Part shown: positions 1 through 64,000 of the stretch, piece after piece | Position numbering within the stretch: position 1 is the first letter of the stretch | Layout: the number at the start of each line of letters is the position of its first letter | Assembly (NCBI GenBank): GCA_013359265.1 | Contig: JABWCD010000012.1 | Location: forward strand, 8,458-72,457 | DNA from: Candidatus Hydrogenedentota bacterium | GTDB taxonomy: Bacteria; Hydrogenedentota; Hydrogenedentia; Hydrogenedentales; SLHB01 | Reading direction: 5' to 3' | DNA: 64,000 bases | The notes under the pieces: model-generated | The model's database searches: none | What the model was told of the DNA's origin: nothing | The model's input: the letters and a program-made list of their open reading frames with translations, nothing else | Program-made: the position numbers and the translations under genes

Positions 1-651
1 TCGCATGCGGATTCAACTACCAAGTGCACGGCATGCTTCCCTGTAGACTTCTCGGGGAGTTCGATTGTTGTGTTTCTTTCTTGGACGGTCGTTAAGGCGT
101 TACAGGATTTCGTCGAGCTGCAAAATGCCGCCATGCCGTCCGAACTGTCCGCGCGAACTGCACGACTCACATTCGATCACGTGAATCCGTGCCCGTATCT
201 CGAACCGCCGCGCCGAGAAAACCGTGCGAAACCAAGTATCCGATAGACCCGGCAGACCCGATAGACCCAACTCCCGTTCCCTCCGGAACCCGGTACCCGA
301 ATCCCGCCGTAATCTGGTGGTGGCTACGCCGCACCGAGTGGTTGGTGGCCGAGCGTTCCGCGGCCCGCGGCGCGGCAGTCCGCCTCCTTCACCCATTCGC
401 ACCTTCACACATCACACCTTTATTCGCGCTCCGTCCCATTCTGTCAACCAAACCACCCTCGTCTCGCAAACCCGGCACAGCTCATGTCGACCCACGCGCC
501 CGCGCTCGAGTGCAACACCCTGGGCATAGTAGTAGGTATGGCTTCCTCGCAACGTCTTTGCCCAGTGCCGTTCCGATTTGAAATCGTGCCGTGCATCAGG
601 GATTCTGCCCGCAATGTCCCTACCCTCGCGGAAACGAATGAAAGGGCTGCA

Positions 652-3522
652 ATGACGGTGCAGGCAAGGTTCCAGGTTTTCACGTGCTTGATTTGCGCGG
701 CGACGGCTGTTGCCGACCAGACCGCGCCCATTCCCGCGCGCGACGCGCTTGGCATGTTTCGCGTGCCGGACGACGTGCGCGTCGAACTGGTCGCGGCGGA
801 GCCGGACGTGATCGATCCCGTGGCGCTTTGCTTTGACGAGCGCGGACGCATGTTTGTAGTCGAAAATCGGGGTTATCCCACCGACGATTCGGGCAAGGGC
901 GTCATCGCGATGCTCGAGGACCCCGACGGCGACGGCTATTACGAGAAGCGGACGGTTTTTGCCGACGGTTTCGATTTTCCCAACGGCGTGATGCCGTGGA
1001 AAGGCGGCATCATCGTTACGTGCGCGCCCGACCTGCTCTATCTCAAGGACGTGGATGGCGACGGGCGGGCGGACACACGGGAGGTGTTGCTCACGGGTTT
1101 CGCGCCTGGCGGTTCGACGCAACTGCGCGTGAGCCATCCGATGCTCGGCATCGATAACTGGATTTATCTCACCAACGGCCTGAGCGGCGGCGAGATTGCC
1201 AATCCGTCCAAACCCGAATTGCCTCCAGTCAAAATGGGTTCTCTGGACGGCCGCTACAACCCGCTAACCGGCGTCTTCGAAACGACTGCCGGGCAAGCAC
1301 AATTCGGCCAAGCCTTCGACGATCTTGGGAACAAGTACGTGTGCAGTAACCGCAAACACATCGAGCACATCGTGCTGCAACCCGGCGATCTGGCGCGCAA
1401 TCCCCACGCGAACCTGTCGCAAACGGTCGCGCAGATTCCCGATCACGGCGAAGCGGGCCGCATCTTCGCGTTGAACGAGGCGCGCACAACGGCCTACGCG
1501 CATGCCGGCACGTTCACCGCGGCCTGCGGCATCGTCATATACCGCGGCGACGCGATGCCCGCCTATCTCGGCAACGCGTTCGTGTGCGACCCGACCGCCG
1601 CCCTGATTCACCGCGACATCCTGGAACCGCACGGCGCGACATTCATCGCGAAGCGCGGCGAGGAGAACAAGGACTTTCTCGCCACGCCCGACAATTGGTG
1701 CCGACCTGTGTTTCTCGCGAACGGTCCCGATGGCGCGCTGTACATGTGCGACATGTACCGCGCGACGATCGAACATCCCGTTTATCTGCCGGAGGAAATT
1801 CGCGGTTTTGCGGATTTCGAAGGTGGAAAAGACTGCGGCCGCATCTATCGCATCATTGGCAAGGATGTGAAGCGAGATAGTCAAACGGTGGACGAAACCA
1901 GGTTCGTCCATCAACTCGACTCCGGCAACGGGTGGGTTTCGGATACTGCGCAACGCTTACTCCTGGAAAAAGGAGACCTTTCGCCGCTGGCGTTCACGGA
2001 CGCGCGCCCCGGGCCAGCGCGATTGATCAAGACGTTGTACCTTGAACAGAGTTTGGGGAAACCCGGCGAAAGTCTGTTTGCGAATGTACGGAGCCCCTTC
2101 CCTTGGGTTCGCGAACATGCACTCCGCGTCGCACGAACGAGCGTGAATGACCGCGCAAAATTGGCCGACCTCGCCCTGCCGCTCATTCACGACCCGGATG
2201 CGCGCGTGCGCTTCGTTGCAGCGCTGGCGCTGGGCGACGCGCAAGACCCGCGGGGGACAGTGGCGCTCGCGGAATTCGCCGCGCGCGCCATCGATGATGA
2301 ATGGAACACCGCCGCGGCCTTCAGTAGCGCCGCGTATGACTTTGGCACATTCGCGACGGAATGTATGAAACACGTCGACAAGAACTCCGCTTCGTTGCCC
2401 GCATTTGCTGAGTCCCTCGCGCAAACGCTCGCTGCGGCGCAATCGCTCGACGCAACACGCGCATTCCTAGAAACTGTGTACTCCAACGATGAGCAAGCTA
2501 AGCCATGGCAGGTCGCGGCATTGCGCGGCGCATTACAGGGCTCGCTGAAAAACAATGCGTTTGACGCAAGTCTTTCCGCTCTGGAACGCATCAACACGTG
2601 CGCGGGCGGCAACGCCGCGTTGACGCATCGAATCGCCGGCGCAATCGAGAACGCCAAGAAACTCGCCGGTGACGCAACGGTGAAGGAAGAGGTGCGTGTG
2701 CATGCCGTGGCGCTGCTCGGCTACACCAACTTTGAAGCGTCGGGCGCCCTGCTCGGAGAACTCGTCGGCCCCATTGCGCCACCGGAAGTCCAACTTGCGG
2801 CGGTACAGGCGCTCGCGCGCATGCACGACGATCGCGTCGCGCAATTCCTCGCGTCGGACGCGTGGGGCGGCTTCACCGCGCCAGTCCGCAGCGCGGCGGC
2901 AAGTGCGCTGCTTGCGACGCCTCAACGGACGCTCGCGTTGCTCGATGGAATCGAACGCGGCGCAATTCCCGCGTGGATCATCGACCCGGGAACACGCGGA
3001 AATCTACAAGAACACCGCGACGAGGCGATTAGGACAAAAGCGCGTGCGTTGTTCGCTGAAGTGAAGTCTGTCGACCGCAAGAAGGTGTACGAAGAATACA
3101 AAGACAGTCTGGAACTCGCGCCGAAATCCTCGTCCGGCGCGCAGGTGTACAAGGACCTCTGCGCGCAGTGTCACGTATTCAACGGCACGGGTTTTGCCGT
3201 CGGGCCGGACTTGACGAGTATACGCAGCCAGCCAAACGAAGCGATCCTGATGCACATCCTGATGCCGAACTGGATATTGGAGCAGGGATTCGAGAATTAC
3301 ACGATCGAAACCGCGGATCTGGAAACCTATTCCGGCATCATCAAAGCGCAGGACGAATCGAGCATCACGCTGAAGTGTCCGCAGGGAATCGAAAAGACCA
3401 TCGCGCGCGCGGACATCTCGAGCATCAAGACGGCGAGCAAGTCCCTCATGCCCGAGGAACTGGAAAAGGGTATGACGAAACAGCAGCTTCGCGACCTAAT
3501 CGGCTACCTGAAGGGCGAATGA
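652..3522 (+). CDS. Secreted multidomain protein with a dehydrogenase-like beta-propeller N-terminus, HEAT-like repeats and a C-terminal mono-haem cytochrome c domain
   Basis: ORF 484..3522. The likely start is ATG 652, which gives the signal peptide MTVQARFQVFTCLICAATAVA. A CAQCH haem-c motif lies near the C-terminus. HEAT-like units such as DPDARVRFVAALALGD are present. The architecture resembles PVC-type membrane-bound dehydrogenase/haem-binding proteins. Confidence 0.8.
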   Translation: MTVQARFQVFTCLICAATAVADQTAPIPARDALGMFRVPDDVRVELVAAEPDVIDPVALCFDERGRMFVVENRGYPTDDSGKGVIAMLEDPDGDGYYEKRTVFADGFDFPNGVMPWKGGIIVTCAPDLLYLKDVDGDGRADTREVLLTGFAPGGSTQLRVSHPMLGIDNWIYLTNGLSGGEIANPSKPELPPVKMGSLDGRYNPLTGVFETTAGQAQFGQAFDDLGNKYVCSNRKHIEHIVLQPGDLARNPHANLSQTVAQIPDHGEAGRIFALNEARTTAYAHAGTFTAACGIVIYRGDAMPAYLGNAFVCDPTAALIHRDILEPHGATFIAKRGEENKDFLATPDNWCRPVFLANGPDGALYMCDMYRATIEHPVYLPEEIRGFADFEGGKDCGRIYRIIGKDVKRDSQTVDETRFVHQLDSGNGWVSDTAQRLLLEKGDLSPLAFTDARPGPARLIKTLYLEQSLGKPGESLFANVRSPFPWVREHALRVARTSVNDRAKLADLALPLIHDPDARVRFVAALALGDAQDPRGTVALAEFAARAIDDEWNTAAAFSSAAYDFGTFATECMKHVDKNSASLPAFAESLAQTLAAAQSLDATRAFLETVYSNDEQAKPWQVAALRGALQGSLKNNAFDASLSALERINTCAGGNAALTHRIAGAIENAKKLAGDATVKEEVRVHAVALLGYTNFEASGALLGELVGPIAPPEVQLAAVQALARMHDDRVAQFLASDAWGGFTAPVRSAAASALLATPQRTLALLDGIERGAIPAWIIDPGTRGNLQEHRDEAIRTKARALFAEVKSVDRKKVYEEYKDSLELAPKSSSGAQVYKDLCAQCHVFNGTGFAVGPDLTSIRSQPNEAILMHILMPNWILEQGFENYTIETADLETYSGIIKAQDESSITLKCPQGIEKTIARADISSIKTASKSLMPEELEKGMTKQQLRDLIGYLKGE

Positions 3523-3547
3523 CCGGGACCAAGGCAAGTGATGTGAT

Positions 3548-4378
3548 ATGCGTTTCCACGCGCTAAATATGATGCTTGTGCTGCTGGTTTCGGCGTGCGC
3601 GACCAATTCGGATGGAAGCCGGGCTTCGAGCACGAAGGACTTCGTGCCCGGTGAGGTCCGTACACAGGATGGTGCGAGGATAGCCTATTACGTGCGGGAA
3701 GGAAGGGGCCCGTGCATCGTGTTGATCCCCGGCAGTTGGGGCGATTGGCGCGTTTACGACCGCGTAGTCGAACGGCTGCCGGAGGAATTCCAAATCGTCA
3801 TTGTCGAATTGCGTGGGCACGGACGCAGTCAGCCGCCTACGCTCGATGGATCTATCGAGTCGTTCGCCGACGACGTACGGCGCGTGACCGATGCGCTGAG
3901 GCTTCCCCATTACTTCGTCGGCGGGCACAGCATCGGCGGAATGGTTGCCATCGAAATCGCTGGACGCAATCCCAACGAACTCGACGGCGTGATCAGCATA
4001 GAAGGCTGGACGCACCACACCGTCGTGAAGAACGCGTTCGGCACGAGTCCTATCGAGCCGTCAAGCGCGGCGAAGAAAGCACTAATCGCGGCGGACCGCG
4101 AGCGTGTGCAACGTAACTTGACCGAGGAACAAATCAAGGCCTTCGGAGCGATCTGGCGCCGCTGGAATGGGCGCGCGATCCTGGACACGACGCCCCTGCC
4201 AGTTCTGGAAATCTGGGGAGATCGTAGCGCGCCGCGGCCGACGCTGGACGCTCTCCAAATTCCCGATCGCTCGAACATTGAACTCGTTTGGGTCGCCAAT
4301 GCGTCGCACTATCTCCTGGTTGAAGACCCGGAAGCAGTCGCCAACGCCATTACCACGTTTATCCACCGGCGCCGTTAG
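3548..4378 (+). CDS. Alpha/beta-fold hydrolase, probably a lipoprotein
   Basis: 276-aa ORF with the GHSIGG nucleophile elbow (GxSxG). The N-terminal signal has a VSAC lipobox. It starts 25 nt after the upstream gene. Confidence 0.8.
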   Translation: MRFHALNMMLVLLVSACATNSDGSRASSTKDFVPGEVRTQDGARIAYYVREGRGPCIVLIPGSWGDWRVYDRVVERLPEEFQIVIVELRGHGRSQPPTLDGSIESFADDVRRVTDALRLPHYFVGGHSIGGMVAIEIAGRNPNELDGVISIEGWTHHTVVKNAFGTSPIEPSSAAKKALIAADRERVQRNLTEEQIKAFGAIWRRWNGRAILDTTPLPVLEIWGDRSAPRPTLDALQIPDRSNIELVWVANASHYLLVEDPEAVANAITTFIHRRR

Positions 4379-4678
4379 CCGCAACCAACCTCCCCGCTCG
4401 AAGCATCCGGTTGATCGGCGTTGTGATTGACCCACATGTACAAAGTTGTACGGGAACGTAGTAATCTATTGACAAATTCGTCCATTAGTACAATTTTGTT
4501 CTCAGCTCAAGCATAGGCTAAGTTCGCTGTAACACATTGCAAATAAATATGTTATATGCGATTCAATATTCTTGGCACACCCATTGCTCTACAGGAAATT
4601 ACCGCGCCGGTTGATGCGGTGAAGGGAAACGGCGCGGCAGTGACTCTCGGGGAAGAGAGTAGGAAGGAGCCAAGACCA

Positions 4679-4831
4679 ATGCTCGGTGAGTTGAAGACGA
4701 AGTCAGTGATTGCCAAGTGGTACTTGACCAAGTTTCGTGGACTTAAAGTGGCCTATCGTGTCGTTGTGCCGCAGTTCGTAATCCTCGGCATGGTCATCTA
4801 CACGACGGCCTGGGTCATCGTCCCGGCATAA
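4679..4831 (+). CDS. Small (50 aa) C-terminally anchored membrane protein, hypothetical
   Basis: This is an internal ATG of ORF 4556..4831, preceded by a strong AGGAAGGAG Shine-Dalgarno. The C-terminal segment VVVPQFVILGMVIYTTAWVIV is hydrophobic. It lies in a low-GC islet. The longer 4556 start has no visible RBS. Confidence 0.35.
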   Translation: MLGELKTKSVIAKWYLTKFRGLKVAYRVVVPQFVILGMVIYTTAWVIVPA

Positions 4832-4902
4832 AGGAAGCCTACCAATGCGGCGCAAGCCGCAGTTGATACAACCCGCACCACCCGCACCTTAACCCACCCA
4901 CG

Positions 4903-4939
4903 CCACCGTCGACCCACCCCGACGGTGGCCACCTCTTTT
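4903..4939 (+). terminator. Putative rho-independent terminator
   Basis: A 9-bp stem CCACCGTCG/CGACGGTGG (4903-4911 and 4920-4928) with an 8-nt loop, followed by CCACCTCTTTTC. Confidence 0.4.
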
Positions 4940-5096
4940 CATGGTGGAAACCCGACGTCTCCGACCCCGTTCGCTTCCGTCAAGCTGCTCACTCGTTTGT
5001 CAGGCCCGCCGACACCCCCTCCTTCCTGATATAATTCAGTGTGAATAGCGTTGCCGGTTTGGAAGCCGGCAGTCCGATGGCGTGGAGGACGAAGCT

Positions 5097-5309
5097 ATGA
5101 GTACTCAAGTCATTGGGTTGCGCGTGGCGGCGGTGATATTCGGTCTGGTCTGCCTTGCGCAATTCATACGGTTTATTTCGGGGACAAGCGTGATTGTCGC
5201 GAGTCACGCTTTGCCCCTGTGGCCGAGTGCAGTTGCAGCCGTGGTCGCCGGCGGGCTGTGCATCTGGCTTTGGTCGCTTACCGTCGGCGGAGGCCGGCAC
5301 CAGCATTAA
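5097..5309 (+). CDS. Small two-TM membrane protein, hypothetical
   Basis: ATG 5097 is preceded by GGAGGA. Two hydrophobic helices are visible (VIGLRVAAVIFGLVCLAQF and WPSAVAAVVAGGLCIWLW). Confidence 0.4.
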   Translation: MSTQVIGLRVAAVIFGLVCLAQFIRFISGTSVIVASHALPLWPSAVAAVVAGGLCIWLWSLTVGGGRHQH

Positions 5310-5330
5310 GCGCTGGCGAGTGCACAGTCA

Positions 5331-6728
5331 TTACGGGGCTGTGAACACCGCCATGTTTCCCAGCACGACCCGCACCAAAATGGCCGCGTATTCGCAGTAA
5401 CCCGCGGGGCCGATGGTGGCTACCTTCCAGTCGGGCACGGGGAAGTAGCGCTCGTACCACCACCAGTCGTCCTGTTTGCCCCGTTCGCAGACTTTTCGGA
5501 CGCCTTCCACGATGCGTTTCGTTTCGCCCATCGCTTTGCACGCCATGGCTTCGAGATACCATACGCGGCCCATCGCGGCCACGTCCTTAAAGTCCCCCGC
5601 GCCGTTGTGAAAGGTCAGCGGTTCGGGCAGTTCCCAATCGCGGTACGAATACGGTTTCGTTACGAGTTGCGTTGGCATGTCGCCGTGCCAGAATTCCTTC
5701 TCCGCCATGAGCAATGGCCACACGGCCTTTTTCTGTTCGCCGGTAGCAACGTCGCACGCGATGGCCGCCCAGTTCACGTCGGTCAGGCCGTGCAAATCGA
5801 CAAGGCCGTGATCGGGATGGACGTATTCCGCGAAGTGATCGTCCTTCCAGAATACGGAGCGAAACGTTTCCGCATGCCGGTCCGCGAGGTCGCGCCATTC
5901 GCGTTCCTTGTCGGCATTGCCCAGGGCGGCGTGAAGTTTTGAAAGAATGCGGAACGATTTCACCGCGTAGCATTGTGTTACGCCATCCCACTGGTTGCGC
6001 GGCGGCAGTTCGAGGTAGAAACCCGCGCCACCGAACAGGCCGTTCTCTCCGCGGCGTGCGAGGACGTAGCGGCCTGCGTTGTCGATCGAATCGATGCGAT
6101 CGGCGAGCCATTCATTTGACGGTTCGTCCGCGTAGATTTCGTCCGCGGTAAGGATGTAGCTCAGCGTGCCGAGCAGGCCGAGCGGATTCACTTTCGGTTG
6201 CCAGTGGCTGAACAGGCCGATCCATTTGCGCGCGGACCGATTGCTGTGCGCGGGTTGCCCATCGCGTTCCGGCGGCGTGTAGGCGTATACGTCTTCCGGG
6301 TAGCGCATGCCCTGAAGGTGCGTCGTAAGCCCCGGCGGAGGCGTTTCGGCGGGGAAAATCGCGAAGGGAACGTTGCCGTCCCTACGCTGCGACGCGCGCA
6401 CAAAATCGAAGTAGTCCAGCACCATGCGCCGCTTGCCGAGGAGCAAGTACGCGCCGGCCAACTCCCAGCTATCGAGGCCCGGCCACGTGTTCTCCGCGCC
6501 GTACACGCGTCCGTCGGCGGTGACGCTGAAATGGCCGGGATACGCGCGTTCCGCCGCCGCGGGAACGAGCGTCTTGTCGATGGCCATCTTCACGCCGGTG
6601 CGAATCGTGTCATCGGCGATCGAATCGAGCGAGATGGCCAACTTGTCTTGCGCTGTTTCAGCCTTCGCCCGGACACCCTGCAACGCCGCCGCCACCGCGG
6701 CTGTCTGAAGAAACGCTCGCCGGTCCAC
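5331..6728 (-). CDS. Tat-exported (alpha/alpha)6-barrel glycoside-hydrolase-like protein
   Basis: 465-aa ORF with a twin-arginine signal MDRRAFLQTAAVAAALQGVRA. The composition is Trp/Tyr-rich and acidic, as in six-hairpin glycosidases. The specific family is not assignable by eye. Confidence 0.7.
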   Translation of the reverse strand: MDRRAFLQTAAVAAALQGVRAKAETAQDKLAISLDSIADDTIRTGVKMAIDKTLVPAAAERAYPGHFSVTADGRVYGAENTWPGLDSWELAGAYLLLGKRRMVLDYFDFVRASQRRDGNVPFAIFPAETPPPGLTTHLQGMRYPEDVYAYTPPERDGQPAHSNRSARKWIGLFSHWQPKVNPLGLLGTLSYILTADEIYADEPSNEWLADRIDSIDNAGRYVLARRGENGLFGGAGFYLELPPRNQWDGVTQCYAVKSFRILSKLHAALGNADKEREWRDLADRHAETFRSVFWKDDHFAEYVHPDHGLVDLHGLTDVNWAAIACDVATGEQKKAVWPLLMAEKEFWHGDMPTQLVTKPYSYRDWELPEPLTFHNGAGDFKDVAAMGRVWYLEAMACKAMGETKRIVEGVRKVCERGKQDDWWWYERYFPVPDWKVATIGPAGYCEYAAILVRVVLGNMAVFTAP

Positions 6729-6874
6729 GCGCTATCTCCTTAACTAGGGACAGTCACCTGTTATTTGAAGGACCTAAACGACGAAAGGGACGCAAACGAC
6801 CGCGCGAAACTCGCCGATCGTCGTCCGAGTACTGCAGAGGTCCACATCGTTGGGTCATGCGACTAACGAACACG

Positions 6875-8329
6875 CTATTCATCAGCGAACACGAACGAAT
6901 AGAGTTTCGTCCGAATCATTTTGAAGAAGATTCTAACAGGTTTTCCGGCGAGCGCTGACACATCCGGATTGCCTTTCCAGTATACCGTCTGATCGATGAA
7001 GTTTCCGCCGATTTCTTCGCAGTCGGCCAGTGAGTATCCGGGTATCGCGTTTCCCTCCGCGTCACGCAGTTCAACAAACGCGGCGCCCATCGCTCCCGAG
7101 TCGATATTGAGCCGCAGGCGGTTTCCCGAAAACGTGAGCAACGGCGTTTCGAGCCAGCCGCCCTTGTGGTCGGCGTCGGCGGAGACGAAGCCGTCGACGC
7201 GCTGCTTCAGCAGTCCGATGCCGCCGAGGTCGGTGACGTAATCGTATTCCGGGCGCAGCACGACGGAATCGTGGGTGCGGCCGCTGGACATGTAGTACTG
7301 GTAGAGGTAGTTGCCGCGCTTCACGTAACCCGGACACATCACGTTCAGCCAGCGGTCCCACTCGTCGGCGAGTCCCATCGGAAAATACGGCTCGCGGCTG
7401 GGACGCGTCCACGTGATGCCGTCGCGGCTGACCGCAAGTTGGATTTCGAGCAGCCCGAAGTCTTCCCAGGTATTCGGTTGGCGCGGACGAATGAACGGCT
7501 GGCTCGCGGGATAAAAGTGGCGGAATTGCGCCGTGAACATGAGGTAGACATCCATGGCTTCCGAGTACAGCGTCGCCGCGTTGTAATAAATGTCCGAGAA
7601 GGGATTGTCCTCGGCGTCGGCCTGCAGTACGACGTTCGTGTTTGCCGGGCGAAAAAACATGTTGTCTTCCGCCGTCTTCGTGTACGGCCACGGCTTCAAC
7701 ACGTCGTCCGTCTCTATGCGCGCGATACGGCGCTAGTTTTCCGAGTCCCGCTCGAACGCGCGCAGGTAGATAACGTACTTATTGATGCGCGGGTCCCACC
7801 AGACTACCTGTGGGTTGTCTGAAAAGAACGGCAACACGCGCCCGGCTTTCGTGAAATTCAACCCGTCGGCGGAATAGCTTGCGTATACGCCCTCCGTATC
7901 CGGATCGAATTGGGCCGGTGACTTGGTTTGAACCCCGAACAATTTGTACCGCCGCGCGGGGTCGGGGTCGTGATCGTCCTTGAACACGGTGCCGAGAATG
8001 CCGGAGGGAATCGTTCCCGCGCGCTTGAATCGCATGCCGTCCGTGCTTTCGAGGACCGTCAGCGCGCTCTCCGCGCCGATGTACAGCTTGATCGCGCCGT
8101 TGTCGTCGATCACCCGGCTCACGTGGTCGCGAAAAACGTTGCCGTTCTCGTCCTGAATGCGCCCCATCTTCTGCGCGGGGTTCATGCGCAGTTCAATGTT
8201 CTCGCTCTTCGCGACGAAACGGGTGTCGATGAAGAGTTGCTTGTTCGCGGCGATGTCGATGATCGGCTGGGCAATTGACGGGACGTTTACAAGAGTTAAC
8301 GCAAAGATTAGGCTCCTGCAAGATGACAT
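6875..8329 (-). pseudogene. Secreted beta-propeller glycosidase-like gene interrupted by one in-frame TAG (7733..7735)
   Basis: ORFs 7733..8329 (signal peptide, N-terminal half) and 6875..7702 (no signal peptide, GTG start) are in the same frame. They are separated only by TAG plus 10 sense codons (RRIARIETDD). Confidence 0.6.
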
Positions 8330-8392
8330 AGCTACACCTCAATTGTCTGTAATGCGCTGAATTGGATATGTGTGCGTGCGCAAGCGTCACGT

Positions 8393-8926
8393 CTAAACGC
8401 CGGGAATCGTCGGATGGCCGTTGGGAAGGTGCGTTGTTTCCGGAGGCCAGACCGCCCCGACCTTGTATCTCGGCCAGATGACATGCAAGAGCGCCCCCGG
8501 TAGGCCGTCGGTATCTGAATCTGCCCGCACGATAAATCGCGCGCCATCATCGAGTACGACAAGTATGTCGTACGCGAGTACCATGTCCACCAAGACTCTT
8601 GTGGATTCTGGTTTGCCATACTGACCTTTCTGGTCTTGGGCAACCCACCGCCTGCATATTTCTGGAGCGTCCCGGGACCATACGACTGGACGGTCTTCTG
8701 CGATTGCCAGAAGCGCCTGCGTTACGAACACTTCTGCACGATATTCGGTATGTCGAACGCAAGCCCACGGAAAAGACGCAAGTGCCGCTAGAACGACTGC
8801 AAATACCAACAACGCAGCAATCCGCAAGTATCGCGCGCGCCGGAAGCGAAGCGAAAGAATTATCGCCGCGCCGAGGGAGAGAATTAGGATGATAACCAAG
8901 ATAGGAGGTACTGCTCGCACGTCCAC
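8393..8926 (-). CDS. Hypothetical membrane protein (two N-terminal TM helices plus a soluble domain)
   Basis: 177-aa ORF in a lower-GC stretch. It has the hydrophobic segments PPILVIILILSLGAAIILSL and IAALLVFAVVLAALASF. No recognisable motif. Confidence 0.45.
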   Translation of the reverse strand: MDVRAVPPILVIILILSLGAAIILSLRFRRARYLRIAALLVFAVVLAALASFPWACVRHTEYRAEVFVTQALLAIAEDRPVVWSRDAPEICRRWVAQDQKGQYGKPESTRVLVDMVLAYDILVVLDDGARFIVRADSDTDGLPGALLHVIWPRYKVGAVWPPETTHLPNGHPTIPGV

Positions 8927-8956
8927 GTAGCTGACTCCCCGCCTGAAATACTAACG

Positions 8957-9346
8957 CTAAGAATCCTCGTCTCGGCTGGACAGTTCCGGTATTACAATCT
9001 CTTCGGGTGGAATATGCACAATCTTTCCATCTTCCCATACAACGACGGGAACTCCAGCACGCTTGTGCTCGATAAGCATCGTGCGATGGGCGCGTCTCAA
9101 AGCGTCCGCAATCTGTTCGTCGGTAGGAAGCGCGGGGGGCAGACGTCGTTCCGATGGCGATTCAGCATCGCCCATCGCCCTGTCAGCATCTTTGGTTTCA
9201 ATCCACAGTCTTTTCGCAGCGAGAACTTCTCTCAGTGCTTCCTCGGGCGATTCACCGAATGCTGAACAACCAGGAAGGTCGGGAATCTCAGCAATCCAGC
9301 CCTCATCTTCTACGCTCGGAAAGATCGTGATTGGATAGTCACACAT
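8957..9346 (-). CDS. HicB-like (UPF0150) antitoxin-family protein
   Basis: ATG 9346 was chosen because the longer ORF would overlap guaA. The N-terminus ITIFPSVEDEGWIAEIPDLPGCSAFGESPEEALREV matches the HicB N-terminal domain pattern. No HicA-like ORF is adjacent. Confidence 0.6.
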   Translation of the reverse strand: MCDYPITIFPSVEDEGWIAEIPDLPGCSAFGESPEEALREVLAAKRLWIETKDADRAMGDAESPSERRLPPALPTDEQIADALRRAHRTMLIEHKRAGVPVVVWEDGKIVHIPPEEIVIPELSSRDEDS

Positions 9347-9408
9347 TTGGCTGGCCGTCTCTACATTGGCGATTCTAGCACTTTTCCGAAGAAACCGCGA
9401 CGCGCCCG

Positions 9409-10956
9409 CTACTCCCACTCGATCGTGCCGGGCGGTTTGCTGGTGACGTCGTAGAGGACGCGGTTGATGTGTTTGACTTCGTTGCAGATGCGGTTGGCGA
9501 CGCGCTGGAGCACGTCGGGCGGGAAGCGGAACCAGTCCGCGGTCATAGCGTCCTCGGAGGTGACGGCGCGCAGTGAGCAGACTTCTTCGTAGGTGCGCTC
9601 GTCGCCCTGCACGCCAACACTGCGCACGGGAAGGAGACACACCAGCGCCTGCCAAATGTCGCCATAGAGACCGGCCCTGCGGATTTCGTCAATGAAGATA
9701 GCGTCGGCTTCGCGCAACGTATCGAGCCGTTCCTTCGTCACCGCGCCGATGCAGCGCACGCCGAGACCCGGACCCGGGAACGGGTGCCGCCACACGATTT
9801 CATCCGGCAATCCCAATTCTTTGCCGAGTTGCCGGACTTCGTCTTTGAACAATTCGCGCAACGGCTCGACCAACTGGAGATTCATCAGTTCGGGCAGACC
9901 GCCGACATTGTGATGGCTCTTGATGGTGACGGACGGACCGCCCGTGGCCGATACGCTCTCGATGACGTCGGGATACAACGTACCTTGCGCGAGGAAGTCG
10001 ACCTTGCCTAGGCGCTTCGCTTCTTCCTCGAACACTTCGATGAACAACCGGCCGATAATCTTGCGCTTTTCTTCCGGATCGCACACGCCCGCGAGCGCAT
10101 CGAGGAAACGCTTCTCGGCATCGACGTAGTGCAAGTCAATGTGAAAGTTGTCCCGAAAGACTTGCTGCACGAGGTCGGCTTCACCCTTGCGCAGCAGGCC
10201 GTTGTTCACGAACACGCACGCGAGCCGGTCGCCGATCGCGCGATGGATGAGCACCGCGGCCACGCTCGAGTCGACGCCGCCGCTCAATCCGCACACCACG
10301 CGCCCGTTGCCGACCTGTTTTTGTACGGCGGCAATCGCGGAGTCGACGTACGACTCCATCGTCCAACTCGAGTCTTCGCCACAGATGCGATGCACAAAGT
10401 TCGCGAGCACGCATGTGCCCTGCGGCGTATGGACGACTTCTGGATGGAACTGCACGCCATAGAATTTTCGCGACGCGTCTACTACCGCGGCAAAAGGACA
10501 ATTCTCCGTGGTGCCGATGGTCGTGAAGCCTTGCGGCAGCTTCGTGATCGAATCGCCGTGGCTCATCCACACCTGGGTCTTCGCGTCCACGCCATCGAGG
10601 AAGCCCGTGTTGTCGTTGTGATCGAGGTGCGCGATGCCGTATTCACGCTTGGCCGCGCGCTCGACTTTCCCTCCGAGCATGTCGGCAAAGAGTTGTACGC
10701 CGTAACATATTCCAAGAATCGGAACGCCAAGCTCGAAAATGCGCGGGTCCGGCTTGGGCGATCCTTCGGCATGCACGCTCGAAGGCCCGCCGCTGAAGAT
10801 AATCCCCGCGGGATTGTGCGCCTTCAGCTTCTCGATCGATATGTTGAATGGCGCGATAAGGCTAAATACATTCGCCTCGCGCACGCGCCGCGCGATCAGC
10901 TTGCTGTACTGCGCGCCGAAGTCGAGAACGATGATGGGGCGTTCGTGTGACTGCAT
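9409..10956 (-). CDS. guaA: GMP synthase (glutamine-hydrolysing)
   Basis: 515 aa. It has the class-I GATase catalytic Cys (GICYGVQL), the PP-loop SGGVDSSV and the conserved C-terminal end KPPGTIEWE. Confidence 0.97.
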
Positions 10957-10971
10957 ACCGTGCGCGCCGCG

Positions 10972-12480
10972 CTATTTCTCCGAGGTCATGACGTCGCTTT
11001 CCTTCAGCATGACGTCGTGCGCGCCGCCTTCGCGGATGCTGGTGGCGGATACGAGGGTAAGGCGCGCGGTCTCGTGCAGTTGCTTGATGCCGGTGCAGCC
11101 GCAGTTGCACATGGTCGATTTAATCTTCGCAAGCGTTACTGCGAGATTGTCCTTCAAGCGTCCGGCATACGGCACGTACGCGTCGACGCCCTCCTCAAAA
11201 GTGAGTCCCGTGGCGCCGCCTTCCGAATAGCGCTGCCAGTTGCGCGCGCGCTCGGAGCCTTCGCCCCAGTACTCTTTCATATAGTTGCCGCGTATCAACA
11301 GCTTGCGGCCGGGACTCTCGTCGAACCGCGCGAAGTAACGGCCCTGCATTACAAAGTCCGCGCCCATCGCCAGCGCGAGCACGATGTGGTAATCCATCAC
11401 CAGCCCGCCATCGGAGCAGAGCGGCACGTAGACACCCGTTTCCTCAAGATACTGGTCGCGCGCCTTGGCTACTTCGATCAACGACGTCGCCTGGCCGCGG
11501 CCAATTCCTTTCTGTTCGCGGGTGATGCATATGGACGCCGGGCCGACGCCCACTTTTACAAAGTCCGCGCCCGCATCGACGAGGTAGCGGAATCCGTCCT
11601 CTTCGACGACGTTGCCGCCGCCAACCTTAACGTCTTCGCCAAACGTCGATTTTATCCAGCGGATGCATTCGCCTTGCCACTCGGAGTAACCGTCGGAGGA
11701 ATCGACGCAGAGCACATCCGCGCCCGCATCGACCAGCGCCGGCACGCGGTCCCTGTAATCGCGCGTGTTGATCCCCGCGCCGACGACGAGGCGCTTGGCC
11801 GCGTCCACGAGTTCGTTCGGATTTTCCTTGTGTTCGTCGTAGTCCTTGCGAAATACGAGATAGCGGAGTTGCTGATCGTCGTTGATAATCGGCAAGCAGT
11901 TGAGTTTCTTTTCCCAGATCAACTCATTCGCTTCGCTGAGCGAAATACCCTCCATTGCGTATACGAGTTTCGAGAATGGCGTCATAAAGCGGCTGATTGG
12001 CGCGTCAAGCCCCGCCTTGTGGACACGATAATCGCGGCTCGTCAGAATGCCGAGCAACTTGCCGTTTGCCGTGCCGTCGTCCGTAATCGGGATCGTCGAG
12101 TGGCCGACGCGCCGCGTCGCCTCGACGACGTCCCCCAACGTTTGGTCCGGCCGCAGGTTGGTGTCGCTGGTTACAAACCCGGCCTTAAACTTTTTGACCT
12201 TGCGCACCATCTCCGCCTGCGACTCGATGGCCTGCGAACAGAAGATAAAGGACATGCCGCCGCTGCGCGCGAGCGCAATCGCCATGGTCGCGTCGGACAC
12301 CGCCTGCATGATCGACGACGTGAACGGAATATTCAGCCGTATGACCTGATCGCCCCCACGCCCCTTGACCAGCGGCGCGCTCAGATCGACATTCTGCGGC
12401 ACGCAATCTTTCGTCGTCAGGCTTGGAATCAGCAGGTATTCGCTGAACGTGCGCGAGGGTTCGTTATAGAATTGCGCCAT
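10972..12480 (-). CDS. guaB: IMP dehydrogenase
   Basis: Start ATG 12480 ([19 protein letters not shown]). A CBS-pair insertion is present, along with the catalytic loop [13 protein letters not shown]. It lies directly upstream of guaA. Confidence 0.93.
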
Positions 12481-12852
12481 GGCGTACTTTCCGCGGCTGC
12501 ACGAAGAAATGGGTGGCGAGGAGCTGCGACGAACGCCGCCCACGGTCCACCCGGCGAGAATTGATAGTGCGGACCGTTCGTTTTCCGTCGCGTTTGTTCA
12601 TGGCCGTTCGAAGGTCGATGGTGCGGTCCGCAAAACGGCGCACAGACCGCGTGGCACCGATCCGCAAATTATAAAAATGGGACGGCACCCAGTCAAATTG
12701 AGGGCGTGCCAATCGACCCCCCTTACTCGCTCGTGCGAACCGCAGTACGTACGGGATGAACCGAACGCGCCTTCGAGCCGGCGCACGGATTCACCGGGCG
12801 CGTGGCCTTCGACGGCGGCGCCGAGTTTCGTATAGAATTGCGCGCAGCACAA

Positions 12853-14088
12853 ATGAATATGGATGCCAGCCTCCGGTCAATCGCTTTCTTCGCGCAGGTA
12901 CTCATCGCAGCGCTGGTGTGCGGATGCACCGCAGAAAACGCCACTGGCGATCCGCGCGACACGTTACTCGCCGCAAACGACCGCATTAACAAACTCGTCG
13001 AGTCGGAGCGTGCGGTGCAACAGCCGCCGCCGCCGCGGCCTCCCCTTCCATTGCACAGCGACTCGCCGCTTCGATTCTGGTATTACGCACACCCGCTGAT
13101 TGCAGAACACTTCGACGGCGCGCCCCTCGCCATTGCGGGCACTACCGTGCAGCCGCAATTTATGGGTGAATGGCCCGTCGCCGTTCAGAAATGGATGGCA
13201 TCGTTCGCAGCGGACGATCTCCCGGACGTGGGTATGGTCAAGCGCGACTTGGTTGCGCGGCTATACAACGCGGGCCGCATACGTCCGCTCGACAGCGTAC
13301 TGCCGCGTTCGCTGGTTGACGATCTCCGCCCGGAAGTTCTCGCCGATTACACCTACGATGGGCATCTCATTGCTCTGCCCGCGGACGGATTCTGTTCGCT
13401 CTTGTATTTCAACAGGCGATCGGTGGGCGCGGAGCCGCCAAAGAATTGGGCGTTTCTGGCCGCATACCTGAACGCGCACCGGGCAACGCCCAGTCCGCCG
13501 CCGCCGCGCGGCATGGGCGCGTTTCCTTTCCTGGAAGCGCTGTGGTCTGCGGATGGCGACGTGCTGAAAAACGGGGTCGGCGCGCTGCATTGTCCCGAGG
13601 CGCAGCGCGCACTGGAATTTTCGATTGAGGTAACCAGAGGTTCGCTAGTGTCCGAAGCACGGGCCTTTCGTGAATGGACCGCGGGCGAGCTGGCGATGAC
13701 CATCGCGTCGAGTAGAAACCTTCCCGCCGCCGCCGCGTCGGATGTCGATTTCGGAATCGCTCCGGTTCCCGGCGAAACCGGCCCCATTTCGCGCCGGTCA
13801 AACGACGCAGTAGTGGTGTTTTCGCGCGGGTCAGGAGCGAGCGAGGAGTCGATTGCCGCTTTCTTGGATTGGCTGACCGGTTCCCAAGTCATGGGCGAAG
13901 CAGCATTGACCGCCGGTTCTGTTCCCCTTCGCAAGTCATTACTCGAATTTGAATCGCGGGTCCCCGAGATCGCCGCAGCATATGCCGCCGGGCGCAACAG
14001 CCCCCTGCACCCGAACTGGGGGGCCATTGAAGCCGAATTGCAGATAGAAGTGGCGAGGGCGTACCGGAAGCCTGACCAGTCCTCTTGA
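12853..14088 (+). CDS. Extracellular solute-binding protein (ABC family-1-like), lipoprotein-type signal
   Basis: Start ATG 12853 (MNMDASLRSIAFFAQVLIAALVCGC). The body resembles sugar-type SBPs (LIALPADGFCSLLYFNRR). No permease or ATPase genes are adjacent. Confidence 0.7.
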   Translation: MNMDASLRSIAFFAQVLIAALVCGCTAENATGDPRDTLLAANDRINKLVESERAVQQPPPPRPPLPLHSDSPLRFWYYAHPLIAEHFDGAPLAIAGTTVQPQFMGEWPVAVQKWMASFAADDLPDVGMVKRDLVARLYNAGRIRPLDSVLPRSLVDDLRPEVLADYTYDGHLIALPADGFCSLLYFNRRSVGAEPPKNWAFLAAYLNAHRATPSPPPPRGMGAFPFLEALWSADGDVLKNGVGALHCPEAQRALEFSIEVTRGSLVSEARAFREWTAGELAMTIASSRNLPAAAASDVDFGIAPVPGETGPISRRSNDAVVVFSRGSGASEESIAAFLDWLTGSQVMGEAALTAGSVPLRKSLLEFESRVPEIAAAYAAGRNSPLHPNWGAIEAELQIEVARAYRKPDQSS

Positions 14089-14265
14089 CTGGCCACAACG
14101 GGTAGCGTAGACTCATCCGTAAGGCCAACAGTTATGGGGGCCTTGCACAAGATATTGTATTTGACGCGCTTGTTTGCGCTTCGAATAGCGGTTGGTTGAC
14201 CCGCATCGGCGTACGCCGCTGACCACGGCACTGTCGGAAATGCGCGGGATGCTGGGAGGAGATGT

Positions 14266-16566
14266 ATGCACGACATGCGCCGAATCATTGGCGCGCTGTT
14301 CTTGCCGGCCGCTTTTGTCTGCGCGGCAATTCCCGTGCTCGGCGAGCCTGGCAAGATATCTATCGGCGATTGGGCGAAGACGGGCGAGGCGAAGGCGGAT
14401 ACCACCGTCGAGGCATCGCCCGAGCCGGGTCCAAACGAACCCAAGGAACCCGTTGCGAAGGCAGCCGCCGCGGACTCGACTATTCCGCCGGAGGCGCTAC
14501 TGCCCGCTGTTGAACCACCCGAGTCCGCGTTGAGCCCCGAACCCGACCCAGCCCCCGATGCCGCACTGGTGAAGACCGGTGTTCCGGCAACGGCAATCGA
14601 CCCCGAACGGCAAGACGCTGAGGGATCGCCCGAATCGGCAAGGCCCACTCCAGGCGACGTCAAGAGCGTAAACGATTGGGTGGCACAGGCAGCGGCCGCA
14701 CCCGTCGCCGCGACCGACGAGTCTGACACGCCCGAGCCAAACACCATCAACGGCGTTATCGTCCCTCCTGCGACACAAGTGCGCGCGGGCCAAGTACGCA
14801 CCGGCGCCGGCACCATCGACCTGAATTCCATCAATCTGGACAAGCTGCACGAGGAACTAAAAAAGGCGGTGCCGCCGCGCGAGGAATTGCGGATGTCGAT
14901 GCAGGAGGCCGTGCAACTCGCACTCTCCAACAATCGCGACATCATTGTTACGTCGTACGAGCCGCTGAAAGTGGACGGCGACATCATGCAGGCCAAGGGC
15001 GAATTCGATCCGGTACTTTCGGGAAAATACGCGAAGAGTAGCGTCGAGTCGAAGGCATCGTCGCAGATCAGTTCGTTCACGGGCGGTCTCGGCAGCAGCA
15101 GCAGCCTGTTGGGTGGCGGGAACAGCAACGTACTGGGAAACGTGCTGCGATCCATCAATCGGATAAATCTGCGCGGTGACGACGAAAGCAATAACAGCTT
15201 GGGCCTCGGCCGGCTGCTGCTCACCGGCGCGCTAACCCTCGTATCCAGCGCGGGAAACACAGTCCGCAACTTCCTGAATCCTGGCGACCAGGAATTCATC
15301 ATCGAGCAGGATTCGAATACTTACGAGACGACGCTGCAAGGCAAAATTCCGTGGGGCACGCAGTACCAGGTGAAGATGTCGGTGGTTGAGGAAAAGTCGA
15401 CGTACAGCAACAACGAGTCGGAATTCAGCGGCGGACTCACGCTATCCATAACCCAGCCGTTACTGCGCGGGCGGGGACCAAAGGCAAACCTCGCGCGCAT
15501 TCGCATCGCTAAGAACAGCCGCGAGATCGCCGAAAACCAGTTGATGTCGCAGGTGATGACGACCGTGTCGGACGTGGTCAAGGCATATTGGGACCTCGTC
15601 GGCGCGGAACAGCAATTAATCGTCCGCGAGACTTCGCTCGAGAATGCGCAGCGGCTTATGGACGTGAACCAGCGCCGGCTCGATATCGGTATTGGCGCGG
15701 CGCTCGAGGTGGTGCAGGCAAAGGCAAGCGTGGCGCAACGCACGAGCGACGTTATCGCGGCGCGCAACCAAGTCGGCATCGCGGAAGACCGGTTAAAACT
15801 GTTGCTGGACCTGAAGGAGAACGAGGAGTTTTCGAACAAGCGGATCGTGGCGGCCGATGCTCCCGAAGCGAAAGAACTGGATCTCGACGAGCAAGCCAGC
15901 GTCAGCCGCGCATTCGAGAACCGGCCGGAACTGAAATCGGCCGAACTCGAGATCGACAGCGCGGAACTTGACCGCTACCGCGCCGCGAACAACATGCAGA
16001 TGAAGCTCGATGTCTCCGGCAGCGTGTTTCAGGGCGCGCGCGGCGACGATGCCGGCACGGTGTTCGACGGCGTCTCCAGCCGCGACGACAACTCCTACTC
16101 GCTCCAGATCGACGGCGAGATTCCGATTACCAACCGTGCCGCGCGCGGGCAGTACATGAAGGCGCTGCAATCGAAACGTCAGGCGAAAGACCGCCTGTAC
16201 AAGACGAAAAGCGAAATCGCCATCAACGTGCGCAATGCCATACGGCAAGCGGCATCGAGCCGCATCATTGTCGAAAGCAGCGGACAGGCCCGCTCGTTGC
16301 AGGAAACCAACGTGTCTGCGGAAGAGAAGCGACTAAAGCTGGGCATATCGACAAGCTTCGAAGTTCTGCGCACGCAGGAAGACCTCGCGAACGCGCACGC
16401 GCAGGAAGTGCAGGCGAAAATCGACTACGAGAAGGCGCTCACCGATCTGAAGCTCGCCGAGGGCACAATCCTCGCCGCGCTAAACGTCGAGTACGGCGCG
16501 CCGGAGCCCGAGAAGCCGGTCGGCTTTGTACGCAGCCTCGTGCCCCCCGTGCCCGCGGACGAATAG
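14266..16566 (+). CDS. TolC-family outer-membrane efflux protein with a long Pro/Ala/Glu-rich N-terminal extension
   Basis: 766 aa, with a GGGAGGA RBS and a signal peptide. About 200 low-complexity residues precede a typical OEP start (LRMSMQEAVQLALSNNRDI). Two OEP-type repeats follow. Confidence 0.85.
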   Translation: MHDMRRIIGALFLPAAFVCAAIPVLGEPGKISIGDWAKTGEAKADTTVEASPEPGPNEPKEPVAKAAAADSTIPPEALLPAVEPPESALSPEPDPAPDAALVKTGVPATAIDPERQDAEGSPESARPTPGDVKSVNDWVAQAAAAPVAATDESDTPEPNTINGVIVPPATQVRAGQVRTGAGTIDLNSINLDKLHEELKKAVPPREELRMSMQEAVQLALSNNRDIIVTSYEPLKVDGDIMQAKGEFDPVLSGKYAKSSVESKASSQISSFTGGLGSSSSLLGGGNSNVLGNVLRSINRINLRGDDESNNSLGLGRLLLTGALTLVSSAGNTVRNFLNPGDQEFIIEQDSNTYETTLQGKIPWGTQYQVKMSVVEEKSTYSNNESEFSGGLTLSITQPLLRGRGPKANLARIRIAKNSREIAENQLMSQVMTTVSDVVKAYWDLVGAEQQLIVRETSLENAQRLMDVNQRRLDIGIGAALEVVQAKASVAQRTSDVIAARNQVGIAEDRLKLLLDLKENEEFSNKRIVAADAPEAKELDLDEQASVSRAFENRPELKSAELEIDSAELDRYRAANNMQMKLDVSGSVFQGARGDDAGTVFDGVSSRDDNSYSLQIDGEIPITNRAARGQYMKALQSKRQAKDRLYKTKSEIAINVRNAIRQAASSRIIVESSGQARSLQETNVSAEEKRLKLGISTSFEVLRTQEDLANAHAQEVQAKIDYEKALTDLKLAEGTILAALNVEYGAPEPEKPVGFVRSLVPPVPADE

Positions 16567-16717
16567 CCTGGCAGCCGGGCCGAGCGGGTAAAGGCAGAAG
16601 TAACGCCCCGAAAAGCGTGGACGAGCACGGTATTCGTTGCGACGCCGAACAGGATGGTGCGTGGCTCCTCATCGGCCAAGCCGGACAAATCTGGGCCGTG
16701 TCCCCATTGCATATGGT

Positions 16718-16768
16718 TTGACTTGTATAATCCCCCGCGCGACGGATTGCAGCGTGATCCGTCGCGCG
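16718..16768 (+). promoter_or_regulatory. Extended -10-like element (TGTATAAT) followed by a perfect 11-bp 5'-leader hairpin
   Basis: TGTATAAT lies at 16724..16731. The stem CGCGCGACGGA/TCCGTCGCGCG (16736-16746 and 16758-16768) lies about 25 nt upstream of the aldehyde dehydrogenase ATG. Confidence 0.35.
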
Positions 16769-16793
16769 GTCCAATTTCGGAAGGACGAATCGT

Positions 16794-18188
16794 ATGAGCG
16801 CCAATGAACTCCGTGTTATCAATCCATACACCGAGCAGATAGAGCTGGCCCTGCCGCTGCTCTCGCTCAACGAAGTCGACCGCGTCGTCGCGCGTGCGCG
16901 GCACGCCTACTACGGATGGCGCGCAGTACCCATCGACGCACGCGTTGCGCTGTGCAGGCGCTTTGTCGAGGCGTTCACGGGAATGAGAGACGAGGTCGCA
17001 TCGAATACTTCGCGGCAGATGGGCAAGCCCGTAAAGCAGGCGCGCGGCGAAGTGAACCGGCTCGTCGAGCGCGCGGAATACATGATCGGCATCGCGCAGG
17101 AGACGCTCGCAGACGAGTTCGTGCCGGGAATTGCCGGTTTCAAACGGTACATTCGCCACGAACCGCTTGGTGTCGTGTTTGATATCGCTGCGTGGAATTA
17201 TCCGTTGCTTATCGCGGTAAACGTCGTGGTGCCGTCCGTGCTCGCGGGCAATGCGGTGATTCTCAAACACTCGAGCAAGACGCCGCTTTGCGGACAGGCA
17301 TTCGAAGACGCATTCAAGAAGGCTGGCGCACCGGATAATCTTGTGCAGCACGTGGTTTGTGAACACGGCGTCGCCGAAGCGTTTGTCAAACATCCCGGCG
17401 TGGACTTCGTGTCGTTCACGGGATCGACTCATGGCGGTCACGATATGGTCCGGGCCGCGTCCGGACGCTTCATTAACCTCGGACTCGAACTTGGCGGCAA
17501 GGACCCCGCTTACGTCTGTGCTGACGCGGACTTCGCGAGCGCGGTCGAGAATTGTGTTGACGGCGCGTTCTACAATGCGGGCCAGTCATGCTGTGCAATC
17601 GAGCGCGTGTACGTCGACCAATCGATCTACAAGGATTTCGTTGAGGCGTATATTGCAGAGACGAAGAAATACATTGCGCCCGGCAATCCCCAGGCGGACA
17701 CGACGACTCTCGGTCCTATGGCGTCAAAGACCGCGGCAGCGTTCCTGGCAGGACAAGTCGACGACGCCGTGGAGTCAGGCGGGAAACTCGTCGTATCCGG
17801 CAAGGACTTCACGTTTCCCGATCGAGGCTGGTTCGCACAACCCGCCGTCGTCGCCGATGCGCCGCAGAACTGCAGCCTCATGCAGGAAGAAAGCTTTGGC
17901 CCCGTCATCGGCATTGCGCCCGTGGCGGACGACGCCGAAGCGATCCGCCTAATGAACGACAGTGCCTACGGTCTCACTGCGTCGATTTGGACAACGGACG
18001 TCGAGCGCGCGATCCGCGTCGGCGAACAGATCGAAACCGGCACGTTCTTCCTCAACCGGTGCGATTATTGCGACCCCGGCCTTCCTTGGACCGGCGTCAA
18101 AGATACAGGCCGCGGCGCAAGCCTGTCGCACTACGGATTTCTCCAGTTGACTCGACTGAAGAGTATGCACTTGCGATTACCGCAGTAG
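16794..18188 (+). CDS. NAD(P)-dependent aldehyde dehydrogenase family protein
   Basis: 464 aa with the ELGGKDP motif and the catalytic Cys context NAGQSCCAIERVYV. Confidence 0.9.
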   Translation: MSANELRVINPYTEQIELALPLLSLNEVDRVVARARHAYYGWRAVPIDARVALCRRFVEAFTGMRDEVASNTSRQMGKPVKQARGEVNRLVERAEYMIGIAQETLADEFVPGIAGFKRYIRHEPLGVVFDIAAWNYPLLIAVNVVVPSVLAGNAVILKHSSKTPLCGQAFEDAFKKAGAPDNLVQHVVCEHGVAEAFVKHPGVDFVSFTGSTHGGHDMVRAASGRFINLGLELGGKDPAYVCADADFASAVENCVDGAFYNAGQSCCAIERVYVDQSIYKDFVEAYIAETKKYIAPGNPQADTTTLGPMASKTAAAFLAGQVDDAVESGGKLVVSGKDFTFPDRGWFAQPAVVADAPQNCSLMQEESFGPVIGIAPVADDAEAIRLMNDSAYGLTASIWTTDVERAIRVGEQIETGTFFLNRCDYCDPGLPWTGVKDTGRGASLSHYGFLQLTRLKSMHLRLPQ

Positions 18189-18221
18189 TACGAAGCAATC
18201 TGACGCCGGCGAAACTATAGG

Positions 18222-19805
18222 TCAGTTTTCAGTTTGTTTGCCGCCGCGCAAACCGCGGACTTGAAGGCCAAGCCGCATCAAGTCGTCTTCGGCGACTTTT
18301 CGCTTTGTGATATCAATGTTCGATACGAGCACGCAGCCGAGCGTATCTTCATGGCCCGGGAGCACGCGGACATTCACCGCAACCCAGAATACTTTTCCGG
18401 TAAGAGATTTGCGTTCCGATTCGGCTGAAAAGACGGTCTTCCCCTCGGACAGCGCGACAACTTCGTCTCGGAAGACAAGTAACGTTTGCTCCGTGAAGAG
18501 GGCCGGAAGACTGTCCAGCAGTTCCTTCTTGTCCGAAGCGCCGTGCTGTACAAGGGCCGCGCGATTTACGTCGAGCACCTTTACCAGTCGCGCGCATTCC
18601 ACCACTGCTTCCGGGCGCCCGACAAAGTGTCGCTCGATGTCGGTCACACCTGATGCGCGTAAGCGTTCCACGAATTGCCGCACCTCCGAGAAATCCTCCT
18701 GCCAGAGCGCGATCGGCGATTCTTCGAAGAGGTCCTTATAGCGCGCTTCCCTTTCACGCAAGGACGCCGCGGCGGCGATTTCAGAGGTAATGTTCCAACA
18801 AGTGATGATACGGCACAATGGCATTCCGTAATTCGTCTTGACCGACGTCACGTGGGCCGCGTACATGGCTGGGACATCCCCAACCGCCTGTCGAAACCGG
18901 GCGGTAATGCCATCGGAACACACGGTGAGACGTTTTAACGCGGGGACTTGCGCAAACACCGCGTTAGCGGGGTACCCCACGACCGAGCGCGCATCCGCGC
19001 CGAGGATCGCGAGCCCCGCATGGTTTACGTCGATAACCTTCCCATCCATATCGAGAACAAACATGCAATCGTCTATGTGTTCGAGAACAAACTCCCGGGC
19101 AACAGGCACAACCTCGGACAACCGATACCGGACGACGCTCAGGACGAGAAACAGCGCCGATACCACAAACGCGAATGGCGTAAGGTCCAAGCCGGAGATC
19201 GGGCCCGCGTCAAGTACGTATGCCGCGTTCGCCACCCACGGCACAAGAATCGTAAGCACCATGAAGACGCGCTGACCCCTGTAAAGCGACTGCCCAGCAA
19301 AAGCGTTGCGCAGCAGCAGTATCGTGCCACACAGCAACAACGCCCACGCGTACTGGTTGTTGAGCCAAAAGACCCACCCGTAATGAAACCGCAGAAACGG
19401 CAATCCATCCGTCGATATCCAAATATCCCGCCAGAGCATGCCATGATACGAATTGGTGAACGCGGCAATCAGGGTAAGCACTGGGATTGCAGAAAGCGCT
19501 GCCAGGCGTTTGCCGCTCAAGTAACGTCCGAGCCCCGACGCGTACACAGCGGCGAAGCACCACGACGGCGCCACAAAGACAATGCCAACATACTGAAATT
19601 GCGCCGCGAACACTTTGGCTTGAAGTTGAGGGACGATCAGTTCAAGACCGTAGAAGAAACTCCAGACTCCGCACGCCGCAATCAGGCAAAGCACCCACCT
19701 TCCAATGGGATTGCGCCGTTTAGGCCACAGGTAGCCGCAAAGAACTGCGGCTACCACCGCCGAAGCGAACGGAATTGCGGCTATGAAACGGACATCTGAC
19801 CACAT
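18222..19805 (-). CDS. Membrane sensor with an N-terminal 7TM (histidine-kinase-N type) domain and two PAS domains, but no kinase core
   Basis: 527 aa. About seven hydrophobic helices are followed by PAS-like regions. The protein ends about 20 aa after the PAS-to-linker motif (NIDITKRKVAEDDL). Confidence 0.8.
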   Translation of the reverse strand: MWSDVRFIAAIPFASAVVAAVLCGYLWPKRRNPIGRWVLCLIAACGVWSFFYGLELIVPQLQAKVFAAQFQYVGIVFVAPSWCFAAVYASGLGRYLSGKRLAALSAIPVLTLIAAFTNSYHGMLWRDIWISTDGLPFLRFHYGWVFWLNNQYAWALLLCGTILLLRNAFAGQSLYRGQRVFMVLTILVPWVANAAYVLDAGPISGLDLTPFAFVVSALFLVLSVVRYRLSEVVPVAREFVLEHIDDCMFVLDMDGKVIDVNHAGLAILGADARSVVGYPANAVFAQVPALKRLTVCSDGITARFRQAVGDVPAMYAAHVTSVKTNYGMPLCRIITCWNITSEIAAAASLREREARYKDLFEESPIALWQEDFSEVRQFVERLRASGVTDIERHFVGRPEAVVECARLVKVLDVNRAALVQHGASDKKELLDSLPALFTEQTLLVFRDEVVALSEGKTVFSAESERKSLTGKVFWVAVNVRVLPGHEDTLGCVLVSNIDITKRKVAEDDLMRLGLQVRGLRGGKQTEN

Positions 19806-19984
19806 GACCCGCGTGTCTCTGTCGCAGATTGGCGCTTCGCCACTCTAGGCTATACTTGAAGCCGGTGTCCAGCATGGTATAGGGGCGCGATATACGTGTA
19901 CACTTACCGGGAGAAACGATTTTTGTGTCCTGGATACGGAATTACACGTTCCCCCGGGATTGTTACGCTCTCTGCAGGGCCTGA

Positions 19985-21226
19985 ATGGATAATGGCAAAG
20001 GCTACTTGGGAATAGGGATTATGGCCGCCGGCACGACGACGCTCCAAGGTAAGATCACCCGGTTGTACAAGGGTTTGACGAACTTGTACACCGAGTTGCC
20101 GTACCGTTTTTCGCGGGAGGCGTATTCTTTCCCGACATGGCACTACTATTTCGAGATCACACGCCGCTGCAACCTGCGCTGCAAGATGTGTCAGTACATC
20201 GACTGGCTGGAGACCGTGCCCACGCGGATTCAGGCGGAGGGCGAGCTCACCACCGAGGAGTGGTTGAACGTCGTCGACCAGACCGGGCGGTTCAGCTTCA
20301 TCACGTTTACCGGCGGCGAGGTGTTTGTTCGGAAGGACTTCATGCGGATCTTCGAGTACGCCTGCTCGAAGCGGCGCGTTCATTTTATCTCGAACGCGAC
20401 GATGCTGACGGACGAGCGCGCGAAGCGTTGTGTCGAGCTCGCGCCGAAGCGGCTCGGCGGGATTGGGTTCAACTTTGCGGGCGTGTCGCTCGATGGCACG
20501 CAAGAGACGCACGACGTCATCCGCGCGCAGCGCGGCGCCTACGATAAGAGCATTAGGGGCATCGAGGCGATTGCGAAGTATCGCGAGGAACTCGGCAAGC
20601 CGGCGCCATTGATTCACATCAATACGGTGATTCAGGAAGCGAACCTCCACTGCCTGCCGGAGATGCCGCACGTCGCAAAGGACGCGGGCGCAAACGTGTT
20701 GAACTTGCTTACCGAAACGCGCGTTCACGACATCCCCGAGTTGGGCCGCGTCGATCCCGGCACGCTCACGCGCGACGACTTCAAGCAACCGCGCATCGAG
20801 CGCAAACGCCTGGAGGAGTCCCTGCACAAGACGCTGGATGAGGCGGCGCGCATCGGTATCGAAGTGCGCATGCCGCGCATGCCGTTCGAGGAAGTCGTCA
20901 ACCACTACGACCAAGGCTACGATCTGCGCAAGTTCGACTGCCGCTCAATCTGGTCCACGCTCATCGTCGGCGCCAAGGGCGGCGTGTACCCCTGCTGGAT
21001 TCAGAAGGTCGGCAACGTCCGCGAAAATACCCTGAAGGAACTGCGCAACAACGAAATCACCCGGCAATTCCGCCAGCGCCGCCGCGAGAGCGGGTTTGCA
21101 GTTTGCCGTGGGTGCTGCGAAATTCTCTACCGCGGCGAGGCGCACGCCAAAACCGGCGACCCCATCCCTGTCTCCGACACGCCTCCGCAAAGCGAAGAAG
21201 CGGCCGAGACCTTCGCGGTGAAGTAA
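19985..21226 (+). CDS. Radical SAM enzyme with a SPASM-like C-terminal Cys cluster
   Basis: The CNLRCKMC motif (CxxxCxxC) lies near the N-terminus. C-terminal cysteines are CRSIW...YPCW...CRGCC. The start is uncertain; the alternative is ATG 20021. Confidence 0.85.
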   Translation: MDNGKGYLGIGIMAAGTTTLQGKITRLYKGLTNLYTELPYRFSREAYSFPTWHYYFEITRRCNLRCKMCQYIDWLETVPTRIQAEGELTTEEWLNVVDQTGRFSFITFTGGEVFVRKDFMRIFEYACSKRRVHFISNATMLTDERAKRCVELAPKRLGGIGFNFAGVSLDGTQETHDVIRAQRGAYDKSIRGIEAIAKYREELGKPAPLIHINTVIQEANLHCLPEMPHVAKDAGANVLNLLTETRVHDIPELGRVDPGTLTRDDFKQPRIERKRLEESLHKTLDEAARIGIEVRMPRMPFEEVVNHYDQGYDLRKFDCRSIWSTLIVGAKGGVYPCWIQKVGNVRENTLKELRNNEITRQFRQRRRESGFAVCRGCCEILYRGEAHAKTGDPIPVSDTPPQSEEAAETFAVK

Positions 21227-21314
21227 GCGCTACCTGTCCTTGGCAGAGAGAGGTTTCTCTCAAGGCCGTCCCATTCCACTTGTTCGGGCTTTCGCTGCAA
21301 TCCTATCCGCAGGG

Positions 21315-21545
21315 CGATAGAGTCATGTCGATAGGAGGCCGAGATGTCGTTGAAGGAACGAGTTCAGGACGAGATGAAGTCGGCGATGAAGGACAAGAAT
21401 GTACCGCGGCTCGAGTGTCTGCGGATCGTGAAGGACGCGTTGCTGTTAAAGGAGAAGGAGTCGGACGACGCGCTGACGGACGGGGCGTCGGTTGCCATGT
21501 TGCGCGCGGAAGTCAAGAAGCGGCAACAGTCGCTGGAGATTCCGA
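21315..21545 (+). repeat. Direct repeat copy 1 (yqeY RBS plus 5' coding region)
   Basis: Aligns by eye with 21921..22155, starting at CGATAGAGT and including the TAGGAGGCCG RBS. Confidence 0.8.
21344..21545 (+). pseudogene. Truncated 5' copy of the GatB/YqeY-domain gene
   Basis: The first ~66 codons (MSLKERVQDEMKSAMKDKNVPRLECLRIVKDALLLKEKESDDALTDGASVAMLRAEVKKRQQSLEI) are about 85-90% identical to the start of 21953..22393. The reading frame then runs into unrelated low-GC sequence. Confidence 0.6.
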
Positions 21546-21920
21546 TTCGTATGAGAACATCGACTACTTTGCTTTCTTCCCCAGCTTTAAGACCGCGCAG
21601 CTACTTTGCCATCCCGTTGCAATGCGAAGCGGAGCTTCTGGAGCGGGTGCGTTTCCAGGCAGGGAGCTTGGGAACGAGACGAACATCCAACGGCCCGTGG
21701 CAAGACTCCTGTAGCGTCCGGTTTCCATGCCGGGCGAAAGGGCCCAAAGACAGTTTTGCCGGGAAATTCACGTCCGCCATGGAAGGACGGACGCTACATT
21801 TTCCGCCAACAGAACTTTTGCCACAGGGCTGCTAAGCCGTAACGAGTGAAGACGGGCACTCCGGATGGAGCAATTCGTCCGGAGATTTCTTATTGACGCA
21901 TTGAAAATGGGCGAAGCAGC

Positions 21921-22155
21921 CGATAGAGTTTCTGCATGGTTAGGAGGCCGTGATGTCGCTCAAAGATCGTGTTCAGGACGAGATGAAGTCTGCGATGAAG
22001 GACAAGAACACGCCGCGGCTCGAGTGTCTGCGGATGGTGAAGGGCGCGTTGCTGTTGAAGGAGAAGGAGTCGGGCGACGCGCTGACGGACGAGGCGTCGG
22101 TTGCCGTGTTGCGCGCGGAAGTCAAGAAGCGGCAACAGTCGCTCGACATTTTCCG
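21921..22155 (+). repeat. Direct repeat copy 2 (part of the intact yqeY)
   Basis: See copy 1. The two copies are separated by about 375 nt of unrelated lower-GC sequence. Confidence 0.8.
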
Positions 22156-22393
22156 TGACTTAGGCAAGGCAGCGGAAACCGCGGCGACGGAAGCCGAGAT
22201 TGCGATCATAAACGAATTCCTGCCACAGCAACTCTCCGAAGCGGACTTGGAGGCAAAGGTGCGCTCATACCTTGCGGCACACCCGGAACTGAACCACGCG
22301 GGAAAACTAACCGGCGCGATGAAAAAGGAATTGGGCGACCTCGCGGACGGTCGTGTGCTGAACGAAGTCTGCAAGCGGGTCGTGGGAGGATAG
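21953..22393 (+). CDS. GatB/YqeY domain-containing protein
   Basis: 146 aa. MSLKDRVQDEMKSAMKDKNTPRLECLRMVKGALLLKEKE and the C-terminal GKLTGAMKKELGDLADGR are typical of the YqeY family. Confidence 0.85.
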   Translation: MSLKDRVQDEMKSAMKDKNTPRLECLRMVKGALLLKEKESGDALTDEASVAVLRAEVKKRQQSLDIFRDLGKAAETAATEAEIAIINEFLPQQLSEADLEAKVRSYLAAHPELNHAGKLTGAMKKELGDLADGRVLNEVCKRVVGG

Positions 22394-22398
22394 CGTTC

Positions 22399-22818
22399 AT
22401 GCGTGCGGTAATGCGTGCGGGCTTGGTGCTTGTCGTTGGGTTGGCCGCCGGATGTTCGCCCGCCAACGCTCCTGCGCCAGCGCAGTCCGCCGACGCGCCT
22501 GCTGCGGAGGCGCCGAAAGCCGATGCACTGCCCGCGGACGTGCCGATTCCGGTCGGCCTCGAAGGGCGCAAGGACTCGACTCAACCGGGCAGCGGATACT
22601 TCGTCGTGCAAGGCCAAATTCCTTCGTCGGTCCCAGAGGCGGTTGCAGAGTTTCGCAAGCAGGCCGAGAGCGCCGGATGGAAGGCGCTGGGCGAGGCGCC
22701 TTCCGACGATTCGGTCGCGACGCTCGCATTCGAGAAGGAAACACGTTCCCTGAAGATCACGCTGGTCAAGGCAGAGAACACCGTCACAAATATGAACTTG
22801 ATGACGGGGCCGAAGTAA
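22399..22818 (+). CDS. Small lipoprotein, hypothetical
   Basis: 139 aa with a signal peptide and LAAGC lipobox. It starts 5 nt after yqeY. Confidence 0.6.
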   Translation: MRAVMRAGLVLVVGLAAGCSPANAPAPAQSADAPAAEAPKADALPADVPIPVGLEGRKDSTQPGSGYFVVQGQIPSSVPEAVAEFRKQAESAGWKALGEAPSDDSVATLAFEKETRSLKITLVKAENTVTNMNLMTGPK

Positions 22819-22867
22819 CAGCCCTTCGCGATTGGGCCATCACTCATGTGTGTCCGCTCGCAATCCC

Positions 22868-22897
22868 TTGACAAATCGCTTTAATAGCATAGATAAT
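22868..22897 (+). promoter_or_regulatory. Sigma70-like promoter candidate
   Basis: TTGACA (22868-22873), an 18-nt spacer, then GATAAT (22892-22897). It lies about 50 nt upstream of the kinase gene. Confidence 0.3.
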
Positions 22898-22945
22898 TCT
22901 GTCTCTGGCCTTCCTGCCAGGCGGAGGGGTTAACTTCGTGACAGC

Positions 22946-25204
22946 GTGAGTTGGTTTACTTTTGGGGCCCTCGGCGAATTGCCAGACGATGAGGACAGAG
23001 TTCGGGCACGCTCGCAGCCAGAGTACCGGCCCGCATACGCGCTGCTTTTGGTTCTGAGCGGCTCAATCTTCGTCTTGCAGTACGCGTTCGTCGCGGCGTT
23101 TCCATACCTGGCGACGCTGCTACCCGCCGGAACGGTCGATGTCGTCCATGCAGCACTCCTGACACTGTTTCTATTCCCACTGCTGCTCGTCTTCGTCCTG
23201 CGACCGATGATGCGTCAAATTGCGGCGCGCGAGAAAACCCAGGCGGCGCTTCGTACGCTTGCTGACGGACTGGAGTCGCGGGTCCGGGAGCAAACCGCCG
23301 CGTTGCGCACGGAAATCGAGGAGCGCAAACAGGCGGCCGAATCGCTGAAGCTATTCCGATCGCTGATGGATAAGAGTCTTGATGCAATCGCGATCATCGA
23401 TCCCGATACGGCGCGCGTTCTCGACGCCAACGAGGAAGCGTGCAATGCACTGGGTTACACGCGGGAGGAACTGCTGACGAAACGGGTCTTCGATTTCGAT
23501 CCGCTCGTCGATCAATCCGAGTACACACGGCGCGCGGAGGAACTGCGCAAGTCCGGTTCGTGGAGCCTCGAAAGCCTCCACCGTCGAAAAGACGGGACGA
23601 CTTACCCGATCGAGGTCACGCTGCGATATGTATCGCTTGGACGAGATTATATCGTGAGCGTCGCGCGCGACATTACGGAACGCTTGCGCACGGAGGAGGA
23701 GCGAAAACGGCTGGCGATGGCGGTCGAGCACGCGGCCGAGACGATCGTGATTACGGACACGACGGGTGCGATTGTGTACGTTAACCCGGCGTTCGAAAAG
23801 ATTACCGGTTACACGCGTGACGAGGCGGTTGGGCAGAACCCGAGGATACTTAAGAGCGGCAAACAGGGCGGCGCGTTCTACGCGCACCTTTGGGAGACCA
23901 TTTCCCGCGGCGAGGTGTGGCGCGGAAACATGACCAACAAGCGGAAGGATGGGAGCTTATACGAGGAAGACGCTACCATCTCGCCGGTACGCGACAGCCG
24001 TGGAAATGTAATCGCGTTCGTTGCGATCAAACGCGATATTACAGAGCAACTGAACCTGGAAGCCCAGTTGCGCCAGTCGCAAAAGATGGAAGCAATCGGG
24101 GGACTGGCGGCTGGAATAGCGCATGACTTCAACAACATCCTCGCCGCAATCCTGGGGTACACCCAAATCGCAATGCTGGATATGGCCGCGGACGACCCGC
24201 TCCATAAGCACCTGGAGCAGGTCGAAAAGGCATCGCTTCGCGCGCGGGACCTCGTCCAGCACATACTGACGTTCAGCCGCCAGACGGAAGCGATTCTGCG
24301 GCCAGTCCGTCTAGACGTGATCATCGAGGAAGTATTGAAACTGTTGCGCGCCAGCCTTCCGCGCATCATCGAGTTTCGCGCCGACGTACAGCCTCTCGAC
24401 CATTTGGTGCGGGCAGACTCGACGCAGATTCACCAGGTGATTATGAACCTGTGTACAAATGCCGCTCACGCGATGCGGGTCCATGGCGGCGTACTGGAGG
24501 TGTCGCTCCGTTCGATCGAAGTGGACCGCCATACCCCCAAGGCTTCGCTCGAACTGAATGAAGGGTTGTGGGCCCAGATTTCGGTTTCCGATACGGGGCA
24601 TGGGATGGATTCGGCGACCGTTAATCGAATATTCGAACCGTTCTTCACGACGAAACATGACGAAGGGGGCACGGGACTGGGCCTGTCGACGGTCCACGGA
24701 ATTGTGAAGCAGCACGGAGGGACTATTACCGTATACAGCGAACCGGGCCAGGGTACGGTCTTTCACATTTACTTACCGCTAATCCTCGGGGCGGAGGAGG
24801 ACGCGTCGCATCGGCATACGGAAGCGCCACGCGGGAATGGCGAGCGGGTTCTCGTCGTGGACGATGAGGAGCCGGTGGCGTTGATGACAGCCGGAATGCT
24901 GGAGAAACTTGGCTACACGGTGACGGTGCGGACAAGCGCCGTCGAAGCGATCGCTACATTCCGCGCGGACCCGGGCCAGTTCGATCTTGTGATCACCGAC
25001 CAAACGATGCCACAGATGACAGGCAGGTCCCTGATAGCGGAGCTGAGACGAATCCGGCCCGATATCGTGGTGCTTATGGCCACGGGTTACGGCGCCAACG
25101 TCGACGAAAGGTCGTTGCAGGTTGCGGCCATACTCTTGAAACCGGTTCTATTTGACCAGTTGGCGGTCGCAGTGCGGGCGGCCCTGCAACCGAGTACGCG
25201 GTAA
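22946..25204 (+). CDS. Hybrid sensor histidine kinase (TM, PAS x2, HisKA, HATPase, receiver)
   Basis: 752 aa with a GTG start. It has the H-box IAHDFNNILAAI, the G-box DTGHGMD...GGTGLGLS, and a C-terminal receiver (VLVVDDEE...DLVITDQTMPQMTG). Confidence 0.9.
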   Translation: MSWFTFGALGELPDDEDRVRARSQPEYRPAYALLLVLSGSIFVLQYAFVAAFPYLATLLPAGTVDVVHAALLTLFLFPLLLVFVLRPMMRQIAAREKTQAALRTLADGLESRVREQTAALRTEIEERKQAAESLKLFRSLMDKSLDAIAIIDPDTARVLDANEEACNALGYTREELLTKRVFDFDPLVDQSEYTRRAEELRKSGSWSLESLHRRKDGTTYPIEVTLRYVSLGRDYIVSVARDITERLRTEEERKRLAMAVEHAAETIVITDTTGAIVYVNPAFEKITGYTRDEAVGQNPRILKSGKQGGAFYAHLWETISRGEVWRGNMTNKRKDGSLYEEDATISPVRDSRGNVIAFVAIKRDITEQLNLEAQLRQSQKMEAIGGLAAGIAHDFNNILAAILGYTQIAMLDMAADDPLHKHLEQVEKASLRARDLVQHILTFSRQTEAILRPVRLDVIIEEVLKLLRASLPRIIEFRADVQPLDHLVRADSTQIHQVIMNLCTNAAHAMRVHGGVLEVSLRSIEVDRHTPKASLELNEGLWAQISVSDTGHGMDSATVNRIFEPFFTTKHDEGGTGLGLSTVHGIVKQHGGTITVYSEPGQGTVFHIYLPLILGAEEDASHRHTEAPRGNGERVLVVDDEEPVALMTAGMLEKLGYTVTVRTSAVEAIATFRADPGQFDLVITDQTMPQMTGRSLIAELRRIRPDIVVLMATGYGANVDERSLQVAAILLKPVLFDQLAVAVRAALQPSTR

Positions 25205-25263
25205 AGCGCCGCCTTGCGATCGGTTCCGTATATCATAAGCGGAAAGAGGCAGTCGTAGTTAAC

Positions 25264-26547
25264 ATGAAGAACGAAACGAGTCCGTACCGCGCCCTGGTAG
25301 TGGATGACGACGCGAACGTCAGGGAATTACTCCGGCTTTCCTTCGAGCGTGAAGGTGTGCGGTGTGAAGTGGCCGAAGACGGAATTGTTGCGGAAAACCA
25401 GTTGCGCCAAAGAAACTTCGACGTCCTTGTCACGGACCTGCGCATGCCGAGAAAACACGGTCACCAACTCATTACGGAAGTACTGGCGAAACACAATCGC
25501 CCCATGGTGATCGTCATCACCGGGGTTGCGGATCCGCGGATTGTGGGAGATCTGTTCGCCCGTGGCGTCGCGGACGTGGTATCCAAGCCGTTCGATTTTC
25601 CCATTTTTGCGGTCAAAGTGCGTGCCATGTTGGACCGTCAGACGAAAGGCATCGACATGGCGCAGCCCCATGCTGGTGTGGCGGGGCAAATCGACCAGGC
25701 CAGTCTTGCGTTGCAGGCACAGTTGGCCCAAATCACCGAGAGCTTCAATGCGACGATCTCAAACCTCACTAGCCAGAAAGAGGCGCTCGAAGCGGGCTTC
25801 CTCAATTCGGTGCGAGTATTTACCAGCTTGATAGCTGAGAGCGGACACTCCGACGAGAGCCACGCCGTTCGCGTCGAGCAGATGGCGATGGACTTGGCGG
25901 ACGCCGCGGAATTGACGAGTTCGGAGAAGAATGTTCTGGGAATCGCCGCCCTGCTGCATGATATAGGACAATTCGGGATGCCGGACTCGATCCGAAGCAA
26001 GCCGCCCTGGTTGCTGGACCCCGATGAGCGGGCCGTATATTGCCGGTATCCGCTGATCGGCGCGTCGCTCATGGGCGAGATGCCGGGAGCAATGAAGATA
26101 GCCGGGCTTATCGAGCAGCATTCCGAGAACTTCGACGGGACGGGTTTTCCCTGGAATTTGGAGGGGCCTCACGTGTCGATCTCCGCGCGCATCATTCGCA
26201 TCGCGGACGGAGTGGACACGTTTCTGTCACATGCGCGCGGCGAAAACGCGATCGATCAAGTGTGCGAACATATTCGCGCACAGCGCGGCAAAGCCTACGA
26301 TCCGGAACTTGTTCCGCGCGCCTTGGTCTACGTCACCGATTACTGGAAGGCGAGCCAGGATACGAAGACTGTCCGAGTGCCGGCTGACTCGCTACGGCCG
26401 GGATTGACCTTGGCTGAGAACGTTTACGACCCGGACGGCCACTTCTTGGCGCGAAGGGGCGCAACGTTGACCCTTTCGATGATTAGCCATCTGAGGAGCC
26501 TCATCGGCAAGCAGGATGTTTTGGTCGTCGAGCCGGAATCGGAATGA
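25264..26547 (+). CDS. Response regulator with an HD-GYP-type output domain (probable c-di-GMP phosphodiesterase)
   Basis: The receiver reads ALVVDDDANV...DVLVTDLRMP. The HD motif is LLHDIGQFGMP, and a GYP-like GTGFPW motif is present. Confidence 0.88.
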   Translation: MKNETSPYRALVVDDDANVRELLRLSFEREGVRCEVAEDGIVAENQLRQRNFDVLVTDLRMPRKHGHQLITEVLAKHNRPMVIVITGVADPRIVGDLFARGVADVVSKPFDFPIFAVKVRAMLDRQTKGIDMAQPHAGVAGQIDQASLALQAQLAQITESFNATISNLTSQKEALEAGFLNSVRVFTSLIAESGHSDESHAVRVEQMAMDLADAAELTSSEKNVLGIAALLHDIGQFGMPDSIRSKPPWLLDPDERAVYCRYPLIGASLMGEMPGAMKIAGLIEQHSENFDGTGFPWNLEGPHVSISARIIRIADGVDTFLSHARGENAIDQVCEHIRAQRGKAYDPELVPRALVYVTDYWKASQDTKTVRVPADSLRPGLTLAENVYDPDGHFLARRGATLTLSMISHLRSLIGKQDVLVVEPESE

Positions 26548-26874
26548 CAGGCCAACGAGCGACTCGCGAACGCGCCGTGTGCCGCAGCATGGACGATACG
26601 CCATCGAGTTGACGTCCCTCCGGCCCACCGGCGCCGGACCAATCCATGCCGGACGAGCGATGCGTGGCGGTGTGCGCAGGTGGTTGGCCGCAGCAGCACT
26701 CGAGACCGCGCCGCTCCTGGGAATTGCCGGCCACGACTGCCATTCGTGCGCCCGTCCGTGCTCCTAACCGTATTCGCACAAAATTGATCGCCTGCGGCCT
26801 AAAGCGAATACTAGAAGCGAGCGTGCAATTCGCCAATTCTTCCTAACTGCGCTTGCCGCCACTGGAGAGATCGG

Positions 26875-28077
26875 ATGCATACGCCACCCCGCCTGAGCCC
26901 ATTGTGCCGGACCTGCGGGATGCCGCTGGACTATGATCGGTACATGGCATCTGCGCAAATCGGCACGCAGGAATCCGGGCAATGTTCGTACTGTGCGAAC
27001 GCCCACGAGGATGACATTACGCCACCGACCAGCGGAGATGTTGAGAAACTGCTCGAAATTCTGATTCGAGTCTATCGCGCGGATCGCAGTCCGTGGCGAA
27101 TGCTGGCGAAGTGCGTACTCGCTATGAAACCGATTATGCCGTCTGCCGTGCTCGCCCCGATGAAAGTGATAGATTCTGTGCCGCGCAAGTCGCCGGCTTC
27201 CAAGTACGATGCCGTGGTGTTGTACAGCGGCGGCAAAGATTCCTCGTACATGCTGCTCAACCTCGCGAAACGCGATTTGCGACTGTGCGCGTGGATGCTT
27301 CAGCAGGGGTACCAATCGCCGCATGCGATTGCCAACGCGCGCCGCCTTTGCGACAAGATAGGCGTGCCACTTCACATCGAAACGCCGGGCAAGCACCTGA
27401 TGGATCAGGTGTTTCGCGCGGGGCTCGACGTAGATTCCCGCGAGAGCGAAAGCGACGTGCTCCGGGCGGCGATGACGTATGGTTCGGCGTGTGGCGCGTG
27501 TTTTACCTCGATTGCGTCGTACGCCGCCAAGTTCTGCATCGAGAACGACCCGGCATTCTGCTTCATCGGTACGCAGGAGGGACAGAACCGAATGGACCTG
27601 AGCGGAAAGCCGGTACTTGCGACCGAATCGCTGCCTACGGTCGATATCATGTTGAGCCGGGCTTTCTTCGCGCTACGCCGCCGAATCGAGGAGCAGGTCC
27701 CCGGAGCGTTGCCGGACATCAAGCCGGGCGCGTGCCGCACGGTTTTGGTGCCGTTTTACGAGTTCGTGCGAAAGCCACCGCTGCCCGAGCAGATCGCCGA
27801 ATTGCAGAAGGTGGGCTGGGAGATGCCGAACAATACCGGCACATGCAGCACGAATTGCATGGTCAACGAACTCGGTCGTCACGTGATGCGGCACCGGTTC
27901 GGTTTTGACCTCTACCAAATCATGGACGCCAACGAGCGGCGTCTTAAGATGTGCCGGGGCGAGCGCGTAGTCGAAGCGCACGACGATGAGCACGTCGACG
28001 CCGAGCAAGTCGCGCGCGCGGCCAAAATCATGGGCCTCACGGCAGACGAAAAACGCCGGTATGGCATCGAGGTCTAG
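26875..28077 (+). CDS. PP-loop ATP pyrophosphatase with an N-terminal zinc ribbon (N-acetyl-sugar amidotransferase/WbuX-like)
   Basis: The Cys pairs CRTCGMP...CSYC are followed by the PP-loop VLYSGGKDSSYML. The layout resembles the TIGR03573-type amidotransferase family, judged by eye. Confidence 0.7.
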   Translation: MHTPPRLSPLCRTCGMPLDYDRYMASAQIGTQESGQCSYCANAHEDDITPPTSGDVEKLLEILIRVYRADRSPWRMLAKCVLAMKPIMPSAVLAPMKVIDSVPRKSPASKYDAVVLYSGGKDSSYMLLNLAKRDLRLCAWMLQQGYQSPHAIANARRLCDKIGVPLHIETPGKHLMDQVFRAGLDVDSRESESDVLRAAMTYGSACGACFTSIASYAAKFCIENDPAFCFIGTQEGQNRMDLSGKPVLATESLPTVDIMLSRAFFALRRRIEEQVPGALPDIKPGACRTVLVPFYEFVRKPPLPEQIAELQKVGWEMPNNTGTCSTNCMVNELGRHVMRHRFGFDLYQIMDANERRLKMCRGERVVEAHDDEHVDAEQVARAAKIMGLTADEKRRYGIEV

Positions 28078-28189
28078 CGCGGAGTTCCGTCGCGCGTTCC
28101 TCCCTCCCATCGCGATTACCCGTACAGCGGGCCATCGGTCCCTGCAAAAGGGGCCGCCGATACGAAGCGGTCCCCGCGGGAAGCGCCGG

Positions 28190-30136
28190 CTATTGAACCG
28201 CCGCGGGCTCGCACGCCGCGGGTTTCGGCGCGGAAAATTCTCCGCATCGCGCGTTGAACTGTTGAACGTAAAGCCGCTCGATGATTTGGACGGACAAAAC
28301 GAACATCAACACAACGTCCAGTGTTCGAGTAAGCCGGCTTTCAAATGGTATTGCGGCGCGCACCCTAAACATGGCGCGGATTGCCTTTCTATTGAAAATG
28401 CCGGCGCGATCGAGGGCTCCCGGCGAAAGATAGCGATCGAGCAATTGGTCGAGCTGGACCGAATGGCCGCGCTTTATGCGTAATGGTGGAGCAAAGTACG
28501 GCCACTTCTTCCGCCGGTAGATGGCTTCCGTAATACGGCCGGCGAAGGCCTCGCGAAGTACGTATTTTTCCACACCATCCCGGATCTTCAAGCCATCCGG
28601 AATGCGCCTCGCCAAGTCGAACAGGTGGTGGTCGAGAAACGGCGGGCGTCCTTCGATTGCGTGCGCCAGTTCCGGACGATCGCCCAGAGCGGCCAGAAGG
28701 TAGGGCGCCAGCATGGACTTTATGCTGAAGTATTGTACTTGCCGCATGTGCGGCAGCAGGTCCGTCTGGGACCGGTCGATTCGCCCGCGAAGGCGCGCCA
28801 TAGGGCGTGACGACAAGAGGCGCGCGCGATGCTTCGCGTCGAAGAGTCCTGCAATGACTTTCTGCATACGGTCTGAAAGGGAGCGGGCGTGCTCGTGGAG
28901 CGGCAGAAAGCCCAATTGCGCAACCACGTCGTCGAGGCGTTTGCCACGCGGAGGCCGTTTTGGCTTTAACCGATTCACCATTTGATCGGACATCGATCCT
29001 TTGCCCGGCTGGAAATAGACGTATCCGAGAAAGACCTCGTCCGATCCCTCTCCCGTAAGCACAACCTTGACATGTTCCCGAGCCAGCCGCGAGAGCAGGA
29101 ACTTACCGACCCCATGAAGATTCAGGAATGGAATCTCCGAAATCCATAGGAAGTCTTCCGCGCTGGCGAGCAGCGTTTCGAGGTCGCACGTGACGGAATG
29201 AAACTCGGCCCCAACGTGCCGGGCCATGTCCTGCGATAACTGAAACTCGTTGAACGCGTGGTCGTCTGGAAATGCAATCGTGAAGGCCTTCACTGCGCCG
29301 GTGTGGTACTTCGCAACCGTCGCGGCAATGATCGCGGAATCGATCCCCCCGCTGAGATACACGCCGACAGGTACATCGGCGCGCAGTCGCAGGCGGACAG
29401 ACTCCTCGACGGCATCTCGAAGTTGAGCAATTACGGCGTCTGGCGTTGCCGTTGAGTCGCCCTCGGGGGGCAGGTCCAGGTCCCAATACCGGTGAAAGCT
29501 GTGCGTACCGGTCTTCACGTCCACTACGATCATGTAGCCCGGAGGGACGGCGTCGACACCTTCGAAGACGGAGTCTGGCATTGCTCCGCTCAAGTAGTCC
29601 CGAAGCGACGGTACACTGATTCGCGGCGCGAGTTTTCCGGTGGCGAACAGCGCCTTCGCTTCGGAGGCAAAGAGAAATTTGTTCTGTTCTACATTAAAGA
29701 AAAGTGGCTTAATGCCAAAGCGGTCCCGTACGGCAAGCAGTTCTTGTCTGTTTTCGTCATACAGGAGAAACGCGAATTCGCCGCGCAGATGCGCGACAAA
29801 ATCGCGGCCGAATTCTTCGTACAAGTGTATGATCAGTTCGGAGTCGCTGCGCGATCGGAACATGTGACCGCGGGCTTCGAGGTCGCGACGCAGGCGGTCG
29901 TAGTCGTAGATTTCGCCGTTACAGACCAGGACGACGTCGTTGTGTTCCGAGAAAAGCGGTTGCGCGCCGGTCTGCAAATCCATGATCGCCAACCGCGCGT
30001 GCCCGAGGCCTACATTGACTCCCTGGGCAAGGTAAATCCCATTTCCGTCCGGACCCCGGTGGTGAAGAGCGGCTACCGCTCGGTGAAGTTCCCCCTCCTG
30101 GAGCGCATGGCCGACAAAACCAACTATTCCACACAT
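28190..30136 (-). CDS. Asparagine synthase (glutamine-hydrolysing) family amidotransferase
   Basis: 648 aa. It has the Ntn Cys2 (MCGIVGF) and the synthetase PP-loop YLSGGIDSAI. Confidence 0.9.
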   Translation of the reverse strand: MCGIVGFVGHALQEGELHRAVAALHHRGPDGNGIYLAQGVNVGLGHARLAIMDLQTGAQPLFSEHNDVVLVCNGEIYDYDRLRRDLEARGHMFRSRSDSELIIHLYEEFGRDFVAHLRGEFAFLLYDENRQELLAVRDRFGIKPLFFNVEQNKFLFASEAKALFATGKLAPRISVPSLRDYLSGAMPDSVFEGVDAVPPGYMIVVDVKTGTHSFHRYWDLDLPPEGDSTATPDAVIAQLRDAVEESVRLRLRADVPVGVYLSGGIDSAIIAATVAKYHTGAVKAFTIAFPDDHAFNEFQLSQDMARHVGAEFHSVTCDLETLLASAEDFLWISEIPFLNLHGVGKFLLSRLAREHVKVVLTGEGSDEVFLGYVYFQPGKGSMSDQMVNRLKPKRPPRGKRLDDVVAQLGFLPLHEHARSLSDRMQKVIAGLFDAKHRARLLSSRPMARLRGRIDRSQTDLLPHMRQVQYFSIKSMLAPYLLAALGDRPELAHAIEGRPPFLDHHLFDLARRIPDGLKIRDGVEKYVLREAFAGRITEAIYRRKKWPYFAPPLRIKRGHSVQLDQLLDRYLSPGALDRAGIFNRKAIRAMFRVRAAIPFESRLTRTLDVVLMFVLSVQIIERLYVQQFNARCGEFSAPKPAACEPAAVQ

Positions 30137-30502
30137 CCGGCGCGTTCCTCGACTTCAATCGCGAAACGCTAGCCTAGTCGCTTTGCATCCGCAACACAAT
30201 TTCACGCGACGTCGCTGTAGTGGTACATGACCGATTACGTTACCCGCCCCGCCGTCGAGGTTGGACCCGGCCCGAGGCCGCGGATTTCGCGTCGCCGGCG
30301 TACGCATACCGATGCCGCGCGTGGGGCGCTTCGAGGTACGTGTTCAACGTTGCTCGCGGCCCCTTTTGATTATCTTTTCTCGCTTTCAACATACTCGTTC
30401 CTCTCGTTTCTGCGGCTTGCGCTAACATGGACATCCATCGGTCCTGTTGGCCCGCTCCGTTTCGCACGGTACGTCGAGAGGCAAAACACACGAAGGAACA
30501 GT

Positions 30503-32914
30503 GTGCCGATATCGAAGGGAACAATAGGCGACTCGGCCGCATCGAGTTCACCGCTTTTACCGCTGTTTCGTCTGGTCACCGCGTATCCCAAAGTCGCCTT
30601 GCTCCTGTGGGGTTTGTCGCTCATCGGCTTCGCGCTGCAAATCCCGGGAATCGAGCGGGAGTCCGGGGCTGACGCATACATTCCCTCGGACCATCCCGCC
30701 GTTACGTTTTGGCACGAAACCAATGAGCGGTTCGACCTGTACGAACCGCTGGTCGTATTGATTGATACGAAGCAGCCTTTCGGAATTTTCAACCCGCAGA
30801 CCTTATCGCTGATCGATTGGTACACGGAAGAACTTGCGGCCATCGACGGCATTCGACCAGGCGAAATCTCAAGCATCTTTACGGAGAAATCGATTCGCGG
30901 CACGGAAGACGGAATCGTCACGGAAGCGCTGGCGCCATCGATTCCGCAGACTGAGCAGGAGGTCGCAGGTTTTCGAGAACGGGTAATGGGTTTTCCCCTT
31001 CACCTGGGCTCCCTTGTTGCGCGAGACGGGAGCGCGGCCGTTGTTGCGGCCCGCCTCGTCGACGGAACGGATGGCGGCGACGTCTATCGGGCGGTGTTGG
31101 CACTGGAGGCGCGCGCGCCGATTCACGGGGAAACGATCCATGTGGCCGGGCAGCCGACTGCGTCAGACTATCTCGACGCGTATCTGAGCAAAGACTCGAC
31201 CCGAATGGCGATAGCAGTTGTCGTATTCATTGGGCCCGTGCTGCTCCTTTCGTATCGAACGATTCGTGGGCTGGTTCTGCCTGGGACATCCGCGCTTTTT
31301 GGCGCTGCTGTCGCTTTGGGAAGTATGTCCATACTGGGTGTGCCGTTCGTTGTTCTGACGAATGTACTACCGGCGAACATTATGGCCTTGGGGGTCGCAT
31401 ACGGAATTCACATCCTGCGCGAATACTACGAGCAAACCGCAATTGATCCCGTGGAGCGCAAACGCGAAACCGTCATCAACGTGATGATGACCATGCGGCG
31501 GCCGATTATCTACGCGACGTTAACCGACATCGTTGGCTTCCTGGCGGTAAGCGTCACGTCGTACATGCCACCCATGCAGATGATGGGGCGTTTTGCGGCG
31601 CTGGGAATTGTGGCGACGCTGGTTTCGACGTTGATTGCGATTCCCGCGGCGCTGGTATTGCTTCCGGTGCGGCCTAGTCCCGCGCTTTGTCCGAATGCGG
31701 ACGGTTCGCAGCGGCAGGACTTTTTCTCTCGAATCCTGGCGTCTGTCGGAAATAAAGTTGTCGCACACCCTCGGGCAATCGTTCTCATGTGCGCGGGCCT
31801 GACGGCTTGCGGCCTTTACGCGGCGAGCAAGGTCGAGGTCAACGACTCCCGCATCGGTCACTTCCGGTCAAGCGAACCCATTTACCAGGCGGCGGCGGCA
31901 TTTGACCGCGTCATGGACGGCACCCTGTATCTGGATGTCGTCATTGAGGCAGACGGGCCGGAAGCGCTGTACCGCCCGGAAAACCTGGCGCGAATCGAGA
32001 ATCTGCAGCGCTTTCTGGAGTCATTGCCGCACATCAAAGGCACCCTATCGATTGTGGACTATATGAAGCTGATGAATCGGGCGATGTCAGACGACGCACC
32101 CGGCGCCTTCATACTCCCCCCCACGGAGAATCTGGTCGCGCAGTATGCGCTGCTGTATTCGATGGGCGACACGACCGGGCTGGCGCACGTGGTTGATAGC
32201 GGCTATAAAACGACCGTCGTTCGCGCGTTGTGCAATAGTGGCCTTTTCAGCGACGCCCGCACGATCCGGCAGGAAACCGATCGGTACTTGATGGACGAGT
32301 TCGCCACGCCGGGAATATCGGCGCGGCTCTCGGGGCGCTTGAATGTCGACTTCGAGTGGATGCGCCACCTTGAAGCGAGCCATTTCATCGGCGCGCTGCT
32401 TGCCTTGCTGACGGTGTGGATAATGACTTCTGTTGGATTTCGAACGTGGGTGGCGGGCGTCTACTGCATCGTGCCGGTGATTACGACACTGGTGGCGGTT
32501 TATGCCGTCATGGGCATTTCGGGCATTTGGCTCGGATTGGGTACGTCTGCGTACGCATCTATCGCGATCGGGATAACGGTGAATTTCTCGATCCATGAAC
32601 TGGATCGCCTCGTGCATTTGGTTAAAGGACAGGGCATCGCACTCGATGCCGCGCTGCGGACAATGTTCGCTACCACGGGCAGGGCAGTATTCTTCAACTT
32701 CTTGAGCCTGATTCTGGGCATGGTGACACTAACCCTCAGCCAACTGCCGCCGCTCCAGTGGTTCGGTATCCTACTGTCGACGGCGCTGCTTGTTGGATTC
32801 GTGACGAGCCTCGTGTTGTTGCCCGCGCTCATCGCGATGTTTCGTCCGCGCTTTCTCGATCCGTCTCGGCGAGACAAAGGTGTAGTATCATTGCCATCAC
32901 AAGACCGGCAATAA
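30503..32914 (+). CDS. MMPL/RND-superfamily exporter (COG1033-like, 12 TM with two periplasmic loops)
   Basis: ORF 30227..32914. The first ~92 codons are Arg-rich and non-protein-like. GTG 30503, behind GAAGGAA, is the proposed start, but this is uncertain. Two blocks of six hydrophobic helices are separated by soluble domains. Confidence 0.8.
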   Translation: MPISKGTIGDSAASSSPLLPLFRLVTAYPKVALLLWGLSLIGFALQIPGIERESGADAYIPSDHPAVTFWHETNERFDLYEPLVVLIDTKQPFGIFNPQTLSLIDWYTEELAAIDGIRPGEISSIFTEKSIRGTEDGIVTEALAPSIPQTEQEVAGFRERVMGFPLHLGSLVARDGSAAVVAARLVDGTDGGDVYRAVLALEARAPIHGETIHVAGQPTASDYLDAYLSKDSTRMAIAVVVFIGPVLLLSYRTIRGLVLPGTSALFGAAVALGSMSILGVPFVVLTNVLPANIMALGVAYGIHILREYYEQTAIDPVERKRETVINVMMTMRRPIIYATLTDIVGFLAVSVTSYMPPMQMMGRFAALGIVATLVSTLIAIPAALVLLPVRPSPALCPNADGSQRQDFFSRILASVGNKVVAHPRAIVLMCAGLTACGLYAASKVEVNDSRIGHFRSSEPIYQAAAAFDRVMDGTLYLDVVIEADGPEALYRPENLARIENLQRFLESLPHIKGTLSIVDYMKLMNRAMSDDAPGAFILPPTENLVAQYALLYSMGDTTGLAHVVDSGYKTTVVRALCNSGLFSDARTIRQETDRYLMDEFATPGISARLSGRLNVDFEWMRHLEASHFIGALLALLTVWIMTSVGFRTWVAGVYCIVPVITTLVAVYAVMGISGIWLGLGTSAYASIAIGITVNFSIHELDRLVHLVKGQGIALDAALRTMFATTGRAVFFNFLSLILGMVTLTLSQLPPLQWFGILLSTALLVGFVTSLVLLPALIAMFRPRFLDPSRRDKGVVSLPSQDRQ

Positions 32915-32924
32915 CGGAGTCAAT

Positions 32925-33767
32925 ATGTTCAGGCGACTTTCCAGTGCGTTGGCCGCGGCCGTGGCTTTGCACGTTGCGAGCATGGGCATTGTTTGCGGGG
33001 CGAGCGGCGAGGAATTCCCGAGCGCCGAAGACATCATCACGCGTGCGAATGCGCGCGATACCAGTACGGATGTGCTGCAAACGATCCAGATGAAACTGAT
33101 CGAAAAGGACGGATCAGTTCGCGAACGGTTAACGCGCGGCGTCGGTAAGTCTTTTGACGATGGCCGCCGGTTCGCCCTGTTCTTCTTGGAGCCGTCCAAC
33201 GTGCGCGGAACCGCGCTGCTGACCTTCGATTATGACGATGCTGCAAAGAGCGACGATCAATGGCTGTATCTGCCCGCCATGCGGAAGACGCGCCGTATTT
33301 CCGGAGGCGAGCGGGGCAGTTCGTTTCTCGGAACGGACTTTACGTTCGAGGACATCAAGAACCAGTCGCGTGGATCGTTGCTGGACCGCACGTGGAAGAC
33401 CGTCGGAGAAGAAGATGTGGACGGTCATTCGTGTTACGCCATCGAGGGGATTCCCACGACTCCGGCGATTGCAAAGGAACTGGGGTATTCGAAGCTGAAG
33501 ACATTTATCGACAAGGAACTGTCGATTATGCGTCGAACCGATTTTTGGGACCCGTCCGGCGCGATGTTCAAGACGATCTCGATTCGGGACTACGAACAAA
33601 TCGACGGAGTTTGGACCGCGCGTACGATGGAGGCAAAAAACCTCAAGACCGGACACGCGACCGTGTTCACGATAACCGAAGTGCGCTACAACCTGGGGCT
33701 TCCCGACGACGTATTCTCGGCCCAGACGCTGGAACGGGGGCTGCCCAATTCCATCCTGAAGCCATAA
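32925..33767 (+). CDS. LolA-like outer-membrane lipoprotein-sorting family protein
   Basis: 280 aa with a signal peptide. The motif run DDQWLYLPAMRKTRRISGGERGSSFLGTDFTFEDI is typical of the LolA_like family that accompanies COG1033 exporters. It starts 10 nt after the exporter. Confidence 0.75.
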   Translation: MFRRLSSALAAAVALHVASMGIVCGASGEEFPSAEDIITRANARDTSTDVLQTIQMKLIEKDGSVRERLTRGVGKSFDDGRRFALFFLEPSNVRGTALLTFDYDDAAKSDDQWLYLPAMRKTRRISGGERGSSFLGTDFTFEDIKNQSRGSLLDRTWKTVGEEDVDGHSCYAIEGIPTTPAIAKELGYSKLKTFIDKELSIMRRTDFWDPSGAMFKTISIRDYEQIDGVWTARTMEAKNLKTGHATVFTITEVRYNLGLPDDVFSAQTLERGLPNSILKP

Positions 33768-33791
33768 CCAATCGTTGGGAGGCGAGTCGAC

Positions 33792-35180
33792 GTGCGGTCC
33801 GAGGTTGGACAGCCCAGTGGCCCGAGCGCGGTATTCTCGTCGTGCGCCGTGGCAGTCTTCTTCATTGCCGGCGCCTTCGCACAATCGAGCGATGTGCAGG
33901 CAGGCGGGCCGGAATCGCAGTGGCGCGGCCTTCCCGAAACCAGCGGCACGATCTCGTTGGAGAGCGCCTACGGCACGGCTGAAAACACGCTGCAAAAGCT
34001 CTGTCTTGAGCTGGTTCTTCGGCTGACCGGCGCAATCTCCCATACTACGGACTACACGGTGATAGGAAGACTGCGCGCCGATCCTGTGTTCGATAACGGC
34101 CATTTGGATGGAACCGATTTCCCAGACGTGTCCGAGGCAACGCGCCCGCTCCGGATCGGTGAGACCGCGGAACTCGAACTGCGGGAAGCGTACATTCGCA
34201 CAACCTGGAACGACTGGCATCTCACGCTCGGCAAGCAGCAGATCGTCTGGGGCTTGGCGGATGGTTTGAAAGTGATCGATGTCGTGAATCCGCAGGACCT
34301 GCGCGAGTTCATCTTGACGGACTTCGAAAATTCGCGGCTGCCGCTATGGGCGGTCAATGCCGAACGCCCGATTGGGGACTGGAACTTACAGGTCGTCTGG
34401 GTCCCCGACCCCTCGTACTACATACTTCCCCGGCAAGAATCGGAGTTCGAATTCAGCGCGGGCGTGCCCAGTGTTCCGCCCGGGTTCGCGCTTGAATACA
34501 AACCGGCGTCGCGCCCATCGGGCCTCGACGAAATTTCAGACGCGGGCTTTCGATTGTCAACTTTCAAAGCGGGCTGGGACCTCACGTTCAACTACTTGTA
34601 CCACTACGACGATGTGCCCGTATTTCCGCGCTCGCTTTGCCTTACCGACGACGGACCGACTGTAGTCGTTACGCCGGAGTACAGGCGGTCCCACCTGATA
34701 GGAGGAACCGCCAGCAAAGCCTTCGGCGATTTTACGCTGCGCGCGGAGTACGGGCTGTTTACGGACAAGTACTATCCGACAGGCAGTTTACTCGATGCTG
34801 ACGGCGTCGTGAAGGGGAACGACCTGTCCTACATGATTGGCGTCGATTGGTTCGGCATTAGCAATACCGTTGTCAGCTTTCAGCTATTCCAGGACTGGTT
34901 TACGAACGACTCGAGAGGCGTGGAACGCGACGAGATTCAGACCTATACAACCCTCGCGGTCCACCGGCGCCTGCTCAACGACACGTTGACGCTGCAATCG
35001 ATTTGGTTCCAGGACCTGAACCATGGCGACGGGCTCTTGCGCCCAAAAATCACGTACGCGGTCAACGATAGGGTGTCGGTGTACGCAGGAGCGGATTTCT
35101 TCTACGGATCCGCCAACGGCTTTTTTGGCCAATTCGATTCCAAGGACCGAATCTATTGCGGTCTGACCTGGAGTTTCTGA
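33792..35180 (+). CDS. Outer-membrane beta-barrel protein (DUF1302-like)
   Basis: GTG start behind GGGAGG, with a signal peptide. Aromatic residues alternate in a beta-strand pattern. The C-terminus is ...YCGLTWSF, with the terminal Phe typical of OMPs. Confidence 0.6.
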   Translation: MRSEVGQPSGPSAVFSSCAVAVFFIAGAFAQSSDVQAGGPESQWRGLPETSGTISLESAYGTAENTLQKLCLELVLRLTGAISHTTDYTVIGRLRADPVFDNGHLDGTDFPDVSEATRPLRIGETAELELREAYIRTTWNDWHLTLGKQQIVWGLADGLKVIDVVNPQDLREFILTDFENSRLPLWAVNAERPIGDWNLQVVWVPDPSYYILPRQESEFEFSAGVPSVPPGFALEYKPASRPSGLDEISDAGFRLSTFKAGWDLTFNYLYHYDDVPVFPRSLCLTDDGPTVVVTPEYRRSHLIGGTASKAFGDFTLRAEYGLFTDKYYPTGSLLDADGVVKGNDLSYMIGVDWFGISNTVVSFQLFQDWFTNDSRGVERDEIQTYTTLAVHRRLLNDTLTLQSIWFQDLNHGDGLLRPKITYAVNDRVSVYAGADFFYGSANGFFGQFDSKDRIYCGLTWSF

Positions 35181-35571
35181 CGCCGTTCCGTCACGTCGTC
35201 CCGGCCTGGGTCTACAGGTCCGTGGCGGGAAGCACCAAGCCAATTAGGAACAGAACAATGTACACCAGGATCGTAAGGGTTATGTCGCCCTCATAATAGC
35301 TCAAGACCTGCTGTATGATCGCCAGAAAATCAATCATCGCCTTACTCCCGTCGTCGGCGTACGGACCGCGCATTCGCTGCAATTTACTCCCGTGCATTCG
35401 GGCCAATGCACCGGCGGCGCTCAGCATACCAGTCTAACTCCCCACAGATATACTCGCGGCGGCAGGCACGGCACGAAAGGTTGTTTTGCCCGTTCGTGTT
35501 CCGTAAACTTCGCCGCACTTCCACCGGCTGCAAGTCTCCGGCGCATCGCCGGACGTGAAGGAGTTGACACG

Positions 35572-36978
35572 ATGAGCTCGACCGCGGCGGCGCCGAGAAG
35601 TCCCGCGGCGCCTCTCCGATTGCCGCGCGTCAGCCAGGCTGCTTTTCTCCGGCTATTCTTAAGTGGGTTGCGCGGCGATTTCGCGCCGTGGCGCGACGCT
35701 GTCCGGCGGTACCCGCAGGGAATCGAAACGCGCATCGTGCGGCAGCGGTGCATACTCATGAACGAGCCGGACGGGATCGAAGAGATTCTGGTGCGGAACC
35801 ACAAGTATTATCACCGCCGCACGCGGTCCACTCCCCTCAAAGTCTATACAGGCCAAAGCGTGCTCACACTCAGCGGCGACGCCCACCTGCGGCAACGCCG
35901 CCTCATACAGCCCGCGTTCCACAAGAGCCGAATCGACGCGTACGGCGACGCCATGGCTGCCATTGGCGAGGGATTCGCGTCACGCTGGCGTGACGGCATC
36001 ATGGTTGACATCCACCAGGAAATGATGGAGGTCACCGCAGCAATCATTACGAAGACGATGTTCAGCTCGGATATCGAAGAGGATGTGCGAATCGTGGGAC
36101 ACGCCATCGATTTCCTGCTATCCCACGCCGGGCGATATGTGATACCGATGCTGGGAAACGTACTTGATCGGATGCCGTTGAAGAGCACGCGGCGCATCAA
36201 GGAGTCGCTCGCGCAACTGGATTCCGTTATTTATCGCATTATTCGGGACCACCGCGCAGCGGGCGACGCGTCCGATGACGTCCTGTCTATGCTCATGGCG
36301 GCACAGTACGACGACGGCAGCACGATGACCGATCGACAACTTCGCGACGAATCCATGACGCTCTTCCTCGCGGGCCACGAAACGATATCGAACGCATTGA
36401 GCTGGACGTTCTACTTGTTGTCGCGGCATCCGGAGATTGCGGAGAGACTCCGGGAAGAAGTCGACTCGGTGCTCGATAATGGGCGCACGCCCAACGTGGA
36501 TGACATCCCGCGGCTCGACTACGTCCGCCGGGTATTGACCGAGAGCATGCGGCTGTACCCACCCGTACCGGGCGTCGACCGGGAGGCCGTAGCGTCAAAC
36601 GAGATTCTGGGAATCGACATCAATGCCGGAGATTTGTTGCTTATATCCCCATTGATTACCCACTACGACCCGCGTTGGTATCCGGAGCCGGAGCGTTTCG
36701 ATCCGGATAGGTGGCTTCCCGAGCGCGCGGAAAGTGTGCCAAGGTATGCATACCTGCCATTTGGCGGAGGGGCGCGCAGATGCATAGGTGAGCGATTTGC
36801 CTGGATGGAAGGCATACTGCTGCTGGCGATTTTCTCGCGTGACTGGCACTTTGAACTGGCGCCGGACGCACGGGTTCGGACGCAATTGAATATCACCCTC
36901 CGCCCGATTCACGGCGTGCAAATGGTTCTGCGGGGCCGGCGGAACGGGGAACGGCGCCGTATCCGCGGGCATACGTAA
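35572..36978 (+). CDS. Cytochrome P450
   Basis: ATG 35572 behind GAAGGAG. It has ExxR (ESMR) and the haem-thiolate loop FGGGARRCIGERFA. Confidence 0.9.
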   Translation: MSSTAAAPRSPAAPLRLPRVSQAAFLRLFLSGLRGDFAPWRDAVRRYPQGIETRIVRQRCILMNEPDGIEEILVRNHKYYHRRTRSTPLKVYTGQSVLTLSGDAHLRQRRLIQPAFHKSRIDAYGDAMAAIGEGFASRWRDGIMVDIHQEMMEVTAAIITKTMFSSDIEEDVRIVGHAIDFLLSHAGRYVIPMLGNVLDRMPLKSTRRIKESLAQLDSVIYRIIRDHRAAGDASDDVLSMLMAAQYDDGSTMTDRQLRDESMTLFLAGHETISNALSWTFYLLSRHPEIAERLREEVDSVLDNGRTPNVDDIPRLDYVRRVLTESMRLYPPVPGVDREAVASNEILGIDINAGDLLLISPLITHYDPRWYPEPERFDPDRWLPERAESVPRYAYLPFGGGARRCIGERFAWMEGILLLAIFSRDWHFELAPDARVRTQLNITLRPIHGVQMVLRGRRNGERRRIRGHT

Positions 36979-36997
36979 GCCGGCGCGTACGTTTTTC

Positions 36998-38167
36998 ATG
37001 CTCTGGGGTTACCTCATATTCTTCCGGCTCGTTACGCTGACCATCTTTCGCAGCAGGGGCACTTTTGCGCGGTGTACCCCGAAGCGATTCTTGGTGATGA
37101 GCATCTTTGTGCCGGTGCTCTTCTTCGGCGAACTCCTTCATTGGATCGGGTTTCTGCTCGACGACCTGTTTTTTCGCGGATACCGAAAAGTCGCCATCAA
37201 AGACCCGGTGTTTATCGTCGGAATTCCGCGAAGCGGGACAACGCTCCTGCACCGTGTTATGGCGCAAGATTCCGAGCGTTTCACCTCATTCAAATTGTGG
37301 GAGCTTCTCCTCGCGCCGTCGATCACGGAGCGGAAGCTGTGGACACTCGTGGGTTCGATCGATCGGGCCTGTGGCGGCGCGGGCCGCAGCCTGATCGCCG
37401 CGATTGACCGCAGAATCTTCGGCCGCCTCAGTGAAATCCACAAGATGACCCTCTTCGATTACGACGAAGACGAGCTGGTATTGGGCCCGATCTTTTCGAC
37501 GGTGTATCTGCTTTTCCCCTTTCCATTCTACGAGGAGACCTGGAGGCTTGTCCGGTTCGACGAAGGGATTCCCCCGGCCGAGCAAGACTGGATCATGCGG
37601 TTCTACAAGGCCTGCGTTCAGCGCCACCTGTACTTCCACGGGGCGGAGAAACAGTTCTTGTCGAAGAACCCCTCATTCTCCGCAAAGGTCGACGCTATAC
37701 GGGCGCATTTTTCTGGCGCAAGAATGATATGCAACATGCGCAGCCCCTACGATACGGTCCCATCGCTGTTAAGCGCGTTGTATGTGGCGTGGGACATGTT
37801 CGACAACGATCCGCAGGGCGATATCTTTCGCGATAGGGTGCTGGAATTGGCCGACTACTGGTATCGCCATCCTATGAATTGCGCGCGCGAATGGGCACAA
37901 GACCGGTTTGTCTTCCTCTCGTATGACGATCTACGTCGCGACCTGAAGTCCGCCGTGGCGGACGTGTACACCAAACTTGCTATCGAACCTGGGCCGCAGT
38001 TCGCGGAGCGCCTGAGCGCCGAGCACGAAAAAGCGAAGTCGTACAAGAGTAATCACCGGTACTCGCTGGAACAGTACGGATTGTCGGCGAGCGATGTTCT
38101 TGACAAGTTTGGTTACGTTTTCGAGCGATTTGGATTCGCCGCCGAGCACACTGCGGACGACGAGTGA
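36998..38167 (+). CDS. Membrane-anchored PAPS-dependent sulfotransferase
   Basis: 389 aa with N-terminal hydrophobic segments. The 5'-PSB loop is VGIPRSGTTLLHRVM. A later MRSPYDTVPS region is consistent with a 3'-PB motif. It starts 19 nt after the P450 gene. Confidence 0.8.
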   Translation: MLWGYLIFFRLVTLTIFRSRGTFARCTPKRFLVMSIFVPVLFFGELLHWIGFLLDDLFFRGYRKVAIKDPVFIVGIPRSGTTLLHRVMAQDSERFTSFKLWELLLAPSITERKLWTLVGSIDRACGGAGRSLIAAIDRRIFGRLSEIHKMTLFDYDEDELVLGPIFSTVYLLFPFPFYEETWRLVRFDEGIPPAEQDWIMRFYKACVQRHLYFHGAEKQFLSKNPSFSAKVDAIRAHFSGARMICNMRSPYDTVPSLLSALYVAWDMFDNDPQGDIFRDRVLELADYWYRHPMNCAREWAQDRFVFLSYDDLRRDLKSAVADVYTKLAIEPGPQFAERLSAEHEKAKSYKSNHRYSLEQYGLSASDVLDKFGYVFERFGFAAEHTADDE

Positions 38168-38187
38168 GGCGGGCGTATTCGTTCCCC

Positions 38188-39057
38188 TCAGGCGCCCATC
38201 CGAAGCATTAGGTTGATAACCCAATCCGCGAGCCGATCGGGCGCGTGCCTGCGAAGCGGCGCCCAGAATCGCACGTCGCGTCCCACTTTGTAGCGCGTTT
38301 TTGGACGCCGCGCCGTCAGGGCGTGAGCGACGGCCCGGGCGACCCGCTGCGGCGAGGTGCAGGTGCGTGCGAACTCTTCCGCCTTCTTCCGGGCTAAGGT
38401 CATGGACGCGGCGTACAAGGCATGGACCTCATCTTCGCGCGTCTGCATCTTTTCCATGGCGACGAATGACTTGCCCCAGATAGTTGTCGCCATGCGGCCG
38501 GGTTCGATCAGGGAGACCTCGATCTCCCAGGGCGCAAGTTCGACACGCAGCGCGTCCGCGAGCGCTTCGAGCGCGAACTTCGACGCGGCGTATACACCCA
38601 CGAACGGACAGGAGAGCAATCCAAAAATTGACCCCATGATGACAATGCGGCCGCGCGCCTGACGGACAAGCGGAAGAAAAGCCTGTGTAACGGCCAACTG
38701 ACCGACGACGTTGACGTCGAACTGTTCGCGAATGTCGCTGGCCGTGAGGGTTTCGATCGGGCCGACTACGGCAATTCCCGCATTGTTCACCAAGCCGTAG
38801 AGGCCGGATTCGCCAACTTCAATCCGGACTTCTGCGACTGCTGCCGCAATCGTGTCGCTTTTCGTTACGTCTACGATCACGGGGCGAATCCCCGGCGCTT
38901 CGGCAACGAGGCCAGCTCCATCCGCGTCCTTCCGGACACCGGCAAACACCGCAAATCCCAGCCGGTCGAGATGGAGTGCGCACGCTTTTCCAATTCCGGA
39001 CGACGCGCCGGTCACGAAGACCGCCCGCTTGACGGCGGAATTGCGAATCGAAACCAT
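38188..39057 (-). CDS. Short-chain dehydrogenase/reductase (classical SDR)
   Basis: ATG 39057. It has the TGASSGIGKA cofactor motif and the YAASK catalytic YxxxK. Confidence 0.88.
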   Translation of the reverse strand: MVSIRNSAVKRAVFVTGASSGIGKACALHLDRLGFAVFAGVRKDADGAGLVAEAPGIRPVIVDVTKSDTIAAAVAEVRIEVGESGLYGLVNNAGIAVVGPIETLTASDIREQFDVNVVGQLAVTQAFLPLVRQARGRIVIMGSIFGLLSCPFVGVYAASKFALEALADALRVELAPWEIEVSLIEPGRMATTIWGKSFVAMEKMQTREDEVHALYAASMTLARKKAEEFARTCTSPQRVARAVAHALTARRPKTRYKVGRDVRFWAPLRRHAPDRLADWVINLMLRMGA

Positions 39058-39482
39058 TTGGCCACACCTGCCTTCGATATCACCCCGCGTCGAACCCATC
39101 CAAGCCCGCCTTGTGGACGAATGGACGCGCGGCGACGGTGGGGAATCCTCAGAGTTCAGCCGTTATTCTTTTCAAGAAGGGTGGATGATATCGGCAGACC
39201 CGAGTTGAATCAACGCACCCAACCGGACGCGCACCCAACCGGACGGGCGCGCGAAGGCCCTTGCGTTGAATCGGGACGACAGTTTCCACCGGCCGGTCCA
39301 CGTACCCGTATTGCGGCTTTCGTATGAAGCTGGGTATACTCAATCGGGTGATCTCTCTTGCAAGGGTTGGCTGCAAGCTTTCTTTTGTAACCATATGACA
39401 GCCGAATGTTTTAGGGGCGCTGTTCAGCAGAGCGACGGCAGGACGCTGCCGCTCGGCGCAGGGCACCTGTAGGACCTGACGC

Positions 39483-42400
39483 ATGGACAATCTTGTTGAT
39501 TGCATGGACTACTGGACACGCGCGCAACCTGACGAGATTCTGTACAGCTTTACGGACGAAAGAGGAGCCGTTCGAGAACAATACACATACAGCCAGTTCT
39601 GTGAGCGCACGCTGGGTTTGGCGCATCAATTGTTCGAGGCGGCCGGAATCCAGACCGGCGACCGTGTTCTGCTCGTGTATCCGCCGGGGCTGGAAATGAT
39701 GGCCGGGTTCTTCGCGTCGGTAAACTTGGGCGCGATTCCGGTTCCCGTCTGTGCCCCACTCTCGATGGCCACCGGCGCGGGGGCGGATCGAATTGAGCAT
39801 ATCGCGCAGGACTGCGAGGCTCGCGTCGCACTCACCACGGCGGCCTACTTGCGCGGGACGGTCAACGCGCCCGCGGCGAAACGCCGCGAACCTCACAACT
39901 CGTCGCAGCTTAACCGCATTCACTGGGTAGCGACGGACGCCTTCCCGGAGAACGGCCGGCATACGCTTCGGCGTCAGACCAACCCCGTCTTGTTTCTGCA
40001 ATATACGTCCGGGTCGACGGGTGACCCTAAAGGCGTCATAGTCACACACCGGAACGTGATGCACAATGCGGACGAAACCATACAACGGCATTCCGTCGGC
40101 GTATCCTGGCTCCCCCAATATCACGACATGGGGCTGATCGGCCACTATTTGTTCGCGGTGGTAATGGGGGGAACGAACCACGGCTTTTCGCCATTCGACT
40201 TTCTGAAGCGGCCCGCGCTGTGGCTACAAACCATTTCTCGCGTGAGGGCGACGCTGACCACCGCGCCGAACTTTGCCTACGGCTACTGCCTGCGCGAGGA
40301 CAAGGTCCCGGACTCCGCGCTGAGCGGGGTTGACTTAAGTTCGCTGAGAGGAATGCTGAACGCCGCGGAGCCAATCCACCCGCAAACGTACGCGGACTTC
40401 TACGAGCGCTTCGCGAAATACGGCCTCCAGCGCGAATCGTACTATACCGGTTATGGACTCGCCGAAAACACCCTGACGGTCTCCCTTCGCGGACGGCAAA
40501 CCTTGACCGTTCACAAGGAGCGGTTGCAGCGCCGCCAGTTGAGCATCCAAAAGACAACGGCACGCAACAATAACCAAACGACGCTGGTTAGTTGCGGCCG
40601 GCCGTTCACGAGTCTCGACGTCCGCATTGTAGACCCGGAGTCCCACGTCGCGTTGCGCGAAGACGCGATTGGCGAAATCTGGGTCGACGGCGCGAGCAAG
40701 TGCGCGGGCTATTGGCAGCGGCCCGAATTGACGCAAGCCGTGTTCAACGCACGCATCGAGGGCGAACCGGATCGTTCGCGAACGTATCTGCGCACGGGCG
40801 ATCTGGGCTTCATCCACGAAGGCGAACTGTTCATCTGCGGCCGGCTCAAAGACATGATTATTATCCACGGGACGAACTACTACCCTCAGGACATCGAAGC
40901 GATTGTCGAAGCTGAATTTCCGGACGTCGGAATGATCGGGCAGGGGCGAACCGCGGCCATTGGGGTAGACTATGATGGCGAGGAACGCCTCGTGGTGCTC
41001 GTGGAGGTGCGGCGGCAACAGGAACTGCTTGACCCCGCCCGCGTGGCGCAGGCGATACGGGCTCGTTACTTTATCGATCCATATCAGGTACTTCTTGTTC
41101 CGCCGCGTTCAATTTCCAAGACCACGTCCGGCAAGGTGGCCCGGAGCAAAACCCGGGAGCGTTGGCTGGCGGGCGAGCTGGAAATACTCGCATCGTATGT
41201 CCACACGGATGTTAGCGATCGAAGCGCCCCACAGGGACTGAGGCAGTATATCGAGCGCATTCGCGACCGATATCACCTGAATGGTAACGAGAACGTGACC
41301 TTGTCAAGCATTGGCCTTGACTCCTTGACCTTTGTCGATCTGACACTCGAGATTCAGCGCCACTTCGAAGCTCGCGGATTGGAGCACGTCGTGTCCGAAC
41401 TGGACACACGATTCCTGCAGCGCCTTACTATCGCCGAACTGTCCCAACTCTTGGACATGTACCACGCTGGCCATGACATGCCCGCCTCCGAATTGCGCAC
41501 ATGGCTCGAGCGCCGGCAATTCGCAGACAACGAAACCGAACGAGAGTTGATGCGTGCCGACGCGCAGTGGCATCCTCCCGCGGAACCGGCCAAGGAATTG
41601 CGGGCCACGCCCGAATCGATTCTCATGACCGGCGCCACCGGATTTTTCGGGCCGTTTTTGCTTGCGAGTCTCCTGGAACATTCCGCCTGCGCGATCGATG
41701 TCCTGGTGCGCGCAGCCGATCCGGCCCACGGGCGAGCGCGGGTGGTCGACGCATTGCGCCGGACCGAAGTCTGGCGTCCGGAGATCGAAAGTCAGTTTCG
41801 GGAGCGGGTCCGTGTTGTGTGCGGCGACCTCGGATCGATCCGTTTGGGCCTGAACGACCACGAGTGGGATCGCCTGTGCGGCGAATGCGACGCAGTAGTC
41901 CACAACGGTGCGCAGGTGAACTACGTCCTCAGTTACGACGCGTTGCGCCCGCATAACATCGGCGGAACGCGCGAACTCATGCGGATGGCTGCCACGAAGA
42001 GGCAGAAGACTTTCCATCATATTTCGAGCACGTTCATCCACGGATGGTCGGCCCGCCCGGTCGCGGCGGAGCACGAATACAACGAGGACCTCGAGGATCT
42101 GGATTTTGGCTATTCGCAGTCGAAATGCATTCAGGAGCATCTCGTGCTCAACGCCGCGCGGCACGGTCAGCCTGTCCGAATCTACAGGCCGACTTTGATC
42201 ACCGCTTCATCGCGGGGCGTCGGAAGCAAGGACGATATCGGGGTCCGGCTTTTGGCCTTTATGATCAAGTATGGAATCGCGGTCGAGGCGCTTAACCAGG
42301 TCAGCTTTCTTCCGGCCGATCTTGTCTCGGACCATATCGCGCGGATATTCACGCTGCGGAACACTACGTCGAACATTCTTCACGTCACGACGACACGGTA

Positions 42401-42722
42401 CTACAACCTGATGGACGTAACGGAGAGCATCGCCGAGCAGTTCGGCTATTCGTTCACCTACTATGACACGCCGCGCTTTATCGAGGAAGTGAACCGCCTG
42501 TGTACGCCCGACGATTTGCTATACCCATTGCTTGTCTTTATCAATCGTTCCCATGACAAATTCAAGCCGATGGAACCCAAGCGTTACGACAACCGGCACT
42601 ACCGCGCAGCGCTCGAGCAGGTCAATCCGGACATCGTCGAGCCGGAACTGGCCGATACTGTCGCATACATCGTCAGGCACTTGCAGTGCGAGGGATTGGT
42701 CCCGATGCCCTGCCTGGTGTAA
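39483..42722 (+). CDS. Fatty acyl-AMP ligase - acyl carrier protein - terminal thioester reductase (FAAL-ACP-R) tridomain enzyme
   Basis: 1079 aa. The AMP-binding core is LQYTSGSTGDPKGV. The carrier Ser is in SSIGLDSLTFVDL. The reductase has the Rossmann motif ILMTGATGFFG and YSQSK (YxxxK). No KS, AT or C domains were seen. Confidence 0.9.
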   Translation: MDNLVDCMDYWTRAQPDEILYSFTDERGAVREQYTYSQFCERTLGLAHQLFEAAGIQTGDRVLLVYPPGLEMMAGFFASVNLGAIPVPVCAPLSMATGAGADRIEHIAQDCEARVALTTAAYLRGTVNAPAAKRREPHNSSQLNRIHWVATDAFPENGRHTLRRQTNPVLFLQYTSGSTGDPKGVIVTHRNVMHNADETIQRHSVGVSWLPQYHDMGLIGHYLFAVVMGGTNHGFSPFDFLKRPALWLQTISRVRATLTTAPNFAYGYCLREDKVPDSALSGVDLSSLRGMLNAAEPIHPQTYADFYERFAKYGLQRESYYTGYGLAENTLTVSLRGRQTLTVHKERLQRRQLSIQKTTARNNNQTTLVSCGRPFTSLDVRIVDPESHVALREDAIGEIWVDGASKCAGYWQRPELTQAVFNARIEGEPDRSRTYLRTGDLGFIHEGELFICGRLKDMIIIHGTNYYPQDIEAIVEAEFPDVGMIGQGRTAAIGVDYDGEERLVVLVEVRRQQELLDPARVAQAIRARYFIDPYQVLLVPPRSISKTTSGKVARSKTRERWLAGELEILASYVHTDVSDRSAPQGLRQYIERIRDRYHLNGNENVTLSSIGLDSLTFVDLTLEIQRHFEARGLEHVVSELDTRFLQRLTIAELSQLLDMYHAGHDMPASELRTWLERRQFADNETERELMRADAQWHPPAEPAKELRATPESILMTGATGFFGPFLLASLLEHSACAIDVLVRAADPAHGRARVVDALRRTEVWRPEIESQFRERVRVVCGDLGSIRLGLNDHEWDRLCGECDAVVHNGAQVNYVLSYDALRPHNIGGTRELMRMAATKRQKTFHHISSTFIHGWSARPVAAEHEYNEDLEDLDFGYSQSKCIQEHLVLNAARHGQPVRIYRPTLITASSRGVGSKDDIGVRLLAFMIKYGIAVEALNQVSFLPADLVSDHIARIFTLRNTTSNILHVTTTRYYNLMDVTESIAEQFGYSFTYYDTPRFIEEVNRLCTPDDLLYPLLVFINRSHDKFKPMEPKRYDNRHYRAALEQVNPDIVEPELADTVAYIVRHLQCEGLVPMPCLV

Positions 42723-42794
42723 GCGCAACCGCAATGCGCACGTAGGGTCCAGGCGCCGTCGGCATTGCCCAAGACCGTTGGGAGTGTACGCTTC

Positions 42795-44213
42795 ATGTCG
42801 ATGATGTCCATGCGTATGATCGCTGCCCTCGTCTCGCTGCCGTTTCTGTTCGGAATCGCCATGCTCGGGTGCAAGCCGCACCACGCGACCTTCGAGCGCA
42901 TCAGCGAGAACGGATTCGACGCCGAGGACAACGAACGCGATTGGAACGACTATCCTCAATCCACGCTGTTCTTCACGCCGGACGGTGCAAAAGACGGACA
43001 TCTCTATGTGGGCACCTCGTGCGGCATTAACGAACTCATCGCCGCGGCGGGCGGACTGTTGGGGGAGGACACCGGGGAGCGCCCTCCAGAAATTCGGCGC
43101 TACCGTCCGGACTTGGGGCCGATGGCGTGGGAGCGGGTCCTTGACTACCGGGATTTCGAGGATGGTCCGAATTTCACCGCCACCGGTTTTCGCAAAATGG
43201 CCCAGTATCGTAGCGAGTCGGACGGGGTGAAACGCCTCTACGCCGCGACTTTTGGGGCCGAGCCGACGATATGGCGCACCGAAACCGGCGAACCCGGTAG
43301 TTGGGAGCGGTTCTATTCAATAACGGATGCGCGGGGGTCCATTCGAGGAATGGCCGAACATAACGGCCTGCTCTATTTGGCGGTCGCAAACGACGCCACC
43401 GCGGGCGGCGCTGTTCTGACCGAACCCGGCCGCGTCCTGGCAACGGACGGCGAAACCGTATGGCCGGTGATCGAGGATGGTTTTGGTAATCCGGACAACG
43501 GCGCTGTCATGTCCCTGATTTCCTATGGTGACTGGTTGTATGCCGGGACGGCGAACAACAAGACCGGGTTCGAGATATGGAAGCTCGAGGGACCCGGCAA
43601 GCAGGGGCCCGTCAAGATTGTGTCGGACGGCGGCACCGATCCGCGCAACCAGTGCGCGATTACGCCGTACGTTTACAGGGGCGACCTGTACTGGGGCTCC
43701 ATGATCTTCATGGGTATGTACGTCAAGGGGTGCGTGCTGTTGCGCATCAACACGAATGACACGTGGGACGTCATCGTGGGACCGGGCGGACTTTCCGGGT
43801 TTGACGCAGGCTTCAACAACCGCAATAACGCCTACCTGTGGAGCCTCGTCGAACACAATGGCTGGCTCTACGCGGGCACCGCCGATTTCACGAGTGTCCT
43901 GCAGGGAGTCGTCGACAATTTGGACGATTTCTTCGCTCTTGCCGTGCGCCGGCTCGGCGAACGCGCGGCGCAGGAACTTCTCGACGCCAAACGCGGCCCA
44001 GGCCTTGTCGGCGTCGTTACTCAAGGAGGCGCAGACCTCTGGAGATCCCAGGACGGTGTGCATTGGACGCCGGTCTTCCGCAACGGACTCGGCGACACGT
44101 ACAACTTCGGCGTTCGCACCCTGACCTCGGTCGATGGCGTGCTCTATCTGGGTATGGCCAATCTTTGGGACGGGCTCGAGATGTGGCGTACAGCCAACCC
44201 CGACTCCAACTAA
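42795..44213 (+). CDS. Beta-propeller-like lipoprotein, hypothetical
   Basis: ATG 42795, signal peptide with an LGC lipobox. The blade signature (LYVGTS, LYAATF, LYLAVAN, LYAGTAN, LYAGTADF, LYLGMAN) recurs. Confidence 0.65.
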   Translation: MSMMSMRMIAALVSLPFLFGIAMLGCKPHHATFERISENGFDAEDNERDWNDYPQSTLFFTPDGAKDGHLYVGTSCGINELIAAAGGLLGEDTGERPPEIRRYRPDLGPMAWERVLDYRDFEDGPNFTATGFRKMAQYRSESDGVKRLYAATFGAEPTIWRTETGEPGSWERFYSITDARGSIRGMAEHNGLLYLAVANDATAGGAVLTEPGRVLATDGETVWPVIEDGFGNPDNGAVMSLISYGDWLYAGTANNKTGFEIWKLEGPGKQGPVKIVSDGGTDPRNQCAITPYVYRGDLYWGSMIFMGMYVKGCVLLRINTNDTWDVIVGPGGLSGFDAGFNNRNNAYLWSLVEHNGWLYAGTADFTSVLQGVVDNLDDFFALAVRRLGERAAQELLDAKRGPGLVGVVTQGGADLWRSQDGVHWTPVFRNGLGDTYNFGVRTLTSVDGVLYLGMANLWDGLEMWRTANPDSN

Positions 44214-45080
44214 GGCAATTCAAGCTTGAGCACGCGGTGCAGCCGACCTTGAAACGCTCTAACCCGGATTTTTCACGCGAACAGCAAAAACGTGTGCTAC
44301 CCGTTGCGTCACACGAAGTTCCATATGTTTCTGTCTATACAGGCTGTTCGCATGAAAAATCCTCTCGCCATGCGCTCAAGGGCTTGCTCGTGAGCATTTC
44401 TCACCGCACCAAAGGATTTTACTTCCACCGCAGCGTCGTAGGGCGGCGAGAAATGCGGACTAACCCGCCGTTGAGACCGAATACAAAGACAACGCGTCGG
44501 GTGTGTAATCGTCTCAGCAATTGGAATAGAGCGAAATCTGCCGCGCATTCTTTCGTGACGACCAGAATCTCGAGAGTGCAATCCGGGCTAGTTGGTCCCA
44601 TATTCTGAGCTCGGCGGCGCTTCTGGCGTCAGTGCAAAACCATGAGTCGTTGCCTCGGCACGCGGTTCTCCATCGTGAGTCATGCAACGCGATTCAATGA
44701 CTGGAGAGTACCATTCGCTTGGAAGTGAACAATTACATCTTCAAACCGTTCGATACCACTAGTGGTCTGCGTCATTTGAGTTTGGCGGTTCCAGTCACGT
44801 GTAGTACGGCCCGGCGTGGATCCGCCGCGGCGAACGGTCGATACGAACTACAACAAAACCGATTGACGGAGAACTAGGTACAAATACACAGCTTATGACT
44901 TGAATGTGCAGGCGAATTGCGCCGGTTCTACTCGAGTGATTCTGGGTTTAGCCCGCATTCGCACCAGTTCGCCGCAAGAAACCGGATCCCGGGAATGCCA
45001 GGGTAACTGTCCCTCGCTGCCGCCGTTGTGCGCGAAAGGATTGCCGCGCATATCGCACGTCGCGGACCATGTCTGTGCCC

Positions 45081-47378
45081 TTAAATCCGCGTGAACGTGT
45101 ACAAAGGCTCGCTGCCGTACAAAGTGAGTACCATATGATCGTCGTCCGGAATCCGGACGGTGTACTCAGTGCCGGGTCCTATATACCCATGCAGAAATAA
45201 TGCACCAGAATCCGCGCCAAATTGCATCCATTCGTAGGGATACGATTCACACACATCAAAGTTTGGGGGATAATCGCACTGGGTGGCACTTCCGTTCTTG
45301 CGAAACGTTATGCGTGATTCAAGGCGATCGAAATACTCGTCGTAGACCTCCCAAGTTCCGAGAATGTTGAAGGCATTGGACACCACCCGGAAGTCCGAGT
45401 TTGACATGTCCCAGAATACATTTCCCAGCGCTTCGATCTTTATGCGCGCCTGCGCCGTTTCCACATCCGGAATAGTTACTGTGTGCTCGCCATCGTTCCG
45501 TGTACTTTCCTTCAAGACCGTAGGGAAGGTCTGTCCGCCGTCAGCCGAGAACAGGATTCGTACGTGCGTTGCGTTGATTGGAGCGACATCCGTACGAGCC
45601 ACAGACCATTGGAGCTTTTTCTTGCTGCCACGCAATAACCATTGGCCAGCGCGAACATCTACACCACGGAACGGGCCTGCGTCCGAGATCACGCGGACCT
45701 TCGCCTGGTCGATGGCAAATCCGCCCTGCCCGTCGCGCGCAACCAGCCAGAATTTCATCGTTCGCGGTAAGACCGGAAGCAGTTCACCCGGCGTGGAGGT
45801 GCCCGAGATGACATTGGCCAGCGCGGGAAAAATGCGATCGCCCGATTCTTGCGGCGGGAAGCAGCGGAAGAGCGGGCTTTGACCGTTGTCCGGCTCCGTC
45901 AACGACTGCGCCGGGCCTTTGTCGCGCTCTTCCCAAGTAAAACTGATCGTGTCGCCGTTCGGGTCTTGCCCCACTCCCTTAAGAGTAAAAGGTGTCTGTT
46001 TGGGGATGACAAAGTCGGCGCCCGCATCTGCTGCAGGTGGCGAATTCTTCATCACGGTGTTCACCGAGCACGTGTTGTCCTTCACAAATTTGGCCATTCT
46101 TTGCAGGCTTGAAGAATGAAAATAGGCGTCGACGCCCGACTGAAGGTTATCCACGCCGCAGAGACCAGCGTAAGACATGATAGTAGACCCGGCACCGCGC
46201 TCGTACGCTGTCGACCCGACCCTGCGCCCGCTTCCACAGCGGCCCTCAGTGCTATTGAACGTATGCGTCGCGCCGAACTGGTGACCAATCTCGTGGCACA
46301 CATAGTCGACCGCGAAACGATCCCCTGTGGGGGTAGCGCTACCGGTGCACCCCCGCGCTTTTGTGATCGAGTCACATACAACTGCCAGCGAAGCGGAACC
46401 ACCGATTGCGCCCGCACTGACGGTATGGCCGATATCGTATGCGATATCGCCGATAAAGGCGTCCATGACCGCTTGCGATTCTTGGACGAGGAGACTTGCA
46501 TCGAGATTTCCCGAGAAAGGGTCGGTCGCTGGATTCGTGAAAATGACGAGGTCATTGGCTCCAATTAAGACGAACCGTATACCGAGCTCTTGCTCGAAGA
46601 TTCCTGTCACGCGATTAACGAGCGTTGCGATCGCGGCCATCGCGTTTTCAGTGCCTGTTGCGTCCGTGGACCCATGGAAGTTCGCGTACTCGCCAGTGCA
46701 TGCCACCGCGAGGCGAAATGTTCGCAGCCAGCCTCCAAACGAGACCTTCTCGCCGGTTGGTACGTCAGCACGTCGTTCCGGATCGTCTGTTTCGCATGTG
46801 AACTCGCGACCCGGGTTGGAGCGATCCGACGCCCAAAAGCAGATGTACTCGCTGCCCGTTCCGCCCGGCTCGATGTAAACGTCGCCTCCGCCTCGCACCA
46901 TCGCGTGAAAGCCTTGGGGCGTTAAATCGAATCGGACGCTCCGGTTCGAATCGTCCATCGCGTGGCCAAGATAGGTCCGGATTCCGGGATATTTGATCTC
47001 CAATTCCGGCTCGAAAATGGGCGACTCGACAAAGCTGAATGGCACATCGGTCCGATCCGGCATCGGAAGCCAAAGCATCGAGGTGCTATGGTCGCTTTTC
47101 ATCGGCCGTGCCGGATCTTCGAGCGGCACAGAATCGAGGGTCTTCGCGAGTGCGTCGGCATCAAGCCAGAGTGCGCGATACGCGCGTGGCCAGGCACTCA
47201 CCGATTGTTGCGATCGAAGGGATACGATGGCGTCGAGTTCGGCTTCCGAGAGGTCCATCCAAACGTCATCGGGCGTATGGCGAGGTATTGCGCCGAGGCC
47301 GGCCCAAACTACTGCGGGGCACGAAATGGCTGCGGATAGTAACGATACACCGTACATCCAACGAAGAGACAGCCGCAT
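45081..47378 (-). CDS. Secreted zinc metalloprotease, reprolysin/M12B-like
   Basis: ATG 47378 behind GGGGAGG, with a signal peptide. The zinc site is HEIGHQFGATH (HExxHxxGxxH). About 300 aa of C-terminal accessory domains follow. Confidence 0.85.
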   Translation of the reverse strand: MRLSLRWMYGVSLLSAAISCPAVVWAGLGAIPRHTPDDVWMDLSEAELDAIVSLRSQQSVSAWPRAYRALWLDADALAKTLDSVPLEDPARPMKSDHSTSMLWLPMPDRTDVPFSFVESPIFEPELEIKYPGIRTYLGHAMDDSNRSVRFDLTPQGFHAMVRGGGDVYIEPGGTGSEYICFWASDRSNPGREFTCETDDPERRADVPTGEKVSFGGWLRTFRLAVACTGEYANFHGSTDATGTENAMAAIATLVNRVTGIFEQELGIRFVLIGANDLVIFTNPATDPFSGNLDASLLVQESQAVMDAFIGDIAYDIGHTVSAGAIGGSASLAVVCDSITKARGCTGSATPTGDRFAVDYVCHEIGHQFGATHTFNSTEGRCGSGRRVGSTAYERGAGSTIMSYAGLCGVDNLQSGVDAYFHSSSLQRMAKFVKDNTCSVNTVMKNSPPAADAGADFVIPKQTPFTLKGVGQDPNGDTISFTWEERDKGPAQSLTEPDNGQSPLFRCFPPQESGDRIFPALANVISGTSTPGELLPVLPRTMKFWLVARDGQGGFAIDQAKVRVISDAGPFRGVDVRAGQWLLRGSKKKLQWSVARTDVAPINATHVRILFSADGGQTFPTVLKESTRNDGEHTVTIPDVETAQARIKIEALGNVFWDMSNSDFRVVSNAFNILGTWEVYDEYFDRLESRITFRKNGSATQCDYPPNFDVCESYPYEWMQFGADSGALFLHGYIGPGTEYTVRIPDDDHMVLTLYGSEPLYTFTRI

Positions 47379-47756
47379 GGCGCACCTCCCCAGTCGAATC
47401 AATTGGTACAAGAAAAACCATTATCCAAGATATTACAATCCGATTAGTCCGTCAACGCCGGTTCGCGTACACGCCGATTCGTGTAAGTGTGGAGTCCCGC
47501 AACGCACCATATCTTAATCGCTTATATCGAATTACGCTTTAATTCGTATGTAATCTAGCCACTTCTAACAATAATGATGTCTTTGCGTTTACCCCGAAGG
47601 GGTTTCGGCGCGCAGCTCAGGGTTGGCCCGCCGAAGTCGCTCCGACGTAGGCGGGGCTACCCTCCTCCATTCGGTAAATACGCCGTCACTGGCCCGGACT
47701 TTCCGGAGCGCGACAACAAAGTGTTACACCTTTTGTTAGACATTGGCCGTTTTGAC

Positions 47757-47795
47757 ACAAAAAGAGCCAGCGACTCGTCTTCGCAAGTCGCTGGC
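47757..47795 (-). terminator. Rho-independent terminator downstream of tRNA-Ala
   Basis: On the minus strand, the stem GCCAGCGACT...AGTCGCTGGC (47766..47795) is followed by TCTTTTTGTG. Confidence 0.6.
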
Positions 47796-47811
47796 TTGAC
47801 TTAATCTTTAT

Positions 47812-47887
47812 TGGTGGAGATGAACGGAATCGAACCGTCGACCTCTTGTCTGCCAGACAAGCGCTCTCCCAACTGAGCTACATCCCC
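47812..47887 (-). tRNA. tRNA-Ala (anticodon GGC), CCA encoded
   Basis: The reverse complement GGGGATGTAGCTCAGTTGGGAGAGCGCTTGTCTGGCAGACAAGAGGTCGACGGTTCGATTCCGTTCATCTCCACCA folds as a cloverleaf. It has the G3:U70 alanine identity pair, the anticodon loop CTGGCAG and the T-loop GGTTCGATTCC. Confidence 0.93.
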
Positions 47888-48202
47888 ATGTCGAGACCGG
47901 CACGTAGGATACCGCACGAACGGCGAGAGCGTCAAATGGAGGTGCGGTTCGTACCGACAATCTGCAGCAGCGGCGGGTCCGCATTTGCAGGCGTCCCTGC
48001 AAATCGTTGAAAGAGATAGTTGTACGAAGTTGGCGCGCACAACTCTCCGCGCGGCGTGAAGGCCATCCCATCGGGCGCAGGGAACTGGCCCAGTTCATCT
48101 CCTTAGCCCACGACAAGGCCATGACGAATTTCGCCCGCATGTATCGATTCGACACACGCCTATTCCGCACGAAGCCGTGCGCGCGGATCGAAGGTTGTCG
48201 GG

Positions 48203-49576
48203 TTATTTGAATGGCGGCTTCAGCGTCACCAAGTCCGTGCGCGTTGTGCCGTTTTCGGTCATCTTGGCGAGAAATCCAATCGTGCCGTCCTTCGCGATGG
48301 CTATGGAATTGATGTTTATCGGCCTGTCGCCATTGTCGTAGAAGATGGCCCCGTTGTCCCGATAGGCCCGCGCCGGAATGTCGAACGTAACCAAGTGCAG
48401 GTTCTCGCGGCCTTTTACTTCACCCATTGCCGTGGCCGATTTCCCGGCGACGCGCTTTCCGTCTTCGTAAATTGGCCCGCCGGTCAGGTAGTAGATCGTC
48501 TTTCCATCGGGTCCCAGTGCGAACCCGAGATAACCGTAACTGAATTGGTCGAACATACCGCTACGCTTGGACGGTTCGGAAGTAATACGGTCAATGACTT
48601 CCACGCGTTCCTTCGCGGGGTCGAAACGGAACAGATACCCCGAATTGCCGTGCACGCCGTAGACCATTTTCTCCGCCGCGTACCAAAATGTCTGCCGCCA
48701 GTTATAGCCCATGTGCCCCGGCGACGCCGGATCGTATAGTCCAAAATAGTCCTTCTTCAGATCGTCTCCGGCTACGGGCGCAACAGTCTCACTATCGTAA
48801 TCGTATCGAAAGATCGTGCCGTCGGAATTCGTAAAGTACGCGGCGCCATCGGCAGGATTGATGCAGATCGATCGGCACAGCGTGCGATACGTCGGGCCGG
48901 CTCCGTCCTCACCTTGCTCGGAGATCGGACCGAACGTTTTGTACTCCTTCTTCGCAAGGTCATAGCGAAAGAAGATTCCCTTGGGCCACGTAATTCCGTA
49001 CATGCGCCCGCGTTTCACGTCCATGTTCGTCGTAAGAATTCCTTCGAACGGGACCGCAATGCCGAGGTCGTCAAATACCTTCGATTTCATATCGAACGCA
49101 AGCAAGTGCCCGCCGGGGTATCGTGTCCACCCCGCCGGCGGCACGCCCATCTTCTCCATGCCGTCGATGATGCTGTAAAAGCCGGCATGCGTAGAGAAGT
49201 ACAGTTTTCCGCCGGACTCCACAAAGTTTACATGGCTCTTGCCCTGTACGACGGACTTCTTACCCTTTTCGCCGCAGGCCTCCGTGATGTCGCCAAGCGA
49301 TTCGATCGATCCCGTCGCTGGATCGAACGAGAACATGCGCGCGCCGACGTCGTGTACATACGTGCTAAGCACGTAGTAGATTTTGCCGTCGCTCGCCGCT
49401 CCCATTCCGTTATACGTGTCGTGCCCGTCGGGAAAACCGGAATCGTGCTTGACCCCAATGAGCTTGTGCGCGGGCAGGAACGGGTCCTGTTGCGCATGCG
49501 CCGAGCAGAGGCACACCAGCGCGACCGCGGCGATCGCCACAAGAAAAGCCGGGTGCTTGATCGCATGGACTTTCAT
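48203..49576 (-). CDS. Secreted beta-propeller-like protein, hypothetical
   Basis: The real start is ATG 49576 behind GAGGTGG (MKVHAIKHPAFLVAIAAVALVCLCSAHA signal). Blade motifs recur (GKIYYV, GKLYFST, GRMYGIT, GTIFRYD, GYLFRFD, KTIYYLT). The upstream part of ORF 48203..50665 is a shadow of the aminotransferase gene. Confidence 0.75.
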   Translation of the reverse strand: MKVHAIKHPAFLVAIAAVALVCLCSAHAQQDPFLPAHKLIGVKHDSGFPDGHDTYNGMGAASDGKIYYVLSTYVHDVGARMFSFDPATGSIESLGDITEACGEKGKKSVVQGKSHVNFVESGGKLYFSTHAGFYSIIDGMEKMGVPPAGWTRYPGGHLLAFDMKSKVFDDLGIAVPFEGILTTNMDVKRGRMYGITWPKGIFFRYDLAKKEYKTFGPISEQGEDGAGPTYRTLCRSICINPADGAAYFTNSDGTIFRYDYDSETVAPVAGDDLKKDYFGLYDPASPGHMGYNWRQTFWYAAEKMVYGVHGNSGYLFRFDPAKERVEVIDRITSEPSKRSGMFDQFSYGYLGFALGPDGKTIYYLTGGPIYEDGKRVAGKSATAMGEVKGRENLHLVTFDIPARAYRDNGAIFYDNGDRPININSIAIAKDGTIGFLAKMTENGTTRTDLVTLKPPFK

Positions 49577-49605
49577 AATATCCACCTCTCGCTTTGTGTC
49601 CTCGG

Positions 49606-50940
49606 TTACGCCGCGGGCATCGAGTCGCGGTGCGCCCACACCTTCTCGAACGCCCGCACGTATTGTTCGATCAACTCCGGCGCATCGTCGTATACCAACG
49701 GCATAAAAATATGGTTCGCGTTCACGTATTCGTTGCCGGGCATCGACTCCGGGATCGTGGGCGGATGGTGCCACCACTTCGCCTCCGAGTATATCGCGAG
49801 CTTGTGCTGTTGCGGATAGTCCCAGAAGCTTGCGTTCACGCCTTCGGCCTTCAGCGCCTTCACCAGTGCATCGCGCGTGATTCCCGCCTGCTTGTAGTCC
49901 ACGAACAACAGGTTTGCCCAGTAGTACGCGCGCTCCTGGTCCGGACGGCAGACCGGCTCCGAAATGCCCGGCAGTTGAGTAATGCGGTCGTTCATCGCGC
50001 GAACGTTCTTCCTGACAATGGCGTTGGTCCGGTCGAGCGACTTGAGCTGCTCGCGCGCAAGCGCCGCCGCCATCGGGTGCATTCGATACTTCTGCCCGAA
50101 CCCCGTACCTGCATACGCTCGGACGGGGCTGCTCTCCGGAAACTTGACCGGATCCTCGTAATGACCGAACGCGGCCGCGCGTTCGAAGTACTCCCGCGTT
50201 TGGTACATTCCCATACCGCCTTCGACAGTAGGCATCACCTTCGTCGTTTGGAAGCTGAAAATCCCCATCGCGCCCCATGTACCCATCTTCTTTCCTTGCA
50301 TTGACGCGCCATGCGCGTGCGCCGCGTCTTCGAGCAGAATCAGTCCCTTCTCCTTGCACCATTCGCCGATACGGTCTAACTCGCACGGCAGGCCCCACGA
50401 ATGCATCGCCTCGACGGCCTTGACATTCGGCGTGAGCTTTCGCTTGGCATCTTCGAGATCGAGGCATGCCGTCTTCGGGTCGACGTCCACGAACACCGGC
50501 ACCAACCCGAAGAACCGCATTGCGAGACACGCAGAGAAGAACGTGTACGAAGGCACCATGATCTCGCTGCCCGGCGGCAGATCGAGCGCAAAGTACATGC
50601 TGGTCAGCGCGCTCGATCCGTTCATGTGCGCCTTCACAAACGGCGAGTTCGTGTACGCCTTCCATTCCTCCTCGAACAGCGGCAGCTCTTCGTAAAACTT
50701 GTTGCTCTCAATCAGTTCGTGCAAGCGCGCCCTTTCCGCCTTGCCGTAGCGCGGCCAGCGGGTCAGCGCCGATACACGCTCCGGCGAAAGTCTGACGGCT
50801 GCCGGCCCGCCGTTGACGGCGAGCGTTTCGGAGTTCGCGGCGCGTACCCCGCTGCTCAATGCGAGGCTCGCGGTGACGGCGCTGCCGGTGGCGATGAAGT
50901 CGCGTCGGGACACCGGCACGGATGAGATTTTTGCGGGCAT
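49606..50940 (-). CDS. DegT/DnrJ/EryC1/StrS-family PLP aminotransferase with a twin-arginine signal peptide
   Basis: ATG 50940. The Tat motif is VSRRDFIATGSAVTASLALSSGVRA. The PLP-lysine context is GIFSFQTTKVM, and the body is DegT-like (LLEDAAHAHG). Confidence 0.85.
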   Translation of the reverse strand: MPAKISSVPVSRRDFIATGSAVTASLALSSGVRAANSETLAVNGGPAAVRLSPERVSALTRWPRYGKAERARLHELIESNKFYEELPLFEEEWKAYTNSPFVKAHMNGSSALTSMYFALDLPPGSEIMVPSYTFFSACLAMRFFGLVPVFVDVDPKTACLDLEDAKRKLTPNVKAVEAMHSWGLPCELDRIGEWCKEKGLILLEDAAHAHGASMQGKKMGTWGAMGIFSFQTTKVMPTVEGGMGMYQTREYFERAAAFGHYEDPVKFPESSPVRAYAGTGFGQKYRMHPMAAALAREQLKSLDRTNAIVRKNVRAMNDRITQLPGISEPVCRPDQERAYYWANLLFVDYKQAGITRDALVKALKAEGVNASFWDYPQQHKLAIYSEAKWWHHPPTIPESMPGNEYVNANHIFMPLVYDDAPELIEQYVRAFEKVWAHRDSMPAA

Positions 50941-51004
50941 TGGGACGTCCCCCTGAATGATTGCTGTTTGGTGACTGAATCGCGCTGCAATTCGCGCCCC
51001 CCGG

Positions 51005-51874
51005 CTACACGAACGTACCGAGTGTGCGGAGATACGCAACCGATTCCTCGATCGCGTGCTTCGTCTGCTCTTCATCGAGGTTGACACCCTGGGTGCCCTC
51101 GAACTCCAATGTCACCGGTCCGGCGTACCCGCACGCGTCGAGCACGCCGAACACGCCTTTGAAATCGACTACGCCCTTACCGAGCGGCGGAAATTCCCAC
51201 GTCTCGAAGCCGCCATTGTGGTCTTTCACTTCGACCGTCGCGACATAGTCAACAATGGTTTTCAACTCGTCCACCGCATTTCGTCCGCGGTTGTAGTAGG
51301 TGATATTGCCCGTGTCGAAGTTCACACGAACATTTTGGTGATTGATCGCCTTCATGGTTTCGAGCTGGATGGCGCCGTTGGTCCCGAGATCGGGGTGCGT
51401 CTCCAGCGACAGGACGACATTGTGAGCTCTGGCGACGTCTCCCGCTTTGCGCAAATGTTCGTACGCGACTTCCTTGGGTGCGTTCGCGTGTTTCGGAGAC
51501 AGAAACATGTAACCCACACCCATCTTCTGGCACGTGGCAATCTGGACGGCAAGCGCGTCTACACTCGATGCCTCGGACAAGTCCGCGCTGCCGCGCATCA
51601 CGAGCGGCGTCAACGAGTGTTGCGCGAGACGTGTTAACGTTTGCTCGACTTGATCCGGCTCGGGAACGTTCAGAAAAAGGTGCTTCACGCCGACCTCCGG
51701 CACGTGCGACCATGCGGCGCTCTCGAACTTGCCGTAACTCGCCAGGCGGCAGGCAAGCGGCCTGGCGGGAGCAGCCGGCCTCGCCGGATCGAGTATCGAA
51801 AGCGCTGCGGCTGCCCCGGAAACTTTGATAAAGTCGCGTCGCGAAAGCGGAGCGGCGGGAAAGTCTTGGCGCAT
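51005..51874 (-). CDS. Xylose-isomerase-like TIM-barrel protein (sugar phosphate isomerase/epimerase family) with a Tat signal
   Basis: The Tat motif is LSRRDFIKVSGAAAALSIL. The body matches the AP-endonuclease-2/xylose-isomerase-like fold pattern (LSLETHPDLG, VNFDTGNITYY). Confidence 0.8.
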   Translation of the reverse strand: MRQDFPAAPLSRRDFIKVSGAAAALSILDPARPAAPARPLACRLASYGKFESAAWSHVPEVGVKHLFLNVPEPDQVEQTLTRLAQHSLTPLVMRGSADLSEASSVDALAVQIATCQKMGVGYMFLSPKHANAPKEVAYEHLRKAGDVARAHNVVLSLETHPDLGTNGAIQLETMKAINHQNVRVNFDTGNITYYNRGRNAVDELKTIVDYVATVEVKDHNGGFETWEFPPLGKGVVDFKGVFGVLDACGYAGPVTLEFEGTQGVNLDEEQTKHAIEESVAYLRTLGTFV

Positions 51875-52025
51875 GGCACCGGCCCCCAAGTGAGCGATAT
51901 CCCCCGATACCTCTCGAGCGAATCATACGCCTGTCTCGCCGCCTCCCGCAAGGTTTGGCGGCGTGCTAAAATAGCGGCGGGGGGAATCGGCTGCGTGCGC
52001 GGGAGCGGCCGAGGGGGAGCCGCAA

Positions 52026-52661
52026 ATGTTTAGGCATTCACGCGATCATAACTCGAATGCTGCGATGCGCTGCGTTGCACCGCGCAACCAGGCAGCCAAG
52101 CAACTCGAGGAACTGCTTCGCGCGCGGCGGTCAGTGCGCAAGTATGCGGCGGCGCCGATTGCGTTGGAGCACGTCTCGCAACTGCTGTGGGTCGCGCAAG
52201 GAAACGTCGGCGAGACGGGCCTACGGACCGTCCCCTCCGCGGGCGCGCTATACCCCCTAAGCGTGTACGCCGTCGCGGGCGATGTTGACGGGCTTGCCCC
52301 CGGCGTGTACGGGTACGCCCCGCGCAGCCACGCCCTCCGGCGCGTGTGCGATCGCGATCTGCGCGATGCGCTCAGCGAAGCCGCGCTCGGACAGGAATGG
52401 GTGCGCACCGCGGCGGTGGATTTGCTCATCGTTGCGGACTACACGCACACCACCGATCGATATCATGACCGTGGGCTGCGATACGTCTACATGGAAGCCG
52501 GGCACGCGAGCCAAAACGTGTATCTTCTCGCGACGGCACTCGGCCTGGCTACAGTTGCGGTCGGTGCATTCGACGACGACCGCGTCGCGCACGCTCTAAA
52601 CCTGCCATACACCGAACATCCGCTGTACATTATGCCGGTTGGCGTGGCGCTCGCGCCTTAA
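52026..52661 (+). CDS. SagB/ThcOx-type nitroreductase-superfamily dehydrogenase
   Basis: It has RRSVRKY, PSAGALYP and YMEAGHASQNVYL, signatures typical of the SagB-type subfamily. The start may instead be the internal Met at codon 14. Confidence 0.8.
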   Translation: MFRHSRDHNSNAAMRCVAPRNQAAKQLEELLRARRSVRKYAAAPIALEHVSQLLWVAQGNVGETGLRTVPSAGALYPLSVYAVAGDVDGLAPGVYGYAPRSHALRRVCDRDLRDALSEAALGQEWVRTAAVDLLIVADYTHTTDRYHDRGLRYVYMEAGHASQNVYLLATALGLATVAVGAFDDDRVAHALNLPYTEHPLYIMPVGVALAP

Positions 52662-52818
52662 TCTCGCGGCGCCCGGCGGAATCCTTTCGATCAGAAGCGC
52701 GGCGTGCATTGTGGCCGATCGAGAAAGTCGGGCCCTGTCTCCTGAGACGTCTCGTGTTCTTTGTGCCTTCTTGGTGAATTTTCTCCGAATTCTTCGCGTT
52801 AGCTGATACACTAATCTG

Positions 52819-55800
52819 ATGAGCCCGTCACCCACATTGCGCCTGCGGATTCCGGGCAAGCGTCAGCGATGGCCATTCGTCCTCGCGGCGCTGGTCGTCG
52901 TGCTGGTCGCCGGTCTGCAGGCCGCGAAGTACCTCATTGACGCGGACAAATACCGCCCCTTCCTCATCGAGCGCATCACAAAGAACACCGGGTTGCCCGC
53001 AACGGTCGAGCGGATGGATTTCGCGGTGTTTCCCGTGCCCGCACTCCAGGCGCGCAACATTACCGTGGGCGAAGGCGACTTTCGGGCCACGTGCTCGGAA
53101 CTCAACGCGTACCCAAACCTCGCAAGCCTGCTGCGCGGCGTGATAGACATCAACCGTCTCGATATCGAGTCCCTCGCCGCCACCCTTCCGGCAAAGCCGG
53201 GTGATCTCAAAGCGCGAATCGACGCCATGCTCCAGGCGCACAGTGAACACGTCACGAGCGGCACAAAGGTGGACAGTGGAGTAAAACTCGCCATCGGCCG
53301 CATTGAAGCGCCGGGCGCGGCCATTACGATGCACGGCAGCGAGCTACCTGTATTCTCGGGAAACCTCGCTGCAACCAACGTATTGTCGGACACTATCGAC
53401 ATCATTGCGGATGCTAAGTCGCCCGCGTACGGCGAAGACTCGCGCGTTGCCGGCACGATTACGCTCAAGCGCAATGCTCCCGCGGAGATCGGCCTTGGCG
53501 TTCACGGCGAGCTCGACCTCACAAATGTGGATACGGCAACCTTGTTTAAGGCATCGCGCGTGCCGCGGGCAATTGCGACAGTGCACGCAGTAATCGAGCG
53601 CACGGCAGCCAGCCAAGTCAAGATAGCGCTGGACGGCGCGGCGAACCCCGTGCCGGTGGAAGGCTTCGATCTGAGCGCGATTGCCGGCGCGTTTACCGGG
53701 GTCGCGTGGTGGGACACTGGACAGATTACGATCAATGAACTGAACTGGAAAGCGCCTGGCCTACAGTTCGTTTCCGATATCACCATCGAGCCGGACGGCG
53801 CGATTGCCACGCGTGTGAAGGAAGCAACCGCAAACCGCGACGGCGTGCAGGCGTTCCTGGCGGCGCAGCCATCGGCCAACTATCGCATTTCCCCGGCGGA
53901 AAGCGCGCAAGCGTCCGCCAAGGACTTGCTCATCGGTATGACGGCGGACAAGAAACTTCGCCTCGCCGCTGGAACCGGGTCGTTCAGTGGGGTCGATCTG
54001 ACGTTGCCCAAGGGCCAGCGCGCCATCGCGGGATTCGCCGGCGAAGTCGCGTTCGAAAACGATGCCGTTAAGATAGTCGCATTGAAGGCCGAGGACCTTT
54101 CGATCACGGGCACGGTGAAGCCGAACTTCGGCGAGGGCACCGCGGCGGTGGAATTGCAGGGAGCAGTCAAACTTACGCGCGAACGCCTGGGCATGGTCAT
54201 GCCGCTCGACGCAATCAAAGACGCCAAAGGAAGCATCGCGCTCGATCGGGTTACCGGTACGTTTTCCTCAGGCGGCGGCGTACCGGAAGACCTGTCGATC
54301 GCTGGAAAGCTGTCCGGCGGGTCGCTCGCAATCGATACGCCATCGTGGACGGACCAATTTGCAGACGCACACGCGGAATTCAAAGCTACGCCCGGCAAGA
54401 TCGACACGACTGCGACCGCAACCTCGCGGAAATTGGGAAGCGTCAGCGTAAGCGGAGTGTATACTATCGCGAAACGAACCTGGAGCGGTTCCGCGCGCGG
54501 CAATCTGGCGAATATGGATTTGCCATTTCTGAAACAGGAAGCCGCGAAGAAAGTCGCGCCCGGCATCGTCGCCGCGTATGGTGAATCGAAGTTCGGTGTC
54601 GACCTTAGCCTGCCCACGGAAAAGGACCCGCTGATCCACGTCAATTTCGAGCGATCGGGCGATCCGCGGCTCGCCGGGGCTGTCGCCATGCGCAACGCAA
54701 AGAGCGGCTGGGAACTTGGCGATGTAAGCATTGATGCGTCAATTCCCGGCGACGCGTTGCAGCCCATGATGCCCGAAGGTGTCCGCGCCGATGGTAACGT
54801 ACCAGTAATATTCAAGCGCGACGCAGCCAAGGGTGTGTTCGACGCAACCGTCAACGTAGATGATGCCAATGTCGCGTTGAGCGATTACCTCACGAAGCGC
54901 GCGGGCACCTCCGCGAGCATCGAAATTCACGGTGTCGCGACGACCGGCAACTGGGCCGCGAAACAAATTCAGATCGTATGTCTCGATCAAACCATCGACG
55001 GCCGGTTCACCGAATCGCGCTTCGAAATTCCGCAATTCGACGTCAGCGCGGGGGCGCTCGCAGCGCTCATGCCGGAGGGCACAAAGGCGGGCGGCCGCAT
55101 ACGCGGCAAAGCTGCCACACAGCCCCTCGAAGCCAATATCATGTTGGACAATGTGAACTTCGCGTTGAGCGACGCGCTGGGCATGGACAACCTCAACGGC
55201 GCAGTGGCGTACAACGACGGTGGGATATCGTGCAACGATTTGAGCGTTCGGGGGGCGGACTCCGACTTCACGTTGGATATGGTGTCGCGCGATGGCAAAT
55301 GGTCCGGCGCGCTAACGGGCAAGCGGCTCAATGTGAACGAACTGCTCGAGATGAAGGCGAAATTTCAAGAATCTTCCCTTGTATCGAACACGGCCGCAAC
55401 CGGCTCTGCTTCGCCGAATTCCGGATTCACCGGCAAATTCGACGTTAACATGGCCAATGTCGTCTATCGAAAAGCGCAGTTGAGCAACATGTTCACAAAC
55501 GTCACGGCGCTGAACGGCGACATCGAGCTTGGCAACCTCACCCTCGCAAGCCACGGCGGCGCCACATCCGGCTGGATACGCGTCATGCAACCGCGCGGCG
55601 AGCGTCCGGCATCCACCACAATGAGCCTCAAATTGGACGGGGTCGACCTCGCGATCATCGACGACATTGCGCTCGAGGAGTCGCGCGGCGTGAAGGGAGC
55701 CACGTCGGGACAGGTCGACCTCGAGCTATTTACCGGCGAAACAATTCCTCCGTTCTCCGGTGCGAACGGCGCCGTGAGGCTCCGCTCGACGGATGGCACC

Positions 55801-56307
55801 TTCGGGAAAGTGGGCATGGCGACCAAGGTCTTGTCCGTTTTGCGCACGCTCGAAATCACCCGGCTCCGCGCGCCTAAGCTGAAGGACCAGGGTTTGTCGT
55901 TCGACACCTGCGAGTCTCAAGCCACCTTCACCAATGGCGTCATGCAGCTTCAATCCCTCGCGATGACTACGCCGAGTTACAACATCACCGCATTCGGTAT
56001 GATCGATTTCAACAATCAAAACAGCGAGGTCCTCGTGCACGTGGACATCCTGGAAACGGTCCTCGGTGCAGCGGACCTCGTGCCCGGGCTTGACGCGCTC
56101 GTGGGACAGGTCCGTTCCGCGGGCGGTGTCCGCATCCTCCTCACCGGCCCGCCTACCGACCCCAACGTGAGCTATGGCTTTGGATCGAAAACCAATGCCA
56201 TCACCGGCGAGGTGCGCGACACCGTGAAATCGACCGGCAACATCGTGCGCGACGAGATCATTAATCGTGCGGCGGATGCGCTCAGAGGCATTCTAACCAA
56301 CCCCTGA
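52819..56307 (+). CDS. AsmA-family (AsmA/TamB-like) envelope protein
   Basis: 1162 aa. A single N-terminal TM is followed by an AsmA-type start (YLIDADKYRPFLIERITKNTGLPATVERMDF). The long beta-rich body ends in an AsmA_2-like C-terminus. Confidence 0.8.
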   Translation: MSPSPTLRLRIPGKRQRWPFVLAALVVVLVAGLQAAKYLIDADKYRPFLIERITKNTGLPATVERMDFAVFPVPALQARNITVGEGDFRATCSELNAYPNLASLLRGVIDINRLDIESLAATLPAKPGDLKARIDAMLQAHSEHVTSGTKVDSGVKLAIGRIEAPGAAITMHGSELPVFSGNLAATNVLSDTIDIIADAKSPAYGEDSRVAGTITLKRNAPAEIGLGVHGELDLTNVDTATLFKASRVPRAIATVHAVIERTAASQVKIALDGAANPVPVEGFDLSAIAGAFTGVAWWDTGQITINELNWKAPGLQFVSDITIEPDGAIATRVKEATANRDGVQAFLAAQPSANYRISPAESAQASAKDLLIGMTADKKLRLAAGTGSFSGVDLTLPKGQRAIAGFAGEVAFENDAVKIVALKAEDLSITGTVKPNFGEGTAAVELQGAVKLTRERLGMVMPLDAIKDAKGSIALDRVTGTFSSGGGVPEDLSIAGKLSGGSLAIDTPSWTDQFADAHAEFKATPGKIDTTATATSRKLGSVSVSGVYTIAKRTWSGSARGNLANMDLPFLKQEAAKKVAPGIVAAYGESKFGVDLSLPTEKDPLIHVNFERSGDPRLAGAVAMRNAKSGWELGDVSIDASIPGDALQPMMPEGVRADGNVPVIFKRDAAKGVFDATVNVDDANVALSDYLTKRAGTSASIEIHGVATTGNWAAKQIQIVCLDQTIDGRFTESRFEIPQFDVSAGALAALMPEGTKAGGRIRGKAATQPLEANIMLDNVNFALSDALGMDNLNGAVAYNDGGISCNDLSVRGADSDFTLDMVSRDGKWSGALTGKRLNVNELLEMKAKFQESSLVSNTAATGSASPNSGFTGKFDVNMANVVYRKAQLSNMFTNVTALNGDIELGNLTLASHGGATSGWIRVMQPRGERPASTTMSLKLDGVDLAIIDDIALEESRGVKGATSGQVDLELFTGETIPPFSGANGAVRLRSTDGTFGKVGMATKVLSVLRTLEITRLRAPKLKDQGLSFDTCESQATFTNGVMQLQSLAMTTPSYNITAFGMIDFNNQNSEVLVHVDILETVLGAADLVPGLDALVGQVRSAGGVRILLTGPPTDPNVSYGFGSKTNAITGEVRDTVKSTGNIVRDEIINRAADALRGILTNP

Positions 56308-56389
56308 CGCCGGCAGCCGTGCGTCCATTGACCCGCGCCCCCGCCGTTCGCTACGCTACCCGGATTAAGCAACCAATCCCCCAGGCAGC

Positions 56390-57730
56390 ATGTCCACGCG
56401 CGAACCGCTCCAAACGCCCCCGTCGGATGCCGATACGAAACGCATTTTGCGCATCGTCTTCTTCATCGTCTTTCTCGATATGGCGGGGTTTTCCGTCATC
56501 TTTCCGCTATACCCGAGCATGCTCGATTACTACCTCGCGCGCGAAGGATCGTCCGGCGTACTGGGTTCGATTGTTTCCTGGCTGGATCAGTTGCGTCTAT
56601 GGCTCGGCGCGCGCCCCGAGCAGGGTCACGACATCATCTTCGGCGGATTTCTCAGCGCGCTCTACGCGTTGCTGCAGTTCATCTGCGCGCCGATATTAGG
56701 CGGCATTTCCGATCGTGTCGGGCGCCGCCCAATTCTACTGTTCGCAATCGCCGGACTCGCGCTTTCCTACGGCCTGTGGTTCTTCGCCAGCACGTTTCTC
56801 ACGCTGGTCGTCGCCCGGCTGATCGGCGGCCTGATGAGCGGAAACATTTCCGCGGCGTCCGCGGTCATCGCCGACGTCACGACGGACAGGAACCGCTCCC
56901 GCGGAATGGCCGTGCTCGGATTTGGCATTGGCGTGGCGTTCATGTGCGGGCCTGCCATCGGCGGCATTTCGTCAATGCTGGACCTAACGCGGCATTGGCC
57001 CAGCCTGGAGGCATATGGGGTCAATCCGTATTCGGCCGCGGCAGGCGCCTCAATGCTGCTGGCCGTGCTCAACTGGCTCGTGGTTGCATGGGGTCTTCCG
57101 GAGACGCTGCCGCGAAACGGCGCGACGGAGCGCGTCCCGCGCTCCGTCAATCCATTGGCCATGTTTGTGGTTCGTTACCGGGGCGTTACGCGCGCTAACG
57201 TCACGTACTTCATCTTTCTGTTGGCGTTCTCCGGCATGATGGAATTCGCGATCACGTTCCTTGTCAAGGACCGCTTCGATTTTCAACCCGGCCAAATAGC
57301 CGTCATGTTCCTTTTCGTAGGCTTTGTGCTCGCCTTGGCGCAGGGCACTTACGTCCGGAGGCGCAGCGACGTCATCGGACCCAAGCGCATGAGCATTCAC
57401 GGGCTGCTCTGCATTGTGCCCGGTATAGCGATAGTTGGAATGGCGCAATCGATCTGGATGCTCTATCTCGGGCTTGTCCTCACCACCGTCGGCTCGGCCC
57501 AGGTGCGCCCCTGTATGTCTGCCTTAGTCTCGCTGTACACGCCGCCCAACGACCAGGGACGCATACTCGGCGTCTTCCGCTCTCTCGAAGGCCTCACCCG
57601 GGCGATGAGCCCGCTTTTGGCCTGCCTGCTTTACTGGAACCTGGGTGCCCCAAAGGCATACGGGGTTGCGGCATTCGCCGTTACCGCATCTTTGGCGCTC
57701 GCGCTGACCCTTCCTAAGTTTACAAAATAA
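56390..57730 (+). CDS. MFS transporter
   Basis: 446 aa with about 12 TM helices. MFS motif A is GGISDRVGRRPILL. Confidence 0.88.
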   Translation: MSTREPLQTPPSDADTKRILRIVFFIVFLDMAGFSVIFPLYPSMLDYYLAREGSSGVLGSIVSWLDQLRLWLGARPEQGHDIIFGGFLSALYALLQFICAPILGGISDRVGRRPILLFAIAGLALSYGLWFFASTFLTLVVARLIGGLMSGNISAASAVIADVTTDRNRSRGMAVLGFGIGVAFMCGPAIGGISSMLDLTRHWPSLEAYGVNPYSAAAGASMLLAVLNWLVVAWGLPETLPRNGATERVPRSVNPLAMFVVRYRGVTRANVTYFIFLLAFSGMMEFAITFLVKDRFDFQPGQIAVMFLFVGFVLALAQGTYVRRRSDVIGPKRMSIHGLLCIVPGIAIVGMAQSIWMLYLGLVLTTVGSAQVRPCMSALVSLYTPPNDQGRILGVFRSLEGLTRAMSPLLACLLYWNLGAPKAYGVAAFAVTASLALALTLPKFTK

Positions 57731-57852
57731 GAATATTAATCGATTTTAGTGTAATTATTTAATCTGTTCTTGGATTATCGTTACAAACGGTGCCGCTTGT
57801 GGTATACTTACCCGGGGCTATGGGACTGGGCCCACACGGGAGGCTTTTTTTC

Positions 57853-59013
57853 ATGACTGGAACTTTACGCTCGATACTGGTCTGTCTGCTCGTAACCGCC
57901 GTGATGTTTTGCGGGCCGGGTTGCCCACGAACGACCAATAATCCCACCGGCAGTGTTAAGCAAGGCAAGGTAACGGTGCTGATTGGTTCGGCGTCGAAAA
58001 CGTTGAGCCAGGCCCTGCTCGAGGCGGTGGCGCCAAAATCGGTTGTGGCGGCTGAGGAGATTTACTCGCTCACGTTGACCGTTACGGAAATCAGTCTCTC
58101 CAAGGATGACGATGATGATGACCACGGCGATCACGACGGCGACGACGACCATGGCGATGATGATGGCGACGATTTCGATGACGATCATGGGGATGATGGC
58201 GGTGATGAAGTCGACGACGACAAGCATCACGATAGCGACCATGATGGCGGCAATGGTCATGGCGACGATGGCGACGACGATGGTGATGACGACCATGGGG
58301 ATGATGACGGCGATGACGACCATGGGGACGACGATGGTGATGATGACCATGGGGACGACGACGGCGATGACGACCATGGGGACGACGATGGCGACGACGA
58401 CCATGGGGACGACGATGGCGATGACGACGACGAACATGTCGTAGTTTTCCAGGGATCGCAGGAAATCGATCTGGTTTCGCTGGACAACCTTTCGCAGGTG
58501 TTCTCGACTACCGATATACCCGCGGGCGTATATCACCGCATCACGCTGAATATCGAGAACCCGCGCCTGCGGCTCGTTAGCGATCCGGAAACCGAAATCA
58601 CGGACGTCCACCTGACGGCAAATGGGCGGTTGTTTGTCAATACAACGTTTGAAATCCCGGAAGGCGGCAACAGCCTGATAGAACTGATGTTCAATGGCGT
58701 TCACCTGGTCCGGTTGGGGAACGGAGGATACGTGCTCACGCCGCAATTGGATGCGAGCGTCACCGTATCCGCGGCGGACGTGACAGCCAACGGAACCATC
58801 GCGTCGGTGGACGACGCGGCGGATTCGCTGGTCCTGACGCTGGCGGATGGCGACGTCACCGTGCTTTATGGCGGCGCGGCGATCTTCCTCCCCGCGGACA
58901 CGGACACACCGACCGGAACCGAGGCGGACCTTCTGCCGGGCGCGAGCGTCGAAGTCGTCGGGACAATCGATCTCGACGGTGTAATAACGGCTTCGGAAAT
59001 CCACGTGCTATGA
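57853..59013 (+). CDS. DUF4382-like lipoprotein with a His/Asp-rich insertion and a DUF5666-like C-terminal domain
   Basis: ATG 57853, with a FCGPGC lipobox. The DUF4382-type pattern is DLVSLDNLSQVFSTTDIPAGVYHRITLNIENPRL...GNGGYVLTPQL. A 111-aa tract is composed mostly of D, H and G. Confidence 0.75.
   Translation: MTGTLRSILVCLLVTAVMFCGPGCPRTTNNPTGSVKQGKVTVLIGSASKTLSQALLEAVAPKSVVAAEEIYSLTLTVTEISLSKDDDDDDHGDHDGDDDHGDDDGDDFDDDHGDDGGDEVDDDKHHDSDHDGGNGHGDDGDDDGDDDHGDDDGDDDHGDDDGDDDHGDDDGDDDHGDDDGDDDHGDDDGDDDDEHVVVFQGSQEIDLVSLDNLSQVFSTTDIPAGVYHRITLNIENPRLRLVSDPETEITDVHLTANGRLFVNTTFEIPEGGNSLIELMFNGVHLVRLGNGGYVLTPQLDASVTVSAADVTANGTIASVDDAADSLVLTLADGDVTVLYGGAAIFLPADTDTPTGTEADLLPGASVEVVGTIDLDGVITASEIHVL
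58105..58437 (+). repeat. Coding low-complexity tract (Asp/His/Gly) containing about five tandem 27-nt units (HGDDDGDDD)
   Basis: The repeat GACCATGGGGAYGAYGAYGGYGAYGAC recurs from about 58291 to 58428. The whole tract reads DDDDDDHGDHDGDDDHGDDDGDD...DDDDEH. Confidence 0.9.
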
Positions 59014-59082
59014 TTCTCGCTGCGCGGGGCATGTCGAGGATCGAGCGTGCGCAGCGTCGAAGCCCACGAGGAGTAAGGGCCT

Positions 59083-59943
59083 ATGCGTAAAATTCACATG
59101 TTGCTGTCCTGCCTTCTGGCGGTCTCCATCGCCCTGATGGGCGCCGGATGTCCACGGCCGGCGGGCAAGGGCAAGGTAACCGTCCTGTTCGGTTCGGACG
59201 CGAAGTCGTTGTCCGGGGCGCTGCTCTCGGCGGTTGCGCCGAAAGCGGTCGTAGACACGGCGGACATCGAATCGCTTACGGTGACGGTCACCCAGATTTC
59301 GCTGGATTCGGAAGATGAAGACGAAGGCGAAACGGAAGGCGAAGGTGAAGCGAAAGCCGCCGGTGACGTAATCGTGTTCGAGGGGTCGCAAGACCTTGAA
59401 CTCATCTCGTTGGCGGGCCTTTCGGAAGTGTTCTCGAGCGCGGAGATTCCCGCGGGAACGTACACGAAGATTCGCATCGCGATCGAGAACCCGCGGCTTC
59501 GGCTGGCGAGCGATCCGGAGACGGAAATCACGGACATCAAGCTGACGGCGAACGGGCACCTCTTTGTCTCCGAGACGTTTGAGGTGCCTGCCGATCAGAA
59601 CAGCAACATCGAGATCACGTTCGAGGATTTGCACCTCGTGCTGAACGGCAACGGCCGCTATGTGCTCACGCCGCAGTTGCGCGCGGACATTCTGGTTTCG
59701 TCCGCGGACGTAGCGGCGAACGGCACAATTGCTTCGGTCGATCCGGACAACGATTCGATGGTTGTGACGCTCGCGGACGGCGACACCACGGTGCTGTACG
59801 CGGGCGCGGCGATCTTCCTGCCGGCGGACACGGACACGCCAACGGGAACGGAAGCGGACCTGGTTGTCGGCGCAAGCGTCGACATCGTAGGGACGATCGA
59901 TCTCGACGGTGTGATTACGGCGACGGAAATCCATTTGCTATAG
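59083..59943 (+). CDS. DUF4382-like lipoprotein, paralogue lacking the His-rich tract
   Basis: It has a GAGC lipobox and the same domain order as 57853..59013. A short acidic DSEDEDEGETEGEGE segment occupies the same position as the His/Asp tract. The last ~50 aa are nearly identical to the upstream paralogue. Confidence 0.8.
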   Translation: MRKIHMLLSCLLAVSIALMGAGCPRPAGKGKVTVLFGSDAKSLSGALLSAVAPKAVVDTADIESLTVTVTQISLDSEDEDEGETEGEGEAKAAGDVIVFEGSQDLELISLAGLSEVFSSAEIPAGTYTKIRIAIENPRLRLASDPETEITDIKLTANGHLFVSETFEVPADQNSNIEITFEDLHLVLNGNGRYVLTPQLRADILVSSADVAANGTIASVDPDNDSMVVTLADGDTTVLYAGAAIFLPADTDTPTGTEADLVVGASVDIVGTIDLDGVITATEIHLL

Positions 59944-59966
59944 TCTCAAGCAGTAGGTTGATTCAC

Positions 59967-59992
59967 GAAGGGCGGCCAATTGGCCGCCCTTC
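59967..59992. terminator. Perfect palindromic hairpin between convergent genes (bidirectional terminator candidate)
   Basis: GAAGGGCGGCC-AATT-GGCCGCCCTTC. It is followed on the plus strand by TTCGTTTC. Confidence 0.55.
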
Positions 59993-59998
59993 TTCGTT

Positions 59999-60682
59999 TC
60001 AGTCGAAAAGACGATACCGGAGAATGAAGTACAGCGCGGCGACACCGTCTTTCCATGTGATTTTCTTGCCTTCCGAGTATCCGCGGCCGCTGTAGGAGAT
60101 TGGCACTTCGTAGATGCGATAGCCGCGTTTCGCGACCTTTGCGGTGAACTCCGGCTCGAACCCGAACCGCTCGGATTTGAACGTCACGTCCTTCAAGATG
60201 TCGGCGCGGAACGCCTTGTAGCACGTCTCCATGTCGGTGAGATTGATGTTCGTAAGTGCGTTGGAGAGCAGTGTCAGAAATCGGTTGCCCACCGAGTGCC
60301 AAAAGAGCAACACGCGGTGCGGCCCGCCGAGAAAGCGCGACCCATACACGACATCGGCGCGGCCATCGAGCAGGGGCTCGAGCAGTTTCGGATAGTCTTG
60401 CGGATCGTATTCGAGGTCTGCGTCCTGAATGATGACGATGTCGCCCGTGACGCGCGCGAACCCGGTGCGCAAGGCCGCGCCTTTGCCAAGGTTGCGAGTA
60501 TGGCGAATGACCTCGAGGGAACCGTCGCCGGCAACGGAATCGAGCCGTTCGCTGGTGGCGTCTGTCGAGGCATCGTCCACAACGATGATCTGCGTTTCGT
60601 ATGGGGCCGCGCGAACACGGTCGATAACTTGACGAATCGTTTCCGCTTCGTTGTACGCGGGTATGACGATGGAGAGCTTCAT
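59999..60682 (-). CDS. Family-2 glycosyltransferase (polyprenyl-phosphate sugar synthase-like)
   Basis: 227 aa with IVIPAYNEAETI, the DxD motif in IIQDADLEYDP, and a short soluble GT-A architecture. Confidence 0.9.
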   Translation of the reverse strand: MKLSIVIPAYNEAETIRQVIDRVRAAPYETQIIVVDDASTDATSERLDSVAGDGSLEVIRHTRNLGKGAALRTGFARVTGDIVIIQDADLEYDPQDYPKLLEPLLDGRADVVYGSRFLGGPHRVLLFWHSVGNRFLTLLSNALTNINLTDMETCYKAFRADILKDVTFKSERFGFEPEFTAKVAKRGYRIYEVPISYSGRGYSEGKKITWKDGVAALYFILRYRLFD

Positions 60683-60695
60683 CGCGCGGTCTGGG

Positions 60696-62285
60696 TCATG
60701 CCGGCCAATGGAGGCGCACGCCGAATCGTTCCAAAGTCCGTTGAAATTCCGCTAACAAGTCGCCTTTGACACGGACCTGCTTTGGCGTCTGCCCTTTCTC
60801 GATGCACCAGGCCGCGAGCGCGCCGGCGGATTCGCCGATGTTCCACTCGACGGGATGCAGGCGGTAGCAGCCATTGGTGATGTGCGTCGTTCCGATGTTT
60901 TTGCACGCTGGGAGCAGATTTTCGACGCGACGCGGAATCAGCGCGCCGAGCGGGATTTGAAATGGCATGCTGTCGACGTCGATGTAGTTGTCGCCGCCGG
61001 AACTGGGGTGTAGATCGATGCGGTAGTATCCAATCCCCACGCTGTCGGGAAACACCTCCGCCGTGCACTCCTCACAGTTTTCTCCGGTATAGATTTGCCG
61101 CGCCTCTTTGCCGACGTGATGCTCGATCACGGTGAATTCCGCCCTGATGCGGCGCGATTCGCGGATGTACGGGTACTTCGCGAGACCGTCGTTCGTGCCA
61201 ACGACATCGGGACGCAGGCGCAGTCCCTTCCATCCCACGCCGCCGTCGGCGCGCGGCGCCTCGGTCTGGAGCCAATACAGCAATGACAGGCTGAGTTGTT
61301 TGGCTTGGCGCAGATGGCTGGCCGCTTCGTCGGCGGGCACTTCGTACAAGTTGCCGAGCCAGTAATCGTTTTGCGGCCAGTTGACGAGCGTGATGCCGCC
61401 TTTACAGAAGCCCGGCGCGAAATTTTCGGGCGCCTGGATGCGCCGGTAATTCCAGCGCCCCATGTCTTCGCGCTTCGTCGCCGACGGGTCGAACTTGCTC
61501 AGCCGCGGTTGGAGCGTGACGGGGTGCGTGTCTTCCCAACTCAGGAGGTTGCCCGTCCACGGCGGGCGCAATTGCGGAACATAGTCGCGCCAGTACTTGT
61601 AATCCTCCGGCCTGGCAATCGTGTGGTCTTCGTCAGGACAATACTCCATCGGGAAGCAGCACGTAAACGCCTGCATGTTGTACGGCTGGGGGGTGTCCGG
61701 CGCGTGCAGTTCGTTGGTGTCGGCCTTGCCTTCCGCGCCGGTGAAGTATTCGGTTTTGGTAAGCGGGAGTAAATCGCCGCATTCGGTGGCGTCACAGAAG
61801 TAGGCGCCGTGCAGCGTGCGTTGGGTGTTGTTGCGAATGTCATGCACGGTGACGCTGCGCACGCGGTCGCCATCGGTATCCGCAGCGATGGGTTTGTGTT
61901 CGAGCAGGATCGTGACGCGGCCTGCGCTCACGTATTGCGCCAGCATTTCATTCAATACCGCGACCGAGACGCGCGGTTCATGGCACAGCGCGGACACGCC
62001 GCCACCACCGGGATTCAGTTTTTCATTTGCGCGCGCTTCGTCGGTCAACGGGTAGTTGCGGCGGTAGTAGCCGCGCACCCGGGCGCGATAATCCTGATAG
62101 GTCTTTGTGCCGCCGTGCGTCTCAATCCACTTGTTCTCGTCCGGCGGAACCGCCTGCGCGGTCAATTGTCCGCCGATCCAGTCCGTCTCCTCTGTCATCA
62201 CGACGGTGCGGCCCATGCGCGCCGCGGCCAACGCCGCCGCGCACCCGCCTACGCCCCCGCCGATGATGACGACGTCAGATTTCAT
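60696..62285 (-). CDS. FAD-dependent oxidoreductase
   Basis: ORF 60696..62366. The preferred start is the internal Met just before the dinucleotide motif MKSDVVIIGGGVGGCAAALAAA. My base counting was inconsistent by 1 nt here, so the start coordinate is +/-1 nt. It lies 13 nt upstream of the GT2 gene. Confidence 0.85.
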   Translation of the reverse strand: MKSDVVIIGGGVGGCAAALAAARMGRTVVMTEETDWIGGQLTAQAVPPDENKWIETHGGTKTYQDYRARVRGYYRRNYPLTDEARANEKLNPGGGGVSALCHEPRVSVAVLNEMLAQYVSAGRVTILLEHKPIAADTDGDRVRSVTVHDIRNNTQRTLHGAYFCDATECGDLLPLTKTEYFTGAEGKADTNELHAPDTPQPYNMQAFTCCFPMEYCPDEDHTIARPEDYKYWRDYVPQLRPPWTGNLLSWEDTHPVTLQPRLSKFDPSATKREDMGRWNYRRIQAPENFAPGFCKGGITLVNWPQNDYWLGNLYEVPADEAASHLRQAKQLSLSLLYWLQTEAPRADGGVGWKGLRLRPDVVGTNDGLAKYPYIRESRRIRAEFTVIEHHVGKEARQIYTGENCEECTAEVFPDSVGIGYYRIDLHPSSGGDNYIDVDSMPFQIPLGALIPRRVENLLPACKNIGTTHITNGCYRLHPVEWNIGESAGALAAWCIEKGQTPKQVRVKGDLLAEFQRTLERFGVRLHWPA

Positions 62286-62604
62286 CTCGTTCCCCTTCGT
62301 TACCTCATGGACGAGTGAGGGACATCCGTGTTTCGCTTCCTCCTTCGCTAAAGCTATGGAGGACAAGCCGCAAGGCCTTCGCGAAAGACGGTGTCAGTCC
62401 CCGTCAACTGCGACCTCGGCACTCACCGTCAGCGAAGGCATGCGCGCACGATGCTCCCTACAACCTATAAGGACAACGCGTTGCAGTCAATCCGGTCGCG
62501 CCCGCCGGGATCCGCTGGCATCGCGGGGCGGTGTGACTGCCTTCATCTATTAGCCCACGGCGTTGCACTTTTGGGGAGCGGCTTTCGGGTTCCAAAGAGC
62601 CAGC

Positions 62605-62674
62605 GGGTATCGGGTATTGGGTATTGGGTATCGGGTTTCGGGTAACGGGTATCGGGTATCGGGTATCGGGTTCC
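62605..62674 (+). repeat. Tandem heptamer array (GGGTATC) x10
   Basis: The units read gggtatc gggtatt gggtatt gggtatc gggtttc gggtaac gggtatc gggtatc gggtatc gggttcc. A TCGGGTTCC motif also occurs 12 nt upstream of the array. Confidence 0.95.
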
Positions 62675-63379
62675 GCAGAATATGGGAATCGGGGCTGTTG
62701 TGAGAATGGGTTGGTGCTCCGACATTGCGACAGGGATTCGCAGAGGCTGAGGTGAGCGGTGCAGGGGGTGTGGCGCACTTTTTTTGGCGAGACAACGGGG
62801 GTGTTTGAGGCAGAATCGCTGTAACTTCAGTGATTTCACGGACGCCTCCGATTTCGCACGGGGTGCAGGGGGGTTTTGGTGACTTGCCGATTCAAGGGGG
62901 GCAATCGAGCCGGGCTCGTCGCCACTATCGATTTCATAGCCGCCTTCGATTCGGCAAGGGGTACAGGGGATGGGGCGTTGGGTGGGCCGGGGCAGTTGCG
63001 GCATGTCGAGTACTCTTCCTGATCGTAAGCCCACGGCGTTGCACTCCGGATTGACCACGGAGACACCCTCCTTCGCCGAAGCGGCTTCGGACGGCCGGCG
63101 GAGAACACTGAGGGGAACGGAAGATTGGGCCGCGAAGGAGTGCAGCGTGGGATTTGGGAAACGAGGGTGATTTGGGTGACAGCGATAAATGAGGGGGATC
63201 GGCGGAGTTGAGATTGTGCGCCCGCAGCATGCTGCTGCTGAACGACCTTTGTTTGGTTGACAACGTGGTTAAGTAAATGCGAAGGGCTGGGATATCGCGC
63301 TTGAAGGGAGTTTGCGAAACGAGGGGTTTTGATGGAAAGGCGCAGATTGGGTTTGATTTTGTCAATATATAAATTCGAC

Positions 63380-63406
63380 CACAGATTTCACAGATTGCAC
63401 AGATGA
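63380..63406 (+). repeat. Tandem 9-mer x3 (CACAGATTT/CACAGATTG/CACAGATGA)
   Basis: Read directly from the sequence. It sits next to an AT-rich TCAATATATAAATTCG segment. Confidence 0.9.
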
Positions 63407-63698
63407 GATATCGTTTCGGGGATGAGTACGGGCGGACGGTGTGGATCGTGGCGGTGGGGCCAGTCGGTGCGGCCAGGATCGGTCGTACGAAGGGACGGGG
63501 CGTATGAAGTTTGGTGATTGGCCGTGTGCGGAGGGTGTGGCGTCTTGTTGCATGGGAACGGTCTCTATTCACGTGCCCGGCGCGTTGCAGTGGGGATCAC
63601 CATATTGTGCCGATCTTGACGGGGTGGCTTCGCGAGTTCGCGCCGAATGGGTTGCGCTGCTGTAATTGTGTTGGAGTACTGTATTTCGTAGTCTGTCC

Positions 63699-63728
63699 CT
63701 GAATTTCTCTGAATTTCTCTGAATTTCC
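63699..63728 (+). repeat. Tandem 10-mer x3 (CTGAATTTCT)
   Basis: Read directly from the sequence. It lies about 95 nt upstream of the ATG at 63823. Confidence 0.9.
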
Positions 63729-63822
63729 CCGATTACAATTACGAGCGGACAGGGCGTTGATTGGCGGTTGTCAAGATCGGACTTGCGTGTTAGGCTGGTG
63801 GAGGGTATGAGGAACGGTCGAA

Positions 63823-64000
63823 ATGCCGACGCTGCAGGAGATTGAGTCGCAGATAGCCGCGCTGTCCAAGGAGGACTTGGTGGCGTTTTCGGCATGGTTC
63901 GACGAGTTTCAGGCTGAGGCGTGGGAGCGGCAAATCGAGGCGGATTCGAGGGCAGGCCGGCTCGACGGGCCGATTGAACGGGCCATGCGCGACGATGCAG
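63823..64000 (+). CDS. Small antitoxin-like / addiction-module-component-like protein (partial, runs off the window)
   Basis: This frame is open from ATG 63823 to the window end and is not in the ORF track because no stop was reached. MPTLQEIESQIAALSKEDLVAFSAWFDEFQAEAWERQIEADSRAGRLD resembles short helical proteins commonly paired with toxin genes. The family call is tentative. Confidence 0.45.
   Translation, partial: MPTLQEIESQIAALSKEDLVAFSAWFDEFQAEAWERQIEADSRAGRLDGPIERAMRDDA

Follow-up and report, generated by a model that had tools for sequence, protein, structure and literature searches.

A candidate locus for the biosynthesis and export of a sulfated long-chain aliphatic lipid in Candidatus Hydrogenedentota

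The locus described here may direct the synthesis and export of a long-chain aliphatic lipid that carries sulfate, whether as an alkyl sulfate or as a hydroxyalkyl or alkanediol (di)sulfate; we assign this sequence-based reading a probability of about 0.5. It lies in a 64,000-nucleotide stretch of a Candidatus Hydrogenedentota contig (JABWCD010000012.1), referred to as the window. An earlier inspection of the DNA without database searches (the sequence-only reading) had picked out four genes at 35572-42722, encoding a cytochrome P450, a sulfotransferase (ST), a short-chain dehydrogenase/reductase (SDR), and a 1079-residue protein comprising a fatty acyl-AMP ligase (FAAL), a carrier, and a reductase (R). 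All four open reading frames are present at these positions and their translations contain the motifs quoted for them; Pfam, NCBIfam, and structure searches likewise bear out the FAAL, R, P450, sulfotransferase, and SDR assignments. The 19-nt spacing between the P450 stop and the sulfotransferase start and the divergent orientation of the SDR and FAAL genes are also as that reading had described; 383 nt separate the latter two genes. The conserved module extends beyond this interval to include a propeller lipoprotein and a 41-residue membrane peptide, and at this locus the RND/LolA-like/DUF1302 exporter genes (30227-35180) are part of it. Its features are as follows.

30227..32914, plus strand: RND-superfamily inner-membrane transporter (MMPL/HAE3 type), 895 aa, proposed lipid exporter (Pfam MMPL, Patched SSD)
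32925..33767, plus strand: periplasmic LolA-like/DUF1329-related protein with signal peptide, 280 aa (PF17131 LolA_like, 189.5 bits; DUF1329, 50 bits)
33792..35180, plus strand: DUF1302-family protein with signal peptide, 462 aa (PF06980, 39.4 bits)
35212..35337, minus strand: 41-aa hydrophobic peptide, small ORF divergent from the P450 gene (tblastn)
35572..36978, plus strand: cytochrome P450, 468 aa, proposed chain hydroxylase (PF00067, 268 bits)
36998..38167, plus strand: PAPS-type sulfotransferase with hydrophobic N-terminus, 389 aa (PF13469)
38188..39099, minus strand: classical SDR, 303 aa, proposed fatty aldehyde/alcohol oxidoreductase (adh_short, 146 bits)
39483..42722, plus strand: FAAL-carrier-thioester reductase, 1079 aa (Pfam, NCBIfam, motifs, PDB matches)
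42795..44213, plus strand: exported beta-propeller lipoprotein, 472 aa from ATG, with signal peptide and lipobox-like LGC (AF2 model)

The 1079-residue FAAL-carrier-reductase (FAAL-ACP-R) is composed of a FAAL (residues ∼1-575), a carrier (∼585-665), and an R domain (∼710-1050). Its Pfam scan (AMP-binding PF00501, 212 bits; AMP-dom_DIP2-like; NAD_binding_4 PF07993, 188 bits) contains no KS, AT, or C domain, as had been claimed, and the motifs quoted for its three parts are found in the translation (LQYTSGSTGDPKGV at 172, GLDSLT at 611, MTGATGFFG at 715, and YSQSK at 877). The adenylation half carries the core motifs of ANL enzymes, with YTSGSTGDPKG at 174 and the invariant G-Y-G-L-x-E, TGD, and K551 in the alignment. 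It scores 311-400 bits against the FAAL models in NCBIfam (PRK05850, 400) and lower against acyl-CoA ligase models, among which the PRK07768 subfamily reaches the highest value (287 bits) and the full-length match to PRK06187 gives 166 bits; every one of these scores falls short of the cutoff curated for its subfamily. The top PDB matches of this half are all FAALs (7r7e, 3kxw, FadD23 with an E value of 8e-78, FadD32, and FadD28), and the nearest of them, 7r7e, is a PKS loading domain deposited as ‘Polyketide synthase’. Alignment with E. coli FadD reveals an insertion of ∼23 residues, LQRRQLSIQKTTARNNNQTTLV, immediately ahead of the SCG-P strand. This insertion is common to the homologues from Terriglobus, Flavobacteriales, and Hydrogenedentes, and its position is presumably that of the FAAL-specific insertion of the N-terminal domain.

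When scanned alone, the carrier region matches PF00550 at 23.6 bits (gathering threshold 20.8) and contains GLDSL with Ser614; a scan of the whole protein at E 1e-3 gives no PF00550 match. The R domain scores 216.2 bits against the thioester reductase model TIGR01746 (cutoff 213.35) and has the characteristics of an extended SDR, namely a GATGFFG nucleotide loop at 717 and YSQSK as the YxxxK motif. It is closest in the PDB to MxaA (4u7w, E 2e-42), which we take to be alcohol-forming, and to the R domains of CARs. The protein thus resembles FadD9-type CARs and the terminal R domains of NRPS/PKS systems (MxaA, mycobacterial) in its A-T-R order and in the phosphopantetheine-dependent, NAD(P)H-driven reduction of an acid to an aldehyde or alcohol, but differs from CARs in having a FAAL-type adenylation half with the FAAL insertion. 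Identity as a CAR was rejected, as the equivalog model NF041592, whose cutoff is 1300 bits, scores 140.5 and matches the R-domain part alone. In ElbD, a FAAL or CoA ligase loads a carrier and reductive processing follows; the present protein is not of this myxobacterial ether-lipid type because it has no AGPAT domain. Homologues with 66-76% identity are found in Hydrogenedentes MAGs.

Pfam matches the sulfotransferase to Sulfotransfer_3 (PF13469, 75.7 bits, cutoff 27) and Sulfotransfer_1 (36 bits) and to no other family. The PRSGTT sequence of the 5'-PSB loop is at residue 77, and Arg78 and Gly80 within that loop, together with His148, His210, Lys223, Arg248, and Ser256, are invariant across the family; we infer that Arg248 and Ser256 form the 3'-PB site. 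The best PDB sequence matches are 2zq5 and 2z6v, and Foldseek aligns an AlphaFold2 model (pLDDT 91) with Stf1 (TM 0.69-0.73) and Stf9 (TM 0.69). Family, sequence, and structure matches together place the enzyme among sulfotransferases of the mycobacterial Stf1/Stf9/Stf3 kind (Sulfotransfer_3). It had been described as TM-anchored: one hydrophobic segment (residues 29-54) does rise above the Kyte-Doolittle threshold, AlphaFold2 places two helices at the N-terminus (2-17 and 28-58), and this region is conserved family-wide; membrane anchoring is a prediction from these features.

The sequence-only reading had compared the locus with that for mycobacterial sulfolipid-1 (SL-1), which includes FadD23, Pks2, PapA1/2, MmpL8, and Stf0. 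The analogy is weak. A FAAL, an MMPL-type RND transporter, and a sulfotransferase do occur in both, in SL-1 for an exported sulfated lipid, but the Stf0-type assignment is unsupported because Pfam gives the sulfotransferase only Sulfotransfer_3 and Sulfotransfer_1; Stf0 constitutes a separate, trehalose-specific family. Nor are there equivalents of Pks2 and PapA, with no PKS or PapA-type gene within 26-47 kb, and both acyltransferase and trehalose chemistry are absent here. Identity with the SL-1 locus was rejected on these grounds. With carrier and reductase on the same polypeptide as the FAAL, the chain would be released reductively instead of extended.

Sulfate esters can also serve as leaving groups, as in the olefin-forming ST-TE modules of CurM and Ols and in retinol dehydratase. 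If sulfation were similarly transient at this locus, enabling elimination, ether formation, or alkyl transfer, the mature product would be free of sulfate. The sulfotransferase domains of Ols and CurM rank third and fourth in the structure search, in which retinol dehydratase is also listed, and the nearest solved FAAL serves as the loading domain of a PKS. The cyanobacterial Ols/CurM systems combine loading by a FAAL with a sulfotransferase. We nonetheless regard a sulfate-free product as very unlikely, because the TM values to 4gox and 4gbm are only 0.35-0.53 as compared with ∼0.7 for Stf1 and Stf9, the core contains no thioesterase or other candidate for an elimination step, and the adjoining amphiphile exporters are better suited to a charged end product. 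A KS-AT-KR-ACP-ST-TE module of the Ols/CurM kind was itself rejected, given that the sulfotransferase here is a separate protein and KS, AT, KR, and TE are absent.

The P450 has a complete signature set, composed of the FGGGARRCIG Cys-ligand loop at 397, AGHET in the I-helix, and ESMR as the ExxR motif. Its closest solved relatives are spread over 7wzl, CYP170A1, CYP97, CYP51, CYP120, and CYP102, none of which is a CYP128, and its substrate therefore cannot be inferred from them. The SDR gene is convergent with that of the sulfotransferase, and the nearest solved relatives of its product, DHRS9 and 17beta-HSD1, are SDRs acting on lipophilic alcohols and ketones.

A pathway to the proposed sulfated lipid can be drawn from these domain families and from synteny. 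The FAAL would adenylate a free long-chain fatty acid and load it onto the phosphopantetheine at Ser614 of the in-cis carrier, which would need a PPTase encoded elsewhere. Using NAD(P)H, the thioester reductase would then release the chain from the carrier at the aldehyde stage or, by transferring a second hydride, at the alcohol stage, and the divergent SDR may complete or secure reduction to the primary alcohol. The P450, with redox partners encoded elsewhere, would place a second hydroxyl at the omega or an in-chain position, with the acid, its alcohol, or an already sulfated alkyl chain as substrate. The membrane-associated Stf-type sulfotransferase would act on the cytoplasmic side of the inner membrane and transfer sulfate from PAPS to the hydroxyl(s). 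The resulting anionic amphiphile would be carried to the outer membrane or the outside by the RND (MMPL/HAE3), LolA-like, and DUF1302 proteins, or in sister loci by a MacB-type ABC pump, with the propeller lipoprotein and the 41-residue peptide as possible accessories on the envelope side. Weighing against this scheme, the window ORFs that were scanned include no PAPS-synthesis genes and none encoding a PPTase, a ferredoxin, or a ferredoxin reductase. Literature searches returned no characterised pathway of such composition, in agreement with the sequence-only reading.

The core is conserved in the order P450-ST-(SDR)-FAAL_ACP_R-propeller in five further Hydrogenedentes-type loci (L001, L083, L086, L087, and L088), at 61-76% amino acid identity and with flanks that consist of the RND/LolA-like/DUF1302 set, a MacB-type ABC set, or neither; the co-occurrence expected from the sequence-only reading is thus observed. 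Orthologues of the P450 (71-75% identical) lie directly 5' of the sulfotransferase in all five and in L089. SDR orthologues (65-69%) occupy the same position in L001, L083, L086, L088, and the partial loci L090/L091 and are missing from L087, leaving the P450, the sulfotransferase, FAAL-ACP-R, and the propeller as the only components common to the window and all five. L090/L091 retain only ST-SDR-FAAL_ACP_R, and the lack of an upstream P450 in them ties the sulfotransferase to FAAL-ACP-R and not to the P450 alone. Relatives of the sulfotransferase with at least 58% identity are apparently located on the same contigs as FAAL-ACP-R relatives, and three sampled relatives at 42-53% identity reside in unrelated gene contexts.

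A diverged version of the FAAL-ACP-R, P450, and Sulfotransfer_3 triad also recurs outside the phylum, in Flavobacteriales loci L023, L064, and L066, where the order is PPTase-FAAL_ACP_R-P450 | Sulfotransfer_3 and the identity to the window proteins is 38-40% for FAAL_ACP_R, 27-28% for the P450, and 22% for the sulfotransferase (L066). It is possible to view the gene order as synteny inherited among close genomes, with no functional unit behind it; the full-block loci all derive from one clade of uncultured genomes, and L086 shares even the upstream AsnB and PP-loop genes with the window. Retention of the core next to an RND set, a MacB set, or neither, and the appearance of the triad in another phylum with parts merely 22-40% identical, render this view highly improbable. 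Counting against the proposed pathway, FAAL-ACP-R also occurs away from sulfotransferase genes: its Hydrogenedentes clade contains paralogues in L002, next to a different P450 and an aldehyde dehydrogenase, and in L003 that have no sulfotransferase nearby, and the usual partners in the wider family are a P450, an FA_desaturase-family protein, and MMPL, again with no sulfotransferase. Sulfation would therefore be an add-on to an underlying FAAL-ACP-R pathway.

The closest genetic precedent is the M. tuberculosis cyp128-stf3 operon rather than the SL-1 locus. In that operon, the P450 hydroxylates the lipid tail of menaquinone-9 and Stf3 then sulfates it to yield sulfomenaquinone S881 (PMC7404182). 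As at the present locus, a P450 gene adjoins that of a Stf-family PAPS sulfotransferase, and relatives of the latter here bear the Stf3 KO name: at 42-53% identity they are labelled by JGI as ‘omega-hydroxy-beta-dihydromenaquinone-9 sulfotransferase’, an automatic name, and NCBIfam has no Stf3 model. FAAL-ACP-R, the SDR, the propeller, and the exporter, on the other hand, are missing from the mycobacterial operon. These sulfomenaquinone-type names, the mycobacterial Stf1 and Stf9 as nearest structures, and the documented P450-then-sulfotransferase operon logic (PMC7404182) would fit a pair acting on menaquinone or another polyprenyl lipid, with FAAL-ACP-R belonging to a separate pathway. Such a division of the locus seems decidedly unlikely, as ST-SDR-FAAL_ACP_R stay together in L090/L091 in the absence of an upstream P450, the Flavobacteriales triad is built from unrelated versions of each part, the core remains intact while its flanks vary, and the JGI names are automatic labels.

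The sister loci also bear on what becomes of the aldehyde. L087 lacks the SDR and in its stead has a second P450, a methyltransferase of the PEMT family, and an enzyme with an aminotransferase fold (Aminotran_1_2), suggesting from gene content that the aldehyde may be open to other processing routes. Near the cores of L001, L083, and L088 lie genes for a methyltransferase, an alpha/beta hydrolase, and a fusion of an NAD_binding_4 reductase with LPG_synthase_C. Taken with a score of 170 bits for the SDR against the 3-ketodihydrosphingosine reductase (KdsR) model, these genes could indicate that the aldehyde is built into a larger lipid (for example an ester, an ether lipid, an amine, or a base of the sphingoid type) and that the P450 and sulfotransferase decorate this scaffold. 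We consider this unlikely for the locus in question: the additional enzymes are absent from the window, the shared components are limited to the four named above and in L090/L091 to ST, SDR, and FAAL-ACP-R, and the KdsR score is far under the cutoff of 400.

For the favoured product, a sulfated fatty alcohol or diol, the closest chemical precedents are eukaryotic. Entamoeba converts fatty acids into C16-20 fatty alcohol disulfates, for which it needs SULTs, an omega-hydroxylase, and a reductase that yields fatty alcohols; the reductase and hydroxylase are unidentified, and the genome encodes neither a P450 nor a fatty acyl-CoA reductase (PMC6801973). In the flagellar membrane of Ochromonas, the main polar lipid has 1,14-docosanediol disulfate as its parent compound (PMC5632803). 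The chemical logic of these systems, which include the chlorosulfolipids, is the same as that proposed here (acid to alcohol, second hydroxyl, PAPS-dependent sulfation). To our knowledge, the reductase and hydroxylase for the Ochromonas docosanediol disulfates are also still unknown. More tentatively, and with rather less than an even chance of being correct, the Hydrogenedentes module and the Flavobacteriales clusters, the latter assembled independently, may together represent a way of making alkyl-sulfate or alkanediol-disulfate envelope lipids that has gone unrecognised in bacteria. In that case they would provide the first genetic blueprint for this lipid class, in which carrier-bound reductive release is followed by P450 hydroxylation and the action of an Stf-type sulfotransferase, and would assign a cargo to the RND/LolA-like/DUF1302 (plus propeller) export system.

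In the window, and among the five further core loci in L001, L083, L086, and L088, the core is adjoined by an amphiphile or lipid exporter; no recognisable exporter was found upstream of the core in L087. The RND transporter has ∼12 hydrophobic segments and matches the NCBIfam models TIGR00921 (HAE3, 173 bits) and MMPL RND (141 bits), both under their cutoffs. It is syntenic in L086 (69% identity), as are the LolA-like protein (hydrophobic N-terminus, 79%) and the DUF1302 protein (76%), and is replaced by a MacB-type ABC transporter and MFP in L001, L083, and L088. The DUF1302 protein, from a family that we take to form outer-membrane barrels, probably serves the exporter at the outer membrane. 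In Pseudomonas, DUF1302, DUF1329, BNR-propeller, and RND genes exhibit cofitness, and a role in envelope-lipid export has been proposed for the set, as has an esterase function (bioRxiv 10.1101/2020.07.04.188060). The present locus encodes RND, LolA-like/DUF1329, and DUF1302 proteins and also a beta-propeller, but this propeller yields no Pfam match, BNR included, and none in NCBIfam, and may or may not be the counterpart of the one in Pseudomonas. The locus departs from the Pseudomonas arrangement in that the propeller gene still trails that of FAAL-ACP-R in loci with a MacB pump instead of the RND set.

Orthologues of the propeller (65-76% identical) are located 3' of FAAL-ACP-R in all five further core loci. 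Its family has ∼195 members, every one annotated ‘hypothetical’, and the AlphaFold2 model is all-beta (pLDDT 87), with Foldseek yielding only generic propellers at TM ∼0.5. At the other end of the core, tblastn finds counterparts of the 41-residue peptide in the corresponding place in L001, L083, and L088 (identity 66-72%, E ∼1e-11), with weaker matches in L090/L091, L087, and L086, and gene callers place minus-strand ORFs of 40-92 residues at this position in related loci.

The four genes that the sequence-only reading had assembled into a sulfated fatty-alcohol lipid pathway lie where it placed them, with each family confirmed by Pfam and all quoted motifs found in the translations. The sulfotransferase start follows the P450 stop after the reported 19 nt. 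The module extends beyond those four genes, taking in an exported lipoprotein directly 3' of the FAAL-ACP-R gene, a small hydrophobic ORF, and the RND, LolA-like and DUF1302 genes upstream of the P450.

Genes of the module and its upstream neighbors (window positions; strand where assigned).
26875-30136: 400-aa PP-loop/WbuX-like protein and AsnB-type glutamine amidotransferase (TIGR01536, 441 bits for AsnB)
30227-32914: RND transporter, MMPL/HAE3 type
32925-33767: LolA-like/DUF1329-related periplasmic protein
33792-35180: DUF1302 protein
35212-35337, minus: 41-aa hydrophobic small ORF MIDFLAIIQQVLSYYEGDITLTILVYIVLFLIGLVLPATDL, between the DUF1302 and P450 genes, divergent from the P450
35572-36978, plus: P450 (Pfam p450, 268 bits)
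36998-38167, plus: sulfotransferase (Pfam Sulfotransfer_3, 75.7 bits, plus Sulfotransfer_1)
38188-39099, minus: SDR (Pfam adh_short, 146 bits)
39483-42722, plus: FAAL-ACP-R, 1079 aa (Pfam AMP-binding, 212 bits; AMP-dom_DIP2-like; NAD_binding_4, 188 bits)
42795-44213: propeller lipoprotein, 472 aa (signal peptide; lipobox-like LGC)

The 1079-aa protein had been described as a fatty acyl-AMP ligase (FAAL), a carrier and a reductase only, and Pfam, NCBIfam and a separate scan of the carrier region bear this out; KS, AT and C domains are absent (Pfam). The adenylation half scores 311-400 bits against NCBIfam FAAL models versus at most 287 bits against acyl-CoA ligase models (166 bits for the full-length match to PRK06187), and alignment with E. 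coli FadD reveals a ~23-residue insertion where the FAAL-specific insertion falls. Its nearest FAAL in the PDB is 7r7e, an entry named 'Polyketide synthase'. The carrier region, scanned by itself, matches PF00550 at 23.6 (gathering score 20.8), and the protein passes the TIGR01746 thioester reductase model (216.2 against a cutoff of 213.35). Although the architecture resembles that of CARs, membership in this family was rejected because the NCBIfam CAR model scores 140 bits, far under its cutoff of 1300; the ElbD, Ols and CurM architectures were rejected because their defining domains are missing (Pfam). The closest homologues (66-76% identity) are in Candidatus Hydrogenedentes MAGs, and Logan assemblies of SRR10914234/5 contain the identical protein.

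Judged by its AlphaFold2 model (pLDDT 91), the sulfotransferase comes nearest to mycobacterial Stf1 (TM 0.69-0.73) and Stf9, with the sulfotransferase domains of Ols and CurM as more distant matches. Across 30 relatives, the PSB-loop residues Arg78 and Gly80, as well as Lys223, Arg248, Ser256, His148 and His210, are unchanged, and the N-terminal hydrophobic region is also kept. The nearest solved relatives of the SDR are DHRS9 and 17beta-HSD1, both dehydrogenases of lipophilic alcohols or ketones. The substrate of the P450 cannot be read from structures because its nearest solved relatives, of which 7wzl is the closest, fall in several families. A hydrocarbon-forming role, with CYP4G-like aldehyde decarbonylation, was considered and set aside, since the conserved sulfotransferase would then have no substrate.

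From the established chemistry of these enzyme families, the FAAL would adenylate a fatty acid and load it onto the carrier, and the reductase domain would free the acyl group as an aldehyde or alcohol, a reduction that the SDR plausibly completes. The P450 would add a hydroxyl, the Stf-type enzyme would carry out PAPS-dependent sulfation, and the adjacent exporter may carry the anionic amphiphile outward. Chain length, hydroxylation position and sulfate number are not set by the sequence. As far as computation reaches, the sulfated fatty-alcohol reading is supported as predicted chemistry.

If these genes form one pathway, they might be expected in relatives as a unit, and the proposal that they be sought together there was followed by tblastn of window proteins against fetched relative loci, combined with called genes. 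In three sister loci (L001, L083 and L088), the core of P450, sulfotransferase, SDR (minus strand), FAAL-ACP-R and propeller recurs at 63-76% identity, flanked upstream by a MacB-type ABC pump with an MFP and downstream by an alpha/beta hydrolase. A fourth, L086, has the same core within the window's entire ten-gene order, including the RND/LolA-like/DUF1302 set; it was also the single locus returned by a metagenome scan with the sulfotransferase as query. L087 is a variant without the SDR (P450, sulfotransferase, FAAL-ACP-R and propeller), and L090/L091 show a partial version (sulfotransferase, SDR and FAAL-ACP-R, where the upstream P450 is absent and the contig ends shortly after). Gene order and identity across these loci thus indicate that the core is retained as the flanks vary. 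The arrangement in L090/L091 suggests the primary alcohol itself as a sulfation site. The 41-aa ORF is found at the matching place in L001, L083 and L088 (66-72% identity), with weaker matches in L086, L087 and L090/L091. L086 keeps the PP-loop/WbuX-like and AsnB genes in synteny ahead of its RND gene (84% and 73% identity), and the other sister loci lack them.

The sister loci also carry genes of their own. L087 encodes at 15938-19100 a second P450 (41% identical to that of the window), a methyltransferase of the PEMT family and an enzyme of the Aminotran_1_2 fold, possibly an aminotransferase or else an alpha-oxoamine synthase. Other sister clusters are preceded by a 696-aa fusion (L083 265-2355, L088 202-2292, L001 1-141) in which a reductase of the NAD_binding_4/epimerase type is joined to LPG_synthase_C, the C-terminal domain of MprF; the MacB pump and a methyltransferase resembling UbiE are next to it. 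The pump, fusion, methyltransferase and alpha/beta hydrolase have no homologues in the window.

This neighborhood picture was built from single locus look-ups, which also sampled the constituent families elsewhere. Three sulfotransferase relatives at 42-53% identity (L084, L085 and L096) and two propeller paralogues at ~45% (L094 and L095) sit in unrelated contexts that gave no clue to function. The FAAL-ACP-R clade of Hydrogenedentes includes paralogues without a sulfotransferase (L002 and L003); at L002 10001-16528, the FAAL-ACP-R paralogue (70% identical) faces an aldehyde dehydrogenase and has an unrelated P450 (28% identical) after it. Because L002 and L083 belong to one genome, that genome holds at least two FAAL-ACP-R pathways.

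The propeller lipoprotein has no match in Pfam or NCBIfam. Its family of ~195 members, every one annotated 'hypothetical', comes mostly from Hydrogenedentes, Phycisphaerae and Desulfobacterota. The AlphaFold2 model (pLDDT 87) is a beta-propeller, for which Foldseek returned generic beta-propellers only and no functional lead. In L095 (8001-13858), the paralogue immediately precedes an exporter made up of MFP, ABC and ABC2-membrane genes, a hint of a general link between this family and envelope export. Together with the RND/LolA-like/DUF1302 set, the propeller resembles a Pseudomonas DUF1302/DUF1329/BNR/RND cofitness group (bioRxiv 10.1101/2020.07.04.188060), for which roles in envelope-lipid export or as an esterase have been proposed.

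Three-domain FAAL-ACP-R relatives number at least 597 in a species-level genome set. Among the best 80 genome loci, a P450 accompanies 62, a desaturase-family gene 64 and an MMPL gene 52. Terriglobales loci (L017, L019-L082) strongly conserve a P450 and FA_desaturase-family gene (both minus) divergent from FAAL-ACP-R (plus), with MMPL (plus) further along, as in L017 7072-16553, where a type III PKS is close by; this cluster is apparently uncharacterised. In Flavobacteriales MAGs (L066 709-9366, the nearly identical L064, and L023), a Sfp-type PPTase, FAAL-ACP-R and P450 are accompanied by a Sulfotransfer_3 gene, with FA_desaturase-family genes on both sides. Identities to the window are 38-40% for FAAL-ACP-R, 27-28% for the P450 and 22% for the sulfotransferase (L066), and the set is an independent version of the triad. 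Its recurrence with such highly diverged parts is the strongest argument for one shared pathway.

The closest genetic precedent is the cyp128-stf3 operon of M. tuberculosis, in which menaquinone-9 is hydroxylated by the P450 and then sulfated by Stf3 (PMC7404182). The likeness to the mycobacterial sulfolipid-1 locus drawn from sequence holds for the combination of FAAL, MMPL and sulfotransferase and is limited to it: unlike that locus, the region from 26 to 47 kb has no PKS or PapA-type acyltransferase gene, and the sulfotransferase has no Stf0-type family match. The closest chemical precedents are the C16-20 fatty alcohol disulfates of Entamoeba, whose alcohol-forming and omega-hydroxylating enzymes are still unidentified according to a review (PMC6801973), and the 1,14-docosanediol disulfate of Ochromonas, whose chlorinated derivative is danicalipin A (PMC5632803). 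The sequence-only reading had recognised no characterised pathway with these parts, and literature searches on FAAL/thioester reductase with sulfotransferase and P450, on the biosynthesis of bacterial alkyl sulfates and on Hydrogenedentes sulfotransferases found no such cluster described and no characterised pathway of this composition.

The cluster is a compact, conserved and directly testable candidate for the synthesis and export of a sulfated lipid of the fatty-alcohol or diol type in bacteria. The bacterial sulfated molecules identified so far are relatively few and mainly sulfated glycolipids (PMC6801973). A dedicated route to simple sulfated fatty alcohols or diols would extend these by a further class of anionic compounds, whether envelope lipids or biosurfactants. 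It would also provide a lipid biomarker that can be tested for a phylum still uncultured, offer candidate enzyme types for the missing reductase and hydroxylase steps of the eukaryotic disulfates, and assign a cargo to the RND/LolA-like/DUF1302 set and the uncharacterised propeller family. It further opens a way into the clusters of FAAL-ACP-R and P450 (with or without FA_desaturase and MMPL), uncharacterised but very widespread, that Acidobacteriota and Bacteroidota carry.

Among the window ORFs scanned, none encodes PAPS synthesis, a PPTase or a P450 redox partner. Rfam returned only tRNA-Ala across the whole window and no riboswitch in the 383 nt between the SDR and FAAL genes, and a promoter/terminator scan of 30-45.2 kb was uninformative, giving fewer sites than shuffled sequence. 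ORFs of 820 aa (48203-50665, minus) and 534 aa (10960-12564) lack a Pfam match. The 1012-aa product of 484-3522 has a cytochrome c domain and HEAT repeats besides DUF7133 (398 bits). At 52819-56307, 8.6 kb downstream of the cluster, is the gene for a putative intermembrane lipid transporter of the YhdP/AsmA family (1162 aa).

Follow-up and report, generated by a model that had tools for sequence, protein, structure and literature searches.

A long Asp/His/Gly loop in a probable DUF4382/DUF5666 lipoprotein of a Hydrogenedentota bacterium: anatomy, family context and possible cation binding

Why would a probable envelope lipoprotein carry 111 consecutive residues composed largely of Asp, Gly and His? 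The question is raised by a gene in a 64,000-nucleotide stretch of contig JABWCD010000012.1 from Candidatus Hydrogenedentota bacterium (hereafter the window, to which all positions refer). A first-pass annotation, made from the letters alone, had taken the regularly spaced His residues within poly-Asp as a signature of divalent-metal binding and had proposed a periplasmic or surface metal buffer or sink.

The tract and its host protein

The host gene and its tandem paralogue comprise the following features:

57853-59013, plus strand: probable lipoprotein gene (open reading frame, 386 aa), with a tract-interrupted DUF4382 domain followed by a DUF5666-like OB domain
57853-57924, plus strand: signal-peptide-like N-terminus ending in GPG-Cys24, lipobox-like (alignment; helix 3-19 in the AlphaFold2 model)
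58105-58437, plus strand: Asp/His/Gly tract (333 nt, 111 in-frame codons), a loop between β strands 70-84 and 195-206
58267-58428, plus strand: regular 27-nt array of six units (Tandem Repeats Finder and unit table)
58792-59001, plus strand: C-terminal DUF5666-like small β-barrel, OB-like (Pfam, residues 314-383)
59083-59943, plus strand: tandem paralogue, 286 aa, with a 21-aa acidic loop (DUF4382, 45.7 bits)

Position, frame and composition of the tract are as first described. It contains 67 Asp, 23 Gly, 14 His and two Glu, together with one each of Phe, Val, Lys, Ser and Asn, corresponding to ~60% Asp, 12% His and a net charge of about -67. The peptide reads DDDDDDHGDHDGDDDHGDDDGDDFDDDHGDDGGDEVDDDKHHDSDHDGGNGHGDDGDDDGDDD(HGDDDGDDD)x5 DEH, and the five nonapeptides are exact; each is encoded by one of the last five units of the array (58294-58428), which are preceded by a DGDDDGDDD unit. 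The accompanying claim that 27-nt tandem repeats encode the tract holds for its 3' portion, where Tandem Repeats Finder detected a 27-nt period at ~58259-58428 (6.3 copies, 87% matches, score 263), but not for the 5' half, in which the program found degenerate 27- and 36-nt periodicity only. The array is thus confined to the last ~170 nt. Nor are the units "nearly perfect", as had been stated, since any two of the five HGDDDGDDD units differ at 1-5 of 27 nt, and exact repeats reach no further than 32 nt.

All six columns that vary among these five units are third-codon positions and synonymous, compared with an expected silent share of 16% among the possible single-base changes in the units. 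Because the differences between units are exclusively synonymous, they argue that the exact HGDDDGDDD peptide, His and Gly included, has been kept by purifying selection. No k-mer of at least 33 nt is repeated within 58001-58540; therefore, the assembly path is unambiguous at usual k values and a collapsed or expanded assembly is unlikely. Three open reading frames that overlap the tract (57865-59004 and 58257-58487 on the minus strand, 58106-58444 on the plus strand) were rejected as genes and regarded as by-products of the GAY/GGY codon runs.

The start ATG of the host gene is preceded by a Shine-Dalgarno sequence, GGGAGG, and a search with the protein returned 60 homologues. The N-terminus is basic, then hydrophobic, and runs into G-P-G-Cys24-Pro, of which G23, C24 and P25 are invariant across an alignment of 26 homologues. 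The usual lipobox is [LVI][ASTVI][GAS]C, and Pro at position -2 falls outside this set; the paralogue has a canonical G-A-G-C at the corresponding site. We regard the tract protein, earlier annotated outright as a lipoprotein, as a probable lipoprotein.

In a six-frame search of the genome, DUF4382 (PF14321) scored 29.5 bits immediately after the tract (58414-58743), above the Pfam gathering score of 25 bits, which places the gene in the family. An hmmscan of the whole protein missed the domain because the tract splits it; homologues P0001 and P0013 scored 33.8 and 27.8 bits, respectively. DUF5666 (PF18914) reached 25.7 bits in the tract protein and 23.9 bits in the paralogue, both just below the gathering score of 27 bits, which relatives P0001 (31.2 bits) and P0042 (70.8 bits, three copies) exceed. 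In the literature on DUF4382 and DUF5666, no function and no binding is reported for any member.

AlphaFold2, run with 26 homologues, predicted confident β domains on both sides of the tract and pLDDT values below 50 at residues ~90-191, so that the tract is predicted to be an intrinsically disordered loop. In Foldseek, the C-terminal barrel weakly matched the OB folds of RPA, RMI, CusF, YgiW and CcmE, with no match at E <1e-3, and the DUF4382 part matched nothing. A PDB sequence search with the family profile likewise gave no significant match. When the tract alone was used as query, a homology search yielded a single, uninformative match, probably owing to composition filtering, and the tau entries from a tract-only PDB search were dismissed as chance matches.

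The paralogue and the tract protein share 71% identity across their C-terminal 191 aa and 56% across their N-terminal 75 aa. At the tract site it bears the loop DSEDEDEGETEGEGEAKAAGD, 21 aa long with an acidic core of ~15 aa, which bears out the view that the tract arose by insertion or expansion where the paralogue has a short loop. The remainder of the tract protein is strongly acidic, and so is the paralogue, with net charges of -20 and -33, respectively. The two are the only DUF4382 genes that the six-frame search found in the 6.1-Mb genome.

Probable transcription unit, neighbourhood and metal context

Around the gene pair, the following features were delineated:

56390-57730, plus strand: MFS transporter, 446 aa, Tet(A)-like DHA1 (Pfam MFS_1, 1e-45)
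57780-57808, plus strand: predicted sigma-70-like promoter, GTTACA / 17-nt spacer / TATACT with TG
57822-57843, plus strand: conserved 5' leader GGGACTGGGCCCACACGGGAGG (alignment), ending in the Shine-Dalgarno sequence GGGAGG at 57838-57843
59967-59992, plus strand: intrinsic-terminator-like hairpin of 11 pairs, closing the two-gene unit

Both promoter hexamers are conserved 5' of the orthologues in the related loci L038 and L037. The leader occurs once in the genome and had no match in Rfam; within the N-terminal extension of P0017 it is read through as GLGPHGR. No terminator was found between the tract gene and its paralogue, and the two genes probably share one transcript, as judged from these predicted signals.

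The tract gene lies among genes for an AsmA/YhdP-like protein, the Tet(A)-like MFS transporter, a GT2 glycosyltransferase and an FAD oxidoreductase. The transporter is most similar to Tet(A)-type proteins and scores far below the NCBIfam cut-offs. Within the genus, synteny follows the order AsmA/YhdP-like, MFS, long-loop copy and short-loop copy (each where present), GT2, FAD oxidoreductase, and the AsmA-MFS-lipoprotein(s)-GT2 order recurs in L038, L044, L045 and L077-L080. Outside the genus this synteny is lost, and more distant relatives adjoin pseudopilin-like genes. In many lineages the family gene lies next to a four-gene pseudopilin-like cluster, which might display or secrete the lipoprotein.

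The proposal of a metal buffer or sink found no backing in this context. No metal-transport or metal-regulator gene adjoins the pair in the window or in any close relative examined. The genome has two ZnuA-like loci and two Fur-family genes, and its own ZnuA-like proteins (325 and 310 aa) appear to be devoid of a His/Asp loop. No recognisable Fur/Zur-like AT-rich 7-1-7-type box was found in the tract gene promoter, nor any motif that this promoter has in common with the sequences preceding the two ZnuA-like loci. Orthologues do not conserve an 8-2-8 palindrome, ACAAACGG-tg-CCGCTTGT, that lies between the -35 and -10 hexamers. Three upstream motifs searched for across the genome gave no meaningful result.

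The loop across the family

The family is small, with 329 representatives at E <=1e-3 among 1.84 billion proteins, and the named genome records of relatives are almost all Candidatus Hydrogenedentota; a copy is present in half of 61 related genomes. Members share a DUF4382 β-sandwich followed by at least one DUF5666 OB-like barrel, and the loop site follows a conserved strand ending in TVTEISL. We could delimit this site in 140 members, in which the loop is 6-198 aa long (median 24) and always acidic and hypervariable, with a pooled composition of 22% Asp, 17% Glu and 16% Gly. The tract protein has the longest low-complexity loop and the highest His count among the 140. Elsewhere in the family the loop is of poly-D, (EG)n, (EQ)n or DG type, and most loops are free of His, which counts against a metal role.

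A tree built from loop-trimmed sequences groups the window protein with P0001-P0004 in a long-loop clade (support 100/98; D-rich loops of 58-113 aa), which is sister to a short-loop clade that includes the window's paralogue. The duplication is therefore older than these species. The long-loop orthologues have a central DKH anchor in common and differ in repeat period, which is 27 nt here and 39, 18, 15 or 6 nt in orthologues. The expectation that tract length would be labile is thus borne out between species: expansions recur independently, each related lineage having its own length and repeat period. A search of metagenomes for the same species returned three loci, none near-identical to the window.

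Relatives with and without the long loop, which the first-pass annotation had suggested looking for, both exist. Long and short copies occur together in L038 and L080, while L044 and L077-L079 (nine contigs) have the short copy only and L045 has a single copy of intermediate type. Because the close relatives L077-L079 and L044 lack it, the long-loop copy is dispensable. In L080, the loop of the long copy, P0216, spans 78 aa and includes 11 His, DDDHGEDDDHGEDDDDHHGDDD...DDKHH..., and the P0001 protein is identical in two independent samples.

The His content of orthologous loops ranges from 1.7% (P0003) to 14%, so that His is not needed for the role of the loop in this clade. Tyr is absent from all eight loops compared, in which His numbers up to 14; this absence could also reflect counter-selection of aromatic residues where the chain is disordered. 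From these comparisons, the constant of the family is acidity, and the regular spacing of His is a trait of the unit amplified in the window lineage.

Possible cation binding and its alternatives

The homologue search with the tract protein also drew two metagenomic proteins through matches to the tract itself. P0057 is a ZnuA (PF01297, 3.6e-82) with the internal loop HGDDDGHGHDDDHGDDDHADDDD..., including HGDDDGHGHDDDHGDDDHADDDDHGHDDD..., and P0054 is a ZrgA (PF10986) with the loop DEDHGDDDHGDDDHG..., including DEDHGDDDHGDDDHGDADGDEDHGDEDH; both loops are of (HGDDD)n / DDDHGDDDH type, near-identical to the tract. Like the loop of ZnuA, the tract is an internal segment predicted to be disordered, is built of DDDHG/HGDDD-type units and belongs to an exported or lipid-anchored protein. 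It differs in that its host fold is unrelated, no ABC transporter partner is nearby, and it has 12% His as opposed to roughly 30% in P0057 (estimated by eye), with a higher Asp content and a greater length. With ZrgA it shares a central unstructured loop that is rich in His, Asp and Glu and variable in length. ZrgA, however, has a ferredoxin-like fold and is encoded in a zinc-regulated zrgABCDE operon, whereas the tract protein combines DUF4382 with an OB-like fold and has no metal operon. In Pfam searches the tract protein matched neither PF01297 (ZnuA / cluster A-I) nor PF10986 (ZrgA family). The resemblance to the ZnuA and ZrgA loops is one of composition, not homology. The first-pass reading of His and Asp as a metal-binding signature stands as far as composition goes, and is undercut by the lack of His conservation across orthologues.

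In vitro, the disordered His-rich loop of Vibrio cholerae ZrgA contributes 4-5 further Zn sites, mostly of low affinity; the loop can be dispensed with in vivo and parallels the loops of cluster A-I substrate-binding proteins (PMC9820375). Work cited in that paper suggests that ZnuA-type loops hold additional Zn at low affinity. A distant DUF4382-like lipoprotein, P0052, bears (DDDHG)n at the equivalent loop (hhalign probability 94.8%), and its gene adjoins an ECF-sigma/FecR/TonB-receptor set. The zinc exoprotein ZepA was considered as a relative and set aside, as PMC10957091 gives no link to DUF4382.

Two calcium-binding motifs were also compared. The tract resembles RTX repeats in its nine-residue period, in being Gly/Asp-rich and in belonging to an exported protein. 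Unlike RTX repeats, it has no hydrophobic position and is predicted to be disordered rather than to form a β-roll; the tract protein contains no match to the RTX pattern GGxGxDxUx or to PF00353 (RTX / HemolysinCabind). Two matches to the EF-hand-like motif DxDxDG, both in the non-repeat part, were considered chance. Extremely acidic low-complexity proteins with many weakly bound cations are represented by calsequestrin, the histidine-rich Ca-binding protein and aspein/asprich, one of which has interspersed His. These eukaryotic proteins have neither sequence nor context in common with the tract protein, and the analogy to the tract is one of physical chemistry only.

Because near-identical loops occur in ZnuA and ZrgA, the tract is best read as a loop in an envelope lipoprotein, binding cations with low affinity and high capacity, and we give this reading about an even chance of being right. 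An old tandem duplication gave rise to one short-loop and one long-loop copy. In the window lineage, the long loop was then extended by in-frame duplication of a 27-nt unit, yielding (HGDDDGDDD)n, and selection has maintained this peptide as silent substitutions built up in the DNA copies. The resulting chain, with its charge of about -67, could act as a cation exchanger at the membrane surface. The Asp carboxylates would condense Ca2+, Mg2+ and other hard cations, and the 14 His residues with neighbouring Asp may provide a handful of micromolar-type sites for Zn2+, Cu2+, Ni2+ or Co2+. The corresponding loops of ZnuA and ZrgA show a comparable behaviour. Given 60% Asp and 12% His, the hard cations Ca2+ and Mg2+ would be no less probable as ligands than Ni, Zn, Cu or Co, and the loop might serve as a buffer, an antenna or a sink. 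Anatomy, predicted disorder, family-wide acidity, lability of the loop and selection on the peptide are shown by the analysis, and the ligand and physiological role are inferred.

A polyanionic bristle without any ligand, in which only charge and disorder matter, is a less probable but still substantial alternative. Such a charged spacer or electrostatic shield could hold the domain off the membrane or LPS, counter adhesion or fouling, or present an exposed epitope under diversifying pressure; His, a single base change away from the Asp codon, would have been tolerated, become fixed and then been amplified with the repeat. The census fits this explanation, in that acidity is the sole family constant and length, sequence and repeat type (EG, EQ, poly-D, DG) vary freely, as does the His content of orthologues. 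It is also in keeping with the absence of metal context at the locus, the dispensability of the long copy in close relatives and the strong acidity of the paralogue and of the remainder of the protein. The synonymous-only differences between units, however, argue that the exact peptide is kept and not charge alone, and His is enriched, yet Tyr, an equally accessible one-step neighbour, is missing from the eight loops. Moreover, a chain with ~67 negative charges binds divalent cations anyway.

A broader proposal starts from another branch of the family, in which 36 relatives have a plastocyanin-like domain (PF00127) in the equivalent loop; Pfam found no cupredoxin domain in either window protein. 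Aligned with plastocyanin, the inserts retain the Met and the first of the two His, but Ser replaces Cys and the second His is gone. Ser for Cys and the missing second His characterise 35 of the 36, and the full His/Cys/His/Met set is found in P0107 alone. As the copper-binding Cys is absent from 35 of 36, the inserts lend weak support to a metal theme. It could be imagined that in this Hydrogenedentota-specific family the loop after TVTEISL is a cassette site repeatedly given cation or metal modules, which would make its members a hitherto unrecognised group of lipoproteins that handle metal at the envelope, but we hold this to be rather improbable. The modules of such a site would be the Asp/His repeat array here and, elsewhere, a domain derived from cupredoxin in which a variant His/Ser/Met site is conserved.

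A role at mineral surfaces, like that of aspein, asprich and other Asp-rich shell-matrix proteins, could be read from the 60% Asp punctuated by Gly and from the origin of relatives, judging by their record titles, in groundwater, sediment and reactor metagenomes. The tract would then bind or control surfaces of Ca-carbonate, Ca-phosphate or metal oxide, and would keep the cell free of crusts or attach it to mineral. The gene context, though, offers nothing in favour of such an interface, the likeness is compositional only, and the loops of most family members are too short; we think it quite unlikely. Even less credible is a sink for organic cations, in which the loop would capture polyamines, cationic peptides or cationic antibiotic-metal complexes in concert with the Tet(A)-like transporter. 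The MFS-lipoprotein synteny conserved in the genus and the similarity of the transporter to Tet(A)-type efflux pumps, albeit far below family cut-offs, would suit this idea, but the MFS and lipoprotein genes have separate promoters, the synteny is lost outside the genus and no precedent was found. Finally, although repeats in metagenome-assembled genomes are a classic source of collapse and expansion, an assembly error in the repeat number or the whole tract, or a decaying gene, is the least probable explanation, as no k-mer of 33 nt or longer recurs, silent differences mark each unit, the frame is intact with both flanks conserved in frame, and independent assemblies of relatives carry loops of the same type (58-78 aa).

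Returning to a cation-binding loop as the preferred reading, what was known already are His/Asp-rich disordered loops in exported metal proteins and the acidic loop of the DUF4382/DUF5666 family; the tract protein is a member of this family, whose loop is typically acidic at this site. Compared with the other members, its loop is extreme, with 113 aa versus a median of 24, 59% Asp, 14 His and a regular nonapeptide array. New are the scale of the tract (111 aa, 60% Asp), this array and the host fold. It is most likely an extreme case of a known type of feature and not a new mechanism.

Disordered His/Asp loops are a recurring and poorly understood accessory of bacterial metal-binding proteins. 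The tract is uncommonly long and pure for such a loop, its host fold is uncharacterised, and its phylum is to our knowledge without cultured physiology. Natural controls are at hand in the short-loop paralogue of the same operon, the orthologues with 58-78-aa loops and the relatives that lack the gene. If the tract binds no metal, it would merely be the extreme tail of a hypervariable acidic loop. If it does, it would provide a compact natural high-capacity cation-binding peptide and the first functional handle on the DUF4382/DUF5666 family.

Copy content and the 5' leader

Close relatives differ in whether they carry the long-loop copy, the lipoprotein gene with the Asp/His tract. Both long- and short-loop copies are present at window 57853-59943 and at loci L038 and L080, whereas L077-L079 and L044 hold the short-loop copy only and L045 holds a single intermediate copy with a poly-Asp loop of 39 amino acids. 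An AsmA-MFS-...-GT2-FAD oxidoreductase synteny is common to close relatives with differing copy content.

Just 5' of the start codon of the tract gene lies a short leader:

Window 57822-57843: leader GGGACTGGGCCCACACGGGAGG, 22 nt

The leader occurs once in the genome, is kept in the orthologues at L038 and L037, and is also found 5' of the single short-loop copy in another lineage, where it is translated as 'GLGPHGR' in the homologous protein P0017. A search of this 22-nt element for an Rfam match gave none.

Three long ORFs cross the tract in other frames:

57865-59004, minus strand
58106-58444, plus strand
58257-58487, minus strand

These ORFs (e.g. MTMMMTTAITT..., SSSPSSSPW...) arise as by-products of the run of GAY, GGY and CAY codons, and we rejected them as genes; they could give rise to gene mis-calls.

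A pseudopilin-like cluster and other loci of the genome

At about 16 loci from more distant relatives, a conserved four-gene cluster adjoins the gene for the lipoprotein; the products of the cluster (approximately 150, 210, 560 and 180 amino acids, with an N-terminal methylation motif on the ~210-residue product) resemble minor pseudopilins. The window's own genome (G000) encodes this cluster on a different contig, unlinked to the lipoprotein pair and followed by two further N_methyl genes.

L071:4619-7900 and L070:11013-14480: cluster in relatives
L047, L055, L058, L059, L061-L064, L066 and L067: cluster in further relatives
L073:5609-9128 (G000:C39:177722-181022): cluster in the window's genome

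Elsewhere in this genome, a trigger-factor-like protein of 514 amino acids (G000:C16:224443-225987, minus strand) starts with the N-terminal extension AEHDHDHDHDHDHDHDHGHHHHHGHDHDHDHGEEE. A cytoplasmic chaperone thus bears a His/Asp tract, which is reminiscent of the metal-binding tail of SlyD. A His-rich loop is apparently absent from both ZnuA-like lipoproteins (325 and 310 amino acids). One of their loci (L033; G000:C16:330250-333646) may represent a Mn/Fe/Zn TroA-type system, because a gene read as a DtxR/MntR-type regulator precedes the lipoprotein gene and ABC ATPase and permease genes follow it. At least 15 short stretches that lie in small ORFs (53-200 amino acids) and translate as DYDYEHEHEHEH... 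are scattered over many contigs (e.g. C19:268234, C21:4135, C30, C53); they resemble a dispersed DNA repeat of the hexanucleotide type (GATTAC/GAGCAC units), not genes.

Other occupants of the tract loop

The very loop occupied by the Asp/His tract in the window carries an inserted plastocyanin-like domain (PF00127), with acidic runs on both sides of the domain, in 36 members of the family.

L026 (900 onward), L020, L025, L063-L066 and L070:8001-9869: loci with the insert
P0036-P0049, P0107 and others: proteins with the insert

In 35 of these inserts, Ser ('PYFS...GM.G') stands in place of the type-1 copper Cys, and the second His is missing as well; only P0107 retains Cys, His and Met. The insert of the relatives is a conserved variant cupredoxin.

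P0052, a distant DUF4382-like lipoprotein (L074:223-6385, record JAJRTQ010000309.1), is encoded divergently from genes for an ECF sigma factor, a FecR-like anti-sigma factor and a TonB-dependent receptor. Its loop at the position structurally equivalent to the tract loop carries (DDDHG)n, which suggests that its lineage recruited the same motif independently.
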